From: Microcaecilia unicolor
Taxonomy: Eukaryota
Assembly (NCBI RefSeq): GCF_901765095.1
Contig: NC_044044.1
Location: forward strand, 26,632,132 to 26,696,131
DNA length: 64,000 nucleotides
Direction of reading: 5' to 3'
Shown: positions 1 to 64,000 of the stretch, piece after piece
How the letters are laid out: each line of letters begins with the position of its first letter
How positions within the stretch are numbered: the first letter of the stretch is position 1
Position numbers and translations under genes: made by a program
The notes under the pieces: model-generated
The model's input: only the letters and a program-made list of their open reading frames with translations
What the model was told of the DNA's origin: nothing
Database searches by the model: none

Positions 1-3000
1 TTTTCTGTCTCTTTGTAGGAGCTCGCACCAGGGCCTCTGTGGCAGTCTCGGCCTTTGATCACAGTGGTCCCTTCTGTGAACGCTCCTCTCCCCCCTGCTG
101 TGCCTCAGTGCTGGGACCTCTGAACCTGCAGCTCTCTGGAAGCCCAGTCTCAGGCAGGCTGGGTTCACCCGGGGTCTCCTCACTGCCAGGGAGAATTGAG
201 GAGGAGGAGAGCTGGAATCCTGGGCTCAATGAGGTCTCTCTGGGTGAGGACTCTCCCTTTCCAGAATGTCTCACGTCTCACAGTCTAATTCGTTCCCCAG
301 CAACTCATTCTTGTCTTTCTGAGTGTGTCTCTCACTCTGTCTCTGACTGTTTGTCGCACATGCTCTTTTGAGACAACATTTCATATAGATAATTCCTATT
401 ACAGGAAAGTTCGACTATGGAGAGTCCAGGGACAACCAGCAGAACTGCTCACAGAACAACAGAGAGACTGGAGAGGGAATGAGAGGGTCCCACAACCGCT
501 CTCTCTCTGTCCCAGGAAGTGTCACTCAACAACAGTGTCTGGTAAGAGAAGGGTCTAGGCCAGTCTCAGCCACACAATCTACCTATTATATACCCTGTCA
601 GAGAGGGACATCTAATTTACCTGAGTAGATTCCTTCTGAAAAAAGAAAAAAAATGCCTCGCAAGGGTATAATATTAATTGTATCACCTGTGTGCCAGATT
701 GGGGAAGCCAGCCCCAAGCACAGGAATGGTGAGGGGGGAGGCACCCCTTTCACCCTGCCTATGATACCCCACCTTTCAAAATTTATTCTCTGCTTTTCTT
801 TGTTTCAGATTCAAGACCCGGTGACGTCCAACCCTTCCACTTCAGTCTGAATCTTTCAGTCCCGAAAGGTAATTGAAGGTCACCTGTGGTCTCTGTATCT
901 TCTTCTTCTCCCACTCCCTTGAGTATCATTTAGAGCCGCGGAAAAACGGTCTTAGCACTTGGGAAAGACCTGCGTAATGGCGCAATAAAGGCTAATTTTT
1001 ACCACAGCTTTGTAAAAGGACCCTAGAGTCATTCATTGTGCTTATATTTATCCATGTTAACATCAACAATTTAAAAAAAAAAAAAAAGCACATTTGTCAT
1101 ATTAGCACCTGCAGCTGTCCACACCATTGCTTTCGAATACTGAGCCCACAGTTTCCCCAGAGAGTTTGCACCGTTTAATATTTCTTTTTCTCCGTTGATA
1201 ATACGTCACTAAAGCTTTTGCTTGTTGGCTGAATAAAAGCGGAGCTTGAGTCCCTGAAACATTCATGTTTGCCGCTGGCGTTTGTGGAGGGCCGTATCCA
1301 GCAGTGAATTTTTAAGGGCGAAAGTCAGGAGGGCCTTTATTGAATACACTGCTCATCCCTGCCGATTCTTTCTGCATTTCAGATTATAAAGGAGGGTCGG
1401 AACGGGACTCCCACAAAGATGGAGATTCCTCCATGAAGACAGAGGTCAAACCAGGTGATATTAGCTCGATGGACAGATGGACACCTTATGGAACCAGTAC
1501 TGTACTGATTATTAGCCCAGCAGCATGGGGTCTCTCACCTCTCCAGGAGAGGTATTTTCTACCCGCTATAAAGATCCCTGAATTGATTCTGAGGGTTGAT
1601 ACTGGAGAAATCTCTTAGCTGTTACCTACAATCATCACACTTTATTACCAGATATCATACTTCTCCCAGTTTCTCCCAGAACATTACCGGTGTCCCCAAG
1701 CCCACCCCCACCCCTCAACTATGGAATGTTTCACAACTCCAGCGTGTTTCCTTGGAAGATCAAGATGTCTCTTCTGTGCTTTCTTCAAGCGTCTCCAGCT
1801 CCACTGGTGGCCTGAAACGAGACAAGGAGACCTCTTATAGCTCACGTAGATGCTCTGAGGGATATCTGTGACTCTGCCAAGCAATCTCTGAATATCCTAA
1901 TACACTCCCATTATTGCCAACCAAATATTCTCTTTCCGCCTTTCTACTGCCCCCATGCAGTATTCCCCCAACTAGAATTTCCTTCCTACTGTTCCATTGC
2001 CCTCAACCAAGAGTCCTCTGCCACACCTCTACTGCATCCAACCAATATCCATCTACCACTCCTCAATGACTCCTCAATGACCCTCTGCCACACCTCTACT
2101 GCATCCAACCAATATCCATCTACCACTCCTCAATGACCCTCAACCAAGAGTCCTCTGCCACTTTATTACTGCTCTCAAACCAATACTCTGCTGCTAGTCT
2201 TCCAGTCCCTCCAACTCAACAGATCCTCTGCTACACTCGTACTGCCCTCAAGGGGATCCCCTTGCTTCTCTGATAGATTTCAATCAATCCTGATCTCAGA
2301 AGAATGGTGTCTGACAGTCAAGTGGCATTTCAAATGTCTGTTTGCATAGAAATGAAAGACTTTGAAAGAACAAAAATTCTTCAGGATCAAAGGCAGCTAC
2401 TCCACCAATCGGACAAGAAAGATTGACCTCTGCTGGTGAAGCAATAGAAGCTTTGTTGTGTTAACCACTGTTCTCGTGTGATACCATTAGAGGGAGCCTC
2501 ATGATGTGTCACAAAGCCCTGAATTACTTTTTACTTTGCAAGGGTTCGAGAGACCGTATCCAATCTGAAGAAAACTAGATTATTGCCAGGCTGAGATGCT
2601 TTTTTATTGAATCAATAAAACATAATCTAGACTTTAGAACATATGCCCTCTTGGACAAGGAAATACCAACTGTACCTGACTGTAAGACATCTTGAATTTG
2701 GAAAAGCTATTAATTAGATTTAAAATTATAGGTGATGGTACATCTGAAGAAGGGTGAGATTGGTAGTCTGGACATTTCAAGTACAATATTATCTTTGGAC
2801 AATTTTTTTTTTATTGGTCCAATTAAAGCTATCTGAGTTTTCAAAGAATCCTTTTTTGGAAGATACGACCCAATGTAAAAACAGGTTTTCCCCATTTTAC
2901 ATCAATGGAGAAAACACTAAATATGTTTCAGCAGTGAGTAAAAAAGTGAGACCACTACATTTTTTAAAGTTTTCAAGCCAAGATATATATCTATCCACCT

Positions 3001-3446
3001 AAGCTGGGACGGTGGACTGCCTCATTTCCGGAGAGAGCATCATGGGAAATGCAGCTCAAAGGAGTCCATAGAAAGCTCTTAGCGTCCTGTTGCTTAACCC
3101 AGACTGCTATATCTGTCCTCTACCTGCAGGGGGCTGTGGGTGCAGGGGATTCACTCTATGCGTCTCCCAGAACTGGACTAATTCCGGCAGGGCGCATGGA
3201 TACAAAGGGACATCACAAAATACAATATTAACGTTTCTTATTGTTAAAAAAAAGTAAAACGGGAGGAATAAATCATGTGCCTTCAACCATAAAAGTGCTT
3301 AATAATAAAGATATATACAACAGTTCCTGGCCAAAGACCCATTTTTTAAAAATAAATCTCCACCTCAACATTATGCAGAGTTCCCAACATTCTGAATCCT
3401 CAGAGCTGCAGTTCCAGGAGACATTTTGTCCATGGAGCGTAAGTTC

Positions 3447-3478
3447 GATTATTATTATTATTATTATTATTATTATTT
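3447..3478. repeat. (ATT)n microsatellite at the LINE 3' terminus
   Basis: The sequence is attattattattattattattattattattta. Confidence 0.9.
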
Positions 3479-4059
3479 ATTGCACTTGTATCCCACATTT
3501 TCCCACCTGTTTTCAGGCTCAATGTGGCTTACAAATAACTGTAATGACATTGCCATTTCAGGGTACAAAAAACAATTGGTGTTACATAGATATTAAGAAT
3601 AACAAGGTTCACATGTCAATATAATCAAACAGTTATAGAAAGGAGACAGTCATAGTCAGGGAGTCGTGGTGGTATGTTGTGCTTAGTTATGGATTCTCGT
3701 GGTAAGCTTTAGTGAAGAGAGAGGTTTATAACGATTTGCGAAAGTTGGTTATTTCATTAATTGTTGTTAAGTATTTTGGTAGTGTGTTCCACAACTGCGA
3801 GCTCATGTAAGAAAAGCTGGAGGCATGTATTAGTTTGTATTTATTCCCTTGCAACTGGGGAAGTGTAACTGAAGAAAAGTACGGGCAGATCTTTTGGCGT
3901 TCCTGGGTGGGAGGTCCACTAGGTCGTGCATGTATGACGGGGCATCTCCGTAAATGATTTTATGAACTATCGTGCAAATCTTGAACGTGATACGTTCTTT
4001 AAGAGGGAGCCAGTGTAACTTCTCTCTTAGGGGTTTTGCACTTTCATATTTTGTTTTTC

Positions 4060-4262
4060 CAAATATTTTTTTTTTTTTTATTTTTGTTACATTTTTACCC
4101 CGCGCTTTCCCACTCATGGCAGGCTCAACGCGGCTTACATGGGGCAATGGAGGGTTAAGTCACTTGCCCAGAGTCACAAGGAGCTGCCTGTGACTGAAGT
4201 GGGAATCAAACTCAGTTCCCCAGGACCAAAGTCCACCACCCTAACCACTAGGCCACTCCTCC
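4060..4262 (-). mobile_element. tRNA-derived SINE with a MIR-like core, nested inside the L2-like LINE
   Basis: The reverse complement begins ggagtggcctagtggttagggtggtggactttggtcctggggaactgagtttgattccc (A-box and B-box like). Its core, gtgactctgggcaagtgacttaacc, resembles the MIR core. Its tail, gtaagccgcgttgagcctgccatgagtgggaaagcgcggggtaaaaatgtaacaaaaa(A)n, is followed by poly-A. It splits the LINE ORF2 between ...NTAARLI and ...LHWLPLK. Confidence 0.75.
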
Positions 4263-4699
4263 ACTCCACTATGAGTCTGGCTGCGGTGTTTTGGGTGGTT
4301 TGAAGTTTCTTGATGATCTGTTCTTTACATCCAGCGTAAAGTGCATTGCAGTAGTCCAGGTGACTTAGTACCATCGATTGTACCAGATTTCGGAAAACGG
4401 CCCTTGGGAAGAAAGGTTTTACTCTTTTGAGTTTCCGCATGGAGTGGAACATTTTCTTAGTTGTATTCGTCAAGTGGCTTTCAAGTGTGAGATGTCGATC
4501 TATGGTAACTCCAAGAATTTCCATGGGTGCTTATCTGCGATGTGTAACTTATTTTTATTCTGTGGCCTTGCTGCAGGGATCGGTGAGAGCTTTTATTTCT
4601 TTCTATATGTCTCGTAGTTTTTTGCTTTATGGGTTTTGTATTTTCCCACACGTTTGTTAAAGTTTCAAGTTTATTAAACGTTTGATATATCGCCCAGGG

Positions 4700-5290
4700 C
4701 AATGATCTTCTCAGCGGTGTACATTTAAAACAAATAAATTAAATAAGGAACACTAAAAATCAGATAGGAAAGAATAAAAACCTACCAACCAGGAATTCTA
4801 CTAGATTATCACGCAGGTTCCTGAATCTCCACTACCCCAACTGCAAAGGACTAAAATACAAATCAACATATGCATCCGGTTTCTCCTATGTAAGCACGCA
4901 AATATGGAACGAATTACCAAAATCCATAAAAACAACGCATGACCTAAATAATTTCCGAAAATTACTGAAAACCAATCTATTCAATAAGGCATACCACAAA
5001 GATCCAACCAAACTACCACTAACAAAATTTACACCAGAATTACACCAATCGTAACTCTTTATTCCTGATTGTTCGAGCTAATCTATCACGATTGAAGTTT
5101 AATCCAATACCTTTTATTACTTATTATGAAAATGAACTTTCTTTATCTGACTACCTAATCCGCTCTGTTACCTCCATTTTACTATGTAGTTCTCTTTTCC
5201 GGAATTGGTGGTCACCATTACTGAACAATGTAAGCCACATTGAGCCTGCAAATAGGTGGGAAAATGTGGGATACAAATGCTACAAATAAA
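4700..5290 (+). mobile_element. L2-like LINE 3' fragment (ORF2 C-terminus plus 3' UTR), lying head-to-head with the 3443-4700 copy
   Basis: It translates to ...LPTRNSTRLSRRFLNLHYPNCKGLKYKSTYASGFSYVSTQIWNELPKSIKTTHDLNNFRKLLKTNLFNKAYHKD, the canonical L2 ORF2 C-terminus. The 3' tail is tgtaagccacattgagcctgcaaataggtgggaaaatgtgggatacaaatgctacaaataaataa. Confidence 0.7.
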
Positions 5291-5639
5291 TAACTAAAGC
5301 AAGACAACATGCAAAGAGCCAATCACACTTCTCATATCTCACATTTCACAGTCGACATCCAATACAGGCAGCCCCAGTCCCCCGCCAGTAGATCAGCGAA
5401 TAGCACAGGGGAAAAGCAATTATAGCCTGCAAGCTACACCCCCAAAGTCATCTTGGAATAGATAAGTTTTAAGTAATATCTTAAACACTACTAGAGAACC
5501 CTTCAGTCGAGGATATAAAGGCATGGTATTCCAAACAAAAAACCAGACCAGCTATACTAAACATACATACACTCTGTTACTAATGAACGTCAACGCAACA
5601 CCACTTCGTGTTGCCATAAGGAACTTCTATATTTGACTG

Positions 5640-5800
5640 TCTAACTGAACCCATATTTCACTCTATCAGCTATGAACTTTAATACAATACCACTATTTAA
5701 CTCTCATCTCGGGAACGGCGATCACCATGACGGCATACTGTAAGCCACATTGAGCCTGCAAATAGGTGGGAAAATGTGGGATACAAACGCAACAAATAAA
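5640..5800 (+). mobile_element. Solo 3' UTR/tail fragment of the same L2-like LINE family
   Basis: It ends in the same tail, ...ctgtaagccacattgagcctgcaaataggtgggaaaatgtgggatacaaacgcaacaaataaa. Confidence 0.55.
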
Positions 5801-8539
5801 CATCTTAGCTCGTATTGTTTCAAGACTAAAGATTCGGAAAGACAGAACCACCAACTGATTCTGAGGAGCAGACCGTAAAGATCATACAGGTGTATAGAAG
5901 GTCAGCAGGTCCGCAAATGGAATGCCTGTAGAGTAGACCCTCAATATCAAGCAACAAATTTTTTAGCGGATCCGATAAAGAACATGAAACCAATGCTCAT
6001 TAAGTAAAAGAAGGGTTATATGATCAATCTTCCCAGAATTAGTTAGTAACTGATTTGCCGTATTTTGGACCACTTACAATCATTTAATCTCATTTTGATG
6101 AATACCATTATAAAGGGCATTGCAGTAGTCAAGTTGTGTAATGACTATAGAGTGTATGAGTACCCAAAGAGCCAAAAGGGAAAAAAAAAAGATTACGAAC
6201 TGAATAAATCATGCACAGTTTATAAAAACTACGCTGAACAACCTGAGACATCTGTGAATTAAAAGTCAAGTTTTGGTCAAATAGTACACCCAAGATCTTA
6301 ACTGTCAGACCAAAGATAATCACGTGACCTGCCATAAATAGCATTTACATTCTAATTGTACTTTGCCATGGGAAGGTTTATCTAGCTTGGCAGATGCTAA
6401 ACGTTCATTAGTAAAAGACTCGTTAGAGCTTTGCATTCACGTACGAAGCCGGCAGTTTGATACTTGCTTCTGAAGCTGTGTACAGCAAACCAAAAGATTT
6501 CAATGAATTCCTATTGCTTAAAGCTAAGTATTGCTATCAAACAACATTTTGCAATTGGCTGAGCTCAGAGTAGTCGGTAACTGGTAGAGCACCTACCTCA
6601 ATATAATAGCACAGCAAATGTGGAAGAGAAAATAGCTGCTTGGTGTTTCCTCCCCACATTGTCTCTTATAAATTCTTTCTTTCCGAGAAACTCTTCCAAT
6701 AAGGGCAACAGAGGTATTGCCTTTCATAAGTTGCTCTTTTTCTCCATTTGGCTCTCATCGGAAAACCATGAAACACAGCTTTTTCCTTACTGCTTTCCGC
6801 TCCAGTTATCCTCTGGGAGATATCACTCACAGCCTTTCTCTAGACTCCGGCCCTAGGAATTCACACACACATTGGGGATTAGAAATAATGGACAGGTGGA
6901 TTAAATTAATTCACCAAGAGTCTCTGTCTCACACACACCTAGGGATTAGAACGCAGAGCTCCTAACAAAGGAGAAATTCTTTTGCCGTGGATTTATAGGC
7001 AACCTGATAAGCCAGTGATGTGCATCAGCAGCAAATTTCATCATATCAGGCTTAAAGCAAGAGGGAAGATGTCTTCACACAATTTGGAAGTTGACGTCTT
7101 ATGACAAATAGGGAAGAGTGGGTCAGAAAAGAATTAGATACATTTACAGAGGACACGGGCTGTGTTATGTGTCAGGTAAGGACTGGGAGGTCAGTGCATC
7201 CCGGACCCAGATTTGCTAGTTATGTCCAATAAAAAAGGTATCATCTTATTTTCTTTTCCATGTTTTATTTTGTTTGATTTCTATTGATAACCTTTAAGAG
7301 TGGACTAACACGGCTACCACACCTCTCTACTAGGTCTTTCTACTGGCAGAAAGTGAGAGGGATAGACTGCATGCCGCTATTTCTTGCACAGCCCTGTAAG
7401 CACCCACTGTTTGTCACAGTCAGATGCAAAGACTGAGACCCTTTTGTGTGGCCCATTGTGAGGGTTCATTTGTTCTGAATACAGTTGGCCAGAATTATGT
7501 ATTTATTTAACAAATTTCTATCTTGTGTTATCTATAAAATCTAAGCAGGTTACAATCAAATATAAAATCAAGACATACTAAATCAAACAACATTCATTTA
7601 AGAAAACAATTAAAATAAGCTCAGTGCATTCTTGGAAATCATTTTATGTTGTCTGGTCTTGCTTGGTAACTTGCTTTCTCCTTTCTTGTCTTTGGACTAC
7701 AGATATTTTGTAAGATAAATGTGCATTTTGGATGAAAATTGCTCTCATGAATGTACTTGCTACACATCATTACTAAATGAGTGTTTTGAAAGACTCTGAT
7801 TATACTGCAAGACCTTGTTTTACTCATAGCAGGGGTTCAAGGCTAGGTAAATTCTGAGGACTTTTTTTTCTCCTTGTTTAATTTATATGTCACTCTAGTG
7901 GGTGTGGATTGTAATATTCTTTATCATTTTCTCCTTCATGGCCAATGTGGAAAGGGAAAACCTGGACCAAAGGTGTCTGAAACTAGCAGACAACATGAGA
8001 AATTAACTTTTCACACATCTTCCCTGCTAGCCCAGAAGTCCAGGATTTCATGGCATGGAAAAAAATATGTGCAAAAAGATAGAACTGGAGGACCAGATCA
8101 TGAAACCCTAAAAATTTAGGATTTGTTTCAGAATTCAGCAGGAATCATCACTTTAAATTTAATTTGGATAGATTACCGATGATCCTTGTGATGGATTTTA
8201 CGCGCCCAGTTGGATAGATTACCGATGATCCTTGTGATGGAATTTACGTGCCAGCCTTTTGAAGACCCTTCTTCAGACCCATAAATTCTAGGGATGGACC
8301 ATCATTTGCAAGATGGAGGAAAAGTCAATGACATATCCTATGTCATTACCAAATAAAAACGAACAGAAAAAATATGACATGTTGAGTTTTGTCATTTGCA
8401 CTATTTCAGAAAGAGGGTACACTCTTTTCTGATAGTGGAACAGCCACGCATGAGCCATTGCTCATCCACAGACTAGTGCATATGAGTGGACTTGTGTGGG
8501 CATGTGTGCCCTATCAGGAAAAGAGTGTGCCCTCTTTGG

Positions 8540-9110
8540 CCACTTTTCACATACCTTGTTTCCCCGAAAATAAGACACCGTCTTATATTAATTTTTGCCC
8601 CCCAAAATGCGCTAGGTCTTATTTTCAGGGGCTGTCTTATTTTTCGGGGAAACATCGGGGTTGGATCGGGGTTGGCCCGCCCGCCCTCCGTCGCTCCCGG
8701 AACTAACCTTAAACGCCTCCTTTCACCTTCGCAGCAAGCAGCAGCAAGGCAGGCCACTCCTTCCTTCCGTGTCCCGCTCTCGCTTGATGTAACGTCCGCG
8801 AGGGCTGGGCACGGAAGGAAGGAGAGGTCTGCCCTGCTGCTGCTTGCTGCGAAGGTGAAAGGAGGCGTTTAAGGTTAGTTCCGGGAGCGACGGAGGGAGG
8901 GTGGAGGGGGGGCCCGGCGACCTCGGGTGGGGTGGGGGGGGCGGCCTGGGGGCGGCCTTGTCCGACTCTCGGCGGCCCTGCTTTCAAACAAAAATTTGCT
9001 AGGTCTTACTTTTGGGGGAGGCCTTATACCTACCAATTCAGGAAAACCTCTAGGTCTTATTTTCGGGGGATGTCTTACTTTCGGGGAAACAGGGTAGTGC
9101 GCACTATTTT
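8540..9110. repeat. GC-rich foldback element: a perfect inverted repeat of about 50 bp (8697-8760 against 8825-8885) flanked by sub-terminal inverted and direct repeats of gtcttattttcgggg
   Basis: ccggaactaaccttaaacgcctcctttcaccttcgcagcaagcagcagca is exactly reverse-complemented about 65 bp downstream. gtttccccgaaaataagacacc at 8561 pairs with ctgtcttatttttcggggaaaca at 8632. Related motifs recur at 9040-9100. Overlapping ORFs on both strands are artefacts. Confidence 0.7.
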
Positions 9111-9959
9111 AAGTGAATGACAGCGCAACAAATGGACAAACGAAAACAAAATAAAAATTCCCATAAATGAAATCCTAAATGACACAAAAACATTTTCTGG
9201 TTACCTATACTTAATAAATTCAGAAACTAGGAATATCGCAATATGGAAAACAAAAGACCAAAAACTCTTTCATGGAATAAACCCAGAACTTTAGGTAAAA
9301 AGGATCTGGAATGATTAACGCCTTGTCTACGCTTTCTGACCTACAATACGATGAAGCCACCATTGAGGAGAGGTCATTATTCAAATAATGGGCACCATTT
9401 TGTTTCTGTTTTAATCTCGACATTAGGAACCAAACCGGTGGACAGCACTAGTAATGTCTATAGATTTCACAAGACAGAATTTGGTTTTTTTTTTTTTTGT
9501 CAAAATAAGCTGTTTTTCAACATTTTGTTTTATTTAATAGTTTAATTCTCCTGAAGAAGCCATCTGTGAAACAGGTCCCCATCAGGACCTTAGCCAATTC
9601 TAAGAAAGAATTGAAGCATTGCATAGTGAGCGCAACTGACATTATTACCTGAAGATTTGATGGTGCTGTTAACCTCTTATTCAGTGAAGTTACATTGTTG
9701 TGCGTCCAAAGTTAAGTGTGATTTTCATTTTTGATACTTGGTAGACACTATAGAGGAGAATTAAAGTTTTGATATTATTGAAGATATCAAACAATTTTTG
9801 GAGGTTTTTAGACCTATGATTATGTTTTGACTGAGTACAATGTTGAGTGGCTACATGTAAATTTGAGCCTCAGTATCATTGATAATGGTCTTTATGAGGT
9901 CTTTTCCTCCTTATTTTTGAAAAGGTCATATATATTTCCTGAATTTTTCCAGAAATTCA

Positions 9960-10297
9960 CCAGTGTGTATCTTAGGTTGAAAGGTGACCAATGATCCATC
10001 TAGACTAACTTTATTTTCATCAATTAAAAGCTCTCTTTGTGTGGCTCCATAGGTATATATATTTGGGTGAGTTGGAAGATCACCAATGGTCCATCAAGAC
10101 TAATTATCCTTTCATTGACTAATAGCTCTGTGTGATTCTATAGGTACAAAGTTGGGAAGGAATGATGACCAACAGTCCATTCAGATTTTCTTTTCATTAA
10201 CTAACAGCTCGCTCTATGTGGTTCCATAGGTGTATGGATGGGTGGGTTGGAAGATGACCAGTGGTCCATCCAGTCTAATTTTCTGTTCATTGACTAA

Positions 10298-10344
<47 letters not shown>

Positions 10345-10620
10345 GGTTCTATAAGTAAAAGGTTGGGTAGGTTGGAAGAAGACCACTCCAGGCCAACTTT
10401 CTTTTCTTTGATTGACAACTCTATGTTGTTACCATAGATTGAAAGTTGAGTAGTTTGGAAGATGAGCAAACATCCACGCAGACCAAATTTCTTTTCATTT
10501 ACTAACTACTCTCTCTCTCTATGTGGTTCCATAGGTTGAAAGTTGAGTAGGTTGGAAGAAGACCAAAGGTCCGTCCAGACCACCTTTCTTTTCACTGACT
10601 AACAGCTCTCTCTGTATAGT
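9960..10620. repeat. Minisatellite with a unit of about 80 bp and about 8 degenerate copies, containing a (CT)18 run at 10306-10342
   Basis: The unit ...gttggaagat(c/g)accaatggtccatc(a/c)agactaat..ttcattgactaa.agctct..gtg.ttc(c/t)ataggt... is repeated. Confidence 0.8.
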
Positions 10621-11439
10621 CTTATACGTAGAGGATTGGGTAAGATAGAAATATACCAAAGTTCAACTGAGTACATATTTCTTCTTTTGTCCTAAGAGCT
10701 AATTCTACTTGGTTACACAGTTACACATAATTGTTCAGACCAGTTTCTTTGTTGAAACGTGTTAAAAGTTAATTGTGCCTACAGCCCTGTGTTTTGCAAT
10801 CTTGGCTCCCCTGTAGAATAGCTCAGAACACTCTGAACTTTAATGAGACTACTAGACTAATTTTCCACCAGGGAAGCAAAATAAGAAGGGCATTAAAGTT
10901 TACAGATGAGCTACAGATCAAAAAACCTTTAGAGCGAATTCTCACCAGACTTTTGATAGCAAGGATGTGACAAAAGTTCATGAGTGTTTTATCCCTGAAA
11001 ATGCACAATTCGAAAAGTATTCTCAGGGAATAGGGGATTCTTTGCCAGGAACTTTCCATAGCAAGCAGGTTGCATAGTCACTGAGTCACAAGCTGACTTC
11101 AGAACTGCTTTTTGACCAGTGACTCTCCAATCCAACTGCAGTTGCATGCGGTAAATCCATCAAGTCTTCAGTAATACCAAAGAAACACAAGGCACCAGCC
11201 CCCTCCTGCCAGATGCTGTGCTATAAGCAGAGATGCTCACAGTGACTAGCAAACTCAAAGCAGGGAGAGGACGCATCTCCTTAATGAGGACAGCAGCAAG
11301 GAAAGGACAACACTGCTACAGGTTCTGAAGCACAGGGGTACGTTTATTAACTCTCTCCTGTTAGCCCAGCTGAAGATTCGCTCAGATGTGAGAGGATGTA
11401 GCCACAAGTAAGGAACAATGAAGCTGGCTACAATTAAGA

Positions 11440-11800
11440 GTAAGGTGGTAGTAAGATGGAAGTAAGGTGGTAGTAAGCTGGGAGTAAGGTGGCAATAAAG
11501 GAGGAGTAAGGTGGTTATAACCTGGGAGTGAGGTGGTCATAAAGACAGATCAAGGTGGTAGTGCTGAGATGAACATAAAGTGGTAGTAAAGCTGGAGCAC
11601 AGTCTAATAAGTTGGGAGCAACATGTTAGTATACCAAGAGTAAAGTGGTGGTAGCCTGGGCATGGGTCCAAATTGAACTAAATATAAGCAGCAAGCAGGA
11701 TAGTAGAGATGTAAGCACATATGAAGGAGGGGAGACAGTGCTAGGGCATCAGTAAAGCAAAGTAACGTAGTAGTAAAGCTGTAGTGAGGTGTAATTCATT
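11440..11800. repeat. Degenerate minisatellite with a unit of about 20-22 bp (gtaaggtggtagtaagctgggag-like), lying just 3' of TPPP2
   Basis: Visible periodic units include agtaaggtggtagtaagatggaagtaaggtggtagtaagctgggagtaaggtggcaataaagg... Confidence 0.7.
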
Positions 11801-11984
11801 TCTTTGTTTTCTCGTCAAATGTGCCAGCTCCCTTGTAGGCACCCACATAGCCAGTGTTACTGACCATTTCCTCACGCCCCGACATGCCTTTGCCCTTCCC
11901 ACTTTCATCAAATCTCTCCTTGTGCGAGCCAGTATACTTCGAAGTATCTGTGAGTCGGTCCACACCACCCACGGCCACTGCTTT
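11796..11984 (-). CDS. TPPP2: TPPP2-like terminal coding exon, encoding [62 protein letters not shown]
   Basis: The acceptor ttctttcag|AAA is in phase 0. The C-terminus is near-identical to the TPPP2 family as I recall it ([14 protein letters not shown](T/S)[13 protein letters not shown]...GREEM..NTGYV..YKG.GT.D.KTK). The assembled protein is 171 aa, against 170 aa for human TPPP2. Confidence 0.85.
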
Positions 11985-12039
11985 CTGAAAGAACACAGCA
12001 AAATGAAAAGTTAGTTACTGAGAAAACTAGCACTGGGAA

Positions 12040-12430
12040 ATAAAGATCAGTCTTGTAGAGGGTGCTCCCATGGAGATAGTGCCAGTAACTGTCCTGTCTA
12101 GGTCTAGTGTCTGCAACTCTTCTTCCTGTAGGGGGCACCCTGGGAACAGTGCCTCTAACTCTTCTCCCTCCTATAGGGGGAATTCCCAGGAACTTTATCC
12201 TCCTTTCTTCTGCACGGAGCACGTGTGAGGATAAGGTTCCTTCTGCAAAGGGCACCCCGGAGGACAATGACTTTAAATTGTTCTTTCTCTCCTGCAGGGG
12301 GAGACACCTATGGGGTGCTCCTCTAGGAACAGTGGCTGTAACTCTCCTACTTCTCCTGTAACTCTTCCCTATCCTGCAGGAGGCACCCAGGAATCTAATA
12401 TCTCTCCTTCCTCTTGGGGGGGATTGTGAT
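12040..12430. repeat. Tandem repeat of about 60 bp in TPPP2 intron 2 (cctgtagggggcaccctgggaacagtgcctctaactcttc...)
   Basis: About 6 degenerate copies are present. This accounts for the 260-aa minus-strand ORF 11908..12690, which merely reads through exon 2 into the intron. Confidence 0.7.
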
Positions 12431-12465
12431 GTCCTGGTGTTTGCATCTCCAGGTCCTGCTCTCAC

Positions 12466-12619
12466 CGTTATCCCTGTGCTGCTTGGTTGCCGGCCTATCA
12501 CCATCTTGCTAATGGATTCGAAGGCGTCCTGAGATGGCTGCCCTTTAAACCTCTTGGCCGATAGCTCCTTCAAGGCCGCCACAAACTCTTCAAAAGTGAG
12601 ATTCCGTGCACCCTTGGTC
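12466..12619 (-). CDS. TPPP2: TPPP2-like coding exon 2, encoding (K)TKGARNLTFEEFVAALKELSAKRFKGQPSQDAFESISKMVIGRQPSSTGIT
   Basis: The acceptor is ...tgtgctttcag|G and the donor is ACG|GTGAGA. The split Lys codon is completed from exon 1. The KVKxKxARxxTFxxF and KRFKG motifs are characteristic of the TPPP family. Confidence 0.8.
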
Positions 12620-13139
12620 CTGAAAGCACAGGGGAAGGGTGAAAGGGAGAAGAGAGACAAGATGGCGGCGCAGGTCTTAAGGGCAAGCATTTCTCTTCTT
12701 TAGGAGTTCACACCACATTGCCCCAGTTCCCTTCCCTCAAGACCCTCTGTCCTCCACTGGTATTGTACCTTTTTGACCTCTGGTCACTAGTGTGGTTAAG
12801 AAAAGGACACTGGCCTTCAAAAAGGAGGACAAAAGTGTGCATTGAATTAGCATAGATAATTTGCATATGCAAATGCATTTACATAGGTGCGACATTATGA
12901 ATCAAATCCAGGTCCTCTGTGTAAGCCAGTGGACCAGATTAAACTAGATGAGCTTGGGCCCCATTTTTGCATAGAATTCTTCTCTTCCTCCCTCCCCCAC
13001 CCCCAACATCCCTACCTAAAACAGAGGGCAGGGATTCTTTAAAATATGTTGACTGACTGGTGTGCTGGGGGGAATGGTAAATGTGTATTGGAGTGTCCCT
13101 CTTAATCAGGGGTCTCTGGCTGGAATTCACAACATCCAG

Positions 13140-13510
13140 AGTAGCCACCCAGTACTGAGACCCTCACACACACACAACTCTGATGCTGCAACTCACTCCT
13201 GCCATGCTTCATGTCCCCCCTCCCCCAACACAGACACAATTCTGTCAATGCACCTCATTCCTGCCAGGCAGTACTTCTTTCTATCCCAGTGGTAACACCT
13301 CCCACCCCTCCCACACACACACACCCACCCCCTACAACACTACCACTGCACCTCATTCTTGCTATGCAGCACCAGAAGAGACCCTCCCTACACACTGTTC
13401 TGCCCATGCATCTGGCTCCTGCCATGTACTGCCCCCTGCTTTTCCAATGCCCCCACCCCCAAACACACACTCACATATAAAGCTCTGCTATGTAGCTCCC
13501 TCCTGCCAGG
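13140..13510. repeat. Tandem repeat of about 100 bp, about 3.5 copies, C/A-rich
   Basis: The motif ...caatgcacctcattcctgccaggcagtac... (also ctgccatgcttcatgtcccccctcccccaacacagacac.) recurs. Overlapping ORFs on both strands are artefacts. Confidence 0.7.
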
Positions 13511-14399
13511 GTTGTGTTCACAAAGCACACCGAACCCATCCAGAAAAAGGCTGTGTTTCAACCATGCCCTGAGCTCCCTTAAATCATTCTTCCTAACCAA
13601 AGGGTAGGCAAGGGTTAATCTCTCAGACAGCTGGGTGAGAGGGGGAAATAAATAATTACCTGCCAAAAGACAACAGAAAGACTGCAATGGCCTTAGAATT
13701 TAACATTTCTAGCCTAAGGGTCAATTTTTCACTTAAAGGCACAGGGGATCTGTGGGCTGACTGGGATTCCAGTGCTTTTGTCTCTTTAACCCTGTACCTT
13801 TAAAGACCTCACGGGAGATATAGAAGGTTGGCTACTTTGCATGGCAAGGGGTGGGAAAGCTGGACTGTGGGTCACCAGGAGAACTGTGTGTTTCCCAGAT
13901 CCCTCTGTGGCAAACCAACATTAAAGCTCACTTGAGTTCAAGGGTAAGACACCTTCCATCCCTGCAAAAACTCCAGTGAGTAAGCGATGTCTCCCAGTCC
14001 ACTACACCCAGAATCCATCAGCCCCTTCAAACCAAATACAGGCAAAGAAATGGGACATGTGAATGATTATGTCGAGGGAGGCAGGGCTGGTTTGGACTTT
14101 CAGAGCAGTGGGGGGGGGGGGGGGGGCGGGAATCAGAAGATACGGGAGATTGGAGGCCTGCCACTGCAAGGGCTTTTCAGGGGCACTTTCTGCTCCCCAC
14201 TGACTGCCTGGTTTTCTAACGGTAGCATCAGCCCTGGGTACACATTTATTTGAGAAGGAATCATAAAATAAAGATCCCCAACTCTCTGCAAAGTTATTAG
14301 CTAGTCTCCCTACCCTTTTCCCCATAGTTTTTAAAACTTGAACCACAGCACACAGCATTAACAGATAGCCTCTAGAAGGCACAGCAGGGCTTAGTTCAG

Positions 14400-14965
14400 T
14401 GAAAGATGCTTGGGGGGGAAAAAAAAAACACGATCTCAGAGACCTGGTGGAAGAAGGACAATCAATGGGACACTGTGTTATCAGGGTACAAATTATATCG
14501 CAATGATAAAGTGGATCAAATTGGAAGGGGGGGTTACGCTGTATGTTAAAGGGGGAATTGAGTCAAACAAAGTAAATATTCTACATGAAACAGATAGCAC
14601 GGAGTCCTTGTGGACAGAAATTCCATGTGAGGGGAAAGAGTATACTGGTAGGGGGCTGTACTACCGTCTGCCAAGAGAGAACGAACAGACAGAAAGCTGG
14701 CAAATTGGGCTAGGGAGGTACAGTTCTCAGATGTAATCAATGACTGTTTATTGAAGCAACTGGGCCGACAAGAAGGGAAGCAAGCTATTTTAGATCTAGT
14801 CCTCAGTGGAATGCAGGGCATGGTACGAGAGGTAACAGTATTGGGTCCGCTGGGAAACATGTCCCCCATGTCCATCTCAATAATTGAGTTTCTGCCAGGT
14901 ACTTGTGACCTGGATTGGCCATTGATGGAAGCAGGATACTGGCTTAGATGGACCATTCGTCTGAC
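14400..14965 (+). mobile_element. Internally deleted CR1-like LINE: the ORF2 N-terminal endonuclease region is joined directly to the CR1 3' UTR
   Basis: ORF 14410..14736 contains ...GGVTLYVKGGIESNKVNILHETDSTESLWTEI...GRGLYYRLP (compare CR1 ORF2 ...GGVALYV...ESLWVRI...VCYRPP). ORF 14751.. contains AILDLVLSGMQGMVREVTVLGPLG.SDH.M (compare [30 protein letters not shown]). It is followed by the CR1 3'-UTR motif ctggattggccattgatggaagcaggatactggcttagatggaccattcgtctgacccagtatggc. Confidence 0.55.
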
Positions 14966-15039
14966 CCAGTATGGCTAATCTTATGTTCTGGGCTTTCAAG
15001 CGCTATCAAGAATCCTCAGAGCATCCTCTTCCTCTAGCC

Positions 15040-15345
15040 TATGCCCCATTCTCTGGTCTCCTATGATCTCCCATCTTTCCTTGTACCCTACAATGTAACC
15101 TTCTTTCCTTATGCACTTTGATGTCACACCCTCTCCTTAAATCTGTGATGTCACATTTCCTCACCTCCAGTGAAGTCACATTCCTCCTTACACCCTGTGA
15201 TGTCACATGCCCTCTTTTTATTTGCTCACGTCTAGTGAAGTCACATTCCAGTGATATAATATCCCTTCCTTACACTCTGTGATGTCACACACACTGATGT
15301 CATATCCTGCCTTCGTCCTCAGTGACGTCATATCCCCTCCTCACC
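15040..15345. repeat. Tandem array (about 38-bp unit, about 8 copies) in which every unit carries a TGAYGTCA (CRE-like, ACGT-core) motif. It lies immediately inside TPPP2 intron 1.
   Basis: Successive units include gtgatgtcacat, gtgaagtcacatt, gtgatgtcacatg, gtgaagtcacatt, gtgatgtcacac, ctgatgtcatatc and gtgacgtcatatc. Confidence 0.75.
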
Positions 15346-15361
15346 ATCATCAGACACTCAC

Positions 15362-15534
15362 TTAACCTTGTTGAACACGATGTCCACGTCTGTGGTCGTG
15401 ACAGCCTTGCCATCCATGATTTTACACTCCTTGCAGAGTTTGGAGAAGTTCTTTCCGGTTATGTCCTTTCCGGTGGCGGCCGTGTCACCGTAGACAGCAA
15501 ACTTCTTGAAGGCATCCTGTAGCTCCTGCGACAT
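15362..15534 (-). CDS. TPPP2: TPPP2-like (tubulin polymerization-promoting protein family) coding exon 1. ATG is at 15534-15532; the product begins [57 protein letters not shown](K)
   Basis: Minus-strand translation is a close match to the p25/TPPP family N-terminus ([20 protein letters not shown]). The in-frame TGA right after KVK forces splicing at a GTGAGT donor inside the Lys codon (exon ends ...GTT AA | GTGAGT). The phase matches the next exon. Confidence 0.8.
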
Positions 15535-15600
15535 GCTGAAGGCTGACAGAAGATAGGCACACGGTTACACCGGCAGGAGGCACTCACAGGAGAACAACTT

Positions 15601-15608
15601 TTATACCT
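15601..15608 (-). promoter_or_regulatory. Putative TATA box (TATAAAAG on the minus strand), about 70 nt upstream of the TPPP2-like ATG
   Basis: The minus-strand sequence reads ...caggTATAAAAGttgttctcctgtgagtgcc...cagccttcagcATG. Position and spacing are appropriate for a core promoter, but an upstream non-coding exon cannot be excluded. Confidence 0.3.
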
Positions 15609-16794
15609 GAATGTAACTCACCATGAGCTCAGATTTAATTCCAAATTCCAAAATGATTTTAAGGTGAGGATACTAAAAGGAAACTTTAAAACAATACAGG
15701 AACGCAAGACCTTAGAAGTCAAAATGATTAAATATTTTTGACACCCACCAGACAGGACTTAACAAAGATCTGGGTTTTCTAGCCCATTATAAACCATGAA
15801 ATTTCACTGCTTTGTCACCCTCTGATCACCATACATATCTCCCCGTCCCTCATCCTCTCAGCCATCTCTGTTTCTCACCTAGCCCACCCCCTCCCTCATC
15901 CCTTCAGACTGTCACTGAAATACTTTGATGTTTCACTTATATATGCTGTTACTTATCAACATTTGCTTATTTCTGATCTGACGAAGAAGGGCCACCTTCG
16001 AAAGCAAATCAAAAAATGTATTAAGTTAGTCCAATAAAAAAGGTATCATCTTATTTTCTTTTCTATGTTTTATTTTATTCTAGTTCAATTGATTACCAAT
16101 TTCAAAATCCAAACCCAGAAAAAGGAGATAAGACTGACACCACCACCCTCCCCAAAAATATTCTCTATCACTTCAGGTCTAAATTCTTGCCTCAGCCCAT
16201 TGGCTCAGATTTTGTGACCCTGGAGAGTCAAATATGCCTGAGGGTCATTACTCCCTGACCTTGGAAGTAATTCTCAAGGTCACCAAAAGTTAGGTGTTGG
16301 GAAGATGTGCACTAAGGCATCAATTTTACAATTACGAGCATAATTAATATTATAGCATACTGGCATAAGTCTGCCGTAAGCATTTAGGAGAGCTCAATGC
16401 CTGGTGTAAATCCTCACGCCTAGCTTCTGTCAGATGTATAACTGATAGTATTCTGCAACCCTAGCATGTAAGTGTTAGGCACTGGCCTGACCCACCCATG
16501 CGCCCTCCCAGGTCCACTCCCCCTAGCATCTGGTGCTATGAATTTTATGCGTTCAATTTGTAGAATCTTGACTAAGGGCAGAGGATAGTGGGAAACTGAC
16601 CACGGACTCCGGAAAAACGAGGAAGACAAACTTGACACTTAAGAAGGTTTATTGATCAAAGACCCGACACTGTACTGTGTTTCGGCCTGCAGCCTGCTTC
16701 AGGGGTCTTTCACAGTAAATGGAAATAAAAAAAGGACTGGTCTTGAGAGAGACCTTTGGAGCAATGTCTCCAATAGCAGAAAAAATGTGAGTCT

Positions 16795-17065
16795 CCTCAG
16801 GGCTTTTTTTTGAGGGGGTACTTGGGGATACTGAGCACCGGCACCTTTTCCATTGGCTGCTAAAATTGACCCATGGGACCCCAAGTTTTAATGAAAGAGC
16901 TCAGGCTCTACACACCAATTCTGCCTTGTCATAGGTTCTGTGACTGGTTGCAGGGGGCCTGGCTATTGTGGGGAGGGTCCCTCAGTGATTATTACCCCCA
17001 CCCCTGAAGGGGTGGCCTAGCATTTGAGTACCGGCACCTTTTTCACTAGAAAAAGTGCACTGAGT
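16795..17065 (+). mobile_element. Interspersed repeat of about 260 bp, non-autonomous, with sub-terminal ggtgccggtactc direct repeats. A second inverted copy lies at 47345-47585.
   Basis: 16795-17065 is the reverse complement of 47345-47585 over about 250 bp (...ggggtacttggggatactgagcaccggcacctttt...cctggctattgtgggg...gagtaccggcaccttttt). Confidence 0.6.
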
Positions 17066-18789
17066 CTTCTAATCTTGTGCACCTGTCTGGCACTATTTTA
17101 TCAGGGTTGTCTCTCTGTTGATTGGGTTTTTTTTTTACTATCTGATGTTACCGTCTACTGCTTTGTTAGCCTACGTGCAAGGTGAGAGGATTTGGGGGAG
17201 AGAGAGAGAGAGTGAGTTTTGGCCTCAGATTGAACTTGTTTGCGCACTGGCCTCTGCTAAATAACCCTCAACCCCACTGGCCTGAGAGGTCTACTACATA
17301 GGTTAATAGTTAAAACGTTAATTCTTGGAGAATTCTTCAATTTATTAGATTCTCGGGATATGGGGCCCCCCTGGGACCTGCAACTTGAAGGGGATTCACC
17401 TAGGGTGCCTAATTTCCTTCCGCCGGCCCTTCCTGCCAGCTGAATTCTGGGGATGGGAATAGTTGGCTGGCAGCAGAGGAAAAATGCATCCAGGCAGGAG
17501 ACCTTTTTCACCTATATACTGCCTGCCCCATATATCAGCCACCCCAAGAATCTCACACCAACCAAAGGCAGACACACCCGGAGGCCAAACGTAGACCTGC
17601 AACACACCCCTTCACTATCCCTTCCCTCTCCCAGCATGTCTACTCCAAGCCAAAAGTCCCATTTCTCACCTGTTCCTTGACCCCTCTACTCCCAGTGGCT
17701 TGACCCCTGTGGTTCTCTCCTGCTGTTTACCCAGGCAAAGGAGTAGCTATGGCCAGTGGGCTAAAGGTCTCCATGGAAACACATTATTCTTGACTCTATC
17801 CATTGTGACCTCAGGTGCCGTGACCTCACACCACGCCGTGTCACCTCGTGGGTGAAAATTCTATTTGAGTGAAATAGAGAAGCACTGGAATAACAGTGAA
17901 AGGAGCAGGGGGAATTCTTTTGGGTGCCACCCTCCTGATAATCACACTTTAGTCTAACTGTGGTCATTTCCATTAACTGTCCAAATGTTTGTGTCTCCTT
18001 CTATGATGGTGGAGCAGTAGGGAATGGTGGAAGGGGGCACTGGCAGTGTGTGGAGGGAGCTGTGGAGCGTGTGGAGGAATGCTGTCTGTAGGGGAGCTGT
18101 AGGGAATAGTGGAGGGACACGGGATGACTCCGAGATCACTGTGCACTTGTCCACATTACAGGCTAGAGCTATGAATAGGGCTGCCGAGAGACCAAGCCAG
18201 GCCCGGGGCAAATAATCATGAAGGCTGAAGAAAGCAGCTTTATTGCCAGCACCAGGCCCCCCCCCCCCTCCTCCTTGGAGACCAGGCCCCGGGGAACCTT
18301 CATGGCCCTGTTAATGGTCATTACTGCGATAGATGTGTTATGTTAGTGTAGATCCCATTTTATGCAATGCAGCCTATCTTGCTAATGCATACTAACCCCT
18401 GGATTCTATAAACATTGCCCAAATTTGGGCACCCAAAATAATCAGCCAGTGGGCTAATATGATTTAAATATTGGAGTGAACAAGCACTTAATTGGCTACA
18501 TGATATGCTATAATAAATAGGTGCCTAAAAATCACGACCAACTCAAAAGGGGTGTGGCCATGGGAGGGGCATAGGCAGGCCAAGGGTGTTCACCACAGAT
18601 GTGGGCAGTGTTACAGAATTGTGTGCCAGGGTTTCAGCGGGCATAAGTCCTCACGCCCAAAGTTGAGTCCCGAATTTGCTGCTCAGTGCTATTCTGTACA
18701 GAGCGCTCATGCCCTTTACACCATAGTGTTGGGCGCCGAATTTTATCGGTGCCAAATTTTTAGCACCGTTTATACAATCTGGTACAAGC

Positions 18790-19030
18790 AGTTTGCTTAG
18801 CAGGGTTTAAAAAAGGTTTGGATAGCTTCCTAAAAGAAAAGAGCCATAAGTCATTATTAAAGATGGACTTGGGAAAAATCCACTGCTTATTTCTAAGATA
18901 AGCAGCATAAAATCTGGTTTACTGTTCTGGGATCTTGTCAGGTACTTGTGACCTGGATTGGCCGCTGTTGGAAACAGGATACTGGGCTTGATGGGCCTTC
19001 AGTCTGTCCCAGTATGGCAATGCTCCTGGC
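18790..19030 (+). mobile_element. CR1 3'-end fragment (end of ORF2 plus 3' UTR)
   Basis: It translates to ...GFKKGLDSFLKEKS..., then the 3' UTR ttgtcaggtacttgtgacctggattggccgctgttggaaacaggatactgggcttgatgggccttcagtctgtcccagtatggc. Confidence 0.65.
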
Positions 19031-21829
19031 TGGTTCCATTGCTTGTGCTAGGTTGTCTGTTGATATTTTGCACTTAACTGCATAAGTTAACCAGACAAAT
19101 AGAACCACATGAAACACACTCCTATCTTTAATTTATGTGTAAGAGATTGCCACAACCAGATAAGTGATTCCTGCTTTATTCAATGCCAGTGCCTGGACAT
19201 GGTCTGGAACTGAATATCCGGGCCGAACGCCTAAGAATTTAGCAACTTTGAATAACTGTGCATCATCTGTTAATTTAAACGCTTCCCTCGTCATGCCTCT
19301 CTGCAAATCATTTACCAACATATTTAAGCATGCAGTGAATGCGGGTGTTGTGTATCTCAGTGGGAGGGAAGAAGACATCTTAAGGTTAAAATCTTGCAAA
19401 TACAATGTTGATCGTTAGCGACATTTGTTCGATTGTTGGTTCGGTGGGTGAATTGACAATGAACCCGACTACGCTGCAGACAAAATGCAAAACTGCATTG
19501 CCTTTTTGTGGCTGGCATCGTGGCGAATTGCCAACTGCCCTATTTGTGATGTCATGTTTAATCCTGAAGGAGCTTAATCTGCTTACAGAGCTGGGTGCGG
19601 CTCTCGCTGCCTCTTTGATGGGCAGACTGGATGGACCGTGCAGGTCTTTTATCTACCATCATTTACTATGTAAAAGCAGCGATGCCAGTAGAGATCGCCA
19701 GGGGGGGTGGGGGGGGGGGTCACTCCATTAGGAAAGGTGACCGTTTAGTCCTGCTCTCTCTGTTTCCAGGTGGGAAAGAGCATTCCGCTTCCAGATCTTT
19801 CCTTTCTTCCAGGTGGAGGGTTCTCACCCCTCTCCCCCAGGTCAGATCCAGCCCTGGTTTTCCCCCTCTCCCCGAAGGCATGTGTGGAGCTGTCCTTATT
19901 TTTCCCATAGCTCCCCCCCCCACACCCTAAAAACAGGCCTACAAATCTAGTCATGCATGGGGGAGGGGGTGTGCAAACCTAGGACTTGCTCAGCCTGTTC
20001 AATTGGGGGGTGGGGGTTGCAGTTGACCTAGGGAGCTTCCCCCCCAGCACCCACACCGCGGTACTCTATTCCCAGGTACAGGTGTGAGAGGGGTGGATAG
20101 TCACAGATTCCCCGCTGCTTTCCAGTTCCATGCCAGGAATTGCCACCCTCTCAACACCAAGCAGATTTGGAGGGATGGATCCTGCAGCCTTTTTAATATT
20201 CACATAGCGGGATTTGTGCAGGAAGGGGGTGCTGTTTATTCTGCACGTCTAATTAATATTCATGGGATGCTCCTGCACATGTGCCAGGGATGGTTTCCAT
20301 GGGATTTGACGGGTTCTGAGTGATATCACTCCAGACATGTGCTAACAGGAGGGGAAGGGGCTCGGGGATTGAGGAGCGGAGGGGGAGTCCAGAAGGGCTG
20401 GGATCCCATTGCTGGGGCAGTGTGTGTGTCTGTGTCTTTCTTTTGGGTTCCACTGCTAAAGCAGTAGGTATGGGAGGTGTGATGTAGCTGGAAGGAACAT
20501 CCCAGGACTGAATGAGACTACACACATACACACACACCAGACAGCAGCTGGCACAAAACATTGTCAATCTACCCTCTGCACATTTTGGCTGCTTCATCTC
20601 TCCCATCTTCCCTGCTATTCCTCACTCCTCATCCATTCCCCCTCCCTCCTTCTCTCCTTTTAATCTCCCACTAATCCTGTCGCCCTAGAAACCCCGGCTC
20701 CAAGAATGCATTTGAAGTCACCCTCCTTGCGGATGGGAGCCGGCTGCTTTCTATTCCACGGGCATTGTCCGCCAGTGGAAAAAAAAAATCTTTTTATATG
20801 GAAATCAGTCACCTTTGGTACTACTGGGAAAAATTCCCTTCTGCACACCAAGCTCTCTGTTTATCTGTCTGGTTCTTCCAGGCCTGCACAGGAGCACTGC
20901 ATGGGGAGAATGGAGCCTAAAGTATGGCCTGTGTTCTTTACTGCACACAGGGGCACTGTTGACTTAATCAAGAGTACAGTTTGATCTTCCCTCATCATCT
21001 CCACTCTGCAATATGCCAAAAAAATACAACCTTTGTTGTTCTGATTTCTTGAACCAGAGAAATGAGCAGATACAACCAGTAGATCGAATACCTATGCAAG
21101 GATTTATCACCAAAACAGCCAGGCAGCCCACCCTCCGGCCTGCATCCCAGGACAGCTGATGTGAGAGACAATGAAATATGCCTTGACACTGCAGAAGACA
21201 GGTATCCTTGAAAGTTTTTGTAACCCTTTTCTGTCATCTGTTTCTTCTCCCCCTGCCTCTGCGGACTTTGCATCTGTATGTATATGTGTCTGTCTCCCTC
21301 TCTCTGTCTCTCTCTGCGTCTTCTACCCCTGTGTGTATATCTTTATTTCTCTCTTTCTGCAGGCCTTTGAGTGTCTCTATCCTTCTCACATTGAATACTT
21401 TTCTTTTCCTTTATCTCAGTCTCTTTCTAGCTCTCTTTGTCCCTCTGTTTTTCATCTATATCTGCAGTCTCTCTCCCTGTGCCTCTGTTGTCCCTGTCAG
21501 AGAAAGAGTCCTGCCCTCATCCTGCATCCAGCCTCCAGGAGAACCAACCTAGAACAATCCAGGAAGAAAATTCTTCAGAAAACATGGAAAATTCATGACA
21601 GTTTCAGGGTGATATTAGTGTGAGCTTTCTCCCACCAGGGCCCTGACACACACATCAGTGGGACTTGCAGCAGCAGGTGATAACTCAACATGATGATCTA
21701 AAGATTTGTAGGATGTGGGTGTGTAACCTCATGTGGATCTAGTCTTGGTGTTCCTCAGAAAGGGATGGATCGAAAGACATATCACCATCACCATTATCAC
21801 TATGACCACCATTGCCATCACTTTCATAG

Positions 21830-22650
21830 TTACCGTTCTCATGATCATCATCACAATCACCACATTCACCATTCATCACCGTCACCATCATCACTATCAA
21901 AATCATAGTTACCATTCTCATGATCACACCACATTCACCATTCATCACCATCAACATCACTATCAAAATCATAGTTACCATTCTCATGATCACACCACAT
22001 TCACCATTCATCACCATCACCATCATCACTATCAAAATCATAGTTACCATTCTCATGATCACACCACATTCACCATTCATCACCATCAACATCACTATCA
22101 AAATCATAGTTACCATTCTCATGATCACACCACATTCACCATTCATCACCATCAACATCACTATCAAAATCATAGTTACCATTCTCATGATCACACCACA
22201 TTCACCATTCATCACCATCACCATCATCACTATCAAAATCATAGTTACCATTCTCATGATCACACCACATTCACCATTCATCACCATCAACATCACTATC
22301 AAAATCATAGTTACCATTCTCATGATCACACCACATTCACCATTCATCACCATCACCATCATCACTATCAAAATCATAGTTACCATTCTCATGATCACAC
22401 CACATTCACCATTCATCACCATCAACATCACTATCAAAATCATAGTTACCATTCTCATGATCACACCACATTCACCATTCATCACCATCACCATCATCAC
22501 TATCAAAATCATAGTTACCATTCTCATGATCACACCACATTCACCATTCATCACTATCAAAATCATAGTTACCATTCTCATGATCACACCACATTCACCA
22601 TTCATCACCATCAACATCACTATCAAAATCATAGTTACCATTCTCATGAT
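21830..22650. repeat. Minisatellite array A: alternating 66- and 69-bp units (caccattcatcaccatca(a/c)catcactatcaaaatcatagttaccattctcatgatcacaccacatt), about 12-13 copies
   Basis: The array is near-perfect. It produces His/Thr/Ile-rich ORFs of 277-320 aa on both strands (21733..22653, 21739..22701, 21920..22753), which are artefacts. Confidence 0.9.
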
Positions 22651-23289
22651 TAGCATCACAACCTCCTTCGGCCCAACACAACTGGATTTTGCAGCTCCCA
22701 CTTCTCAGCAGGTTCTTAGGCAGGTCCACCTCAGTTCTGTAACTTTCCTATAGGTTATAAGAGTTCTATTGGGAGAGGTTGGAGCAGGATCTTATCTATT
22801 TCTCTCCTTGATATTACTTGGAACAATAAGACCCTAAGTAAATGTTTTCATAGTTGTTTTCTGGATCCTCTCCCCCTATGTCCCCACCCGTAACCTCCGC
22901 TCTCAGGACAAATCACTCCTATCTGTACCCTTCTCCACCACCGCTAACTCCAGACTCCGTCCCTTCTGCCTCGCATCACCTTATGCCTGGAACAGACTCC
23001 CCGAGCCCATACGCCATGCGCCCTCCCTGCCCATCTTTAAGTCCTTACTCAAAGCCCATCTCTTCTCCCTTGCTTTTGGCGCCTAACCACCTTCCCCATT
23101 CATGATACACTGACTACATAGTTTGTTACCTTTAGATTGTAAGCTGTCTTGAGCAGGGACTGTCCTTCCCCATGTTTTAACTTGTACAGCGCTGCGTAAC
23201 CCTAGTAGCGCTATAGAAATGCTAAGTAGTAGTAGTAGTAGAGCTATTAGTCTTGAGTGGTTTCAGTCTGTGCCAGACTATGATTCTTC

Positions 23290-25160
23290 TGATCAAATGG
23301 AGATGGCGTTGATAGTGGTGATCAATAATGAGGTGATGGCAATGGTGGTTATGATGACGATGATGTTGGTGATGATAATCATGACAATTGTGATGGCAGT
23401 TATTATGATGTGTGGACGATGATGGTGGTAGTGGTAGAATGATTATTATGATGAAGATGATAATGGTGGTGGTTGCGATAATGATTATGATGTGGTAATG
23501 ATTATGGTGTGATGATGAAGATGGTATTGGTGGTGGTGGTGGTGATTGTGATGATGATACTGCTGGTGATGATGGTGGTGGTAGTGGTAATGATTATGGT
23601 GTGATGATGAAGATGGTATTGGTGGTGGTGGTGGTGATTGTGATGATGATACTGCTGGTGATGGTGGTGGTAGTGGTAATGATTATGGTGTGATGATGAA
23701 GATGGTATTGGTGGTGGTGGTGGTGATTGTGATGATGATACTGCTGGTGATGATGGTGGTGGTAGTGGTAATGATTATGGTGTGATGATGAAGATGGTAT
23801 TGGTGGTGGTGGTGGTGATTGTGATGATGATACTGCTGGTGATGATGGTGGTGGTAGTGGTAATGATTATGGTGTGATGATGAAGATGGTATTGGTGGTG
23901 GTGGTGGTGATTGTGATGATGATACTGCTGGTGATGATGGTGGTGGTAGTGGTAATGATTATGGTGTGATGATGAAGATGGTATTGGTGGTGGTGGTGGT
24001 GATTGTGATGATGATACTGCTGGTGATGGTGGTGGTAGTGGTAATGATTATGGTGTGATGATGAAGATGGTATTGGTGGTGGTGGTGGTGATTGTGATGA
24101 TGATACTGCTGGTGATGATGGTGGTGGTAGTGGTAATGATTATGGTGTGATGATGAAGATGGTATTGGTGGTGGTGGTGGTGGTGATTGTGATGATGATA
24201 CTGCTGGTGATGATGGTGGTGGTAGTGGTAATGATTATGGTGTGATGATGAAGATGGTATTGGTGGTGGTGGTGGTGATTGTGATGATGATACTGCTGGT
24301 GATGATGGTGGTGGTAGTGGTAATGATTATGGTGTGATGATGAAGATGGTATTGGTGGTGGTGGTGGTGATTGTGATGATGATACTGCTGGTGATGATGG
24401 TGGTGGTAGTGGTAATGATTATGGTGTGATGATGAAGATGGTATTGGTGGTGGTGGTGGTGATTGTGATGATGATACTGCTGGTGATGGTGGTGGTAGTG
24501 GTAATGATTATGGTGTGATGATGAAGATGGTATTGGTGGTGGTGGTGGTGATTGTGATGATGATACTGCTGGTGATGATGGTGGTGGTAGTGGTAATGAT
24601 TATGGTGTGATGATGAAGATGGTATTGGTGGTGGTGGTGGTGGTGATTGTGATGATGATACTGCTGGTGATGATGGTGGTGGTAGTGGTAATGATTATGG
24701 TGTGATGATGAAGATGGTATTGGTGGTGGTGGTGGTGATTGTGATGATGATACTGCTGGTGATGATGGTGGTGGTAGTGGTAATGATTATGGTGTGATGA
24801 TGAAGATGGTATTGGTGGTGGTGGTGGTGATTGTGATGATGATACTGCTGGTGATGATGGTGGTGGTAGTGGTAATGATTATGGTGTGATGATGAAGATG
24901 GTATTGGTGGTGGTGGTGGTGATTGTGATGATGATACTGCTGGTGATGATGGTGGTGGTAGTGGTAATGATTATGGTGTGATGATGAAGATGGTATTGGT
25001 GGTGGTGGTGGTGATTGTGATGATGATACTGCTGGTGATGATGGTGGTGGTAGTGGTAATGATTATGGTGTGATGATGAAGATGGTAATGGTGGTGGTGG
25101 TGAAGATTGTGATGATGATACTGGTGGTGGTGGTGGTGGTAGTGGTAATGGTTAAAATTT
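23290..25160. repeat. Minisatellite array B: about 92-bp units (ggtgtgatgatgaagatggtattggtggtggtggtggtgattgtgatgatgatactgctggtgatgatggtggtggtagtggtaatgattat), about 18 copies. It is related to array A but in reverse-complement orientation.
   Basis: The reverse complement of the array A unit (ggtgtgatcatgagaatggtaactatgatt...gatggtgatgaatggtg) aligns with the array B unit (ggtgtgatgatgaagatggtattggtgg...ggtgatgatggtgg). The two arrays are separated by about 640 bp of unique sequence. Confidence 0.85.
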
Positions 25161-26329
25161 GATGATGAAGCCTGAAAACTAGAAAGCTAGATATGTAATG
25201 TCAGTCAAGATCCTTCAATTCTTTCTTCCTCTTTAAAATTCCTTCCCTTCCCCAATATCATTGACTGCCCAGGAAAACTAGTTATGGATGCAGAATGGTT
25301 TTTACTTTTCTCTAGATTAAGAAAGAGAGAGAGAAAGAGAGAGTCAGTCAATGAGAAGAAAACTGGACTCAATGAACCTTCTGATGTTCTACTAACTTGA
25401 CAAACTCTTTGCACATCTACATAATAATGTGACTATGACTCTCTTTAAAAACTCACTGTGTTGCTCATTGAGGGCTTTGTGTGTTCAGCTCTACCACTTT
25501 CAACTCCCTTGTCCTTCTCAGCTCCTCATTGACGTTACCTACAACCAGCAAAGGGATGTTATAAACTACCCTAATTCTATTGTATCCCTACTTCTTTGAC
25601 CTCCTTGTTGCTCTCATTGCCCTCTGCCATCTCCCATCTCCATGCTTAAACCCTAGAGGCATATGTTAAACATCCAACAGCAGGTCAATGTCTAAAGTTA
25701 GACATCAATAAAAGTGGTCCAAGGCGAGAACAGCCTCACATCAATTTCATATATCTTCAGGTTGACTACACTGGGCATTCGATCTTATAATTTGTTGGAG
25801 GCAAGATCCTGGGTCAACCCTGCTTAAGTATCTAATCCAGCATTCAGACTGAGTACAGATGGGATTACTTTCCTTTTGAGCTGTCCGTTTTCTTCAGCTC
25901 CATTGGGTCTTCAGCTCAGTCAGAGCCAGGCCTGCGATCTAGTACCATAATACCTGGAGTTTATTCCCCTTATTTATATCTCTCCCACCAACACACCAAA
26001 TCTGGTCATTACAGGGACCATCCTTGGCCATGCTGGGTCAGATCTAAGGTCCACCAAGCCCATCCCCCTCCTTGACCTTGGCCAGTCTGCCGGGTCACTG
26101 CAAAGTACCTAGGTAACCCCAAAGAGGTGTCTTTTGCTCTACCTGCAGAAGGTTACATATGTAGCTTGCATAGAACTGCACCGTTGATACTATAGTAGGC
26201 TGGTTCTAGGAATCCACTGCTGTTCCAAAATCTGCTTTCAATACAAGTTAGCCCCATACCAGTGGTAGCCAATTTCCAGTCCTCATGGAGGCCAATCTAC
26301 ATGGGTATTCAGGATAGCCCTGATGAATA

Positions 26330-26525
26330 TGCAGGAGATAGATGTGCCTTGCTGAGTTTAAAGAGGGTCTGGACAGATTCCTGAAGGAAACGTCCATTGA
26401 TCGTTATTAAATTTGGGGGTTTTGCCAGGTTCTTGGGGCCTGGACTGGCCGCTGTCGGAAACACAGTGCTGGGCTTGATGGACCTTTGGTCTTTTCCCAG
26501 CGTGGCAGTGCTTATGTACTTATAT
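26330..26525 (+). mobile_element. CR1 3'-end fragment
   Basis: It translates to EFKEGLDRFLKETSIDRY*, then the CR1 3' UTR ...gccaggttcttggggcctggactggccgctgtcggaaacacagtgctgggcttgatggacctttggtcttttcccagcgtggcagtgcttatgtacttat. Confidence 0.7.
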
Positions 26526-26799
26526 TTATACAATATCCATGAACATCTCTCTTCAGTAAATTCATTAGCAATCCCTGAAAACTTGAGCAGGTTGACCTAT
26601 GGGGACCGGAGGTTACCCACCCCTGTTTCCCACCCACCCACCCACCCCCACACACACATTGACCTACCATTTCTTCTGCTATTTCCAGATCCACTTGTGG
26701 GGGGGGGGGGGCACAAGACAGTTTAACAGGGGGCAAAAGAAGAAGCATCATCTCTGTCTTGAGGAGCTCCATTACATAGTGACAGAGCACAGGGAGATA

Positions 26800-27010
26800 A
26801 CGTGACTCCCCTAGGGTCACAGTGAATCAGCGACAGAGGTGGGGATTAGAACTGAGGCACAAGAAGAGATAGTGCATGTCCCCCAGGATCACACACAGAG
26901 AGCCAGTGACAGAGCTGGGGAACAGGACCGACTCCCCTAGGATTATACACAGTCAGTAGAGCTGAGGCACAGGGCGATAAAGTGACCTCTCCAGGATTTA
27001 CATAGTGGCA
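26800..27010 (-). repeat. Three tandem units of about 60 bp of a MIR-core-like motif (the same family as the 31130-31690 array, in opposite orientation)
   Basis: ggggattagaactgaggcacaagaagagatagtgcatgtcccccagg... recurs. It is the reverse complement of cctgg.gaagtcactttatctc.ctgtgcctcagttctaatcccc. Confidence 0.6.
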
Positions 27011-27229
27011 GAGCCGGGGATTACTGTCAGGTGGACTCTTAAAGATAAAAAGTACTGCTATTATCAGGCTACACCAACATTTCATTCCTCATGGTGGAAT
27101 ATAATTGAAAATGCCCTGAAAATAAGAAAACACCGCTGACATCAGTAGCCTGGGGGATCAGGACCTCTTATATAAATGAGACACCAGTCTTCTACTCAGA
27201 ATGTCAAGCAACTTTTTTAATTTAAATAT

Positions 27230-27441
27230 ATTTTCAATTAATTTGCAAATTATTCATTTTTTATTTGTTTTATTATTTTTTTTTATTATCCTGGATGCTA
27301 CAGACAAAACATTTTAATTTTGTTTTTTAAAAAAATCCACATTTTAAAATATTACGGACCACCTTACAATTCACCTGCTGAGAAAACTTTTTTTTAAAAG
27401 TTTTAAAAAGTTCGCTTTAAATAACTATAAAATTCACAGGG

Positions 27442-27477
<36 letters not shown>

Positions 27478-30400
27478 TGATGTATCTTCTCATCTGTCAT
27501 TTCCAGCAGAAAATAAAATCCCAATTTAGAATGGGTATAAAATATGATTTTTTTTCTTTCTTTTTATTTGTAGATCTATTAAAAAAAAAAATCAACAACC
27601 AGGCAGTCTGTAGCCTCTCGATTTCATCTCAGTTCATCGATTCCAAAATTGAACTAAAAATCAGGAATGGGGGGGGGGGAAGGATGGAGATTCTCCGCCT
27701 CTAAGATCGATAGAAAGGAATGAACCAAAATTAAACCAGGAAGAGCGGGGGCCACTTTCAGTCAAAACAAACCTTTCAGCAAATAAACCCAAACAAACAA
27801 ATCAAAGCGGAGCGAAAAATCTAAAAAAAAAGCCAAGATCTGGGATGTTATTTTTGTTTTGCTGAAGCAATCCTCGACTGCTTTTTTTTTTTCTCTCTCT
27901 CTCTTAGGCAAACAAAAGCTTCTCTCTTGCAGCAGCAGGAATTTAAAGTGTTCACCTTTGCAGGAAAGAAAGAGACACACAAGTCCTTCCTTCACCCATT
28001 TTGAGATGCTAAAGGTTTTAGGGGGGGGGTACGTTTTTTCCCTCCCCCTTGCTGGTGTGTGTGTGTGAGAGAGAGAGAGAGAACTGGCTGGCTTAGAAGA
28101 AAAAAAAAATGCCCCAGTGAGAGATCCTTTTGCAGCCCTGAATAGCTAGAAAAAAATGCAAATTACTCCGTTCAAGCCATGCACAATACAAAGAAGCCTT
28201 TTTTTTTCCTATGCACTTAATTCAGTAAAAAAAAAAAAAAAAAAAACCCTCTGTTGATGACGTGAGAAAAGCTCCTTTTTTTTTTTTTTTTTAAAGGGGG
28301 GGATTAATCTTCCTTCTCCTCCTGCCTTGTAAGTATCTGCTACACACTTATCTCCTCTGGGCTTATACTGTTGTGGGTTTTGCTGTTCTGGTGTTTTTGA
28401 GGTTGGTGTTTTAAAAAACAAAAAAACCAAAAACGTTTGTTATTTATCCGCGCAGACAGGATAGTGTAATGGATGCTGGATAAGATGTACAGATAAGAAA
28501 GATTTGATTCTCGCCCTGTCTCTCTCACTTGCTGCTGGCGGTGGGAGTCGGGGGGGGGGGACAGAGATGGGGGTGTTTTTCCCCCCCGTTACAAGATGAA
28601 ATTCTTTGCAAAGTTCAGGCTGGGGAGCAGGTGCAAGAGGGAAGGGAAAAAGGATGGTGGGTGGAGAGAGAAGCATGCAAGATTTATTTTCTAGCAAAGT
28701 GGAACTTTTTTCTTGTGTGTGTGTGTGTGTTTTGCAGGGTTGATGTAATCTCTTTTCTACATTTTTTTTTCTACCCCTCTCTCTCTTCCTGCCTTTGCTG
28801 GGGGGAGGGATGGGGAGGAGATCTTGGTTTAAGAAGGGAGGTGGGATGAGAGAAAGAGAGAGAGAGAGTGAGTGAGTGAATGAATGTGTGTGTGAGAGAG
28901 AGAGAGAGAGAGAGCCAGTCTTTGTATTAATGGACCAGACACATGAAAGAGGCGGAGGGAGGCAGAAGGGGTAGATACTGGGAACCATTTTTAATCCAGA
29001 GCTTCACAAATGCCTTAGAAAACAAAATACAACCCAAAAAAATGTACCTATAATAGAAATTTGGAAGAAATAGCAATAAAGTGAGAGAGATAGGTAAAAG
29101 TCTTTGGAATATGATTTAATGAAGGGTTAGGGGGAAGTCAGGAATGATTATCTGTTTGCAAAAAAAAATAATTAATGTGAATAACAGATTTGCAGCTGTG
29201 CTTTCCTCCCCCCCCCCCCCCCCCCATTCTTTTTTGCTTTGGGTAGAAGTTCTTGGGAAGGAGGGGCAGTGGAACAGTTTGGCCTCAGGCCTTTTGTCCG
29301 AGGTGGTGGCAATAGTGGGGTGGGAGATCTTTTGTCTTGGAGAAATCAGGAGCAAAAAGGTGGGGGGTGGGGGGAAATGGTTAGCGATGGAAGACGAGGA
29401 GGAAGAGAAGAAATAAGGTTAAAATATATATAAGTTTTTAATTTGAGAGATGGCAGAGCAGGGCAGCTCCCTCCCCCTTTGATTTCTGTATCTAGTTTGG
29501 AATAATTATTCTCTTGCCAGATAAAAATGATAATACTCACAATTTAAAAACAACAAAACAAACAAACCACCCACCCACACACTCCCCCATCTCCTCCCCA
29601 AGACTTAAAAATATCAGTTTTATCCCCCCCCCCCCCAAAAAAAAAAAACTCTTCCACATTTTGAAATATTGGCTTGGCAGAATAGAATAAAAAGTACTAG
29701 AAAGCAGGTTGAATGTTTTATTATTAGATTTGTAAAAATAATGTTTTTTTTAATATATTTTTAAATCTAAGGATAAGATGAGAAGATAAGGAGGGAGGAA
29801 GAAAGAAAAAAAGTTATAGGTAATGCGAAAACAACATGGAGATAGTTAAGACAGTTGCAGGGCAGAGAGATAACATTGCCAAAACTTGTGGGGCAAAACT
29901 TTAGAGCAGGTTTAGAAAGATATATCTTACAAGATATATGGAAATTCTGTTACATAAAAAAAAGAGAACTTAATTCTCTGAAACTGTAGCCCATGCATTC
30001 TCAACACTAGCCACTTCTAAATATTTTAGTCTAAATATTCATAGTTCTAGCAATGTTACATGTTTCCAGCAATATTATTTTTCATGTGCGAATATATTTT
30101 TGAAGAAATGTTTCTTTTGAATGGAATGTTGAAATCCTTGTGGGCTTTTCCTGCAGCTTTATGCAGTTTCTGAACCTTTTTTTTTTTTTTTTTTTCATTT
30201 ATTTATAATTTCTAGATTTTGATTTCCATCTCTTAGAATTTGCATGTCAATGCTCAAATGGCTACGGGATCTGTGCTGAGATTTTTCTGTATCGATGTCC
30301 TTGTTACAAGGGTTAGAAAGATAGTGGTCCTTTTGGGGTTTCATTGTGCCACCTGTTTCTGTAAAGTGTTCGGGGGGGGGGGGGGGGGGGAACAATGCAA

Positions 30401-30560
30401 CCGGACTTCAGTTTTTAAAGAAATTTGTTTCTTTTTTTTTTTTTTTTAAGTTTCTTTTTGGAGTTGGGGGGCTGCTCAAAACAGTTTCTGGAGGGGGCAG
30501 AGAGAGGGTGCAAATATGGGAGATGGGGGGGAACAGTGACCTGCAAAGTTGTTATTTCAG
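27230..30560. repeat. Extended low-complexity region of about 3.3 kb, AT-rich then purine-rich, carrying many homopolymer runs (G or C of 10-22 nt) and (ATT)n, (GA)n and (GT)n microsatellites
   Basis: Examples are (ATT)12 at 27443-27478, G22 at 30372-30393, C21 at 29206-29226, C12 at 29625-29636, (GA)n and (GT)n at 28050-28080 and 28860-28910. ORFs here (for example 28440..28988 and 30346..30924) are compositional artefacts. Confidence 0.8.
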
Positions 30561-31100
30561 GTGTCATTTTTATAGCGTTTTTCAGAACGCAGGGATTAGC
30601 ACTCTGGCAGTGGGCAGGGATAGACTAATCATACAGGCAACTGGGCAGTGCCCAAGAGCCCAGAAGCTTCGGGGGGCCCAGAGGCTCCCTCTCCCCTCCC
30701 CCGTCCCACCTTACCTTCGGTCCTGGTGGTCTAGTGGCCTCCGGGGGCAGGAAAGATCCCCACTCTTTCCTGCCTTCTGCTGCTGCTGCTGCATTTTCAA
30801 AATGGCTTCCCTGCGGCACTCTCACGAGACTGCTGAGACCTGCGAAGCTAGCGCAGGAAGTCTCGGCAGCCATTTTGAAAACAGTGGGGGGGGGGATCTT
30901 TCCTGCCCCCGAAGAGGTCACTAGACCACCAAGGTCCTTCAAGGTAGGACCGGGCAGAGCGCACTAGTGTGCGTGGGGGGAGGGGGGTTGATGGTTTGTT
31001 GAATGGGGGAACGCAGGCAGTGCCTGGGGAGGACCCAATGACCCTTACTGCCTGGGGGCCCAGAGCACTGTCAGTCCACCCCCTGGCAGTGGGGATAAAA
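30560..31100. mobile_element. Palindromic MITE-like element, copy 1. The internal inverted repeats are cttcggtcctggtggtctagtggcctccgggggcaggaaagatcc against ggatctttcctgcccccgaagaggtcactagaccacc, and cattttcaaaatggc against gccattttgaaaac.
   Basis: Inverted repeats lie at 30712-30760 against 30893-30950. A second copy of the same family lies in ZNF219 intron 2 (40440-40880). Confidence 0.6.
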
Positions 31101-31129
31101 TGGCTTGAGGGCCTCAGTAGAGAAAGGAG

Positions 31130-31690
31130 TTGCTGCCAGAGGAAAGATTGTTTCTAATCCCCGGCTCTGTCACTGACTCTCTTGTGTGACCTGCGGAAGT
31201 CACTTTATCTCTCTGTGTCTCAGTTTTAATCCTCGGCTCTGTCACTGACTCTCTGTATGTGACCTGGGGGAGTTACTTTATCTCCCTTTGCCTCAGTTCT
31301 AATCCCCGGCTCTGTCACTGACTCTCTTGTGTGACCTGGGGAAGTCACTTTATCTCTCTGTGACTCAGTTCTAATCCCCGGCTCTGTCACTGACTCTCTT
31401 GTGTGACCTGGGGAAGTCACTTTATCTCTCTGTGCCTCAGTTCTAATCCCCGGCTCTGTCACTGACTCTCTGACCTGGGGGAGTTACTTTATCTCCCTTT
31501 GCCTCAGTTCTAATCCCCGGCTCTGTCACTGACTCTCTTGTGTGACCTGGGGAAGTCACTTTATCTCCCTTTGCCTCAGTTCTAATCCCCGGCTCTGTCA
31601 CTGACTCTCTTGTGTGACCTGGGGAAGTCACTTTATCTCTCTGTGCCTGAGTTCTAATCCCTGAGTGTGATCCTGGGGGAGTCTCTCTTT
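31130..31690 (+). repeat. Tandem array of about 60-62 bp units, about 9 copies, derived from a MIR-type SINE core
   Basis: The unit is ccccggctctgtcactgactctcttgtgtgacctggggaagtcactttatctctctgtgcctcagttctaat. Compare the mammalian MIR core ...gtgaccttgggcaagtcacttaacctctctgagcctcagtttcc. Minus-strand ORFs (31226..31462, 31443..31631) with reiterated TEPGIRTE peptides are artefacts. Confidence 0.75.
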
Positions 31691-32789
31691 CTCCCTGTCT
31701 CTCAATTTACCTAATTCTAGTCTTGCCCCCTTCGCGCCTCTCTGTCATGCAGTCCAAGCCCCACAGTTGATTTTCAGCTCCTTTCACCTCGGTGGGGGCT
31801 GCCTGCATCCTTCCCCCTGACCTTACAGGTAGAGGGATCAACCTGGATGCTTGCAAACACCTATATTTGTTAAAAAGTGATTAAAGTAAATACAACAAAA
31901 TCATTAATTCTCTTTATAAGAAATTCTACGGAAATATTGGAGTTGGGGGTTGATTAATAATTGATGGGGACCTTCTGCTTTCAATTTCTTAGAGACACGT
32001 GGGGTAAATTTAGGGCTGGCTCCAGCTGTCTACCGTGGCCTAGTGCTCGGATAGATCAGAGAACCCTCAATGAGAAACTTGAAATATGAAAAAGACCTGG
32101 AGATTGTCCCCTACTCTTAAGAGGAAGGGATTTCTTGAAATTTAGGAATATTGTCCCAATGAGTCTTCTCTGGCTAAAACACTGAATCAGTTCAGAAGTC
32201 AGGTGGACATGTTTTTGCAGGAAAAAGCCATGAGTACGATGCCGTAATTTCACAGTGAGGTTACATGCTACTCCAGCAATTCTGAGCCTATTGGCATATT
32301 GGGCCAGTGAGAAGAATTAATTCATTCCTGCAAAGCTGGTACATATAGAGAGATTTCTTCTATCTTGTAGAGAGAATCTTTGGGCACTTGGTTTGAATTC
32401 AGGCTCTGTAGGCCTCTGGTCTTTCAGCCTAACCAGCTCGGTCACTATAGGTTGGCTGTAGGGTTGACCCTGCAGCTCTATCCACCTTGGTCTAGGGTGT
32501 CCCCTCTTCACCAGCACCTCCGGAGCCTCCACTGTTCCCAATTACCATTTGGTGGTTCCTCGGCCTGGGTTCACCTAAAGGCCTGAACTCAAAGTCCAGT
32601 GTGGCCTCTGCAAGTCCATTCCGCCTCAGCCTTGGAGCTCCTCGTTCCCGGTTGCCTCCCAAATATTTTATTCCAGTGTGAAGGTCTGCACTGATCCCGG
32701 GAAGATGGAATGATGCCACCTGGCCTGGATATACTGGGAAGGGTCCTTTGGGTCCGTTCTGGTTTTTGTGTTTAGAAGCTTTTCCTATG

Positions 32790-32900
32790 GGAAAAAAAAT
32801 GGCCAATATTCAACTAAAACTACCCCCTTCTTTTTAACTGGAGACACTGGGAATCGAACCCAGCACTTGGCAGTTACTAATTCAGCACCAAACCTCTAAG
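32790..32900 (-). mobile_element. tRNA-related head fragment of a MIR-type SINE (not a functional tRNA)
   Basis: The reverse complement ...ggctggcttagaggtttggtgctgaattagtaactgccaagtgctgggttcgattcccagtgtctcc has a B-box (GGTTCGATTCC) and a T-arm. No complementary 5' acceptor strand is present, and it aligns with the head of the 35380-35600 SINE. Confidence 0.5.
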
Positions 32901-33025
32901 CCAGCCCGATCTTCATGTAAGAAGGTCTTCGGAACTTCTCTGTCCTCTTGTCTGGTCAGATACCCATTTTCAGCAACTGCTGGTAGCTCGGAAGTAAAAT
33001 CCGTCACTAGGTTGCTTGGTGCTAT

Positions 33026-33216
33026 TTTTTTTTTTTTTTTGTTACATTTGTACCCTGCGCTTTCCCACTCATGTTAGGCTCAATGCGGCTTACATGGGGC
33101 AATGGAGGGTTAAGTGACTTGCCCAGAGTCACAAGGAGCTGCCTGTGCCTGAAGTGGGAATCAAACTCAGTTCCTCAGGACCAAAGTCCACCACCCTAAC
33201 CATTAGGCCACTCCTA
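33026..33216 (-). mobile_element. tRNA-derived SINE (same family as 4060-4262)
   Basis: Its poly-T on the plus strand at 33027-33040 is the SINE poly-A. The tail is ...gttacatttgtaccctgcgctttcccactcatgttaggctcaatgcggcttacatggggcaatggagggttaagtgacttgcccagagtcacaagg... and the head is ...ccattaggccactcc. Confidence 0.75.
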
Positions 33217-33439
33217 GGGATTGAAATCCCAACTTTATCTTTCCTTAAAAAAATACTCTGATTATTTACAGTCTTGTATTGGATGACATGTTCCAGCGTT
33301 GAATAGCAGGCTTTGTGTAATCCGAGTTTTAGTAGAATATAAAACTGCTCTAAAGATTATAAAGCAATGTCAGGTGATGTATGACAGAGCTGTGGCTGTA
33401 TCAGAAGCCCCCCCCCCCCCCATCTCCTCCACTGCCCTT

Positions 33440-34148
33440 TCTCCCCCCAGTATTGGGTGTTATTAGGAAAGGTATGGAAAACAGGTGTGAGGATGTTATA
33501 ATGCAGTTGTATCGCTCCATGGTGCGACCGCACCTTGAGTATTGTGTTCAATTCTGGTCGCCGCATCTCAAGAAAGATATAGTAGAATTGGAAAAGGTGC
33601 AGCGAAGGGCGACTAAAATGATAGCGGGGATGGGACGACTTCCCTATGAAGAAAGACTAAGGAGGCTAGGGCTATACAGCTTGGAGAAGAGACGGCTGAG
33701 GGGAGACATGATAGAGGTATATAAAATAATGAGTGGAGTGGAACAGGTGGATGTGAAGCGTCTGTTCACGCTTTCCAAAAATACTAGGACTAGGGGGCAT
33801 GCGATGAAACTACAGTGTAGTAAATTTAAAACAAATCGGAGAAATTTTTTCTTCACCCAACGCATAATTAAACCCTGGAATTCGTTGCCGGAGAACGTGG
33901 TGAAGGCGGTTAGCTTGGCAGAGTTTAAAAAGGGGTTAGACGGTTTCCTAAAGGACAAGTCCATAAACTACTACTAAATGGACTTGGTAAAAATCCACAA
34001 TTTCGGGAATAACTTGTATAAAATGTTTGTACGTTTGGGAAGCTTGCCAGGTGCCCTTGACCTGGATTGGCTGCTGTCGGGGACAGGATGCTGGGCTCGA
34101 TGGACCTTTGGTCTTTTCCCAGTATGGCATTACTTATGTACTTATATG
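33440..34148 (+). mobile_element. CR1 LINE, 5'-truncated 3' portion (ORF2 C-terminal region plus 3' UTR)
   Basis: ORF 33381..33977 reads ...[95 protein letters not shown]...[50 protein letters not shown], the canonical CR1 ORF2 C-terminus. The 3' UTR is ...ttgccaggtgcccttgacctggattggctgctgtcggggacaggatgctgggctcgatggacctttggtcttttcccagtatggcattacttatgtacttat. Confidence 0.85.
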
Positions 34149-34254
34149 CATTTTAGGTCCAAATAAAAAAGCCATTACAGAGTATATAAAGGGAGTTTCT
34201 CAGCCAAAAGAGCACGGAAGGAGCCGGGCAATGAGAGTGAGTTGTCATTATTTG

Positions 34255-34520
34255 CAGAATTAGGGGCCGATGCTCAAAGCTTACCGCGCCTGTAACGTTC
34301 CGTTTTAGCCGATTTTGCATGTATGTTGATGTGCGCCTAATGCTCAAAGTGTTTCGCTGCTGCTTTTACCGTTGGCGAAAGCAGTGGCCAAAAACGAGAT
34401 GCAAATATATTAAAACGAGCTCGTTAATATTAGAACAAGCATTCCGTGCAAGGCGCAGAAGGAAGCACCACCTGCCTGTAACATCCCCAAATTTCCGGCA
34501 GGTTCGAGATGGCATTGCGT
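34255..34520. repeat. Member of an interspersed repeat family carrying an octamer (ATGCAAAT) plus a GAGCTC-centred palindrome. Related copies lie at 44230-44470 and 44990-45110.
   Basis: aaaacgagatgcaaatatattaaaacgagctcgttaatattag at 34380 aligns with cgaaaacggaatgcaaatgagctcattactattataatg at 44375. At 45030, gcaaatgagctaacagcgagcagctcatttgc is a palindrome. Confidence 0.45.
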
Positions 34521-35379
34521 GTGAAAGCTGAAAGAAATCCCACGTGGAACATAGTCAGCAGGTGATAGTGGGAAGTTGGAGAAGGTTTTGAGAAAGACCA
34601 GGGACACGAGAGGGTCGTGGGGGATAAAAACACTTTATTGTTGGTACTTGCAAAGATGCAAAACCCCGACAGGGCACCCGTGTCTCAGGGGTCATAAAGT
34701 GCTGTGGTTATCCAAAACAATGTATGAATCGAGCACTGAAGATCCGCTTTAGTGAATATTGGACTGGTCTTGAGAAAGTCCTTTGTAATTGTGATGCAGT
34801 TGTGACTTAACGCTATATAGAAAGGGCAGCTTCTCGGTGGTCTGTATTTTTAATAGTATCTGCACTTTTTATGTGTGTGCATTGTATGCGTGTGTGTTCT
34901 CCCTAGAACCTTAAAACATAAAAAAGAAAAATGTTCTGGTTGCCATGCACAAAACACAACAATCACAAAAACACAAGAATAGCCATATTGCGTCAGACCC
35001 AATGGTCCATCTAGCCCAGTATCCTGCTTCCAACAGTGGCCAATTCAGGTCACAGGTACCTCACAGAAACCCAAATAGTAGCAAGATTCCAGAACCTCAA
35101 AGAGTAACAAGATTCTAGAATCCCAAATAGTAGCAAGATTCCAGAACCTCAAAGAGTAACAAGATTCTAGAATCCCAAAGGAATAGCAAGATTCCGTGCA
35201 GAATCTCAAAGCGTAGCAACATTGTTCCTGGCAGAACCCAAATAGCAGCAACATTCCATGCTACCAATCCCAGGGTAAGCAGTGGCTTCCCCACGTCTGT
35301 CTCAATAGCAGACTGTGGACTTTTCCTCCAGGAACTTGTCCAAACCTTTTTTTAAACCCAGATATTCTAACTGCTGTTA

Positions 35380-35600
35380 CAACATTCTCCAGCATCGAGT
35401 TCCAGAGTTTAACTGGATGCAGTTAGGTATTTCCATACACAAAAGGGGCTTCTAATTTCAATTGTATCTGAGGCATTAGAGGTGAAGTGAATTGCCTTAG
35501 GTTACAAGAAGCATGAGAGGGGCAAACGGAATTTGAACCCTGGCTTCCCTAGTTCTTAATCTGGTGCTCTAACCATTAGGCTACTCCTCTAAGTATAGAT
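35380..35600 (-). mobile_element. MIR-type tRNA-derived SINE copy
   Basis: The reverse complement is ...ggagtagcctaatggttagagcaccagattaagaactagggaagccagggttcaaattccgtttgcc...cttgtaacctaaggcaattcacttcacctctaatgcctcag, that is a tRNA-like head plus a MIR-like core. Confidence 0.65.
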
Positions 35601-36065
35601 GGATGGTCAAAGGTACCCAAGGGGTCACCAATACACTGTTCCCTTGGCCCCATTCAAGGACCCCAAAGTGATGATCCACCAATAGACTGTTCCCTTGGCC
35701 TCACTCAACGACCCCAAAGTGATGGCCCAAGGGACCACCAATAGACTTTTCTCTGGGCCTCACTCAAGGACCCCCAAAGTGTCTCTTACTGCTCATGCAA
35801 GTCAAGAGTATAACTCTCAAGTGATTATAAATAAACTCCCTCTCAATGTTGGCACCCACCAGCCAGTTAATTCCAGATGTTGGGTATTTAATACTATCTG
35901 AGTCCCCACTCTTGCCCTGTAGATGAAATAAACGTTATTGTCCAGTCTCCCCTAAAAGTAGTCACTTAAACAGCAAGCCAGAATGATCTGTGCATTTTCT
36001 TCTCTTACTTTCACTAGGTTTCCATTATTCCAGTGTCTTAATGTTGATCTCTCCCTCTGCAGATC

Positions 36066-38466
36066 ATGGCTTCAAGATCCCTGACCCCAAGCCCATCTTC
36101 TGACTCAGACAAAGAGCTTGCTGCTGGCATCACCCTTCCTCTAGGTGCTTCACACCAACAGGATCCTGTTACTCCTCCACCCCACATCTCTCTGCCTCCA
36201 GTGGAGAGAGACTGTCTTCATCTATTGCAGCAAGACTGTTCTTCCTTGATGCCAAGAGACTGCCTTTCTCCAGTTCAGAGAGACAATTTATCACCCAGAA
36301 ATAAATGTTCTTCATCTACATCAAAGGAAAACCCTTTATCTCAACTAGAAGAATGTTCTTCAGTTATTCCAAGAGACTCTCCTCCTTCAGTCCAGTGGGT
36401 TAGCCCTCCTCCAATGCCAGACTCTTTGTTATCCATACAGAGAGATCATTTATCTCCGGTAAAGATGGACAGTCCTGCAAGACACAGGAATTGTTCTTTG
36501 GCAATGCAAAGAGATTGTCCTTCTGTAATCCAAGAAAGCTGCACTTCCCTGCATCAAGTCTGTCTGTCTCCAGTGCGTAAAGGAAGTTCTCCTCCAAGAG
36601 ACTGCTCTTTATCAGTGGAGAGAAACTGTCCATCCCCAACACAGATGGAATGTCTTGGTCCAGTACAAAGAGATTGCTCTTTATCAATGGAGAGGGACTG
36701 TCCTTCCACACTACAGAGGGACTCACCTCTTATCCAGCATCTCAGTCCTTCCCCTCCCTGTCTGACGCCTCCCTCTCAGCCAGCCTCTCCTGACCATGCC
36801 TTTGTTGCACTGAACCCTGTTGCCACTGCTTCCCATGTTCCCGTGACCTCTCTACCCCTGGATGAGGTCCTCCATGAGCTGGCTTTCAACGGTGAGCTAG
36901 ACCTTCAACGCTACTCCAATGGCCATGCCCCATTAGCAACAGATGGAGCAGAAGAGCGTGGGCAGGAGGCACGTAAGTACCAGTGCCCAGTTTGTGGCAA
37001 GCGCTTCCGTTTCAACAGCATCCTCTCTCTGCACACACGCATTCACACTGGGGAGAAGCCCTTCCAGTGTCCCTACTGTGGTCACCAGGCCACTCAGAAA
37101 GGCAACCTGAAGATCCATCTGCGCACCCATCAACCTGGTGGTGACGAAGTGGTCAGTGAGGAGACCCGGTTGCTGCTGGAGCTGGAGGAGAGAGCACTCC
37201 TGAGAGAACAGCGCAACCAAGGAATGTCAAGACAGTGGAAGCACCCGTCATGGCTACTGGAGGTAAAGACACCGATGGTGGCCAAAGAGAAACCCGAGAT
37301 TCTGCCAGCTCCTCAAGACGAAGAAGAGGAGGAGGAAGAAGAGGAGGACGAGGAGGAGGAGGTGGTGCAAATCCCGATCCCTGTTACCCCTCCCTCACTA
37401 CCACCTCCGGGATTCCGCTGCCCATTCTGCAAAGGAAAATTCCGGAAGGCCCGGGAGCTGGAGAAGCACGTTCATATTCTCCATAAGCCCTACCGGTGCA
37501 CGATCTGTGGATTTGCAGCCACCCAGGAAGAAGGCCTGGCACGGCATGCAGAAGAAGTGCACCCAGTGAGGGAGGAGGAAGCAGTCGTTGAAGTTGGTGA
37601 GCCAGTGCAAGTAGCACCGCCGACTACACCGGTAAAGGCAGAACCACCAGTAGCAGAATTCCGTTGTGAGGTGTGCAGCCAAGCCTTCACTCAGTCGTGG
37701 TTCTTAAAGGGCCATATGAGGAAACACAAAGATTCTTTTGACCACAAGTGCCAAGTATGTGGGAGATGCTTCAAGGAGCCCTGGTTCCTGAAGAACCACA
37801 TGAAGGTCCACCTTAGTAAACTAGGGCTGAGGGGGGACAAGACCACAGCATCAGAGGTCTCCACATCCAGACCCAAGAAGGAGCAGGATCTTCTGGGATA
37901 TGACACCTTCTACTCAGCTTTCCTGCTTTCTGCCAGCCAGGAGAAGAGGGAGCAGCTGGTGAGTGTGGCAGAGAAGGGCTCCTTCTTGGGGTACCTCAGC
38001 CTACGGTCCCCCTCTGATGGGAGCTGCACAGAGAGGCTGCAGGCCACAGCCAGGGCCCTGGAGGTGGGCCAGGGGCAGGTTTGGCATCCACCAGGACTGG
38101 AGCCTTCAGAAGTCTGCTGGGTGAGCGGCAAGGGAAAGCAGAAGCGGAAGGGCCACTCCAGGAGGCCCAAGGACAAGAGATCCCAGGTAGGCCCGGCAGG
38201 ACTTTGTGATGGGCCTTCGAAAAATGAGGAATTTGGGGGCACTTGCCGCTGTCTTGAATGTGGTAGAACGTTTGGGAACTACCAGCAGTTGGAGGCCCAT
38301 ACTGCAATGGGTCATCATACCACCAGGGAGGAAGAGGAGTGGGCTGGGAGAGGGGCCTCAAGAACTTCCCATGCCAGTCACAACGGAGGCCACGGAGTGG
38401 GAGGCCACAGTGGAGCTGGAAGAGGAGCAGCGCATGGGGTGTCCCTGCAAGCAGGAAGATTCCCAG
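36066..38466 (+). CDS. ZNF219: ZNF219-like C2H2 zinc-finger protein, first coding exon. It contains the N-terminal repeat region, an ELDLQRYSNG block, six or seven fingers and an acidic tract.
   Basis: ATG at 36066 follows directly after an acceptor (ctgcag|atcATGG) and has a strong Kozak context. Diagnostic blocks match what I recall of human ZNF219: NGELDLQRYSNG, YQCPVCGKRFRFNSILSLH, ETRLLLELEERALLRE, FRCPFCKGKFRKARELEKHVHILH, and FRCEVCSQAFTQSWFLKGHMRKHKDSFDHKCQVCGRCFKEPWFLKNHMKVH. The donor CAG|GTATCA at 38466/38467 leaves phase 1, matching exon 2. An alternative donor at 38186/38187 is not phase-compatible. Confidence 0.85.
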
Positions 38467-38649
38467 GTATCAAAGCAGTCTGTCTGTCTGTCTGTCTTCA
38501 CTCTTCCTGTACCTCTCTGAATCTGTCTTCTGATTTCTCTTGTAATACTATTTCCTTGTACCATAATGGTGACATTATTTTCTGGGTTAAAATATTTATT
38601 TATTTATTTGGCATACTTGATACCGCCCAGTGGCCTACATAGAGACTTC

Positions 38650-39600
38650 TAAGGGGTTAACGATTAAAAAATAATAATATGTGTAGGGAGATAGGGATGA
38701 AAGAGGATCCAACCATAACTGAAAAATTTGAAAATGTGTGGGGTATCATAGATCTACAGGGGAGAGGGATATCTAAACTTTATGATTATATTAGGGGAGG
38801 GGACTTTGTAAAATTACCGTACATGAAGGCGTGGGAGAGGGATCTGGATACTGAATTGACTGAAATAGATTGGAGGCGAATTTGCTTAGAGGCCAAGAAA
38901 GCATCTATATGTGTTCTTATCAAGGAGAATGCATATAAGGTACTGAGCAGATGGTACTTCACACCGGATAAAATAAAAGCAATGTTTCCAGATGCCTCAG
39001 ACACATGTTGGAGATGTAAGAATGGGAGGGGAACATATTTCCATATTTGGTGGGAGTGTCCGGTACTACAGGTATTTTGGGGGGAAGTAACAGGATCACT
39101 AACTACAATGTTGGGCAGTACGGTTCCATGTGATCCTAAGTGGTGCTTGTTGGGTTGGGGCACTAGGAGGGGGAAGAGATGGCAATGCAGACTAAAACGA
39201 ATGGGTATGGCTGCGGCGAAAGCTATGGTGGCCTTAAATTGGAAACAAACAAAGGGCCCCACGGGGAAGGATTGGGTGGAGAGGCTTAAGATAATAGCGG
39301 CTATGGAAAAGATGACGGACAGGCGTAGAGGGAGATATTGTTCCACTGCTGACGAATGGACGCAATTGGAGACACTCTTTACTGGGAACATAGAGAGTAG
39401 GACTGTTTAAGCTACAGTTTTGAAGGGTGGGGGGGGAGGGAGGGGGGGGTTGGAGGGGGGGAGGGCGAAAACACTTGTGGAACTGGACTGAAGTTTACCT
39501 GGTTGGAAAGTTGGGGGAGTCATGGGCTCCAAACTGTTGTTACATTGATTGATGTTCAATAAAAATTTATAAATTAAAAAAAAATAATAATAATAATAAA
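38650..39600 (+). mobile_element. L1 LINE 3' fragment (ORF2 C-terminal Cys-rich domain, 3' UTR, AATAAA, poly-A), in ZNF219 intron 1
   Basis: ORF 38679..39410 contains ...CWRCKNGRGTYFHIWWECPVLQVFWGEV..., the L1 ORF2 C-terminal CWRC...HxxWxCPxLQxFW motif. It is followed by ...ttcaataaaaatttataaattaaaaaaaaataataataataaaat. Confidence 0.8.
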
Positions 39601-40181
39601 ATAGAGAAAAAAACAGAGGCAGCTATGCTGGGGGAGTTACTGGAGTTGAGGAAAAGGCAGATGAGATTAAGTGAGTTTTCTGGACCTGTTCGAATGCTGC
39701 AAGGGGGGGTGGGGGGTTGATCTCTAATGTGGCAGGGGAGGTCAATGCAAAGTTTGGGGCCGATGTACCTGAAGGCAGAGTGGAGGGAGATACTGAGATG
39801 GAGGAGGAAGGGGGGAGGGAAGGGAGGTTGTGGTCAGCAGAACAGAGGAAGGGCAGCGGGGTGTAGGGAATGAGCAGATCATTGAGGTAAACAGGGGGAA
39901 GGAGGGGTTCGAGAGTTGTAGATTTTATATTTGATTAGGACAATAACGGGTTAACCAGCGTTCTGCATAGAGGAGGAATGTGGCATGGTCGAAACGGTGT
40001 GCGTTCTGAAGGTGTCCAAAAGAGCTGAACACCTGAAGAGACTTGGGTGGAAGGGGCAGCCTGTCAGATTCCCTCAGCACAGCGAGGGAACAATCCCAGA
40101 TTCTTCTGCAAGGCATCTTTCTCTGTAAACAATGTTACTTCTTGGTAATCTGCTGTCTCGATACCTTTTCTCTTGCTCCAG

Positions 40182-40313
40182 ATGAGAGTGAATCCCAGAG
40201 CAGAGGGTACGGATCAGATGGGAGCCGGATTTTCTCTGGCAAAGACTGTCCATACTGCGGCAAATCTTTCCGATCCTCACACCATTTAAAGGTGCATCTC
40301 CGAGTGCACACAG
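40182..40313 (+). CDS. ZNF219: ZNF219-like coding exon 2, encoding (D)[43 protein letters not shown](G)
   Basis: Acceptor tctcttgctccag|AT and donor ACAG|GTAAGAT. It matches the human ZNF219 segment [26 protein letters not shown]. The phase is consistent with both flanking exons. Confidence 0.85.
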
Positions 40314-40439
40314 GTAAGATGTATGGTCTCTGGAGCTCTTGATGTTTTCAGCCCGCTGTGTTCTCTGCATTTTTCTGGAGTCTTCACCAAATTTATTATT
40401 TTTTTTTTTACATCCTCTGCAGGGGTGGACTGAGGGTGG

Positions 40440-40880
40440 TCTTTGCCCCATGCCTGGCCACTGCCCGACACCCCCCTGCCGCCACAGCCGATGTCCCCAC
40501 TGCCCCGGACTTTCCTGAGGGATCCTGGTAGTCTGGTGGCCTCTGGGAGGGGGGGGGGGCATATTCTTTCCTGCCTGCTGCGGTGCTGCTATTCCCCCAC
40601 CTGCTGGCATCACCATGTTTTCAAAATGGCAGCCAAAATTTCCCACTGTAGTCCTGCGGGTCTCGACAGTCTCATGAGACTTCTGCAGGAAGGGGAATAG
40701 TGGCAGCCCAGCGAGCCAGGCAGGAAAAAACATGTTCCCCCCGCTGAGGCCATTAGATCATCAGCAGTGTGCCAGGCATCTGGGCAGAGCCTCTGGGCCC
40801 CCTAGAACCTCTTGACCCTTGGGCACTGCCCGGTTGCCCGAATGGTCAGTTCGCCCCAAGGGAGGGGGATATAGAAACCC
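40440..40880. mobile_element. Palindromic MITE-like element, copy 2 (same family as 30560-31100), in ZNF219 intron 2
   Basis: It shares the blocks tggtggcctc(t/c)ggg, ctttcctgcct(g/t)ctgc, ttttcaaaatggc and ctcatgagact(t/g)ctg. Its flank ...caaccgggcagtgcccaagggtcaagaggttctagggggcccagaggctc is the reverse complement of the 30630-30690 flank of copy 1. Confidence 0.6.
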
Positions 40881-41082
40881 CTAGGTAGCTATGAACAAGA
40901 GAGAAAATGGTATTAGGAAATTGTCCCTATCTTCCTCCAATAAAAATTTGCAAAATGGCCTCATGGTGGCAGTGCCAGTTCTGGACTGCAGTTCTCGGCT
41001 TTCATCACTAGAGGGGGCATGTTAGTCCAGCTGCTGCCCACTAACCAAGCCTTTACAGTTTTCTTGTTTCTTTCTTCCCTAG

Positions 41083-42116
41083 GTGAGCGCCCCTATAAGT
41101 GCCCGCACTGCGACTATGCAGGCACACAGTCTGGATCACTGAAATACCACCTGCAGCGTCATCACCGTGAGCAGAAAGTGGTGGCCAGTGGACGGACAGC
41201 AGGCGTCAAAGTGCCCTCCCCCTACCAGCATACCTTGCTGGTGCAAACTGGGAGGTATCACAGCTTCTACCTCCCCCAGCACTGGGCAGCTGCACAACTC
41301 ACACCAGTGAGGGCTGTGGATGAGAAGCCCGGGAGGCAGAGGGTGCCCTCTACTGGTGCTAGCAGTCTTGGAGACGTTGGCCCAACTTTCTCAGACCTCG
41401 CCAAGGTCTTCCAGAATCTGTCGGAGAGCGAGAGCCACCTGAAGGAGGAGCCACTGCCACCATCATCCCTGGCAGTCCCTGTTTGTATGCTGGAAAAGCA
41501 AGAAGACAAGGTAGGAGGGAAAAGACGGAGACAGCCGCCACCACCCCAGCCCCAGCAAGAAGCAGATGTGCCCTCTCCACCTCCACCACGCGTTTCCCGG
41601 AGAAAACCGGCAAGCACAAGTCGTGTGATCACCAACGGGAAGCCAGACTTCGAGCCTCTAGATCTCTCGTGGCGGCCACCGGCATCACCAGGCATGGACA
41701 GCGAAGTCACCCTTCATCGTTGCCCCTTTTGCCCTTTTGCTACCTCCTCTCCAGAGCTGATGGCACTTCATCTGCAGGTTCACCATAGCCGAAGGTCCCT
41801 CAGGAAGGAGAGGACCCCAAGAGGGCCTATCAAAAATGACACTGATACCACCAATGCCTTCCTTGGAAAGGCAGGGACCCACCTGCTCTCTGGAGATTGT
41901 GAGATGGTGGAGGATCTGGGTCAAGGACTGAAGGAGGACGAGGAGGAGGAGGAGGAGGAAGGCGAGAGCCCAGAAGCATTGGAGGAGAGAGACATGGATG
42001 GGAAGGAGACGCCGAAAAAAGGAGCAAAGCAGGAGAATGGAGTTCAGGGTTACTTAAGCAGAAGCAACTCAGAAGAGGAGGAAGCAGAGGGGGAGAGGCT
42101 TCCTGAGCATCGGTAG
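41083..42116 (+). CDS. ZNF219: ZNF219-like terminal coding exon, encoding (G)ERPYKCPHCDYAGTQSGSLKYHLQRHHREQ...LHRCPFCPFATSSPELMALHLQVHHSRR...EHR*
   Basis: Acceptor tttcttccctag|GT. It matches the human ZNF219 C-terminal fingers (ERPYKCPHCDYAGTQSGSLKYHLQRHHRE; ALHRCLFCPFA..PELMALHLQVHHSRR). The stop codon TAG is at 42114-42116. An AATAAA lies about 470 nt downstream (about 42586). Confidence 0.85.
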
Positions 42117-44519
42117 GGGGTAGTGCAGAGAACTAAATTCTAGTCCAGCATCTTCCTACCCCACGCCCCAGCAAAGGTCACGTCTCAGAGTCACTGTGAG
42201 GACTTTAAATGAAAAATAGGTACATTTTACCCATGATGCCTTCTGCCCTCATCTCCCACATATGTGTCCTCCCCCTGATGCCCCTTACTTATCACAGTGA
42301 TTTCTTCCAGGAGGTGGGGGGAGGAAGTGGGACAGTGGAAATGAGGAAATTGAATGACAGGTAAAGAAGGACTAATGATTTACAAAAAACAAACAAACTA
42401 ATTTTATATCTAAAATTTCAGATCTTGTGAGGGTTGGAATTGAACAGTTTATGAGACAAGAGTTTTAGAGCTTTGTGCAGGGGTTTTCGGGGGGGGGGGG
42501 GGGGTTAGATCATGAACCCTGAAGAGGGTGGATGCTGTTCTGCTTCCCAGCTGAAATTCCCTGGGGATAGTTTTAAAAAATTAATAAACCAAATCTGGTC
42601 TAGGATGTTTACTGGGGATCTGGCGTAGGTGGGGACAGAAGGGGGTGGCAGTGGAAAATGTACTTTAGCCTTTGATATGAAACACTGACTAACAAAGATT
42701 ACAAAGCTACTGGGAGTTTTTGGAATGGGGTAGTAGGGGGCACAGAAGTGATCTGGGTGTTTAACTGCCTCACAGGTTGCAGTTCCAGCTGACAGCCACA
42801 CGATGGCAATATCACTCCATTTCCTGACTTGCACAATGGCTGCCATTGAGCCGCCATTCCCAGACAGTATTGTGCTAGCCACTCTTCAAAAAGGTAATTA
42901 ATTACAGTTACTAGTTACTTCTCTGCTTTAAAGTAATTAGATACAGTAATTAAATTAAGAAAATTGTTGATTACTGATTACAGTTACTTGCTTAGAGTAA
43001 CTAGTTGCTTTTCCTTTACCGTTACCACATCCAAGAATACTTATGGCATGTGAAGAGGGAAAATATCCATCTTATGTGCAACCCCCCAATGCAAACATTG
43101 CATAACTTCACCTCTTAATGCTTATTTCAATGAGGTTTGACCAACTCATGCCAACCACATCCTCTATCATGTCATGTCATGTTGTGCTAGTTAACTCTTC
43201 AAAAATAATTAATTACAGTTACTGGCATAGTGAATAAGCGGTAATTCAATATCGCACAGCATTGCTACCAGACAATGAAACTTTTATATTTTAAGAGGGG
43301 AGGGATGTTGGACTATAATTCCCCTCCCCCCACACACATGCATTTGATCATCAAAATGTATAAAATTACATATTTAGCCATGCTTTTTAAGTCCCTGGGG
43401 AGCAAGGTTGATGTAGTCCTGGATTTACTCCATTGCATGCAGGGACTTCTAAGTCTTGCTTTTCTTAGGGGATGCACTACAAGCCCCTGCATGCACCGGG
43501 GTAAATCCAGGACTGAATTGACCCTGTCAGGTAAATCTGGATCCAGCTGGCAACCGTTACTGGGGAAAGGAGTGGGCATCCTGTGTAGGGTTACCCTATG
43601 GCTCCAGAAAAAAAGGCAGACACATTGATCCAGTCCGGGTTTTGCTTCCATTGAAAGCAATGGAAGTAAAACCCAGACTGGCTCGATCTGCCCTCCTTTT
43701 TTTGGAGCCATAGGGTAACCCTAATCCTGTGGCACCCATGGCGTGATACCGTCATTCCACATCAGAAGTTACCTGAAAAAAATAGGAAACAAGGAAAAAA
43801 TAATCATTTAAGAAATAAAAAAAAATGGCCTGTACAGATTTTCAAATCCTTACCTCAACTCTTGAGCGTGTGCTCTTGGAGAAAGGAAAGCAGAAACAAA
43901 TTTAGCTGAACTCTTGTATCCCCACCTTCTGTTGTATGTTACTGCCCATTGTTAAGGTCTCTAGGTCCTAGCTTGAAAACCTAAAAGTGGGAGTCCACCC
44001 TTTCCTCATCTGATCCCCCGGTCTCCCTTCCAGAGATACAGGAAGGGAAGTATCCAGTGAATACAGGGGGCTGGGACAGCACAGGACAGGATAGACCCCC
44101 TGTAACATCCCTAACAAAGAGCTAAGAGATACAGGGGGGTAATCTTCAGCAAAGTGGGACAGGACAGAACCCATCACATCACTAGAGAGGGCATGAGAAG
44201 TACAGGGAAGTAATATCCACCTTTCTAATTTCAAGGGGCTGAGGGCCAGATGCACTGAACGAGCCAGCAACGTGGTTTTTAAACTGGTTCTAGCCAGTTT
44301 AGCGCGCAAGTAGTAAACCGGGACGTGCACAAAAGGGTTCTCCGAGCCATTTTCCTGTCACGGTAGCAGCTAACGAAAACGGAATGCAAATGAGCTCATT
44401 ACTATTATAATGTGAATGCGATGCGACGCACAACCGTTTCCGACCCCACGCACTGTGGAAAACCTAACGGGAGGTCTGCACCTCTCGTTGGGGCTGCTGT
44501 GAGCGGGACCCACGCAGAG

Positions 44520-44790
44520 GAGGACGCCCATCGCAAAAATCGGAAGCAAAAAAAAAAAGTCCAAGTGCTCGTCAGAGATGTCCTTTCAAGTGCTAACACT
44601 TGGACGTCCTTCACTCAAAAAAAAAAAAAGGACGTCCCTGACGAACACTTGGACGTTTTTTTTCTTCAGATTTTGTGATGGGCGTCCTTTTTGGACGTGT
44701 TTTTCTTACGTGCCCGAAATGACCACCGCCAGGGAGAATCGGGGATCGGGACGTGCGAGGACGTCCAAATCAAAACTATTTGGACGTCCC
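44520..44790. repeat. Cluster of about 7 GGACGTCC / TTGGACGT palindromic ACGT-core motifs within about 270 bp, with interspersed poly-A/T. It lies about 2.4 kb downstream of ZNF219.
   Basis: The motifs include cttggacgtccttcactc, aggacgtccctgacgaacacttggacgtttttttt, gggcgtcctttttggacgtgttttt, gaggacgtccaaatc and tttggacgtcccttt. Confidence 0.7.
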
Positions 44791-46129
44791 TTTAGATTAT
44801 GCCCCTCCAGGTCTCTCGCAGCCAATCACAGCGCGTTTAGGGTCCCGCTCTCTCCCTCTGTTGCACAATGCCTGGCAATTTATTGGTTGTAGACGGCTAT
44901 TATACACGCAGCTTGTCTGCGTGTATGAAGCCGTCTTTGGCATGCGCAGATCAGCCAGCATAACGCTTGGCTGCTCTGCGCATGTTCAGCTGGCCGACTG
45001 GCTTCCCCTCCTTAGGAAGGAAATCGCGTGCAAATGAGCTAACAGCGAGCAGCTCATTTGCATGCGATTACCTTCATGCATGCCCGTTTTTTTTTACCGA
45101 TTCGCTAAGGGATCGGTAAGGGAAGGGCTCTTTCCGTGGAGTTAGTGCATCTGCCTGTCGCCGGAAACGACCCTCTTCCCCCTCTCTGACGTCCGATACA
45201 GTGCTGGGTCTCACTCAGTGAAGCCTTGTGCTTTTAATTTTTCCTTGCCGTTCCCTTAGAACCTCAAAATAGATTGTGGCTCTGAGCTAGAATTACTGTA
45301 GAAATTGTTTTTTGTTTTTTTATTTTTGTAACTATTTTTTAGTAAACTTTAAGAAAAACCCCGGAGTAGGGGAGGGGGGGGAAGGGAAAAGAAAAAAAAA
45401 AAAAACCAAACAAAATTTTGAAATGCAGAGAAAGTGATGTTAAAAAGATGTAAAACTGTTTCTTCAGACTGGTGACTCTGTGATAACTTAGTGCGACTCG
45501 AGCCGCTGTTTTCTAAGCATCGTACAAATATTTCATGTTTTTTTTTTTTTTTTAGGTTAATATTCTTTTCTTGTAGAAAATGAAAATAAAGGAACTCAAA
45601 ATCTTTCTGTGCCAGTTTGGTCTGAAATTCTCCCCATGTTTGGATCTTTGTATTGGGGTGGGGTGGGGGGGGTGGGGGAATGATTCTTAAATGATGACAC
45701 CGGCTAAGGGACTTAATGTTATGGAATCAAATAATCTGGTATTTATTTATTATTAGGATTTATTTACCACCTTTTTGAAGGAATTCACTCAAGGCGGTGT
45801 ACAGTAAGAATAGATCAAACATGAGCAATAGGCAATTACAGCAGTAAAAATATTCGAACAACAATACAAAGTATGGCATGGTATACTGCTTGCAATGACA
45901 ACACAATATGTACTAGAACATTATAATTGGTAGTGAAGGGTAAGGCAAAGTTGTGACATATAGATGAGTAAGAAAGTAGGAAGAATTAGAAAGTAAGGTG
46001 ATTGATTTGAAGAAAGTTGCACGTCAGGTCAGAGAGATGGTTAAATATTATCTCAGCTAGGGTAGGAGTGGATAAACATGTCCCGCTGCAGTATGGATAT
46101 CTGGTGATAGACAAAAGGAGCCAGCCCTC

Positions 46130-46265
46130 AGACTTACCAACTCAGTGAGGGGGTCTTTGACTAAGTCACGCTCACGTTTTTAGCGCACGCTAAAATTGGG
46201 CAGGCGCTAAACGTTAGAGACGCCTGTAGGAATGCATTGGCGTCTCTAACATGAGTGTGCCTTAG
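46130..46265. mobile_element. MITE-like element of about 135 bp with terminal inverted repeats gggggtctttgactaagtcacgctcac and gtgtgccttagtaaaagaccccc
   Basis: The termini are reverse complements. The interior is gcgcacgctaaaattgggcaggcgctaaacgttagagacgcctgtaggaatgcattggcgtctctaac, with an internal palindrome gttagagacgcc...ggcgtctctaac. Confidence 0.55.
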
Positions 46266-47344
46266 TAAAAGACCCCCTTAGAGATTCATATTACTCAGAT
46301 CAATGCTTGAGACTTTGGCCAGTCCTGTTTTTAAGTTATATCCCACAGCAGTGTGGGATTTGTAGTGCCAGATCTCGCCTGTTGAAATCAATGCTGCATA
46401 TCCCTTAATGCATCTGGACAGAATGGTCAAGAAATCCAGGACTGTCCCAAAATCTCCAGCCTGGAACTGGGTAACTTGGCATCTCTGCTCACTGCAGGTC
46501 AACTCAACAGGCTGATCCAAACCTGGTTTTGCCCCATTGCATGCAGGGACCTGAGGTTCCCATTTTTCCTCTAAGAAAATTTGAACTACAACCCCTGCAA
46601 TGCAGTAGTGTAAAAGCAGGACCAAGATAACAGGACACGGCATGATGTCACAAGGCTGAAGCCGGTCTCCACCCATGCCACCCAAGAAGGTTTTAATTCT
46701 CCCCAATGCAGCTGCTGCCATCTTGGTACACCCAAAATAATGAAATTGATAATGGGCCAGAATAGGCTCATGCCATCTCCTGTTATCAAACCTCCTTGAG
46801 CAGGACCAAGGCATCCCATTCAACTGACAAGGGGTGATGTGTCAATCCTAGACGGTGAAGAGTTGTAGAAAACAAGACCACGGGGTCCCAGAATACAGGA
46901 ACCTAGTAGGAGTAGTAATGCAAACACGATCACAGCTCCCAGAATGCTGTGAGATGGGCAGGACTAATAGAAAAGGGACTACAGGTTCCACCATGCACTG
47001 GGACTCTGGGCACCATATCTCGGTTGAGCCTGCACATCTCTTAAGAGTGGACCTTGCAAGTTATTCAACCTTACAGTGGCTTAGGTACAATTTCAGTCAT
47101 AATTCCTCTTGGGTAGTAGAGACTTAAGAAGGAGGTATTTTACTAAAATGCAGTAACTTTTGTGCTTACCATGCCTTAACAGCAAAGCCCTGCGGCAGGG
47201 TACATGCAAAAGCAGCGCAGCAACAACTGAGAGCATGTCTTCTGCAGTTCCTGTGCAAAAATGTTTAATTGGGGTGTCCACTCTGGTCACAATTAGTACA
47301 GATACACTTAGCATCTCTCATGACAGTGCGCTGTATGCAGTGCG

Positions 47345-47585
47345 TTTTTACTAGCAAAAAAGGTGCCGGCACTCAAATGCTAGGCCACCCTTCAGGGGTG
47401 AGGTGATCGCTGAGGGACCCACCCCACAATAGCCAGGCCTCCTGCAACCAGTCACAGAATCTATGACAAGGCAGAATTGGTGTGTAGAGCCTGAGCTCTT
47501 TCATGAAAACTTGGGGTCCGTGGGTCAATGTTAGCAGACAATGGAAAAGGTGCCGGTACTCAGTACCCCCTCAAAAAAAAAAACC
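47345..47585 (-). mobile_element. Second copy of the 16795-17065 interspersed repeat
   Basis: See the 16795-17065 feature. Confidence 0.6.
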
Positions 47586-48445
47586 CTGGCTGTATGAACC
47601 CTGTGCTAATTAGAGAATGCTATCCATGATATCCATGCCCTAGATCCTGCCCCCTAGCTGAAAATGCAGTAACTGTGTGAATTAGTGAGCATTAACTGCT
47701 GAATCACCGTGGTAACAGCACACCTGTGCGGTAGCAGTTAATGCGCGCTAATTTATGCGACAACTGCTCGGTGCTTTTCTTGAAAAGGCCCCCTAAGTGT
47801 TCCTGAATGTTATTCGCTTGCCTTTGGAAATATGAGTAACTGATTTCCAGCTTCTTAGGTGTTTCAGAACTACATTTCCCAGAATGCAAGAGGGCATAAC
47901 CTGGACTGGATTAGCTTCTGTGTACCACCAAGGTAATAAATAGACTTAAAACAAAGAGAAGAGGATACCTTTAATAAGATAATACCCTTAATACAGAGGT
48001 ATCATCTTATTTTTGTTTTCTTTTATTTCTACTAATTACCTTTAAAGTAAACTAACAAAGGAACCACACTGCTTTGGCATTAGGGTGTGTCTGCCCTGCC
48101 CCTCAGCAAACTCACTTCCGTGTTTCTGTCCTGGGCTTTGAGCCACTATAGCGGGAGCGAATCCCTTCGCTGCCTCTCTCCCTCCTGCGCATCGCAGGCG
48201 CTTTCTGAACACGACCGGAAAACACGCCTGTTTGAATATTTTGCTGGTTTTGTGTGTGTGACTGAGGAGGCCGTCGGTGAATTTAAGGTCAGTATCTATA
48301 GATCATCTTCCACATTCTTTAGAATGAAAACCTGTTTATGTATAAACTTTATATTAAGGATAAAAGGCCCCCTCCCCTCACAGATGAGTTACACCTTCTA
48401 ACTTTCTATTAAGGATAAACCCCTTCCCTTCACTGTCCTCAATAC

Positions 48446-49055
48446 ACAAGTTACATAAGTACATAAGTATTGCCATACTGGGAAAGACCAAAGGTCCATC
48501 GAGCCCAGCATCCTGTTTCCAACAGTGGGCAATCCAGGTCACAAATACCCGGCAAGATCCCAAAAATGTACAAAACATTTTATACTGCTTATCCCAGAAA
48601 TAATGCATTTCCCCCAAGTCCATTTAATAATGGTCTATGGACTTTTTCTTTAGGAAGCCGTCCAAAACTTTTTTTTTAAGTCCGCTAAGCTAACCGCCTT
48701 TACCACATTCTCTGGCAACGAATTCCAGAGTTTAATTACACGTTGAGTGAAAAAATATTTTCTCCGATTCGTTTTAAATTTACTACTTTGTAGCTTCATC
48801 GCATGCCCCCTAGTCCTAGTATTTTTGGAAAGCGTAAACAGACGCTTCACATCTACCCGTTCAACTCCACTCATTATTTTATAGACCTCTATCATATTTC
48901 CCCTCAGCCGCCTTTTCTCCAAGCTGAAGAGCCCCAGCCGCATTAGCCTTTCCTCATAGGGAAGTCGTCCCATCCCCTTTATCATTCTCGTCGCCCTTCT
49001 CTGCACCTTTTCTAATTCCAGTATATCTTTTTTGAGATACGGCGACCAGAATTGT
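48446..49055 (-). mobile_element. CR1 LINE, 5'-truncated 3' portion, on the minus strand
   Basis: ORF 48650..49006 reads [115 protein letters not shown]. The 3' UTR at 48446-48560 is the reverse complement of ...ctggattgcccactgttggaaacaggatgctgggctcgatggacctttggtctttcccagtatggcaatacttatgtacttatgtaac. It sits within flanking aaggataaa.ccc.tcccctc...acagatgagttacac repeats. Confidence 0.85.
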
Positions 49056-49993
49056 ATTAAGACTAAAACTCCCCCTCCCCTTACTGCCCCATTTATACAA
49101 GTTACACTATATATTTAGGATAAAACACCCCCTCCCCTCGCTGTCCCTCACAGATGAGTTACACGGTATAACCACAATTAATAAAATAGCCACTCTCTTG
49201 CGTGTCCCTATATACAGGTTGTACCCTATCATGCTTTTTGGAGTGTGCTCAGGCCTGCATGCAAAAACAGTAATTCAAGGTGGATTACAATCAAGTACAG
49301 TAGATATTGTATGGCTGGGTCCCCAGGTTTTCCCTCTTTTCACAGCTTCCACTGGACCCAGTATCAGTGACTGAAAGTGTCCCCACCCTCTGCCAGATTT
49401 CAGATGACTCATCTCCAGCCTGCTAAACCTAGATCAATATCAGTCTTTGTTTTTCCATTACACGCCCCATCTATAACCTTCTCCAAGCCTTGGTTGTTTG
49501 GCATCAGCTCCAAGTCCTTTCATATGTGTCTGTCTGTCTGTGTGTTGATTAGACTCTCTACTGCATTATAGAAAATGATTAATGATCATCCCCCTTTTAT
49601 CTGCTGGCCTCCTGCCTTATCTCAGCACTGTATGCACAAGCCCAGGTGCATTTTTCTTTCCTGTTGTGTTTTGCAAACTCTGTTCTGGCTGTGAATTAAG
49701 CCTGGAGTTATTGAGAACCTGCTCTCTGCTCCTCGGGGCAAAGGAAAGGACTTTTTATCTAGAGCCCAACCTCTCACTTGTCTCTGACATAACCTGCTCA
49801 GAAACCACTGGAAGGAGGGGGGAAGAATATATTTTCTGCTCTTATTTTAACACACATTCATTTCCTTTTCTCCAGCCAGAAGCTTTGCCGTGGCCACTGA
49901 TGCGCCGTGATTTGCACCCAGTGACACTTGGGAGCAGGGTGACAGGGAAAGAAAGGAGGACACAGAAGAAGGAGAAGAAGTGTGGAGAGGACC

Positions 49994-50009
49994 ATGAGCA
50001 ATCTGCCAG
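49994..50009 (+). CDS. Candidate initiator micro-exon of the NLRP-like gene, encoding MSNLP plus one base (speculative)
   Basis: The context is gaggaccATGAgc and the donor is CCAG|GTAAAC. The leftover single base plus the first two bases of the next exon give Val, producing MSNLPVASRVLDGFSDLQLRRL..., a plausible PYD N-terminus. It is supported only by phase and consensus, not by homology. Confidence 0.25.
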
Positions 50010-51263
50010 GTAAACGTTATTGCTGAGTGTTCTTCAGCGCTGACAGTCATACCCTAGGTAGGAGAATATAGGGCACCCCCAAGAAGCTGATCCAAATTGA
50101 AAACCTCCCTCTTCCCATCCACACAGCAGCCTCCAGTGTTTGGCTAGTTCAATAAAAGAGCAAATCCCTTGACCCTGTTGGTTGACCATTTTTTTTCTGG
50201 TCCCTTTCCCCGAGGGTGTTGGATCCAATTCCTTGGACCACACCACACCAATTAGAATCTCAGTCAATTAATTCAAATCTAACTGAAGTTAATAACCCAG
50301 TGATCACCTCCAGCAATTTTCATACTGAAACAAAAAAAAAAAGTGTTGTTATAGTCTCGTGACCTGGAGCCATCCACCTCTTCGCCTTCAAAATGGGAGC
50401 TCTGGTATGGCCCACCTCACATGACAAATGCGCTGGGCGGTTTCTGGGGTACACCCTATTTTCCTCTCCTGTTCTCTCTCTTTGAGGGGAGGAAGAGGGA
50501 GATACCGCCATGAAAGGAAGGGACTGGCCCCAGCTCTTAATAAAACCCGTAAACTATGCAGCAGGTATGCATGCCAGCTCAGAAACAGAGTAGGCATAGT
50601 GTTGAAAGAAAACTTAAGGGGGGGGGTGTGCATATTCAAAGTTAGTTTACCAGGTTGCAGAACTGCAGTTGACTGGGGCCACTGAAAATCATTGCAAGAC
50701 TCTGGGATTATTATCTCCCCCTCCTCGCCCCCCCCCCCCCCCCCCCCAGTTTGCAGACTGAATATGTTCCTAACCAGCTAAGTAGTGGCTCTGCCTAAAA
50801 TCTGCCCCCTAGACCACCCCTAAACTAGCTAGTTAGGGAATGGCCAGATAGTGCCGATATTCAGTGACCGGCCAGCTCAGTGAGGTTTAACTGGGCAGGA
50901 GCCGTTCCTGCCCAGTGAAGCCCCTTTGAATATTGACCCCTTCCAATACGTATCTGGTTTTCATTTTCCTACACAGTGTACATGTTGTGTGTATTTCCAT
51001 CCCATAATCACATCCTAATTCCACATACACCTGTCCCCCTCACCACTGTTCACCTTCTAAACACACCTTTCCATATCCTGCATTCATCCCACAGTATAAG
51101 GCAAGCTCCAAGTAGACTCTTCAGCTTGGAAACAGTCATGGTACTAATCGCGCCTTCATCTCATGGTGCATTCTTCATGGGTCCTGGTCTCCAGTTTGAG
51201 GACCATTTTTTTCTTGGACAATGACAGGTCTTGGGTGTTTCTCCTTGGCTCTCTTTCTTACAG

Positions 51264-51418
51264 TAGCCTCCAGGGTCCTGGATGGGTTCAGCGACCTACA
51301 GCTGCGCCGACTGACGATGCTGTACTGCCAACGGCTGGAGGATGCTACGGCAGAAGTCGCATGTGCTGTGGCATTCAGTCTCTACGCCAAGACCGTCATA
51401 TCCAAACTGGAATACGAG
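51264..51418 (+). CDS. NLRP-like gene, exon encoding the first half of an N-terminal death-fold (PYD-like) domain: (V)ASRVLDGFSDLQLRRLTMLYCQRLEDATAEVACAVAFSLYAKTVISKLEYE
   Basis: A strong polypyrimidine tract and acceptor precede it (ctccttggctctctttcttacag|). The donor is GAG|GTGTGT in phase 0. The LxxLxDxxLKKFKxxL-like pattern (LDGFSDLQLRRLTMLY) resembles PYD helix 1-2. The exon joins in frame to the next exon. Confidence 0.5.
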
Positions 51419-52563
51419 GTGTGTCTGTCTATCCCTCTCCATGGAGGGCTATAAAATCTGCTACGTGCATATCTGTGAAGATATCTGCTACGAACAGAGG
51501 TTAATAAACACACAAAAAAGGTCCCCCCTCCCAAGGTGGTGTATGAGATGTGGCCAACACTTTGGTGGGTTGATAGATAGAACCAATGAATAGATAAATG
51601 GATAGACTGATGAACAGCCATCTCTCTCTGGAGTGGAGTAATAGACTTTTCCACTGTTAACCTGTATACGTGTCGATCATTTCGAGGTGTGCATTTAGTT
51701 AACTATTTCAGTTTGGAAATTTTTTTTGTATGTAAAGAATACACACTGAATTGACTACACAATACAACCTCCAAAATAATATATGCAATAAGCTTTTAGC
51801 ACATCAATGACATTTTACACAGATTAATTTTCAAAAAGAACCAAAAAGTGCCTGAAAATAAACCAAAAAATGCTAAAAATGATGTAAAAATGAACCAAAC
51901 TTTTTTCTATGAATTACCCTATCATTTATCCATTCATATTCAGGGTGTAATACAAGATGCATCCACTCTGTCTCTTCATCCAACCATCTACCTCTGACGC
52001 AGAGTGGAAGATATGACCAATGTCTGTCCAGCGTAGAGTGTGAGGTGAATCCAAGGATTCACCCACCCTCCTGTCTCTGGGACAGAGTATGAATTGTACT
52101 GTGTCAGTCTGTCCATCCATGTCTTTAGATTCAGTGTAGTGGTTCCAGTCTCTCCCTGTATCTAACTACCTCTAGGATGAAGTTCAAGATATGTCCACTG
52201 TCCATTCTCCAAGGTTGAGAAAGAAGTGTCTGTAATACATATATCCATCTGTCTCCAGAGCACTGTATGAGATGTATCCAATTTCTGTCCATCCATCTGT
52301 TTTGCTTTCTCGGAAGTAGTATGAAGCTTATCAAATATCTGTTTCTTTACTCTGAATCTGGGGGACATTGGTGGTTCATAATCAAATTTTTTCAGTTCCC
52401 CAAAATCTTACTTCAGATCCCACCAGCTTGGTCCTCTCCTCTCCTAAATCATGTCTCAAACTGGACCCCACCATCAACATGGAGAGGACCCTGCTTTTGG
52501 AAAATAAGAGAGTATAATATTAATTCATGTGTCCCTTCTTTCCCCTCCCACCTTTCCCCACAG

Positions 52564-52732
52564 CAAATCACTGGTGCTGATGGTGACAAAGCGTCACAGC
52601 TCCTACTGAAGACAGTGCTGTCCAAGGAGGATGCCAAAGCTGCCCGAGCCATGTGGCAAAGCTTCACAGACTTCAGGGAAAACAATGCTTTTCTGAAGGT
52701 GAAAAGGATCCTACAGGAGATTGACGACAAGG
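52564..52732 (+). CDS. NLRP-like gene, exon encoding the second half of the PYD-like domain: QITGADGDKASQLLLKTVLSKEDAKAARAMWQSFTDFRENNAFLKVKRILQEIDDK(G)
   Basis: Acceptor cctttccccacag|CAA and donor G|GTATGG, leaving phase 1. The pattern ...DLA.LM...G.EEAW.....F..I....L... is typical of pyrin-domain helices 4-6 (compare NLRP3 and NLRP12 PYDs). The phase matches the NACHT exon. Confidence 0.55.
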
Positions 52733-52989
52733 GTATGGACCCCACAAGCATGGTGGAGGGAGAGAGTATCAGGTGGAACCATATCATCTAGTCAACCTAT
52801 AGGTTGATAGGTAACGGAGTTCAAACATGCGTGGGATATGCATAGAGGAATCCTGTGCAGAAGGAATGGATCCTCAGAAGCTTAGCTGAAATTGGGTGGC
52901 GGAGCAGGTGGGGGGAAGAGGGGGTGGTGATTGGGAGGAGAGGATAGAGGAGGGCAGACTTGTACGGTCTGTACCAGAGCCTGTGATGG

Positions 52990-53195
52990 GAGGCGGGACT
53001 GGTGGTTGGGAGGCGGGAAATACTGCTGGGCAGACTTGTATGGTCTGTGCCCTGAAAAGGACAGGTACAAATTCAAGGTAAGGTATACACATATGAGTTT
53101 GTCTTGGGCAGACTGGATGGACCATGCAGGTCTTTTTCTGCCGTCATCTACTATGTTACTATGTATGTTACTATGTTACTATGTATTCGTAAACC
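52990..53195 (+). mobile_element. 3' tail of a second CR1-like subfamily, ending in a (TACTATGT)n octamer microsatellite
   Basis: ...gggcagactggatggaccatgcaggtctttttctgccgtcatctactatgttactatgtatgttactatgttactatgt. A related tail lies at 19615-19675. Octamer microsatellite termini are typical of CR1. Confidence 0.5.
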
Positions 53196-53554
53196 CCATT
53201 CCCCTCTTTGACAGTATCACAATCCTGAGCTTCAAATCCGACTCTGCTGACTTTCAATTCACAGATTGCAGTTATTAAACCCTCTTATTTTGCACTCGAA
53301 CAAATTAATTCTTCCTTGACAACTTGGAAACCTTGGTTTTTGCTCTGATTCCAATTCGTATTGACTATTGCAATGCTGTTCACTTTGGCTCAAATCAGTC
53401 CTCCATAAACTGCAGCTCCTCCAGTGTCCAGATTATTTACTGGAACAATCCGAATGGATCATGTTACTCCGATCCCTACTTGACAACACTGATTTCTAAT
53501 CTCTTTCAGAACAAAACAACAAAAAAAAAAATCAATCAACTAGTTTTAGCGGAG

Positions 53555-53995
53555 TGGAGTGGAACAGGAGTGGAACAGGTGGATGTGAAGCGTCTGTTCA
53601 CACGTTCCAAAAATACTAGGACTAGGGGGCATGCGATGAAACTACAGTGTAGTAAATTTAAAACAAATCGGAGAAAATTTTTCTTCACCCAACGTGTAAT
53701 TAAACTCTGGAATTCGTTGCCGGAGAAAGTGGTGAAGGCGGTTAGCTTAGCAGAGTTTAAAAAGGGGTTGGACGGTTTCCTAAAGGACAAGTCCATAAAC
53801 CGCTACTAAACGGACTTGGAAAACTCCAAAATTCCAGGAATAACATGTATAGAATGTTTGTACGTTTGGGAAGCTCGCCAGGTGCCCTTGGCCTGGATTG
53901 GCCACTGTCGTGGACAGGATGCTGGGCTCGATGGACCCTTGGTCTTTTCCCAGTATGGCATTACTTATGTACTTATGTTCCTTTCCACCCATCAG
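53555..53995 (+). mobile_element. CR1 LINE 3' fragment
   Basis: ORF 53324..53809 ends ...[80 protein letters not shown]. It is followed by the CR1 3' UTR ...gccaggtgcccttggcctggattggccactgtcgtggacaggatgctgggctcgatggacccttggtcttttcccagtatggcattacttatgtacttatg. Confidence 0.85.
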
Positions 53996-55551
53996 CTCCA
54001 TACTACAAGATGGACCTGTGTTTTCACTTTTTGGCCCTGTAGAGTAGTATTCTCTTCTTCAGCACCTGAGAGGGAAACTAAATCAACCCTATTTCAAAAT
54101 GGCTTTGAAAAACTCTCCACTTCAGCATTGCGTATGGCTCTCTGTACTCTGCTCTCCTCCTCCTTTCAGATTCCTTTCCAATATTTCTTTTCTTGTAAAC
54201 CACTTTGCTGTGTCCCTACTCAAGGTTGAAAGACAGTATATGGATTCTTCCAATAAACTAAATTAAATTAATTAATTAAATACAGATTGGAGGGGGTTCG
54301 AGGATGAGAAAGCCAGTGCTTCAATTCATATCTTAGGACCTTGATTTTCAGTCCCAGTCCTTGAAGCTTAAGGGCCACCAACAGGTCAGGTTTTCGGGAT
54401 AAGATAAATTTACATTCCGATGAGGCAATACATGAAATCTCTCTTATGCATATTGATTGTGGATATCCTGAAAACTTGACTGGCTGGATGTGCCCTGAGG
54501 ACTGAGTTGATAAGCACTGCCTTGAGAGAGATCTGCATGTTTACTACCTCCATTATATGTAAATCTCTCTCATGCATATTTATTAGGGGTATCGTGAAAA
54601 CCTTGAGGACTAGGAGTGAAGACCAAGGTCTTTGGAAAAATATCAAAAGCGTAGGCCATAGAATTTCTCAATCCAGTCCTCAAGACCCACCCAGTCAGTC
54701 CGGTTTTCAGGATTTCTACAACAAATATGCCAAAAGCAAGATTTGCATACAAGGGTGGCCAGTGCATGCAAATCTCTCTCATATACATGCATTATGGGTA
54801 TTTTGAAAAGCAGTTTGGCTGTGCGTGCCAGAACGGTAGATGGATGCAAGGAAGGTGAATGGAAAGAGAATGGGCGGTAGAAGGAAAGAAGGAGCGAGAG
54901 AGAGAGATACCAAAAGACTGAGACAGATAGAAATGCATTGATAGAGAACAGGACGTATGAGCAGCATTGTCACCAGGGTTTGTTTTGGATGTTGCAGGAG
55001 ACTCTTTGCATAAGGAGATTAATTGGGCCCCTGATGAGGTTATTCAAGACTGCCTGGTAGGTAAGTGATTTGCACGTAGTAGTAGGGAAACCCTTGGGCA
55101 GGGTTAGGGTTCAGTCAAGGTCATAGGAGCCAACTTTTCAAAATTATTGGGGGTGCTAAGCCCAATGGAAATAATCCCTCCCTGGACACAAACAAGGAAT
55201 TTTTCCAATATTGGGGGTGCTCAAGCACCCACAGCACCCACAGAGTCGGCTCCAATGGTCAAGGTAGCGCTTCAACAAGTCCTTTCTTCAACATCAAGCA
55301 GGCCAGTATGGGCAGGGAGGGGAAGGAGCATAGGTGGGTAAAGAGGGAGCCTGGGTATGAACTGCATCCTTTCCTCATGTGATAATTTCGGGAAAGGGAA
55401 GAGGCAAGAGCCCTCTCCAGCCAGTTAAAGTCCTGTTAGATGAGGTGAGGGGTCTGTGCCACATGTCCAGAAAACAGACAGAAACAGGAAATCATCGCTG
55501 GAAAATAACTATTGTCCTTCTAATAACTATTTTTCCTTTCTTCTGATGAAG

Positions 55552-57277
55552 CCATCCATCGCCAGCACCAAGCGATCCTGAAGGAAAGGAATGCTACCCT
55601 AGCACTAACTTCTTTTCATGGCTGGACGTTGGAGAAGACCTTCCCACTGGACAAACATTTTACAGAGCTGCTCATCATCCCCTCCCTGAGGTACCAGGAG
55701 CAGGTGCAGCATGAGCTCCTTGCCCGTGGACGTGAACACGTTGAATGGCGCAAGCAAACCCTGCGCCGTGAGCTGGAGAAGGTCCGCCATCATGAGATCT
55801 TTGGCACCAGCTTTGGCAAGTGCACTCGCTGCCTTTATGCTGTGATCAGCGGTGTGGCTGGGATTGGCAAGACCACCCTGGTACAGAAAATAGTCCACGA
55901 CTGGGCAGTGGGCAAAATTTATGGGCAGTTCCACTTCCTTTTCCAGTTCAAGTTCCGGGAGCTCAACATCTACCAGGACAGGACCAGTCTCAAGCAGATC
56001 ATCCTAGACTCCTACCCCTACCTAGAGAAAGATCTCAAGAAGGTCTTGGCAAATACCAATAGGATCTTGTTAATTTTTGACGGACTAGATGAATTCCGGG
56101 AGCCGATAATTTTCCCTGACATTCAGGCTAAATCTCCAAACTCACAATCAAAGGGGGCCTCACATCTTTACCCCGAGAGCTGGTGCTCCATTCCGGACAT
56201 TATACGGGCTCTCTTTCAAGGGCAGATGTTGCCGGATTGTTCCGTGCTGGTGACCACACGGCCCACAGCCCTGGAGTCCTTGCAGATGGCACCTGTCCAC
56301 CTCTATGCTGAGATACTGGGCTTCTCTGATGCACAGATCAAAGACTACTTCTTGAAGTTCAACAGTGACACCAAGGTGTCCTTGGAGATGTTAACCTATG
56401 TGGAGGACAATGCCATCCTGTATACTATGTGCTACAACCCATCATACTGTTGGGTAATTTGTTCCTCCCTGGAAGCAACCTTCACCTCACCAAGAGTACG
56501 TGATTGGAGCCCACCCAAGACAATCACCCAGCTATATGCCAACTATATTCATAACATCCTGAAGAATCATTCCAGAGAAGCAGAGGAGCCAAGACAGCTA
56601 CTTCTGAAGACTGGAGAGATGGCCTACATGGGGGTGGCAGAGAAGGTCATTGTCTTCGGTGACCACCACTTCCATCGGTATGGCCTGCAGCCCAGCAACT
56701 TCCTCTCGGGTTTCCTCATGCAGATTCTACAGAAGGAGAACTCCTTGAAGGATGTGGTATACTCTTTCTTTCATCTCACAGTGCAGGAATTCCTGGCGGC
56801 CCTTGCCAAATTCTTCCAAACGCCTACTCCTAAACTGTCCCAGCTGTTGGATGAAACCAGCACCTCCAGGGATGGCCGGTATGAAATCTTCCTCCAGTTC
56901 ATGGCTGGCCTCTCCTGCCCAGCCACCACAGCCCAACTGAAGGACCTGATTGGAGAAGTTCCCCAAGGGAACGTCTGTAAAGTGGTAGACTGGATCAAAG
57001 AGAGGTTTGAAAGTGCCCAGGGCCATAAGATCCAGCTGCTGAACACATTACACTATCTGTTTGAGGCACAGAACAAGGCCCTGGTGCAGGAGACTATGGG
57101 CCAGGTCAGACAGGTGGATTTCAGCTTCCAGGTCATGTCACCTGTAGATTGCTACGTTCTGGCTGTGGTGCTTGGGCCCTGTCAGCAGCTGCAGAACCTC
57201 CATCTTTTCAACTGTTCGATCGAGTCCTGGGGAATGAAGAGCTTGAAGAGCGTGCTACACAAGTGTGTGACTGTAAG
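55552..57277 (+). CDS. NLRP-like gene, large NACHT (NOD) domain exon. It carries a Walker A motif (GVAGIGKTTL), a Walker B region (ILLIFDGLDEF), sensor 1 (LVTTRP), and winged-helix/HD (EILGFSDAQIKDYFLKF, ILYTMCYNPSYCWVICSSL).
   Basis: The supplied ORF 55629..57281 actually begins at a TTG, not an ATG. The frame is open from 55527. I place the acceptor at ...tttttcctttcttctgatgaag|CC, which is phase-compatible with the PYD exon. 55603 is an alternative with the same phase. The donor is AAG|GTAAGG at 57277/57278. The motif order and sequences resemble NLRP3/NLRP12 NACHT domains. Confidence 0.85.
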
Positions 57278-58299
57278 GTAAGGAACGCTGTAAGATTTGA
57301 AACAGTCCAGCTGACCCTTTTGTGTAAAAAGCAGAAGAGCGTTAAATCCATCCACTCCATGACTAAAATCTGCCCTTCTCTATAAGCTAGGGTCTTTTAA
57401 CTTCCCTTTTCAGAACCTAGGGCCTACAATTGACCCTTCTAAAAGCCTGAACCTAAGCTGCCCACCTCCCTTATCAACCAAGGGCCTAAAAACTCTCTCC
57501 CTCTTCAGAACTCGGAATCCAAACTTCTCCCTCTCCAAAGCCATAGTCTAAACAATCTCCCTCCCGTCTTCTGAAACCTGGCCCGCTCCTGAGTGTTGGT
57601 GTATGGAAAACCTGTGAGTATGAGGAAAGGTTATGATGGAGAGTGGAACAGGATAAGGGGCTTTATCAGAGGGGAACAATCTATTCTTCAAGCACCTGCC
57701 AAGGCGACAGTAATAAGTGTTTATTACTGCATAGATCAAGATATGTTGCTGGGGAACAAAGCATCCAAAAATGTCCATTACCAGGAAACAAACTCAGACT
57801 GGAGGGGGGGGGGGGGCTTTCTCTGTTTGTCTGTTTGAAAACATATAAGGGCAGGTCTGCTTTTACCCTACAGACACAGATTCATGCTGGAGGATAGGGC
57901 AGGTCTCCTTTAAACACTGCATCTGCTAATCTAATCCCGCAGAAAAGACAGTTCTCCTTTAACAATGAGCCTAGTTTCAAGGCAGGGCAGGTCTCTTTTG
58001 ACAGCATAGGGGCGATAAGAAACCATGTGCTTTATCACACCAACCTTTGAACCCTTATCCACAGTAAAGACCAGGAAGAACCAGCCTGAACCAAAACCAA
58101 TCAGGAGCCTTGGAAGGGATCACAGAGCACTCTTAAGCCCATCTGATTGGCTCCTGAGAATTAACTTTCTATGATGTCATAAAGCCTTTTTCATTCCTGC
58201 ATTCTGACTGGTTTTGAAGGTGTTAGTCATAATTCACTGGATTGGGTTTATAAAGCCTGAGGGTCATTTGCCTTTGGGTCACACACAGACATTGACAGA

Positions 58300-58800
58300 G
58301 CCGGGGGGCTTAGAACTGAGGCACAGGGAGATAAGTGACTCCCCCAGGAACACACACAGACCCTGCGCTCTAATCCCTGGCTCTTCATTGACTCTCTGTG
58401 AGATAAAGCAACTCCACCAGGGTCACAGCATAGGAAGCAGATAGCCGAAATGAGGATTAGGTCTCAGCAATCTGTAGTATGTTGGACACCTAGAGCCAAA
58501 GTTCCTTGTCTTGTCCTCCTGCTGTTCTCCTAACTTTCAGGCTCCTCTACGGAATTAGAATAAAGGCACAAGGAGATAAGTAACTCCTCCAGCATCACAC
58601 ACAGACCCTGCACTCTAATCCCTGGTTCTTCATTGACTCTCTGTGAGATAAAGCAACTCCACCAGGGTCACAGCATAGGAAGCAGATAGCCGAACTGAGG
58701 ATTAGGTCTCCGCAATCTGTAGTATGTTGGACACCTAGAGCCAAAGTTCCTTGTCTGCTCCTCCTGCTGTTCTCCTAACTTTCAGGCTCCTCTACGGCTC
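58300..58800 (+). repeat. Tandem duplication of about 240 bp (58380-58550 against 58620-58800) of a MIR-core-related segment, in the NLRP-like intron
   Basis: ctctaatccctgg(c/t)tcttcattgactctctgtgagataaagcaactccaccagggtcacagcataggaagcagatagccgaa.tgaggattaggtctc.gcaatctgtagtatgttggacacctagagccaaagttccttgtct...ctcctgctgttctcctaactttcaggctcctctacgg occurs twice at about 97% identity. Confidence 0.8.
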
Positions 58801-58871
58801 AGAAACACCTCAGCCAGACATCACACGGTCCCCATAGAGAGGGATGACCGACTGCCTTTGCTTCTTCGCAG

Positions 58872-58958
58872 GTTGTCACAGAATAGATTGGGAGATCAGG
58901 GGGTGAAACTCCTGTGTGAAGCCCTGAGGAAGCCCGACTGTCAAATGCAGACTCTGGA
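58872..58958 (+). CDS. NLRP-like gene, LRR exon encoding (R)LSQNRLGDQGVKLLCEALRKPDCQMQTL(E)
   Basis: Acceptor cttcttcgcag|G and a perfect GTAAGT donor. This is a ribonuclease-inhibitor-type LRR of the NLRP kind (compare NLRP3 [28 protein letters not shown]). The phase is consistent with the NACHT exon. Confidence 0.7.
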
Positions 58959-59439
58959 GTAAGTAATACACTGTCACCCGCGTGCCCCCTGCCGCCCCAT
59001 AGTGCTATAGGCATCCCTTTTCAAAGACTCAGACAGCTGCATATCCTGCACCCAGGTAGATACAGAAAAATCTAGACACACGTGCAAAAAGAGGGAGAAA
59101 CCGATTACTCTGTAAATCGTATGGAAAGAGAGAGAGAAGATAGTCGAGTATCAAGAGAAATGCAGTCTGAGACCAAGAAGATGTGGCAGAAAGATACAGA
59201 AATATTTCCCATCATCTTGATCAGAAAGAATTTCCAAACACACCTGGACAGGTTGCCTATATGTGTTACATCTTACAAACGCCAGGTGAAAACTCACCAT
59301 GGCTCAGTACGAGCTCGACAGCGATTCTTAGCAGTAAATTTGAGGGACGGAGGTCATACTCCACAAGCCCTGGCTTAGGAGACAGGTTCATTCCTGTCTA
59401 GAAATGCACAACACTAACCCATTTGGAGAAACTGCCCCC

Positions 59440-60470
59440 CCCCCCCCCCAACGGTTTCCATCAAAAGGATTTTATTGAAGATACTACATATGAACAAATC
59501 GCCCGACACAGGCCGTGTTTCGCCCACCAAGGGCTGCGTCAGGGGCTAATTTGAAACCTTTGAGAAGGACCAATTGTAATGCATAATAGGCAAGAAAAAA
59601 CCAGCAGTCAGCAATCCTATTATCTCTAGCGCACACAGATAGATACACCGTTACTGAAGCTAAGGTTTCAAATTAGCCCCTGACGCAGCCCTTGGTGGGC
59701 GAAACACGGCATGTGTCGGGTGATTTGTTCATATACGGTATCTCAGTGGCGTTCCTAGGGGGGGGCGGTGGGTGCGGTCCGCCCCGGGTGCACGCCACCG
59801 GGGAGGTGTCACGCGTGCCTGCTCTCCGTTGTTCGATGCTTCTTCTCTGCCCTGGAACAGGTTACTTCCTGTTCCGGGGCAGAGAAAAAGCATCGAACAA
59901 CAGAGGAAAGGCGCGCGCGCGCGGCACCCCCCTGGCGGCGTGCACCCGGCGGGGGGGAGGGGGTTCCTTCGCGGGGGTGTCGTTTCGTCGGGGGGGGGGG
60001 GGTCTGCGCTGCATCGGGGGGGCGGGGCGCATCGGCGATCCGCCCCGGGTGCCAGCCCCCCTAGGAACGCCATTTCAGTGGTGTATCTATGGGGGGGCAC
60101 GGGGGCCTGGGCCCCCCCCCAAATTGGCTCTGGTGCCCCCAGTTTGGCTGGCAAAGGTCCCCGACCACAACCAGCTGAAGCGTTTATCTGTCCCGTGCTG
60201 GTCTTGCACTTGCCTCGTCTCCTGTTTCCAGTCGCGCCATGCGTGCTCTCATTTTAATGAAACTGAGCATGCCCGCACATGCTCAGTTTCATTAAGACGA
60301 GTGTGCAGTGCGCTACACGCTTCAGCTGGTGGGGGTTGGGGACCCCCACCAGCAAAGGTACCTGGTGGGGCCAGCAGGAGGGGGGGGGTCGGAAGCGGTG
60401 GGGGAGGCAGGCTAAAACGCATACTTTGGGCTCTGGACCACCGAGGTCTGGCTACGCCCCTGGTTTATTT
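59440..60470. repeat. GC-rich compound foldback: several nested perfect or near-perfect inverted repeats and G/C homopolymers, in the NLRP-like intron
   Basis: There is a 75-bp inverted repeat (59484-59560 against 59650-59730: tacatatgaacaaatcgcccgacacaggccgtgtttcgcccaccaagggctgcgtcaggggctaatttgaaacctt). cagtggcgttcctagggggg at 59745 pairs with cccccctaggaacgccatttcagtgg at 60056. A palindrome centred about 59868 reads ctctccgttgttcgatgcttcttctctgccctggaacagg / cctgttccggggcagagaaaaagcatcgaacaacagagg. A palindrome at 60250-60290 reads aatgaaactgagcatgcccgcacatgctcagtttcatt. ccagctgaagcgt at 60170 pairs with acgcttcagctgg at 60318. ORFs of 98-260 aa here are artefacts. Confidence 0.8.
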
Positions 60471-60660
60471 ATGAGGTTTTCTTGTAATGCTGCGAGGCAT
60501 TTTGTTTTTTTGTTTTTTTTTTTTAAAGAAAAGCATCATTTAAAGGTGTGTGTGTACTGGTTACTTACAGATATCCATATCCCTCTGTCCCCACCGTCTC
60601 CCTTCTCTTGTCCTCATTATCCCCCCCTTCCGTCATCCCTTTTCGTCTGTCCCCATCCAG

Positions 60661-60828
60661 GCTCTGGATGGTGAATCTTACGGATGGCTGCGTGGAGGAT
60701 CTCGCCAGTGCTCTGAGCACGAATGTTTCCATCAGAGACCTGAACCTGAGGGATAACGCCTTCACAGACCACTCTGTGCCCACCTTTCTGCACCTCGTGG
60801 AGAACTGCTCCGGGCTCCTTACCATCGA
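60661..60828 (+). CDS. NLRP-like gene, LRR exon encoding LWMVNLTDGCVEDLASALSTNVSIRDLNLRDNAFTDHSVPTFLHLVENCSGLLTI(E)
   Basis: Acceptor ccccatccag|G and donor GA|GTGAGC. The LRR pattern is of NLRP type B/A (L.L..C.LT..C...L..VL..N..L..LDL..N). The phase is consistent. Confidence 0.7.
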
Positions 60829-61049
60829 GTGAGCTGGCCTTCTGTCTGTCTGTCTTTCTGAGTTTAGGCATTTATAGGTGTCTTGGAGGGGTCTTGTGTG
60901 AGAATGTTTATTTATAGAGGGATGTGTGGATATATATTTTTAATGGGTGTTTATGGAAGGGGTATGTGTGTGTATTTAATCGTTTATATTTTTTTGAGTG
61001 CGTGCTTGTGTGGGGGTGTTTCTGTGTATATAAATGTGCATTTACTGTA

Positions 61050-63660
61050 TGTTTTCAAGTAGATGTTTAAGCTCATAGGTTTGAGTGTTTATGGAGGGAC
61101 AGTTGTGTTTTTAGCTGTTTATAGGAGTTTTGTTTTGGGTTGGGGTTTATGTGGGTACTTGTATATAGAGATATGTATATGTTTTAACGAGGGTGTTTAA
61201 GCTCATAGAATCGAGTGTTTATGAAGGGACAGTTGTGTTTTTAGCTGTTTATAGGGTTTTTTTGGGGGGGGAGGGGGTGTTTTTACGTGGGGGTTTGTAT
61301 ATAGAGATATGTATATGTTTTAATGAGGGTGTTTAAGCTCATAGAATCGAGTGTTTATGAAGGGACAGTTGTGTTTTTAGCTGTTTATAGGGTTTTTTTT
61401 GGGGGGGAGGGGGTGTTTTTACGTGGGTGTTTGTATATAGAGATATGTATATGTTTTAACGAGGGTGTTTAAGCTCATAGAATCGAGTGTTTATGAAGGG
61501 ACAGTTGTGTTTTTATCTGTTTATAGGGTTTTTTGGGGGGAGGGGGTGTTTTTACGTGGGGGTTTGTATATAGAGATATGTATATGTTTTAATGAGGGTG
61601 TTTAAGCTCATAGAATCGAGTGTTTATGAAGGGACAGTTGTGTTTTTAGCTGTTTATAGGGTTTTTTTGGGGGGGGGGGGGGGTGTTTTTACATGGGTAT
61701 TTGTATATAGAGATATGTATATGTTTTAACGAGGGTGTTTAAGCTCATAGAATCGAGTGTTTATGAAGGGACAGTTGTGTTTTTAGCTGTTTATAGGGGG
61801 TTTTTTGGGGGGGGAGGGGGTGTTTTACGTGGGTGTTTGTATATAGAGATATGTATATGTTTTAATGAGGGTGTTTAAGCTCATAGAATCGAGTGTTTAT
61901 GAAGGGACAGTTGTGTTTTTAGCTGTTTATAGGGTTTTTTTGGGGGGGAGGGGGTGTTTTAAGTGGGTGTTGTATATAGATATGTATATGTTTTAACGAG
62001 GGTGTTTAAGCTCATAGAATCGAGTGTTTATGAAGGGACAGTTGTGTTTATAGCTGTTTATAGGGTTTTTTTTGGGGGGGGAGGGGGTGTTTTTACGTGG
62101 GTGTTTGTATATAGAGATATGTATATGTTTTTATGTGGGTGTTTAAGCTCATAGAATCGAGTGTTTATGAAGGGACAGTTGTGTTTTTAGCTGTTTATAG
62201 GGTTTTTTTGGGGGGGGGAGGGGGTGTTTTTACATGGGTGTTTGTATATAGAGATATGTATATGTTTTAACGAGGGTGTTTAAGCTCATAGAATCGAGTG
62301 TTTATGAAGGGACAGTTGTGTTTTTAGCTGTTTATAGGGTTTTTTTTTGGGGGGGGGGAGGGGGTGTTTTTACGTGGGTGTTTGTATATAGAGATATGTA
62401 TATGTTTTAATGAGGGTGTTTAAGCTCATAGAATCGAGTGTTTATGAAGGGACAGTTGTGTTTTTAGCTGTTTATAGGGTTTTTTTTGGGGGGGAGGGGG
62501 TGTTTTTACGTGGGTGTTTGTATATAGAGATATGTATATGTTTTAACGAGGGTGTTTAAGCTCATAGAATCGAGTGTTTATGAAGGGACAGTTGTGTTTT
62601 TAGCTGTTTATAGGGTTTTTTTTGGGGGGGGGAGGGGGTGTTTTTACGTGGGTGTTTGTATATAGAGATATGTATATGTTTTAACGAGGGTGTTTAAGCT
62701 CATAGAATCGAGTGTTTATGAAGGGACAGTTGTGTTTTTATCTGTTTATAGGGTTTTTTGGGGGGGAGGGGGTGTTTTTACGTGGGGGTTTGTATATAGA
62801 GATATGTATATGTTTAACGAGGGTGTTTAAGCTCATAGAATCGAGTGTTTATGAAGGGACAGTTGTGTTTTTAGCTGTTTATAGGGTTTTTTTTGGGGGG
62901 GGAGGGGGTGTTTTTACATGGGTATTTGTATATAGAGATATGTATATGTTTTAACGAGGGTGTTTAAGCTCATAGAATCGAGTGTTTATGAAGGGACAGT
63001 TGTGTTTTTAGCTGTTTATAGGGGTTTTTTTGGGGGGGGGGGGGGTTGTTTTTACGTGGGTGTTTGTATATAGAGATATGTATATGTTTTAATGAGGGTG
63101 TTTAAGCTCATAGAATCGAGTGTTTATGAAGGGACAGTTGTGTTTTTAGCTGTTTATAGGGTTTTTTTTTTGGGGGGAGGGGGTGTTTTTACGTGGGTGT
63201 TTGTATATAGATATGTATATGTTTTAACGAGGGTGTTTAAGCTCATAGAATCGAGTGTTTATGAAGGGACAGTTGTGTTTTTAGCTGTTTATAGGGTTTT
63301 TTTTGGGGGGGAGGGGGTGTTTTTACGTGGGTGTTTGTATATAGAGATATGTATATGTTTTTATGTGGGTGTTTAAGCTCATAGAATCGAGTGTTTATGA
63401 AGGGACAGTTGTGTTTTTAGCTGTTTATAGGGTTTTTTTTGGGGGGGGAGGGGGTGTTTTTACGTGGGTGTTTGTATATAGAGATATGTATATGTTTTAA
63501 CGAGGGTGTTTAAGCTCATAGAATCGAGTGTTTATGAAGGGACAGTTGTGTTTTTAGCTGTTTATAGGGTTTTTTTTGGGGGGGGGAGGGGGTGTTTTTA
63601 CGTGGGTGTTTGTATATAGAGATATGTATATGTTTTTATGTGGGTGTTTAAGCTGATAGA
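61050..63660 (+). repeat. Satellite-like tandem array: about 137-bp unit, about 19 copies, about 2.6 kb, each unit containing a T(n)G(n)AGGGGG run. It fills most of the last NLRP-like intron.
   Basis: The unit is gagggtgtttaagctcatagaatcgagtgtttatgaagggacagttgtgtttttagctgtttatagggtttttttgggggggagggggtgtttttacgtgggtgtttgtatatagagatatgtatatgttttaac. Copy starts are spaced 135-140 bp apart from about 61190 to about 63640. A degenerate leader lies at 60880-61190. Confidence 0.9.
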
Positions 63661-63777
63661 TGTTTATGCAGGATGTGTCTTTGTGTGCGCAAACTTGTGA
63701 AGGTTTTTAAAGACGTTTGTGACTCTCTGATACTGTTTTATCACACCCACACAGTTTCTCTTTTCTTGCACTTGCAG

Positions 63778-63877
63778 CCTCTGCAATAATCCATTCAGTG
63801 GAGTAGGCTGCCAGAAGTTGAAATTGTTCGAGGAGAAGTTGAGACGCACCCGGCACGGATTAAAGATTAAAGTCTGA
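63778..63877 (+). CDS. NLRP-like gene, putative terminal exon encoding (D)LCNNPFSGVGCQKLKLFEEKLRRTRHGLKIKV*
   Basis: Acceptor ttgcacttgcag|C in the correct phase. The stop codon TGA is at 63875-63877. The sequence is a plausible LRR C-terminal cap, but there is no independent homology, so the true 3' end could lie elsewhere. Confidence 0.5.
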
Positions 63878-64000
63878 GACACAGGAGAGGACACCGCACC
63901 ACAGCTTTTTAATATTCCACAGGCACCGCCACTTACAGCTAAACCTATAGAAAATGTGACGGCGAAAACTAGGAGGATGATTGGGTGCATAAGGAGAGGA

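What the first reader, a model, noticed from the sequence alone, without database searches (positions are those of the whole stretch)
21830..25160. Two related minisatellite arrays in inverted orientation (potential 3-kb cruciform or fragile structure)
Array A (66/69-bp units × about 13) and array B (about 92-bp units × about 18) are clearly homologous once one is reverse-complemented. The shared blocks include ggtgtgat.atga.gatggta and ggtgatgatggtgg. They are separated by only about 640 bp. Large inverted arrays can extrude hairpins and cruciforms, are replication-unstable, and are often assembly-collapsed. They also generate 270-320-aa His-rich pseudo-ORFs on both strands that gene finders may pick up.
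Basis: seen in the sequence. Interest (0 to 1): 0.5.

Follow-up and report, generated by a model that had tools for sequence, protein, structure and literature searches.

The report
Two inverted minisatellites upstream of TPPP2
Two young tandem-repeat arrays sit in opposite orientation in non-coding DNA upstream of the TPPP2 gene of a caecilian amphibian; they are real and probably distantly related, but too different and too far apart to form a cruciform, so this is ordinary repetitive DNA.

Summary
Array A (21858-22650) has 12 units of 66/69 bp. Array B (23492-25170) has 18.3 units of 92 bp. They lie in opposite orientation, and each has a fringe of older degenerate units (21770-21857; 23290-23491).

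The window is Microcaecilia unicolor DNA. The arrays lie about 6.3 kb upstream of the first coding exon of TPPP2.

Within each array the units are identical apart from 3-bp indels, so both expanded recently. Between arrays the similarity is modest: 72% ungapped over 60 nt, and 65% over about 1 kb once 68 gap runs are counted. Most of this reflects a shared triplet vocabulary (z = 1.5-3.3 against triplet shuffles). A shared 22-mer and 17-20-nt exact matches involving the degenerate fringes make common descent likely, but not "clear".

A cruciform or fragile site is not supported. The arms are out of register, below the roughly 75% identity at which inverted-repeat instability disappears in yeast, and 640-841 bp apart.

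The long ORFs occur only in array A, match nothing in protein databases, and only one of them is His-rich.

Verdict: an ordinary, lineage-specific minisatellite pair of low interest.

The parts
21770..21857 (-). Degenerate (older) units at the outer edge of array A
   Evidence: Read from the sequence. It holds a 20-nt exact complement (21841-21860) of the B-unit block GTGGTGATTGTGATGATGAT; 1 of 900 triplet shuffles reach this length. It shares GTGATGGCAATGGTGGT (17 nt exact, 83% over 41 nt) with the degenerate B fringe.
21858..22650 (-). Array A: 12 units of 66/69 bp (one of 54), with the G-rich strand on the - strand
   Evidence: TRF gives period 66/135/201 and score 1360-1372. There are five distinct unit sequences, differing by 3-bp indels plus three point differences. 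The 135-bp (69+66) block recurs exactly 3 times.
22651..23289 (.). Spacer: unique sequence plus a SINE-like 3' end (about 22861-23242) that finishes in (TAG)5
   Evidence: There is no other copy in the window or in the Rhinatrema locus. No target-site duplication was found. The SINE assignment rests on resemblance recalled from memory only.
23290..23491 (+). Degenerate (older) units at the inner edge of array B
   Evidence: It is 67-73% identical to B units over 145-220 nt. Its best inverted match is to the degenerate A fringe, 23333-23373 versus 21821-21781 at 83%.
23492..25170 (+). Array B: 18.3 units of 92 bp (variants 89 and 95), with the G-rich strand on the + strand
   Evidence: TRF gives period 92, 97% matches and score 3157. 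Twelve units are identical; the variants differ only by one GGT or GAT triplet. A 460-bp five-unit block (23949-24408) is repeated exactly at 24409-24868.

Best explanation
These are two ordinary non-coding minisatellites in Microcaecilia unicolor. They lie about 6.3 kb upstream of the first coding exon of TPPP2; whether that DNA is intergenic or a 5' intron is not known.

Both probably descend from one old, degenerate, triplet-rich (GGT/GAT/GTG-type) simple-sequence tract. That tract came to lie in two orientations, either through a small inversion with one breakpoint inside it or through an inverted duplication. Each half then expanded and homogenised independently and recently. Triplet slippage produced the 3-bp length variants. 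Unequal exchange duplicated multi-unit blocks of 135 bp in A and 460 bp in B.

Neither array has a function. They encode nothing, and in duplex DNA they cannot extrude a cruciform.

Shown directly: the arrays, their orientation, their internal identity, their block duplications, their modest mutual similarity and the gene context. Inferred: common descent, the inversion or duplication event, and neutrality.
For: Arrays and orientation:
- Established.

Recent independent expansion:
- Units inside each array are identical apart from 3-bp indels.
- Exact 135-bp and 460-bp blocks recur.
- Degenerate units sit at one edge of each array.

Common descent:
- The units are colinear, with 55 identical positions in 68 aligned columns. 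A 24-nt tail present only in B accounts for the 69 versus 92 bp difference.
- A 22-mer block is present in every unit of both arrays and nowhere else in 64 kb.
- A 20-nt exact match links the degenerate A fringe to the B unit; 1 of 900 triplet shuffles reach this.
- The two fringes share a 17-nt exact match.

Non-coding:
- B has stop codons in all six frames within 92 codons.
- The ORFs have no Pfam family, no homologue, and are absent from the protein collections.

Context and lineage specificity:
- The spliced TPPP2 protein is 100% identical to the NCBI M. unicolor protein.
- The Rhinatrema orthologous locus keeps the exons and one upstream block. It has nothing like the arrays in its 10 kb upstream.

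Not a long-read palindrome artefact:
- The arms differ in unit length and sequence.
- The assembly used PacBio CLR, 10x, BioNano and Hi-C data (PMC10195157).
Against: - Homology is only modestly better than a shared triplet vocabulary would give (z = 1.5-3.3). The degenerate-fringe match is reached by 1-4% of triplet shuffles. Independent origin is therefore not excluded.
- No outgroup close enough to polarise an inversion was obtainable. Geotrypetes and the Microcaecilia locus itself were not on record.
- Short-read polishing of the assembly could have over-homogenised the units (PMC10195157), which would exaggerate their apparent youth.
- Genome-wide copy number of the units could not be measured, so a transposon origin is not excluded.
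Confidence: 0.7

Rival explanations
1. The pair acts as a large inverted repeat that extrudes a cruciform or hairpin and makes the locus fragile and unstable during replication.
For: - As a single strand, the 3.46-kb region folds with 761 A-B base pairs at -533 kcal/mol, against -114 when A is flipped.
- As RNA the fold is -1373 against -843 kcal/mol.
- In yeast with long single-stranded DNA, inverted repeats tolerate 75% homology and spacers up to 30 kb (PMC10164571).
Against: - Arm identity is 64.8% with 68 gap runs, or 72% ungapped over 60 nt. The mean perfect run in the arm alignment is 3.4 nt. Helices in the fold average 5.5 bp, with a maximum of 20.
- The fold energy is 44% of that of a perfect repeat of equal size.
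- The spacer is 640-841 bp.
- In duplex DNA, instability is lost at 75% homology and falls about 300-fold from a 12-bp to a 100-bp spacer. Even in single-stranded DNA the potential is lessened below 75%.
- Extrusion would require melting the whole spacer.
- Each array alone cannot self-pair: the fold has 0 A-A pairs and 58 B-B pairs.
Confidence: 0.05
2. The two arrays are unrelated by descent. Two triplet-rich simple sequences arose and expanded independently, and they look like reverse complements only because one is C-rich and the other G-rich with the same triplet vocabulary.
For: - Against triplet-vocabulary shuffles, the unit alignment reaches only z = 1.5-2.1; 3-8.5% of shuffles reach the observed score.
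- The local score reaches z = 2.1-3.3.
- The unit lengths differ (66/69 versus 92).
Against: - The 22-mer block is shared by every unit.
- There is a 20-nt exact match reached by only 1 of 900 shuffles.
- The fringes share a 17-nt exact match that includes GGCAATGG, which is not part of the triplet vocabulary.
- No other sequence of this type exists elsewhere in the 64 kb, yet these two lie 640 bp apart.
Confidence: 0.15
3. The structure is a Foldback-type (or other long-TIR) transposon. Its inverted arms would be built of tandem subrepeats around a unique middle.
For: The architecture resembles Drosophila Foldback elements as I recall them: two inverted arms made of tandem subrepeats, a degenerate fringe on each arm, and a unique centre.
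Against: - The arms use different units and are only 65-81% alike.
- There is no inverted homology in the 600 bp outside the arrays, beyond an 18-bp CT/GA match.
- The degenerate fringes are not symmetric: one is outer (A) and the other inner (B).
- The 640-bp centre is too short to hold a transposase.
- There is no second copy in the window, in the Rhinatrema locus, or in the metagenome and prokaryote collections.
Confidence: 0.05
4. Array A, or both arrays, are exons of a real histidine-rich or otherwise repetitive protein.
For: - Three frames stay open across array A for 277-320 codons.
- All length variants are multiples of 3.
Against: - Variants that are multiples of 3 also occur in B, whose 92-bp unit cannot keep a frame, so triplet slippage explains them.
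- The His-rich frame has no homologue at E <= 0.001 among 5.8 billion proteins.
- No Pfam family passes its cut-off.
- The ATG-start ORF is absent from a 15-billion-protein collection that includes the NCBI annotation of this species. The other two ORFs were submitted with V as the first residue, so their misses are not informative.
Confidence: 0.02
5. The inverted arrangement is an assembly artefact, such as a chimeric long read or a mis-oriented contig join.
For: - Tandem arrays are error-prone in assemblies.
- This assembly was polished with short reads, which can distort repeats (PMC10195157).
Against: - A missed-adapter palindrome would give near-identical arms. These arms differ in unit length and sequence.
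- Both arrays are far shorter than typical CLR reads (my own knowledge).
- There is no run of N in 21500-25500, and the sequence between the arrays is unique.
Confidence: 0.03

Closest known systems
Vertebrate minisatellites (VNTR-type arrays with degenerate edges and higher-order blocks)
   Same: - Units of 66-92 bp are arranged head to tail, in arrays of 0.8 and 1.7 kb.
- Composition is strongly strand-asymmetric (G-rich on one strand).
- The interiors are homogenised and the edges degenerate.
- Multi-unit blocks of 135 and 460 bp are duplicated exactly.
   Different: - Two related arrays lie back to back in opposite orientation.
- Population length polymorphism, the classical hallmark, could not be examined.
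Fragile long inverted repeats and quasi-palindromes (Alu inverted repeats in yeast; human PATRRs)
   Same: - Two inverted arms share some complementarity.
- A computed single-strand fold pairs the arms.
   Different: - Identity is 65-72%, against the 86-100% of unstable Alu pairs. Effects are lost at 75%.
- The spacer is 640-841 bp rather than under about 100 bp.
- The arms are unequal in length and out of register.
- The sequence is not AT-rich.
Foldback transposons (Drosophila FB; recalled from memory)
   Same: The inverted arms are made of tandem subrepeats around a unique centre.
   Different: - The arms belong to different unit types.
- There are no terminal inverted sequences outside the arrays.
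- There is no evidence of further copies.
- There is no coding capacity.
Cryptically simple, triplet-based sequence
   Same: - Both units are built almost wholly from GGT, GAT, GTG and ATG triplets. TRF also reports periods of 9 and 24.
- The 3-bp indels fall in GGT or GAT runs.
   Different: The sequence has been organised into long, exact 66-92-bp units rather than remaining a diffuse simple tract.

Membership tests
Minisatellite / VNTR | Head-to-tail tandem units of roughly 10-100 bp forming an array of 0.5 kb or more | tested here: met
   A has 12 units of 66/69 bp over 793 bp. B has 18.3 units of 92 bp over 1679 bp.
Minisatellite / VNTR | Copy-number polymorphism between individuals | not testable with these tools
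   Only one assembly of this locus was available. The locus itself was not retrievable from the contig collection.
Cruciform-forming or fragile inverted repeat | High arm-to-arm identity (instability lost at about 75% homology in duplex DNA) | tested here: not met
   Identity is 64.8% over 996 columns with 68 gap runs, 80.7% if only ungapped columns are counted, and 72-73% ungapped over 60-63 nt. The threshold comes from PMC10164571.
Cruciform-forming or fragile inverted repeat | Short spacer (tens of bp; about a 300-fold loss from 12 to 100 bp) | tested here: not met
   The spacer is 640 bp between the degenerate edges and 841 bp between the homogeneous arrays.
Cruciform-forming or fragile inverted repeat | Experimental evidence of extrusion or breakage | not testable with these tools
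   Only computed single-strand folds are available: -533 kcal/mol, 44% of a perfect repeat.
Foldback-type transposon | Both terminal arms built from the same subrepeat family, symmetric about the centre | tested here: not met
   The units are 66/69 versus 92 bp, with 55 of 93 columns identical. The degenerate fringe is outer in A but inner in B.
Foldback-type transposon | Multiple copies in the genome and target-site duplications | tested here: inconclusive
   There is no second copy in the 64-kb window or the other collections searched. The rest of the M. unicolor genome was not searchable, and the edges are too diffuse to call a duplication.
Histidine-rich repeat protein | Continuous reading frame with homologues or a recognised domain | tested here: not met
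   The frame is open only in A. There is no homologue, no Pfam family above cut-off, and the sequence is not in the protein collection.
G-quadruplex-forming repeat | Four runs of three or more G with short loops | tested here: not met
   The B arm has 0 canonical G3+ motifs. It has 38 two-G-run motifs, such as GGTGGTGGTGGTGG.

The most novel reading that the evidence does not exclude
The two arms may pair whenever the region becomes extensively single-stranded (after long resection or replication stress) or is transcribed. The pair would then act as a lineage-specific fold-back rearrangement hotspot, or as a source of long interrupted hairpin RNA, next to the TPPP2 promoter region. Its arm similarity sits just under the roughly 75% limit found for inverted repeats in single-stranded DNA in yeast.
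Probability: 0.05. Interest if true: 0.35.

Novelty: new member of a known kind. Interest (0 to 1): 0.08.

Why it matters
It matters little biologically. This is a lineage-specific pair of minisatellites in non-coding DNA.

The practical value is for annotation:
- The 277-320-aa ORFs in array A should not be called as genes.
- The inverted-repeat signal should not be scored as a cruciform motif, because most of it is strand-complementary triplet composition.
- The locus could serve as a length-polymorphic marker in Microcaecilia.
- If a close outgroup shows a single tract, the locus would be a tidy example of a micro-inversion followed by independent array homogenisation.

Tried and rejected
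- Coding reading. I listed ORFs and stop-to-stop frames in B. I ran Pfam, an exact look-up in the protein collection and a homology search with the His-rich frame. All were negative.
- RNA genes. An Rfam gathering scan and ARAGORN over the whole window found nothing.
- Transposon reading. I compared the outer flanks, the inner flanks and the spacer with each other and with the window. I found only an 18-bp CT/GA match and no second copy. A search for a target-site duplication around the SINE-like segment found none.
- Larger palindrome. The CT-rich tract to the left and the GA-rich tract to the right share the arrays' polarity, but they show no real alignment.
- Orthologous loci. The Microcaecilia and Geotrypetes TPPP2 proteins were not on record for contig look-up. 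Only Rhinatrema was obtained, and it is too distant for non-coding alignment beyond one block. I ran no further search on the zinc-finger gene to reach Geotrypetes, because the Geotrypetes TPPP protein carried no contig record.
- Other collections. A pattern scan with the shared 22-mer found 0 matches in the metagenome and prokaryotic genome collections.
- Related tracts elsewhere in the window. There are none.
Full report
**What is there**

Tandem Repeats Finder reports two strong arrays.
- Array A lies at 21858-22650. Its period is 66 bp (also 135 and 201), with 12.0 copies and 93-96% matches.
- Array B lies at 23492-25170. Its period is 92 bp, with 18.3 copies and 97% matches.

Anchoring on unit starts gives the unit lengths.
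- A runs 69-66-69-66-66-69-66-69-66-69-54-66.
- B runs 92-89-92-92-92-89-92-95-92-92-89-92-95-92-92-92-92.

A is C/A/T-rich on the + strand (3% G) and B is G/T-rich (2% C). The arrays therefore face in opposite directions.

Each array has a fringe of older, degenerate units.
- For A the fringe is at 21770-21857, on the outer side.
- For B the fringe is at 23290-23491, on the inner side.

The gap is 640 bp between the fringes and 841 bp between the homogeneous arrays.

**How alike are the arrays**

The best ungapped inverted pairs are 60-63 nt at 72-73%.

Rotated to a common start, the units are colinear. Of 68 aligned columns, 55 are identical, and a 24-nt tail present only in B explains 69 versus 92 bp.

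Over the whole arms, the best local alignment has 645 matches in 996 columns.
- That is 64.8% identity overall, or 80.7% if only ungapped columns are counted.
- It contains 68 gap runs, and no perfect run exceeds 12 nt.

Significance depends on the null model.
- Against dinucleotide shuffles the local score is z = 4.5, reached by 0 of 500 shuffles.
- Against shuffles that keep the triplet vocabulary it is only z = 2.1-3.3.
- For the unit-level global alignment it is z = 1.5-2.1.

Most of the reverse-complement resemblance is therefore shared GGT/GAT/GTG composition.

Three features go beyond composition.
- The block TGGTGTGATSATGARRATGGTA occurs in every unit of both arrays and nowhere else in the window.
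- A 20-nt exact match links the degenerate A fringe (21841-21860) to every full B unit. Only 1 of 900 triplet shuffles reach this.
- The two fringes share a 17-nt exact match, GTGATGGCAATGGTGGT, within 83% identity over 41 nt. This is reached by 1-4% of shuffles.

No other tract of this kind exists in the 64 kb. I conclude that common descent is likely but not "clear".

**Age and dynamics**

Within each array the units are essentially identical.
- Twelve of the 18 B units are the same sequence. The 89-bp and 95-bp variants differ by a single GAT or GGT triplet.
- A has two main unit types, of 66 and 69 bp.
- A 460-bp five-unit block of B is repeated exactly, and the 135-bp 69+66 block of A recurs three times.

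This is the signature of recent expansion by triplet slippage plus unequal exchange, occurring independently in each arm and starting from seeds that had already diverged.

One caveat applies. The assembly was polished with short reads, which could flatten real unit variation (PMC10195157).

**Context**

The window is vertebrate DNA. A three-exon TPPP-family gene lies on the - strand, at 15534-15366, 12621-12466 and 11984-11799. Its spliced product is 100% identical to the NCBI TPPP2 protein of Microcaecilia unicolor.

The arrays lie 6.3-9.6 kb upstream of the first coding exon. They are about 11 kb from a C2H2 zinc-finger ORF on the + strand.

The orthologous locus of Rhinatrema bivittatum (L001) aligns in the exons and in one upstream block. 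It has no similar array in its 10 kb upstream, even with low-complexity filtering off. Either the arrays arose after that deep split, or non-coding sequence has simply decayed.

Closer outgroups could not be retrieved. The shared 22-mer is absent from the metagenome and prokaryotic collections.

**Coding potential**

The ORFs of 277, 306 and 320 aa lie only in A, whose unit lengths are multiples of three. Only the 306-aa frame is His-rich. B has no open frame longer than 92 codons on either strand.

Length variants that are multiples of 3 also occur in B, where no frame can be kept. Slippage therefore explains them, and selection need not be invoked.

The protein evidence is negative throughout.
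- The His-rich frame has no homologue among 5.8 billion proteins.
- No Pfam family passes its cut-off.
- The ATG-start ORF is not in a 15-billion-protein collection. The other two ORFs were submitted with V as the first residue, so their misses are not informative.

These are pseudo-ORFs.

**Structure-forming potential**

Folded as single-stranded DNA, 21741-25200 reaches -533 kcal/mol with 761 A-B pairs.
- With A flipped the value is -114 kcal/mol.
- For a perfect 881-nt repeat with the same spacer it is -1204 kcal/mol.
- Helices average 5.5 bp, with a maximum of 20.
- Neither array pairs with itself.

As RNA the values are -1373 against -843 kcal/mol. The complementarity is real but heavily interrupted.

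In the yeast Alu inverted-repeat system, instability in duplex DNA is lost at 75% homology. It falls about 40-fold from a 12-bp to a 20-bp spacer and about 300-fold by 100 bp. Only in long single-stranded DNA are 75% homology and 30-kb spacers tolerated, and the potential is lessened below 75% (PMC10164571).

Here the arms are 65-72% alike, out of register and 640-841 bp apart. Cruciform extrusion is not credible. Fold-back annealing after long resection is marginal at best.

The G-rich strand of B has no canonical G3+ quadruplex motif, only two-G-run motifs.

**Origin of the inverted layout (inference)**

No inverted homology extends outside the arrays. This fits an inversion with one breakpoint inside an ancestral tract better than a duplication that carried flanking sequence.

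The observed order is degenerate fringe, A, spacer, degenerate fringe, B. That order is what results if the right half of an array with degenerate edges, together with its right flank, was inverted. Under this model A's abrupt inner edge and B's outer edge would be the breakpoints. This cannot be tested without a close outgroup.

A missed-adapter long-read palindrome is unlikely, because the arms differ in both unit length and sequence.

**Verdict**

This is a real but ordinary pair of minisatellites. They are probably related by descent, lineage-specific and non-coding, and they are not a plausible cruciform.

Noticed in passing
window 11799-15534 (- strand): A complete three-exon TPPP2 gene. 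Coding exons lie at 15534-15366, 12621-12466 and 11984-11799. The product is 100% identical to the NCBI Microcaecilia unicolor TPPP2 protein, which identifies the source organism.
   Followed up: yes
window 17624-17829; L001 8459-8669: A non-coding block about 2.1-2.3 kb upstream of the TPPP2 start codon. It is conserved between Microcaecilia and Rhinatrema at 79% over 212 bp. It could be a 5' UTR exon or a regulatory element.
   Followed up: no
L001 11573-13905; window 12106-12392: The Rhinatrema TPPP2 intron carries a 47-bp x 50 minisatellite. The corresponding Microcaecilia intron keeps only short remnants, 77-90% identical over 39-70 bp, and TRF detects no array there.
   Followed up: partly
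window 36066-38642 and 41019-42116 (+ strand): Long ORFs carrying several C2H2 zinc fingers, probably exons of one zinc-finger gene. Given the synteny with TPPP2, it may be ZNF219-like; that guess comes from memory and was not tested.
   Followed up: partly
window 55629-57281 (+ strand): A 550-aa ORF with NACHT, NOD2 winged-helix and NLRC4 HD2 domains, i.e. an NLR-family exon.
   Followed up: partly
window 61064-63660: The largest array in the window: 136-bp units x 19.1, 94% matches, strongly G/T-skewed (GC skew 0.34-0.62). It is unrelated to arrays A and B.
   Followed up: no
window 31152-31661 and 58319-58797: A 72-bp x 7.1 array whose unit resembles the core of MIR-type SINEs (from memory), and a 245-bp x 2 repeat with a similar sequence.
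   Followed up: no
window about 22861-23242: A SINE-like 3' end inside the spacer, finishing in (TAG)5. It is the only copy in the window and is absent from the Rhinatrema locus, and no target-site duplication was found. If it is a later insertion, the arrays were once only about 260 bp apart.
   Followed up: partly
window 21290-21480 and 25320-25345: A CT-rich tract left of array A and a GA-rich tract right of array B show the same strand polarity as the arrays. They share only an 18-bp 94% match, which is probably coincidence.
   Followed up: partly
window 4174-4524 (-), 33381-33977 (+), 48650-49006 (-), 53324-53809 (+): Several ORF fragments share a peptide of the type ...[32 protein letters not shown].... 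From memory this looks like the 3' end of CR1-type LINE reverse transcriptases. The fragments are dispersed on both strands.
   Followed up: no

What the first reader, a model, noticed from the sequence alone, without database searches (positions are those of the whole stretch)
36066..36960. Lineage-specific repetitive N-terminal extension in the ZNF219-like protein
Upstream of the conserved ELDLQRYSNG block, which sits near residue 25 in human ZNF219, the ORF carries about 270 extra residues. They are built from about 15 degenerate tandem 12-aa (36-nt) Cys/Ser/Pro-rich units (…PVQRDCSLSMERDCPSTLQRDSP…). The ATG at 36066 has a strong Kozak context and lies directly after a splice acceptor. The DNA-level periodicity also produces a spurious 108-aa antisense ORF (36400..36726). 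This could be a real coding repeat expansion giving a new low-complexity domain. Alternatively the true start could be a downstream Met.
Basis: seen in the sequence. Interest (0 to 1): 0.55.

Follow-up and report, generated by a model that had tools for sequence, protein, structure and literature searches.

The report
Octapeptide repeat extension of caecilian ZNF219
The caecilian copy of the transcription-factor gene ZNF219 starts with about 270 extra, probably unstructured amino acids, most of them about 23 in-frame copies of a degenerate 8-residue (24-base) unit; this is an ordinary kind of coding repeat expansion, and the public gene model largely leaves it out.

Summary
The window is the Microcaecilia unicolor ZNF219 locus. 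RefSeq XP_030042515.1 can be rebuilt exactly from it.

**What is confirmed**
- The open reading frame from ATG 36066 is real.
- It places 276 residues in front of ELDLQRYSNG.

- The repeat period is 24 nt (8 aa), not 36 nt (12 aa). Lag 24 gives z=+10; lag 36 gives z=-4.5.
- There are about 23 units (36198-36752), consensus P-[VM]-Q-R-D-C-[PS]-S, not about 15.

**Is it coding? Probably yes.**
- Frame 0 has no stops over 272 codons. The other two forward frames have 9 and 7.
- Every change in unit length is a multiple of 3.
- Two independent salamander mRNA assemblies carry an in-frame Ser/Pro-rich extension of about 250 aa in the same position. The axolotl RefSeq model also has one.

So a long extension is shared by amphibians, not unique to caecilians. 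Only the RDC-type octapeptide array has no detectable relative.

**Caveats**
- There are no caecilian transcript data.
- RefSeq starts at Met194 (36645).
- Codon usage in the extension is not gene-like (GC3 0.375 against 0.597).

Overall this is an ordinary, fast-evolving disordered region plus a likely annotation error.

The parts
36043..36062 (+). Putative 3' splice site: pyrimidine-rich tract (74% Y) ending in CAG. It contains the in-frame TGA at 36045-47 that closes the frame upstream.
   Evidence: Not verified by transcripts. A second acceptor-like site ends at 36017.
36066..36068 (+). Candidate start codon (atcATGg; A at -3, G at +4). It is the first in-frame ATG after the TGA.
   Evidence: MA.RS..P resembles the second Met of the salamander proteins (DMAHRSSSP), but the alignment is not significant (z=1.6).
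36066..36197 (+). Non-repeat leader, aa 1-44 (Ser/Pro-rich).
36198..36752 (+). Array of about 23 degenerate octapeptide units (24 nt; a few units of 21 or 18 nt). Consensus PMQRDCPS / CCAATGCAGAGAGACTGTCCTTCT. Mean identity to the consensus is 67%.
36596..36721 (+). Youngest visible duplication: two 54-nt copies (36596-36649 and 36668-36721), 83% identical, 72 nt (3 units) apart.
36645..36647 (+). Met194 ATG, the start of RefSeq XP_030042515.1. It lies inside unit PTQMECLG, and 'CAG ATG GAA' is a variant of the unit's 'CAG AGA GAC'.
36753..36881 (+). Non-repeat linker, aa 230-272, ending in PLDEVLHEL (a predicted short helix). 36759-36881 is skipped by the RefSeq model, with non-canonical TG..TG boundaries.
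   Evidence: tblastn of proteins from other species aligns in frame across it: one row, the third query block and probably axolotl P0003 although query names were not printed, starts at 36702.
36882..36923 (+). Conserved ZNF219/ZNF536 block AFNGELDLQRYSNG.
36975..37130 (+). First pair of C2H2 zinc fingers (aa 304-355).
   Evidence: Pfam; pLDDT 59-79.
36063..38466 (+). First coding exon of ZNF219 as inferred here. The GT donor follows 38466.
40182..40313 (+). Second coding exon (AG/GT flanks).
41083..42116 (+). Last coding exon, including the stop codon. It carries the PLDLS motif (KPDFEPLDLSW).
36400..36726 (-). Antisense ORF of 108 aa with a GTG start. It is a by-product of the repeat, since that frame has 8 stops over 36066-36900.

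Best explanation
The stretch 36066-36881 is the translated N-terminal part of the first coding exon of Microcaecilia unicolor ZNF219. Most of it (36198-36752) is a coding minisatellite.

**How it arose (inferred)**
- A 24-nt unit encoding P-[VM]-Q-R-D-C-[PS]-S was amplified head to tail, in steps of one to three units, by replication slippage or unequal exchange.
- The copies then diverged to about 67% identity to the consensus.
- Selection kept the reading frame open.

**What it produces (predicted)**
- A Ser/Pro/Leu/Cys-rich, intrinsically disordered tail of about 270 residues in front of the conserved AFNGELDLQRYSNG block and the nine-finger DNA-binding body.

**Where it came from**
- It sits where salamanders also carry a fast-evolving Ser/Pro-rich region of about 250 aa.
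- The caecilian array is therefore best read as a lineage-specific remodelling of an older amphibian N-terminal disordered region, not a de novo addition.

**What it does (inference only)**
- A flexible, multivalent regulatory or docking region with 17 Ser/Thr-Pro sites and 15 Cys.
- It plays no part in DNA recognition.

**Status of each step**
- Shown: the ORF, the period, the unit map, frame-specific openness, and the salamander transcripts.
- Inferred: translation in the caecilian, the start at 36066, the amplification mechanism, disorder and function.
For: **Frame-specific openness**
- Frame 0 has 0 stops over 36066-36881. Frames +1 and +2 have 9 and 7.
- Upstream of Met194 alone the counts are 0 against 6 and 4.
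- Inside the array they are 0 against 4 and 3, although the consensus unit is open in all three forward frames (read from the consensus). Frames +1/+2 therefore serve as an internal control; by my own Poisson estimate from their counts, P(0) is about 0.03 for the array and about 3e-4 for the whole region.
- Star-like neutral divergence to the observed identity keeps frame 0 open in only 0.13% of simulations.

**Indels in multiples of 3**
- All unit-length changes are -3 or -6 nt.
- All 15 start-to-start spacings within repeat families D1-D6 are multiples of 3.
- The off-period autocorrelation peaks (45, 66, 69, 90, 114, 117) are all multiples of 3.

**Start codon and periodicity**
- ATG 36066 is the first in-frame ATG after TGA 36045. 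It has A at -3 and G at +4, 3 nt after an acceptor-like CAG.
- Periodicity is as strong at protein level (lag 8, z=8.8) as at DNA level.
- Codon position 3 is the least conserved between units (0.46 against 0.50 and 0.57). The pN/pS ratio between units is lowest in frame 0 (0.66 against 0.72 and 0.80). This signal is weak.

**Salamander evidence**
- Two independent RNA-seq assemblies (L001 from SRR10305544, L002 from SRR5127389) are spliced ZNF219 mRNAs.
- Their ORF runs from an ATG preceded by an in-frame stop (checked in L001), through about 249 Ser/Pro-rich residues, into LQELAFNGELDLQQYFNG.
- Axolotl RefSeq P0003 has the same architecture.

**Links between caecilian and other species**
- The caecilian unit profile is enriched in the axolotl extension (z=3.7, 0/1000 shuffles), the salamander extension (z=2.1) and the sturgeon extension (z=2.8). 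It is not enriched in bichir or in a negative control.
- The extension evolves fast even between salamanders: 50% identity against 80% for the rest of the protein. The lack of alignable similarity to the caecilian is therefore expected.

**Structure and domains**
- AF2 in single-sequence mode gives pLDDT 27-46 and no secondary structure for aa 1-300, apart from a helix at 265-275. The two fingers in the same run reach 59-79.
- No Pfam domain is found before aa 304.
Against: - No caecilian transcript, CAGE, ribosome-profiling or peptide data could be consulted.
- The only public model, XP_030042515.1, starts at Met194 (36645).
- Codon usage of the extension does not resemble the rest of the gene. 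GC3 is 0.375 against 0.597. A codon-usage log-likelihood does not prefer frame 0 over frame 2. Synonymous-codon preference is not shared.
- Selection signals between units are weak.
- No significant residue-level similarity to the salamander extensions (z=0.6 and 2.6).
- No hit in 1.84 billion representative proteins except the species' own model and one unrelated repeat protein.
- No other caecilian sequence could be obtained, so conservation of the frame across species is untested.
- The openness statistics assume a simple history of the array. Hierarchical duplication makes them less extreme.
Confidence: 0.68

Rival explanations
1. Translation starts at a downstream Met: Met194 at 36645 as in RefSeq, or Met134 at 36465, which also has A at -3 and G at +4. 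The stretch 36066-36644 would then be 5' UTR or intron that happens to be a 24-nt minisatellite. Only the last 4-10 units would be protein.
For: - XP_030042515.1 begins MECLG at 36645.
- The extension has intron-like GC3 (0.375) and no shared codon preference with the rest of the gene.
- The repeat is full of acceptor-like YnCAG sites.
- The window is rich in non-coding minisatellites.
Against: - 193 codons upstream of Met194 are stop-free, while the two other forward frames carry 6 and 4 stops.
- All indels are in frame.
- The AG before 36645 has a weak pyrimidine tract, below the 0.68 cut-off used.
- Met194 has C at -3.
- The same RefSeq model also skips 123 nt with non-canonical TG..TG boundaries, removing residues (PLDEVLHEL) that resemble salamander PFDDERLQEL. 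The model is therefore demonstrably imperfect here.
- Salamander mRNAs translate the equivalent region.
Confidence: 0.22
2. Both forms exist. Alternative promoters or acceptors would give a long isoform starting at 36066 and a short isoform starting at or near Met194.
For: - Several acceptor-like sites and in-frame ATGs lie inside the repeat.
- A chimpanzee ZNF219 isoform with a different N-terminus is on record (P0153), so N-terminal isoform variation occurs in this gene.
Against: No direct evidence for any isoform in the caecilian. This reading does not conflict with the best explanation; it adds to it.
Confidence: 0.07
3. The array is a neutral, non-functional sequence, translated or not. 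Its open frame would be a chance survival of a recently expanded stop-free unit.
For: - The consensus unit is stop-free in all three forward frames (read from the consensus).
- The pN/pS ratio between units is only mildly below 1 (0.66).
- The youngest duplicate pair shows 3 synonymous and 6 non-synonymous changes (my own reading of the pair).
Against: - The units are old (mean 67% identity to the consensus, about 51% pairwise).
- Frames +1 and +2 have already acquired 4 and 3 stops in the array, and 9 and 7 in the whole region, whereas frame 0 has none.
- In-frame-only indels are not expected under neutrality.
Confidence: 0.03

Closest known systems
ZNF219 of salamanders (Ambystoma mexicanum RefSeq model P0003; Logan mRNA contigs L001 and L002)
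   Same: - Same gene: the rest of the protein is 57% identical.
- Same position of the extension, directly before (L)AFNGELDLQ.
- Similar length (249-252 aa against 273-276) and similar Ser+Pro content (0.33-0.36 against 0.32).
- Weak periodicity of about 8.5 aa, and enrichment of L-Q-x-[DE]-[SC]-P-S-like octapeptides.
   Different: - No significant residue-level alignment.
- Salamanders lack the strong 8-aa period and the R-D-C core.
- They have fewer Cys (7-8 against 15).
- They have seven additional residues (MRIPRQD / MKIFIQD) before the Met that resembles caecilian Met1.
Amniote ZNF219 (human protein of 723 aa with nine C2H2 fingers, PMC3805895; sauropsid models P0006-P0020)
   Same: - The AFNGELDLQRYSNG block.
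- The arrangement of paired fingers.
- The acidic tract.
- The PLDLS motif near the C-terminus.
   Different: Only 36-55 residues precede the block in sauropsids and about 20 in hominids (P0153, plus my recollection of the canonical human sequence). There is no repeat array.
ZNF219/ZNF219L of ray-finned fish (bichir P0021, sturgeon P0040 and P0059; zebrafish ZNF219L, first finger at aa 155, PMC3805895)
   Same: An intermediate-length (about 145-157 aa) Ser/Pro/Leu-rich pre-motif region. The sturgeon region shows some unit-like octapeptides (z=2.8).
   Different: About half the length. No 24-nt periodicity was tested at DNA level. Bichir shows no enrichment.
Coding minisatellites / tandem-repeat low-complexity regions in eukaryotic regulatory proteins (general class; from established knowledge)
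   Same: In-frame head-to-tail units, rapid turnover, predicted disorder, and a position outside the folded domains.
   Different: This particular unit (PMQRDCPS) matches no Pfam repeat family and no homologous protein.
P0121, an unnamed 1073-aa protein with about 14 perfect SGMSRDCS repeats
   Same: An 8-residue unit containing S-R-D-C-S. It was the only foreign hit of the extension (E=4.8e-4).
   Different: The protein is otherwise unrelated: no zinc fingers, and the repeats are internal and perfect. This is most likely convergence of low-complexity sequence.

Membership tests
ZNF219 orthologue (ZNF219/ZNF536 family of C2H2 proteins) | The best hits are ZNF219 of other vertebrates, ahead of the paralogue ZNF536. 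| tested here: met
   The top hits are ZNF219 of Microcaecilia (100% in shared blocks), Ambystoma, Latimeria, turtles and squamates. ZNF536, including Microcaecilia's own P0033, scores lower.
ZNF219 orthologue (ZNF219/ZNF536 family of C2H2 proteins) | A conserved (A/S)FNGELDLQ(R/Q)(Y/F)xNG block immediately before the first finger pair, plus separated paired C2H2 fingers. | tested here: met
   The block is at aa 273-286 and the fingers start at aa 304.
ZNF219 orthologue (ZNF219/ZNF536 family of C2H2 proteins) | A C-terminal PLDLS-type motif. That this is the CtBP-binding consensus is from my own knowledge; binding was not tested. | tested here: met
   KPDFEPLDLSW is in exon 41083-42116. The function was not tested.
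ZNF219 orthologue (ZNF219/ZNF536 family of C2H2 proteins) | Conserved synteny. | not tested
   A TPPP-like ORF (11908-12690, minus strand) and an NLR-like ORF (55629-57281) flank the gene. Neither was identified by a search.
   Lag 36 z=-4.3 to -4.5 and lag 12 aa z=-0.8. TRF never reports period 36.
Tandem repeat with period 24 nt / 8 aa (coding minisatellite) | Head-to-tail copies at a constant period, above chance. | tested here: met
   Lags 24/48/72 give z=10.2/7.3/6.1. Protein lags 8/16/24 give z=8.8/6.0/4.4. Relaxed TRF reports period 24 with 22-23 copies. A 17-nt core of the unit (3 mismatches allowed) occurs only in the array: 4 hits against 0.17 expected.
Tandem repeat with period 24 nt / 8 aa (coding minisatellite) | The reading frame is maintained through the array. 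| tested here: met
   0 stops in frame 0 against 4 and 3 in the other forward frames. All length changes are multiples of 3.
Tandem repeat with period 24 nt / 8 aa (coding minisatellite) | The array is actually transcribed and translated in this species. | not testable with these tools
   No caecilian transcript or peptide data are reachable. The exact-match look-ups found nothing.
Intrinsically disordered low-complexity region | Biased composition, no predicted fold, no domain match. | tested here: met
   S 17%, P 15%, L 11%. AF2 pLDDT is 27-46 with no secondary structure, while the fingers in the same model fold. No Pfam hit before aa 304. These are predictions only.
Any curated protein repeat family (Pfam) | A significant match of aa 1-300 to a repeat model. 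| tested here: not met
   no family matches before residue 304.

The most novel reading that the evidence does not exclude
The R-D-C octapeptide array, with about one Cys and one acidic/basic pair every 8 residues in about 23 copies, is a caecilian-specific functional module. It might be a redox- or metal-sensitive platform, or a multivalent docking platform, that changes how ZNF219 is regulated or what it recruits. On this reading it is not merely tolerated low-complexity sequence.
Probability: 0.08. Interest if true: 0.5.

Novelty: new member of a known kind. Interest (0 to 1): 0.25.

Why it matters
**Annotation.** The public model of caecilian ZNF219 (XP_030042515.1) appears to lack about 193 N-terminal residues. 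It also omits 41 internal residues through a non-canonical 'intron'. A 1188-aa product is more consistent with the sequence and with salamander mRNAs.

**Evolution.** This is a clean example of a fast-evolving disordered N-terminus of a conserved transcription factor being rebuilt by in-frame amplification of a 24-nt unit. The length of the region changes several-fold across vertebrates: sharks 55-79 aa, basal ray-finned fish about 150, amphibians about 250-275, amniotes about 20-55.

It opens no long-standing question, and a specialist would not find it very surprising.

Tried and rejected
1. **TRF at default penalties** found nothing in the region. The array is too diverged, and only relaxed penalties detect it.
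2. **Homology search with the extension alone** gave no hit at E<=1e-3 and did not even return the species' own model. It is insensitive to this composition.
3. **Third homology search (aa 120-345)**, aimed at other caecilians, was swamped by generic multi-finger proteins.
4. **Full HMMER scan of 1.84 billion representatives with aa 1-300** returned only P0001 and the unrelated repeat protein P0121.
5. **Exact-match look-ups**
   - XP_030042515.1 and the 858-aa ORF: not on record in the contig look-up.
   - Axolotl gene: too long (349 kb) for its DNA to be fetched.
6. **Smith-Waterman with shuffles, caecilian against salamander extensions,** was not significant. Residue-level homology is therefore not claimed.
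7. **Codon-usage and coding-potential test** was uninformative or mildly negative.
8. **dN/dS between the two salamander contigs** was impossible because they are the same species (1 difference in 249 codons).
9. **blastn of the salamander 5' UTR and extension against the window** gave nothing beyond the conserved block.
10. **Self-blast of the extension against the rest of the window** found no dispersed copies, so a transposon origin is not supported.
11. **A canonical GT-AG reading of the 123-nt RefSeq skip** was sought by hand from the sequences printed. No alternative boundary reproduces the protein.
Full report
**What the locus is.** The window is vertebrate DNA.
- The ORF 36066..38642 finds ZNF219 of Microcaecilia unicolor as its best relative, followed by ZNF219 of salamanders, coelacanth, turtles and squamates. 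The paralogue ZNF536 scores lower.
- That protein (P0001 = XP_030042515.1) can be rebuilt residue for residue from the window. The pieces are 36645-36758, 36882-38466, 40182-40313 and 41083-42116.
- The two real introns have GT-AG ends.
- The window is therefore the M. unicolor ZNF219 locus, or something indistinguishable from it in coding sequence.

**Check of the observation: what holds.**
- The long N-terminal ORF is real. ELDLQRYSNG starts at residue 277.
- The ATG at 36066 has A at -3 and G at +4. It lies 3 nt after a CAG with a 74% pyrimidine tract and 21 nt after an in-frame TGA.
- The 108-aa antisense ORF exists.

**Check of the observation: what is wrong.** The description of the repeat is wrong.
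- Autocorrelation against codon shuffles gives z=+10.2 at lag 24 nt, +7.3 at 48 and +6.1 at 72. It gives -4.5 at 36 and -6.8 at 12.
- At protein level lag 8 gives z=+8.8. Both halves of the region show the signal.
- A profile scan maps about 23 consecutive units from aa 45 to 229 (36198-36752). Most are 8 aa; a few are 7 or 6.
- The consensus is PMQRDCPS / CCAATGCAGAGAGACTGTCCTTCT, with mean identity to the consensus of 67%.
- TRF misses the array at default penalties. With relaxed penalties it reports period 24 and 22-23 copies.
- The youngest visible event is a 3-unit (72-nt) duplication, 83% identical over 54 nt.
- A 17-nt core of the unit occurs nowhere else in the window.

**Is it coding? 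Evidence for.**
- Frame 0 has no stop in 272 codons, while frames +1 and +2 have 9 and 7. Upstream of Met194 the counts are 0 against 6 and 4.
- The consensus unit is stop-free in all three forward frames (read from the consensus). The 4 and 3 stops that frames +1 and +2 acquired inside the array are therefore an internal measure of decay. By my own Poisson estimate from those counts, frame 0 escaping is about a 3% event for the array and about 3e-4 for the whole extension.
- A star-like neutral simulation gives 0.13%. It overstates the case if duplications were hierarchical.
- Every unit-length change is -3 or -6 nt. All 15 repeat-family spacings in D1-D6 are multiples of 3.
- Codon position 3 is the least conserved between units, and pN/pS is lowest in frame 0 (0.66). 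These effects are small.

**Is it coding? Evidence against.**
- The extension's codon usage does not look like the rest of the gene. GC3 is 0.375 against 0.597, and frame 0 is not preferred in a codon-usage log-likelihood.
- This is what a copied 24-nt unit would give, but it is not positive evidence.
- The RefSeq model starts at Met194 (36645).
- That ATG lies inside a unit (PTQMECLG), has C at -3, and follows a poor pyrimidine tract.
- The same model removes 36759-36881 with TG..TG boundaries that cannot be shifted to GT-AG (read by hand from the boundary sequences). This deletes PLDEVLHEL, which resembles salamander PFDDERLQEL, and proteins of other species align in frame across it by tblastn. 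I therefore regard the model as unreliable at its 5' end.

**Comparative evidence.**
- A Logan contig (L001, SRR10305544, 6377 nt) is a spliced salamander ZNF219 mRNA.
- Its ORF of 1256 aa starts at an ATG preceded by an in-frame TAG. About 249 Ser/Pro-rich residues lie before LQELAFNGELDLQQYFNG.
- A second run (L002, SRR5127389) gives the same mRNA, with 1 substitution in the extension.
- The axolotl RefSeq protein has the same layout.
- A long extension is therefore transcribed and in frame in salamanders. The position of the motif varies widely:

| Group | Motif position (residue) |
|---|---|
| Sharks | 56-79 |
| Sturgeon, bichir | 145-157 |
| Amphibians | 250-277 |
| Sauropsids | 37-56 |

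. In zebrafish ZNF219L the first finger is at residue 155 (PMC3805895).
- The caecilian and salamander extensions do not align above composition-matched shuffles (z=0.6 and 2.6).
- Even two salamanders share only 50% identity there, against 80% elsewhere. Loss of signal over the caecilian-salamander distance is therefore expected.
- A profile of the caecilian unit is enriched in the axolotl (z=3.7), salamander (z=2.1) and sturgeon (z=2.8) extensions. It is not enriched in bichir or a negative control.
- Salamanders show a weak periodicity of about 8.5 aa.
- I read this as an old, fast-evolving disordered region from which one octapeptide was amplified in the caecilian lineage. That reading is suggestive, not proven.

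**Nature of the product.**
- There is no Pfam domain before residue 304.
- No relatives appear in 1.84 billion representative proteins except P0001 and an unrelated protein with perfect SGMSRDCS repeats.
- AF2 in single-sequence mode gives pLDDT 27-46 and no secondary structure for aa 1-300, apart from a short helix at 265-275. The two fingers in the same model reach 59-79.
- Composition is S 46, P 41, L 31, C 15 of 272 residues, with 17 Ser/Thr-Pro sites.
- The most likely role is a flexible regulatory or docking tail. No specific function can be assigned.

**Verdict.** The period and copy number were wrong, and 'lineage-specific' applies only to the RDC array, not to the existence of a long N-terminal region. 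It is an ordinary kind of feature, a coding minisatellite in a disordered region. Its main practical value is correcting a gene model.

Noticed in passing
window 36759-36881: RefSeq XP_030042515.1 omits these 123 nt (41 aa) in frame. The boundaries are TG..TG and cannot be shifted to GT-AG. The cause is unexplained: a model artefact, a haplotype difference or a rare non-canonical event.
   Followed up: partly
window 38679-39410 (+), inside the first ZNF219 intron: A 243-aa ORF that by eye looks like the C-terminal part of a LINE-1-type ORF2 (…CWRCKNGRGTYFHIWWECPVLQVFW…). No family search was run on it.
   Followed up: no
window 33381-33977 (+) and 53324-53809 (+): Two ORFs share a near-identical tail (…[56 protein letters not shown]). 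They look like copies of one retrotransposon family, resembling a CR1/L2-type reverse-transcriptase C-terminus by eye.
   Followed up: no
window 21858-22650, 23492-25170, 31152-31661, 61064-63660: Four large non-coding minisatellites: 66 nt x12, 92 nt x18, 72 nt x7 and 136 nt x19. The first gives long His/Thr/Ile-rich ORFs on both strands. They account for the GC-skew spikes at 24-26 kb and 60-64 kb.
   Followed up: no
window 55629-57281 (+): A 550-aa ORF with a P-loop (GIGKTTLVQK) and features that by eye resemble a NACHT/NLR exon. Probably a neighbouring NLR-family gene.
   Followed up: no
window 11908-12690 (-): The ORF contains …NLTFEEFVAALKELSAKRFKG…, which I recall as TPPP-family sequence. 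If correct, it fits the mammalian neighbourhood of ZNF219 (TPPP2). Not tested.
   Followed up: no
window 35064-35195 and 35626-35724: Two short tandem repeats (26/52 nt x5, 51 nt x1.9) lie just upstream of the first coding exon.
   Followed up: no
window 37315-37362: A GAG/GAA-rich tract encoding a poly-Glu/Asp run (EEEEEEEEEDEEEE). Sauropsid ZNF219 models have an acidic tract at the same place, so this low-complexity element is conserved.
   Followed up: partly
P0121 (protein from the representative library), residues about 620-735: An unrelated 1073-aa protein carries about 14 perfect SGMSRDCS octapeptide repeats. It was the only foreign hit of the caecilian extension (E=4.8e-4). Its origin is unknown.
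   Followed up: partly
L001 446-451: The salamander ZNF219 mRNA has a minimal upstream ORF (ATG TAA) that overlaps the main start codon (catgtaATGagg).
   Followed up: no

Follow-up and report, generated by a model that had tools for sequence, protein, structure and literature searches.

A short-LRR NLR gene of caecilians with a predicted N-terminal CARD and an NLRP3-like NACHT module

Which kind of NLR protein is encoded at the distal end of the 64,000-nucleotide stretch of Microcaecilia unicolor DNA analyzed here (the window)? A sequence-only reading had presented the gene as NLRP-like, with an N-terminal PYD and an unusually short LRR region, and as a lineage-specific insertion or expansion. 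We find that this is a real, intact caecilian NLR gene. However, it is already annotated, its relatives reach well beyond one lineage, and its N-terminal domain is predicted to be a CARD.

Gene structure

RefSeq holds three isoforms of the gene (X1, 840 aa; X2, 827 aa; X3, 811 aa), all of them XP_ models and thus computational predictions. There are nine exons in total, eight of which are used per transcript (Table 1), and translation of an eight-exon chain reproduces XP_030043237.1 ('NLRP3 isoform X2', 827 aa) exactly. All seven exons listed by the sequence-only reading are correct, with AG/GT borders and an in-frame join to 806 aa plus a stop codon, and the micro-exon it offered as a possible start is indeed the start of isoform X2. 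Its chain was nevertheless incomplete. One exon of 63 nt was overlooked, and for this reason the protein is 827 aa long rather than about 806 aa. This linker exon is kept in Geotrypetes, Rhinatrema, and Pleurodeles, with a DNA identity of 88% in Rhinatrema.

Table 1. Coding features of the NLR gene (positions within the window)
Feature	Position	Strand	Basis
First coding exon, isoform X2 (MSNLP + 1 nt, phase 1)	49994..50009	+	ATG, then GT donor; in XP_030043237.1 chain
Alternative first coding exon, isoforms X1 and X3 (MKGRDWPQLLIKPVNYAA + 1 nt, same phase)	50510..50564	+	Exact peptide match; GT donor next
Predicted CARD exon 1 (N-terminal helix and CARD helices 1a to 3)	51264..51418	+	Exon chain; AlphaFold helices
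Predicted CARD exon 2 (CARD helices 4 to 6)	52564..52732	+	
63-nt linker exon (GDSLHKEINWAPDEVIQDCLV)	54998..55060	+	AG/GT borders; present in RefSeq protein
Large exon: FISNA-like region, NACHT NTPase, winged helix, HD2, first two LRR units	55552..57277	+	Pfam, motifs, NLRP3 alignment
87-nt LRR exon (one repeat)	58872..58958	+	Exon chain; same size in Rhinatrema; skipped in isoform X3
168-nt LRR exon (two repeats)	60661..60828	+	Exon chain; same size in Rhinatrema; model beta-strands 737-739, 765-767
Terminal exon: last LRR unit, C-terminal tail (...RHGLKIKV), stop codon	63778..63877	+	Exon chain; C-terminus common to RefSeq isoforms

The LRR region is short, as had been claimed, but the earlier count of about four repeats is too low. 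The structural model contains about six beta-alpha units (seven beta-strands and six helices, pLDDT at least 90). Ribonuclease-inhibitor chains match the region at E values from 1e-29 to 8e-43, and the Pfam LRR_6 family falls below its cut-off. The three RI-type LRR exons ending in a stop codon are borne out by the RefSeq isoforms, with isoform X3 lacking exactly the 29 residues of the 87-nt exon. No extra LRR exons were found in the gene's introns by tblastn with long-LRR relatives. The last intron is occupied by a 2.6-kb minisatellite.

The N-terminal domain and the NACHT module

The protein has the features expected of the NLR family, namely a NACHT domain with Walker A, Walker B, and sensor 1, followed by winged-helix (WH) and HD2 domains and C-terminal LRRs. 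Pfam calls NACHT well above its cut-off (E 2.3e-36, 125.6 bits versus 26.7; residues 210-386 of the 806-aa version), and NOD2_WH (39.9 bits) and NLRC4_HD2 (59.2 bits) also exceed theirs. The Walker A, Walker B, sensor 1, and winged-helix histidine motifs are all undamaged (GVAGIGKT 235, LLIFDGLDE 307, TTRP 369, and FFHLTVQEF 540 in 827-aa numbering). The best solved-structure match is NLRP3, both by sequence (E 2.6e-80) and by fold (E 3e-30). Bit scores in the PDB sequence search (NLRP3 274, NLRP2 195, NLRP14 181, NLRP1 171, NOD2 136, NLRC4 24) mark the NACHT as NLRP-type. Pfam, motif, and PDB matches agree with the earlier description of a 1.7-kb NLRP3-like NACHT exon. The exon also encodes a region that aligns with NLRP3 residues ~159-220 (phmmer), for which the Pfam FISNA match is sub-threshold (E 0.096, 13.3 bits versus a cut-off of 28.1).

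The two exons that had been called PYD-like appear instead to encode a CARD. A Pfam search of the N-terminus found no PYD (PF02758), the domain that defines the NLRP subfamily and that the earlier label presupposed. A profile search with the N-terminal alignment against PDB sequences returned chance-level matches only. Because the domain could not be placed by sequence alone, structures had to be compared. The AlphaFold model of the domain has a pLDDT of 87.7, and its helices 6-12, 16-25, 27-33, 38-47, and 53-60 map to the first of the two exons. In Foldseek searches of the PDB, the well-fitting matches are nearly all CARDs, and none of the 50 matches listed is a PYD. Furthermore, of 21 homologous N-termini, Pfam assigns CARD to 8 (best E 7.5e-5) and CARD_2 to two. 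The CARD assignment rests on this predicted structure and these homologues, and Pfam calls no CARD on the protein's own sequence. The segment that had been taken as an insertion lengthening a PYD is conserved in all relatives and is no insertion. Under a nomenclature by domain, the predicted N-terminal CARD would place the protein with the NLRCs.

Family relationships and genomic neighborhood

Orthologues with the same exon structure and the same C-terminus occur in Geotrypetes, Rhinatrema, and Pleurodeles, the three identities being 85%, 82%, and 62%, and exon sizes are equal between the Microcaecilia gene and its Rhinatrema orthologue. The dN/dS ratio against Rhinatrema is 0.11 overall (CARD 0.18, NACHT 0.09, LRR 0.14), at a dS of 0.73. 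These comparisons indicate that the short-LRR lineage has been conserved under purifying selection in three caecilians and a newt. A neighbor-joining tree of amphibian and chondrichthyan sequences, which has no mammalian NLRP or NLRC sequences among them, gives 100/100 bootstrap support to each of three groupings: the short-LRR orthogroup, the amphibian paralogues with a long LRR, and the split of all amphibian sequences from the chondrichthyan sequences. The paralogues are 960-1380 aa long with a longer LRR region, and one with the same CARD is present in M. unicolor itself. Within a CARD-bearing 'NLRP3-like' family, amphibians have two paralogue lineages, and the gene represents one of them.

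Sharks and rays have greatly expanded this family, which extends also to lungfish and probably to lampreys. Together with the amphibian orthologues, this distribution contradicts a private insertion. The CARD subtype is rare, with only 135 clusters among 1.84 billion. The 20 clusters sampled for names came from sharks and rays, lungfish, and, weakly, lamprey. Sharks and rays also have many short proteins (140-237 aa) that consist chiefly of this CARD subtype. The caecilian CARD is homologous to shark and ray NLR N-termini (BLASTP E 1e-8 to 1e-14), and the NACHT-HD2 regions are ~49% identical over a trimmed alignment. In both groups, a homologous CARD is joined in one protein to a FISNA-like region, an NLRP3-type NACHT-WH-HD2 module, and RI-type LRRs. 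In contrast to the caecilian gene, which has ~6 LRRs and represents one of only two amphibian lineages, the shark and ray proteins (900-1380 aa) have many more LRRs and form large lineage-specific expansions.

CARD-bearing NLRP3-like proteins have been reported in shark, lamprey, and platypus (PMC11258412), and this class is probably the same as the 'novel NLR family related to NLRPs, expanded in whale shark' (PMC8455134). A lungfish relative was described with 'no identified N-terminal domain' (PMC11258412), and the caecilian CARD likewise escapes domain databases. A preprint on non-eutherian NLRP3-like genes (10.64898/2026.04.26.720791) includes neither this gene nor this species. Given these earlier reports, the caecilian result is a useful correction and no great surprise to specialists.

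Human and mouse NLRP3 (and NLRP12) share with the caecilian protein the FISNA-aligned region, Walker A/B, sensor 1, and the WH histidine, and the NLRP3 gene likewise puts its NACHT in one large exon, with modular LRR exons after it. The two differ in that NLRP3 has a PYD and twelve LRR units, and identity is only ~24% in Foldseek alignments. NOD1, NOD2, and NLRC4 differ from the caecilian protein in the NACHT, which is far nearer to that of NLRP3, as judged against NOD2 and NLRC4 by the bit scores above. Human NLRP1 resembles it in having a short RI-type LRR region of ~6 repeats, and NLRP1 LRR crystal chains match residues 689-750 of the 806-aa version (E ~6e-19). However, NLRP1 begins with a PYD and carries its CARD at the C-terminus after a FIIND, a domain that Pfam did not find in the caecilian protein.

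The neighborhood of the gene had been described as a ZNF219/TPPP2 block. ZNF219 does lie upstream, and the p25-alpha exon (minus strand, within 11908-12690) can be assigned at the level of the TPPP family. The corresponding ZNF219 block of mammals (human 14q11.2 map) is not known to contain an NLR. In Rhinatrema, the adjoining downstream gene is TEP1-like, on the opposite strand, and starts ~1.2 kb past the stop codon. No ZNF219 exon was found in the upstream 10 kb at the Rhinatrema locus, so what links the two caecilian loci is gene orthology rather than a shared flank. In Pleurodeles, the locus extends over 735 kb, and a shark ZNF219-like locus has no neighbor gene within 10 kb. NLRP3 is instead flanked by ZNF496, OR2B11, and TRIM58 (10.64898/2026.04.26.720791), and we rejected an NLRP3 orthologue by genomic position.

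Proposed function and alternative readings

Very probably, then, this RefSeq-annotated gene encodes a protein of CARD-linker-FISNA-like-NACHT-WH-HD2-~6-LRR architecture from the amphibian CARD-bearing 'NLRP3-like' lineage, presumably working by an NLR-type switch. By analogy with STAND/NLR proteins of known structure, the NACHT-WH-HD2 module would hold ADP at rest. A trigger at the LRR or the FISNA-NACHT surface might then cause nucleotide exchange and oligomerization, which would cluster the CARDs and, with a partner that contains a CARD, nucleate a CARD-CARD filament. The likeliest partner would be caspase-1, bound directly as for NLRC4, with ASC (via its CARD) or RIPK2 as alternatives. Caspase-1 was present in every vertebrate clade searched, a caecilian included (PMC11258412). 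A CARD in place of a PYD shifts the predicted signaling partner from the ASC PYD to a CARD protein.

More speculatively, the CARD-NLR with a short LRR that sits at the ZNF219-TEP1 junction might be a distinct, ancient orthogroup that survives in caecilians and salamanders alone, after losses in frogs and amniotes, and whose CARD binds caspase-1 under an NLRP3-type FISNA-NACHT switch to form an ASC-independent, NLRC4-style inflammasome. We regard this proposal as tentative. If the ASC-independent inflammasome is real, then the protein would be a natural hybrid in which an NLRP3-type sensor module signals with neither a PYD nor a long LRR. The CARD assignment also adds non-anuran amphibians and lungfish to the lineages in which NLRP3-like receptors with a CARD persist, which bears on the current debate on whether NLRP3 is pan-vertebrate. 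With its conserved LRR of six repeats, the protein is also a compact natural NLR that could suit structural or reconstitution work.

A protein of the same architecture could act as a regulator or adaptor rather than as a primary sensor, which seems to us unlikely but worth weighing. It might cap or seed CARD filaments, or hetero-oligomerize with the longer amphibian paralogues, in the manner of CARD-only proteins and regulatory NLRs. Such a role would fit the conservation of the short LRR and the longer paralogue with the same CARD in the same species, and the many short shark and ray proteins hint at a CARD-based regulatory network. However, conservation of the NTPase motifs is complete, and constraint is strongest in the NACHT, as expected for an active switch. 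Human NLRP1 (~6 LRRs) and NLRP10 (no LRRs) still form inflammasomes, and a short LRR therefore does not imply a non-sensor.

Because the window stops 123 bases past the stop codon, one could suppose that further LRR exons lie past position 64000 and that the terminal exon is alternative or mis-called. This is very improbable, given that all three RefSeq isoforms terminate at the same stop, Geotrypetes, Rhinatrema, and Pleurodeles isoform X1 share the conserved C-terminal tail, and little room is left before the next Rhinatrema gene. The earlier assignment of the last exon is thereby upheld. Still less credible is a decaying, lineage-specific copy that has lost most LRR exons and is becoming a pseudogene. 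An LRR region shorter than in the paralogues and a last intron filled by a minisatellite might suggest decay, but neither the reading frame nor any catalytic motif is damaged, the short architecture and exon sizes are maintained in three caecilians and a newt, and dN/dS is low overall and in the LRR.

A PYD-NACHT-short-LRR NLRP, with a pyrin domain lengthened by a 27-residue insertion and signaling through PYD-PYD contact with ASC, has hardly any probability left: the 'PYD' in the automatic RefSeq name, the proximity of the NACHT module to NLRP3, and the six-helix death fold common to PYD and CARD might speak for it, but we rejected it on the Pfam PYD result, the CARD matches of homologues, and the CARD fold found by Foldseek. 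The RefSeq name is misleading in that the PYD it names does not exist, and the protein carries what the model and homologues identify as a divergent CARD missed by domain databases. Among other features of the window, transposon-like ORFs gave only a weak zf-RVT match in Pfam.

Gene model and protein architecture

The NLR gene is certainly present in the window, to judge from an exon chain that remains in frame, the Pfam domains that it encodes, and its matches to solved structures. All seven exons of the sequence-only reading carry AG acceptors and GT donors and join in frame to give 806 codons plus a stop, and this stop is the end of all RefSeq isoforms. The proposed length of about 806 aa was too short by one exon. 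P0001, the RefSeq protein (XP_030043237.1, 'NLRP3 isoform X2', 827 aa), is the exact translation of an eight-exon chain, and its sole difference from the seven-exon protein is that 21 additional residues, GDSLHKEINWAPDEVIQDCLV, separate exons 3 and 4 of the sequence-only reading. The gene had been implied to lack annotation, but it is already in RefSeq.

A Pfam scan of the 806-aa protein bears out the proposed NACHT gene, with NACHT (E 2.3e-36), NOD2_WH, and NLRC4_HD2 all above their curated cut-offs. LRR families were sub-threshold and there was no match to PYD. The FISNA match also fell below threshold, although this stretch can be aligned to the FISNA portion of NLRP3. Four motifs are intact: Walker A (GVAGIGKT, 235), Walker B (LLIFDGLDE, 307), sensor 1 (TTRP, 369), and the histidine motif of the winged helix (FFHLTVQEF, 540). 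In sequence, the solved structures closest to the protein are NLRP3 chains (E 2.6e-80); other NLRPs, ribonuclease inhibitor (at the C-terminus), and NOD2 come next, and NLRC4 is very distant. Likewise, the best structural match of the full-length predicted model (pLDDT 80, pTM 0.69) is the NLRP3 closed hexamer (E 3e-30), followed by NOD2, NLRP14, NLRP2, and NLRP1.

The LRR region is indeed short, but the full-length model predicts about six LRR units rather than the roughly four repeats first counted, with beta-strands at 655, 681, 706, 737, 765, 793, and 824 and six helices between them, all strands and helices having pLDDT values near or above 90. A tblastn search with eight relatives as queries, including shark and ray proteins of 1340-1384 aa, detected no additional LRR-like exon in any intron. 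All introns flanking the 87-nt and 168-nt LRR exons are in phase 2. RefSeq isoform X3 (811 aa), which skips the 87-nt exon, therefore loses exactly one LRR unit in frame.

Features of the window
Feature	Position	Strand	Remarks
p25-alpha (TPPP-family) exon	within 11908-12690	minus
Tandem array	21858-22650		66-bp unit, 12 copies; CAC/CAT-rich
Tandem array	23492-25170		92-bp unit, 18 copies; GTG/ATG-rich
Tandem array	31152-31661		72-bp unit
Interspersed repeat copy	33381-33977	plus
ZNF219 ORF	36066-38642		858 codons; more zinc-finger exons up to 42116
ORF between ZNF219 coding blocks	38679-39410	plus	243 codons; weak zf-RVT match, E 0.005
Interspersed repeat copy	48650-49006	minus
Alternative first coding exon	50510-50564		isoform X1 (840 aa)
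Interspersed repeat copy	~53658-53976
Missed exon, encoding GDSLHKEINWAPDEVIQDCLV	54998-55060		AG/GT borders
Tandem array	58319-58797		245-bp unit
87-nt LRR exon	58872-58958
Minisatellite	61064-63660		136-bp unit, 19 copies, 94% matches

A CARD at the N-terminus and its possible role

The N-terminal domain had been read as a PYD, but it is a CARD, a conclusion that rests on predicted structure and on the Pfam matches of homologues, because a profile search of PDB sequences with this domain returned nothing useful. Pfam detects no death-fold family in the 113-aa N-terminus or in a version lacking the supposed insertion. Of 21 homologous N-termini scanned singly, eight matched CARD (best E 7.5e-5) and two matched CARD_2; none matched PYD. 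The AlphaFold model, built on an alignment of homologous N-termini, is confident (pLDDT 87.7, pTM 0.81) and consists of helices only, the first of which is broken (16-25 / 27-33). Nearly all of its well-fitting Foldseek matches in the PDB are CARDs (ARC, caspase-1, Apaf-1, RIP2, RAIDD, NOD1, NLRP1-CARD, and NLRC4), and no PYD is found among the 50 matches listed. Furthermore, the whole domain, with the segment regarded as inserted, aligns without gaps to the N-termini of amphibian paralogues and of dozens of shark and ray relatives, and therefore the segment is not an insertion.

The architecture of CARD, FISNA-like region, NACHT, WH, HD2, and six LRRs is intact and constrained. By analogy with established STAND/NLR biology, the resting protein would be ADP-bound and autoinhibited. 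A trigger would lead to nucleotide exchange and oligomerisation, and the clustered CARDs could then seed a filament through CARD-CARD contacts with a partner. Caspase-1, engaged directly in an NLRC4-like manner, is the most plausible candidate for this partner, with ASC-CARD or RIPK2 as alternatives. A less likely but serious alternative is that the protein has a regulatory role, through filament capping or hetero-oligomerisation with the long paralogue.

Orthologues, distribution, and genomic setting

Orthologues in Geotrypetes seraphini (833 aa, 85% identity to the 806-aa protein), Rhinatrema bivittatum (868-870 aa, 82%), and the newt Pleurodeles waltl (816-845 aa, 62%) are built on the same short plan, and their C-terminal tail is conserved. 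Exons of 169, 1726, 87, 168, and 100 nt at the Rhinatrema locus are identical in size to those of the window. Nei-Gojobori comparison of Microcaecilia and Rhinatrema gives an overall dN/dS of 0.11 (dS 0.73), with values of 0.18 for the CARD, 0.11 for the linker/FISNA, 0.09 for NACHT, 0.07 for WH-HD2, and 0.14 for the LRR. Because orthologues keep their architecture and exon sizes and dN/dS is low, this selective constraint indicates that the gene is functional and that the short LRR is a maintained feature rather than a product of decay.

When the NACHT-HD2 region (528 columns) of 65 non-mammalian sequences was placed in a neighbour-joining tree with 100 bootstraps, the four short-LRR proteins form one orthogroup and the longer amphibian paralogues (Pleurodeles 1016 aa, Geotrypetes 969, Rhinatrema 962, Microcaecilia 840) a second, and all amphibian sequences group together against chondrichthyan ones, each with 100% bootstrap. 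An exhaustive HMMER search of 1.84 billion representatives with the CARD profile matched only 135 clusters. The names sampled for 20 of these were of shark or ray proteins ('NLRP3/12-like' or uncharacterised), lungfish NLRP3-like and, weakly, lamprey, with no teleost, frog, or amniote. Anuran and amniote proteins were also absent from the close matches of a protein search, though the collection holds such proteomes (many frog ZNF536 proteins were listed in its ZNF219 search), so frogs and amniotes are unlikely to have an annotated orthologue. Many shark and ray proteins annotated as 'uncharacterized' (among P0131-P0168 and P0291-P0296) are short (140-237 aa) and consist mainly of this CARD subtype. 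Two to four tandem copies of it occur in some proteins, for example three stretches in P0291 (336 aa) and four in P0294 (483 aa). All these may be regulators made up of CARDs alone, or else fragmentary gene models.

We found no description of the short-LRR orthogroup in the literature. A preprint from 2026 dealt with NLRP3-like genes outside the eutherians and accepted those covering 85% or more of human NLRP3; it analysed other amphibian loci, and the present locus is absent from it.

The neighbouring gene is confirmed as ZNF219: with 93% identity, its ORF best matches 'zinc finger protein 219 [Microcaecilia unicolor]', an entry that shares its 56.6-Mb record with the NLR gene. In Rhinatrema, the gene after the NLR orthologue begins about 1.2 kb past the stop on the opposite strand and encodes a TEP1-like TROVE-NACHT-WD40 protein of 2599 residues, which leaves no room there for further LRR exons. 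This gene (20633-29404 of L001, the Rhinatrema locus from LR584402.1) lies tail-to-tail with the NLR orthologue, so that two NACHT genes with only a very distant relationship stand side by side. With ZNF219, the TPPP-family gene, and the TEP1-like neighbour of Rhinatrema taken together, the NLR is placed between genes whose human counterparts are all in 14q11.2, where no NLR is known. The point made about its position was reasonable, but the gene is not a recent, lineage-specific insertion because it is common to at least two amphibian orders. Overall, the observation of an NLR with a short LRR next to ZNF219 was largely right, whereas the PYD, the insertion, the length, and the implied non-annotation did not stand. 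The gene is misnamed in RefSeq and is a new addition to an already known kind.

Repeats around the gene

The 2.6-kb minisatellite takes up the greater part of the final NLR intron and accounts for the strong GC and AT skew seen in the window's last 4 kb. Two arrays 0.8 kb apart (66-bp and 92-bp units) have opposite compositions, as if they were related repeats in inverted orientation, and both produce long spurious His-rich ORFs. The interspersed repeat copies, around and inside the NLR gene, encode a near-identical peptide that is also found upstream of the Rhinatrema orthologue (L001 3630-3992). This peptide has no Pfam match, and we take it to resemble the C-terminal end of a CR1-like LINE ORF2. 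The 243-codon ORF is probably a retrotransposon fragment within a ZNF219 intron. Finally, the arrays with 72-bp and 245-bp units share the motif CTAATCCC.GGCTCT…TGACTCTCT, which suggests that a single SINE-like family expanded locally at two sites, one upstream of ZNF219 and the other in an intron of the NLR gene.

What the first reader, a model, noticed from the sequence alone, without database searches (positions are those of the whole stretch)
59440..60470. Compound GC-rich foldback with at least five nested perfect palindromes inside an NLR intron
Within about 1 kb there is a 75-bp perfect inverted repeat, plus an outer inverted repeat (cagtggcgttcctagggggg / cccccctaggaacgccatttcagtgg) enclosing inner palindromes centred at about 59868 and about 60268. 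G and C homopolymers of 10-14 nt lie at the junctions. Such architecture is typical of foldback-type DNA elements or of hairpin-capped excision scars. It is not a plain CpG island, because the symmetry is too exact. Similar but distinct foldbacks occur at 8540-9110 and 30700-30955.
Basis: seen in the sequence. Interest (0 to 1): 0.5.

Follow-up and report, generated by a model that had tools for sequence, protein, structure and literature searches.

The report
Three hairpin-forming transposon relics in intron
The "compound foldback" is three separate hairpin-forming repeat elements lying side by side in an intron of an NLRP3-like immune gene of the caecilian Microcaecilia unicolor, most likely decayed non-autonomous DNA transposons, which is ordinary for this repeat-rich genome.

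Summary
The inverted repeats are real and far beyond chance, but they are neither perfect nor one nested structure. The window is Microcaecilia unicolor. The segment lies in the 1,688-bp intron between two LRR exons of an NLRP3-like gene.

It resolves into three abutting modules:
- A (59479-59743): a stem-loop with 82-nt arms, 77/82 paired, longest perfect run 49.
- B (59744-60075): GC 71%, 20-nt terminal inverted repeats (TIRs) beginning CAGTGG, and an imperfect central palindrome.
- C (60076-60462): begins with a third copy of B's TIR (19/23) directly against B's right TIR, and has its own two-tier palindrome.

The palindrome near 60274 is therefore not enclosed by B's outer repeat. G/C homopolymers occur throughout the window and are not junction-specific.

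Best reading: a cluster of decayed non-autonomous TIR elements, hAT-like for B and C. The support is by analogy. The "similar foldback" at 30615-31085 has CAGGG termini and a perfect 8-bp target-site duplication (TSD). It also has a second copy at 40420-40858 that shares the palindromic core.

Not shown: other genomic copies or TSDs for A, B or C. No further M. unicolor DNA could be reached. Interest is low.

The parts
58970..60657 (+). Intron of the NLRP3-like gene (between two LRR exons, 58876-58969 and 60658-60833) that contains the whole structure
   Evidence: tblastn of P0001 (XP_030043237, 100% identical) maps the exons. GT and AG splice sites are seen. The orthologous Rhinatrema intron is about 520 bp.
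59435..59449 (+). C15 homopolymer 30 nt upstream of element A. It is not demonstrably part of any element.
   Evidence: It is one of 39 such runs in the window, and their flanks are unrelated.
59479..59743 (.). Element A: 265-bp stem-loop. Arms are 59479-59560 and 59662-59743 (82 nt, 77/82, longest perfect run 49), with a 101-nt loop. GC 47%, CpG o/e 0.83.
   Evidence: (dG -102 kcal/mol, z -20.1). There is no TSD of 5 nt or more within +/-12 nt of its ends.
59744..60075 (+). Element B: 332-bp GC-rich (71%) TIR element, hAT-like
   Evidence: Left TIR is CAGTGGCGTTCCTAGGGGGG. The right TIR reverse-complement is AAATGGCGTTCCTAGGGGGG, 18/20 with 17 contiguous. Fold z -10.6. CpG o/e 0.90.
59744..59766 (+). 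B left terminal inverted repeat
59779..59954 (.). B central imperfect palindrome, centre 59864/5. Inner arms are 50 nt at 86%, outer arms 40 nt at 80%, 70/87 overall.
   Evidence: Only sub-threshold generic miRNA-hairpin matches were found in Rfam.
60056..60075 (-). B right terminal inverted repeat. Its last 3 nt differ from the left TIR.
60076..60462 (+). Element C: 387-bp module that starts with a third TIR copy. It appears older (CpG o/e 0.47). Its right boundary is uncertain.
   Evidence: fold z -7.1
60076..60098 (+). C left TIR, CAGTGGTGTATCTATGGGGGGGC. It is 19/23 identical to B's left TIR and directly abuts B's right TIR, forming a reversed-ends junction.
   Evidence: It is the best non-self match in the whole window. 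The null expectation is 0.01 such matches per 128 kb.
60144..60356 (.). C palindrome. Outer arms are 60144-60186 and 60314-60356 (43 nt, 79%). Inner arms are 60248-60271 and 60278-60301 (24 nt, 92%, centre 60274/5).
60447..60462 (-). Candidate, weakly supported right TIR of C, or of a B+C composite. Its reverse complement is CAGGGGCGTAGCCAGA, 11/16 to B's left TIR.
   Evidence: It is not significant on its own.

Best explanation
The segment is a cluster of three adjacent, decayed, non-autonomous DNA-transposon relics (MITE-like elements). They were probably gained in this intron in the Microcaecilia lineage, after its split from Rhinatrema.

The three elements:
- B and C belong to one hAT-like group. 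Their termini begin CAGTGG or CAGGGG, the hAT 'YARNG' type.
- Each carries its own imperfect central palindrome.
- They sit tail-to-head, with B's right TIR touching C's left TIR.
- A is a separate stem-loop element of unknown superfamily.

How such elements work (inferred, not shown here):
- A transposase encoded elsewhere binds the TIRs, cuts the element out and pastes it elsewhere.
- The central palindromes are part of the transposing unit. They probably arose as inverted duplications during template-switching gap repair of a longer parent element.

Likely present state (inferred): the three are inert passengers of the intron. They are co-transcribed with the NLR pre-mRNA, where they can fold into three independent long hairpins. 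No function is indicated.
For: Shown:
1. The inverted symmetry is far beyond chance.
2. Three homologous TIR copies sit exactly at the module boundaries. The third is the best non-self match in 64 kb. About 0.01 such matches are expected per 128 kb of matched composition.
3. The termini start CAGTG or CAGGG.
4. In the same window, the analogous 'foldback' at 30615-31085 has CAGGG.../...CCCTG termini flanked by a perfect 8-bp direct repeat, GCAGTGGG. The match extends to 11/11 nt.
5. That element has a second copy at 40420-40858 in opposite orientation. It aligns at 74% over the whole length, including the palindromic core. So a central palindrome can be part of a mobile family here.
6. A third foldback (8554-9094) has 21/23 TIRs flanked by TA.
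7. The orthologous Rhinatrema intron is about 520 bp against 1,688 bp, and A+B+C span 984 bp.
8. Arm mismatches are mostly transitions, several at CpG sites. This fits decay in the genome rather than assembly error.
9. No ORF in the segment has any homologue, as expected for non-autonomous elements.

From the literature: about 69% of this genome is repeats (PMC10195157).
Against: - No second copy of A, B or C in the 64-kb window or in 29 kb of Rhinatrema.
- No statistically meaningful TSD for A, B, C, B+C or A+B+C. The best are 7/8 matches, of which about 0.24 per scan are expected by chance.
- B's right TIR has a mutated tip (AAA in place of CAG), and C's right TIR is weak (11/16).
- B and C touch with no duplicated target between them, which simple successive hAT insertions do not predict.
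- The introns of the two species do not align, so a deletion in Rhinatrema is not excluded.
- Genome-wide copy number, the key criterion for a transposon family, could not be tested. M. unicolor DNA was not retrievable. The protein-database proxy has no power, because its positive control also returned nothing.
Confidence: 0.6

Rival explanations
1. One composite element rather than three. B+C, or A+B+C, is a single family-level unit that moves using the outer ends (59744 and 60462). The abutting inward-facing TIRs at 60056-60098 would then be an internal relic. They could come from an old adjacent insertion, from a circle or dimer junction, or from 'reversed-ends' alternative transposition as described for Ac/Ds.
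For: - B's right TIR and C's left TIR abut with 0-3 nt between them and no TSD.
- A candidate outer right TIR, CAGGGGCGTAGCCAGA, lies at 60447-60462.
- A 7/8 direct repeat, TTTATTGA / TTTATTTA, flanks the entire A+B+C block.
- The bioRxiv preprint 10.1101/2020.01.07.897926 (abstract only) concerns alternative transposition of Ac/Ds. That it uses the ends of two nearby elements and yields composite or inverted structures is taken from my own recall, not from the paper.
Against: - The outer ends are only 11/16 complementary.
- The 7/8 flank match is at chance level given the offsets tried.
- A's left end and C's right end are not inverted repeats of each other.
- CpG o/e differs strongly between B (0.90) and C (0.47), suggesting different ages.
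Confidence: 0.15
2. Locus-specific palindromic rearrangement. The hairpins would have arisen in place, through inverted duplication by replication template switching or fold-back repair in a GC-rich, homopolymer-rich intron. They would never have been mobile.
For: - There are no other copies and no TSDs in the DNA available.
- A roughly 26-50-nt direct repeat (59750-59799 and 60007-60060) flanks B's palindrome, and B's palindrome incorporates part of it. This looks like local duplication.
- Slippage-prone G/C runs are abundant.
Against: - It does not explain three homologous 20-23-nt termini of hAT type placed exactly at the module boundaries.
- Structurally analogous elements in the same window are demonstrably inserted and multi-copy.
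Confidence: 0.17
3. Functional intronic hairpin or regulatory element. The hairpins would be a miRNA or endo-siRNA precursor, or B would be an intronic CpG-island promoter, exapted from repeats.
For: - The sense-strand RNA folds into three long hairpins.
- 59824-59905 resembles palindromic miRNA precursors structurally (mir-3910 and mir-4773, 47-50 bits).
- B has GC 71% and CpG o/e 0.90.
- MITE hairpins are known sources of miRNAs, for example Made1 and mir-548 (PMC1784062).
Against: - All Rfam matches are far below the gathering scores (about 48 against 95-100). They hit both strands equally and many unrelated families, which is generic hairpin similarity.
- Nothing in the window passes at gathering threshold.
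- There is no conservation in the Rhinatrema ortholog.
- No expression data are available.
Confidence: 0.05
4. Assembly artefact of the PacBio CLR-based assembly, such as a chimeric fold-back read or a mis-polished homopolymer region.
For: - The assembly used CLR reads with Arrow and freebayes polishing (PMC10195157).
- Homopolymer lengths are error-prone.
Against: - The arms are short (24-82 nt) and lie inside a contig.
- They differ by substitutions, mostly transitions, rather than indels.
- Similar structures recur as diverged copies elsewhere in the window.
Confidence: 0.03

Closest known systems
Non-autonomous hAT-superfamily elements and hAT MITEs (for example Ds, and the mammalian MER1/Charlie-type elements such as MER5A, whose ends read CAGTGG...; that sequence is from my own recall)
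   Same: - Size of 330-390 bp and no coding capacity.
- TIRs of about 20 nt beginning CAGTG or CAGGG.
- Location in an intron.
- A neighbouring element with similar ends (30615-31085) has the diagnostic 8-bp TSD.
   Different: - No 8-bp TSD can be shown for B or C.
- B's right tip is mutated.
- Copy number is unknown.
- The cores are long GC-rich palindromes.
- Two elements abut end-to-end.
Foldback (FB) elements of Drosophila and FB-like elements
   Same: Long inverted repeats that let the element snap back into a hairpin.
   Different: - FB arms are hundreds to thousands of bp and are built from tandem sub-repeats, with 9-bp TSDs (established knowledge).
- Here the arms are 24-82 nt and non-repetitive, and no such TSD is seen.
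MITE-derived miRNA hairpins (Made1 / hsa-mir-548; PMC1784062)
   Same: A short palindromic transposon relic inside a transcribed intron, able to fold into a long RNA hairpin.
   Different: There is no evidence of processing, conservation or membership of any Rfam miRNA family.
Ac/Ds composite structures (double Ds, reversed-ends alternative transposition, circle junctions)
   Same: Two transposon ends of one family lie in reversed orientation directly against each other (60056-60098). Internal inverted duplications are present.
   Different: B and C have unrelated interiors. No associated flanking deletion or duplication can be assessed. This is a resemblance only.

Membership tests
hAT superfamily (non-autonomous) | Short TIRs (about 10-25 bp) whose tips fit 5'-YARNG | tested here: met
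   B-left is CAGTG..., C-left is CAGTG... and the C-right reverse complement is CAGGG.... B-right's tip is mutated to AAATG.
hAT superfamily (non-autonomous) | 8-bp target-site duplication flanking the TIRs | tested here: not met
   No 8-mer match better than chance for B, C or B+C. It is met for the neighbouring element at 30615-31085 (GCAGTGGG on both sides).
hAT superfamily (non-autonomous) | A related autonomous element with a hAT transposase in the same genome | not testable with these tools
   No further M. unicolor DNA could be retrieved.
MITE (miniature inverted-repeat transposable element) | Small size (under about 800 bp), no coding capacity, TIRs | tested here: met
   A is 265 bp, B 332 bp and C 387 bp. 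ORF translations have no homologues. TIRs and arms are shown.
MITE (miniature inverted-repeat transposable element) | Many dispersed copies with conserved ends and TSDs | not testable with these tools
   There are 0 extra copies in 64 kb plus 29 kb. External scans are uninformative, and the positive control for the protein proxy failed.
Foldback (FB) elements | Long inverted repeats composed of tandem sub-repeats | tested here: not met
   TRF finds no tandem array between 59400 and 60500, and the arms are unique sequence.
Foldback (FB) elements | 9-bp TSD | tested here: not met
Rfam miRNA precursor families (mir-3910, mir-4773 and others) | Score at or above the family's gathering threshold | tested here: not met
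   Best score is 49.6 bits against a threshold of 95. Both strands score equally and many unrelated families match. Nothing passes at gathering threshold.
CpG island (Gardiner-Garden criteria) | Over 200 bp, GC over 50%, CpG o/e over 0.6 | tested here: met
   B is 332 bp, GC 71%, o/e 0.90. This is a formal match only. It fits a young CpG-rich insertion as well as an unmethylated island.

The most novel reading that the evidence does not exclude
Several unrelated TIR families in this caecilian each carry a long GC-rich central palindrome with G/C homopolymers:
- hAT-like B, C and F3.
- The TA-flanked F2.

In addition, two same-family ends abut in reversed orientation. This could reflect either of two things:
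- A lineage-specific process that repeatedly builds palindromic cores inside DNA transposons, for example hairpin-primed or template-switch gap repair after excision.
- A palindromic module that spreads among MITEs.

Either would create a genome-wide supply of intronic long hairpins, including in immune genes.
Probability: 0.1. Interest if true: 0.45.

Novelty: new member of a known kind. Interest (0 to 1): 0.15.

Why it matters
It matters little on its own. It documents that a caecilian NLRP3-like gene carries about 1 kb of hairpin-forming transposon relics in an LRR-region intron.

Such inserts can affect:
- splicing,
- formation of double-stranded RNA from the pre-mRNA,
- local DNA stability.

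They can also seed small-RNA loci. There is no evidence for any of these here.

The broader pattern may be worth a genome-wide look by someone annotating caecilian repeats. That pattern is GC-rich palindromic cores in several DNA-transposon families, together with very frequent G/C homopolymers.

Tried and rejected
Searches for other copies:
- Self-blastn of 59400-60500 against the window found only the internal inverted matches.
- Mismatch-tolerant searches for the TIR, the internal repeat and the A arm found nothing else.
- The metagenome scan with B's 16-nt TIR core gave 76 hits. All were chance or belonged to an unrelated repeat in sample Ga0307489, sharing only 16-19 nt.
- Scans of genome contigs and viral contigs with A-arm and B-TIR words gave 0 hits.
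- A six-frame translation of A+B+C searched against 5.8 billion protein clusters gave 0 hits.
- The 260-aa ORF searched against 1.84 billion representatives gave 0 hits.
- The positive control with the demonstrably multi-copy F3 plus F2 also gave 0 hits. These absences therefore say nothing about copy number.

Attempts to fetch more caecilian DNA:
- All M. unicolor look-ups failed.
- Two of the three Rhinatrema look-ups also failed. Only the Rhinatrema ortholog was obtained.
- Its intron is not alignable, so there is no clean empty site.

Other checks:
- Literature search for the terminal sequences as text returned only unrelated primers.
- Rfam gave nothing at gathering threshold and only generic hairpin matches in E-value mode.
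- No tRNA or SINE head was found.
- A TSD scan over +/-12 nt at every candidate boundary found several 6-8-nt repeats: GTATCT, TGGTGTAT/TGGTTTAT and TTTATTGA/TTTATTTA. All are at chance frequency.

Readings considered and dropped:
- A Helitron reading (A|TC...CTGG|T). It cuts through A's arm and lacks a convincing 3' hairpin.
- Homology between the interiors of B and C, or with F2 and F3. Local alignment scores were not above shuffles, apart from low-complexity G-runs and CTG tracts.
- PolyG/C runs as tails of one repeat family. Their flanks are unrelated.

Full report
**Source and setting.**
- The NACHT-domain exon at 55629-57281 is 100% identical to NLRP3-like isoform X2 of the caecilian Microcaecilia unicolor (P0001). 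It is 91% and 90% identical to Geotrypetes and Rhinatrema orthologues.
- tblastn of P0001 places + strand exons at 51257-51418, 52546-52734, 54985-55062, 55551-57278, 58876-58969, 60658-60833 and 63770-63874.
- The finding therefore lies wholly in the 1,688-bp intron 58970-60657 between two LRR exons.
- About 69% of this 4.7-Gb genome is repeats. DNA transposons are about 20-fold less abundant than retrotransposons (PMC10195157).

- The repeat finder and self-blastn recover five inverted-repeat pairs.
- Folding as single-stranded DNA gives -102 kcal/mol (z -20.1) for 59470-59752, z -10.6 for 59738-60090 and z -7.1 for 60083-60470. No shuffle folds as well.
- Nothing is perfect over its length. 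The large stem has 82-nt arms with 5 mismatches and a longest perfect run of 49. B's core is 70/87. C's inner pair is 24 nt at 92%.
- Most mismatches are transitions, several at CpG sites. This is what decay in a genome looks like, and it argues against an assembly artefact.
- The homopolymers are C15, G8, G13, C9 and G9. All but the C15 run sit inside the modules. The window contains 39 G/C runs of 8 nt or more with unrelated flanks, so they are a property of this genome and not of the junctions.

**Anatomy.** The segment is three modules side by side.
- *A (59479-59743)* is a simple stem-loop with a 101-nt loop.
- *B (59744-60075)* has GC 71%.
  - Its left end is CAGTGGCGTTCCTAGGGGGG. Its right end, reverse-complemented, is AAATGGCGTTCCTAGGGGGG.
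  - It has a two-tier palindrome centred at 59864/5.
  - A roughly 26-50-nt direct repeat lies at 59750-59799 and 60007-60060.
- *C* begins at 60076, directly after B's right TIR, with CAGTGGTGTATCTATGGGGGGGC.
  - This is 19/23 identical to B's left end, and both alignments start at position 0.
  - It is the best non-self match to that 23-mer anywhere in the window. Random sequence of B+C composition gives 0.01 such matches per 128 kb.
The palindrome at 60274/5 belongs to C and is not enclosed by B's repeat.
- A possible fourth TIR (reverse complement CAGGGGCGTAGCCAGA, 60447-60462) is only 11/16 and is not significant alone.
- As RNA, the sense strand folds into three independent hairpin domains.

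**What are they?** Direct evidence for mobility of A, B and C could not be obtained.
- There is no second copy in the window or in the 29-kb Rhinatrema orthologous locus.
- No TSD is better than chance. 8-mers with at most one mismatch are expected about 0.24 times per boundary scan.
- Indirect evidence favours transposon relics, as follows.
  - First, the three homologous termini at the module boundaries start with CAGTG or CAGGG, the hAT-type tip. That this tip is typical of hAT, and that MER5A ends read CAGTGG, is from my own recall.
    - Its ends are CAGGGATAGACT... and ...AGTCCACCCCCTG.
    - It is flanked by a perfect 8-bp direct repeat, GCAGTGGG. The match runs 11/11 because the flank happens to repeat the last 3 nt.
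    - A second copy lies at 40420-40858 in the opposite orientation and aligns at 74% over its full length, palindromic core included.
    - This shows that, in this genome, hAT-like non-autonomous elements with central palindromes are real, mobile, multi-copy units.
  - Third, the foldback at 8677-8904 lies inside an element, 8554-9094, with 21/23 TIRs and TA on both sides.
  - Fourth, the orthologous Rhinatrema intron is about 520 bp. The 984 bp of A+B+C accounts for most of the difference. The introns do not align, so this fits insertion but does not prove it.

**Relative ages (inferred).**
- CpG o/e is 0.83 in A, 0.90 in B and 0.47 in C, against 0.34 for the window.
- A's arms are 94% identical and B's TIRs are nearly perfect. 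C's ends are degenerate.
- So C is probably oldest, and A and B younger.
- B's palindrome is only about 80% paired although B keeps its CpGs. This suggests the imperfect palindrome was inherited from the family's master copy rather than decayed in place.

**Open problem.**
- B and C touch with no duplicated target between them. Two ordinary successive hAT insertions do not predict this.
- Either the pair is one composite unit, or one element integrated at the very tip of the other, or the junction descends from a reversed-ends or circle-type event. Such events are known from Ac/Ds biology by my own recall; 10.1101/2020.01.07.897926 (abstract only) concerns the same system.
- This cannot be resolved without genomic copies.

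**Rivals.**
- *Purely local palindromic rearrangement* is the main rival (about 0.17). It fits the absence of copies and TSDs and the internal direct repeat. It does not explain three hAT-type termini at the boundaries.
- *A functional hairpin RNA or CpG-island role* is unsupported.
  - Rfam matches on 59824-59905 score about 48 bits against thresholds of 95-100.
  - They hit both strands and many unrelated families, and nothing passes at gathering threshold.
- *Assembly artefact* is unlikely for the reasons given above.
- *'Hairpin-capped excision scars'* is rejected. hAT footprints are a few nucleotides long (established knowledge).
- *Foldback-family membership* fails on arm structure and TSD.

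**What led nowhere.**
- The metagenome scan for B's TIR core gave chance hits plus an unrelated repeat in one sample.
- Scans of prokaryotic genomes and viral contigs gave nothing.
- Six-frame protein searches of A+B+C gave nothing. The positive control with F2+F3 also gave nothing, so these searches have no power here.
- Four look-ups for M. unicolor loci failed.
- Text search for the terminal sequences found only primers.
- No tRNA-like head was found.

**Verdict.**
- This is a real but ordinary feature: a cluster of hairpin-forming, most likely hAT-like/MITE-type transposon relics in an NLR intron.
- Novelty: a new member of a known kind. Interest is low (0.15).
- The only mildly unusual aspects are the reversed-ends TIR junction and the recurrence of GC-rich palindromic cores in unrelated TIR families of this genome. 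A genome-wide repeat analysis would settle both quickly.

Noticed in passing
window 30607-31093 and 40420-40858: A hAT-like non-autonomous element lies at 30615-31085. Its ends are CAGGG.../...CCCTG, it has a perfect 8-bp TSD (GCAGTGGG) and it has a central palindrome. A second, diverged copy in opposite orientation aligns at 74% identity and shares the palindromic core.
   Followed up: yes
window 8554-9094: A 541-bp element has TIRs CCTTGTTTCCCCGAAAATAAGAC (21/23), TA on both sides and repeated 'ctaggtcttattttcgggg' subterminal motifs. Its central palindrome (8677-8904) has 107-nt arms at 93%. It looks like a Tc1/mariner-type MITE.
   Followed up: partly
whole window (for example 14110, 29208, 30372, 42489, 50728): There are 39 G or C homopolymers of 8-20 nt in 64 kb, with unrelated flanking sequences. 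Runs this frequent would not be expected by chance.
   Followed up: partly
window 21858-22650 and 23492-25170: Two minisatellite arrays, 66 bp x12 (C/A-rich) and 92 bp x18 (G/T-rich), lie in inverted orientation to each other at about 66% identity, roughly 840 bp apart. This explains the sharp GC-skew flip at 22-25 kb. The arrays create long spurious His-rich ORFs.
   Followed up: partly
window 61064-63660 and 58319-58797: The neighbouring NLR introns also hold tandem repeats. A 136-bp unit x19 (94% matches, G-rich with G8-G15 runs) lies downstream, and a 245-bp unit x2 lies upstream.
   Followed up: no
window 33381-33977 and 53324-53809: Two ORF fragments look like the C-terminal part of CR1-type LINE reverse transcriptases (…[24 protein letters not shown]…). 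This is a resemblance by eye only and was not searched.
   Followed up: no
window 36066-42116: Long ORFs encode C2H2 zinc-finger motifs (858 aa and 365 aa), presumably exons of a zinc-finger gene upstream of the NLR gene. They were not characterised.
   Followed up: no
window 43403-43526 and 44521-44688: Two further short inverted-repeat structures have arms of 49 nt at 80% and 33 nt at 76%. They may be additional MITE-like elements.
   Followed up: no
loci L003, L008, L020, L023, L059 and others (metagenome Ga0307489): One metagenome sample holds many contigs with a repeat of its own, ...ctacagtaggac...tatGGCGTTCCTAGGGGGGgg...gagcgaggtacccctgta. It shares only 16-19 nt with B's TIR. It is apparently a repeat of some eukaryotic microbe and is unrelated to the finding.
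   Followed up: partly
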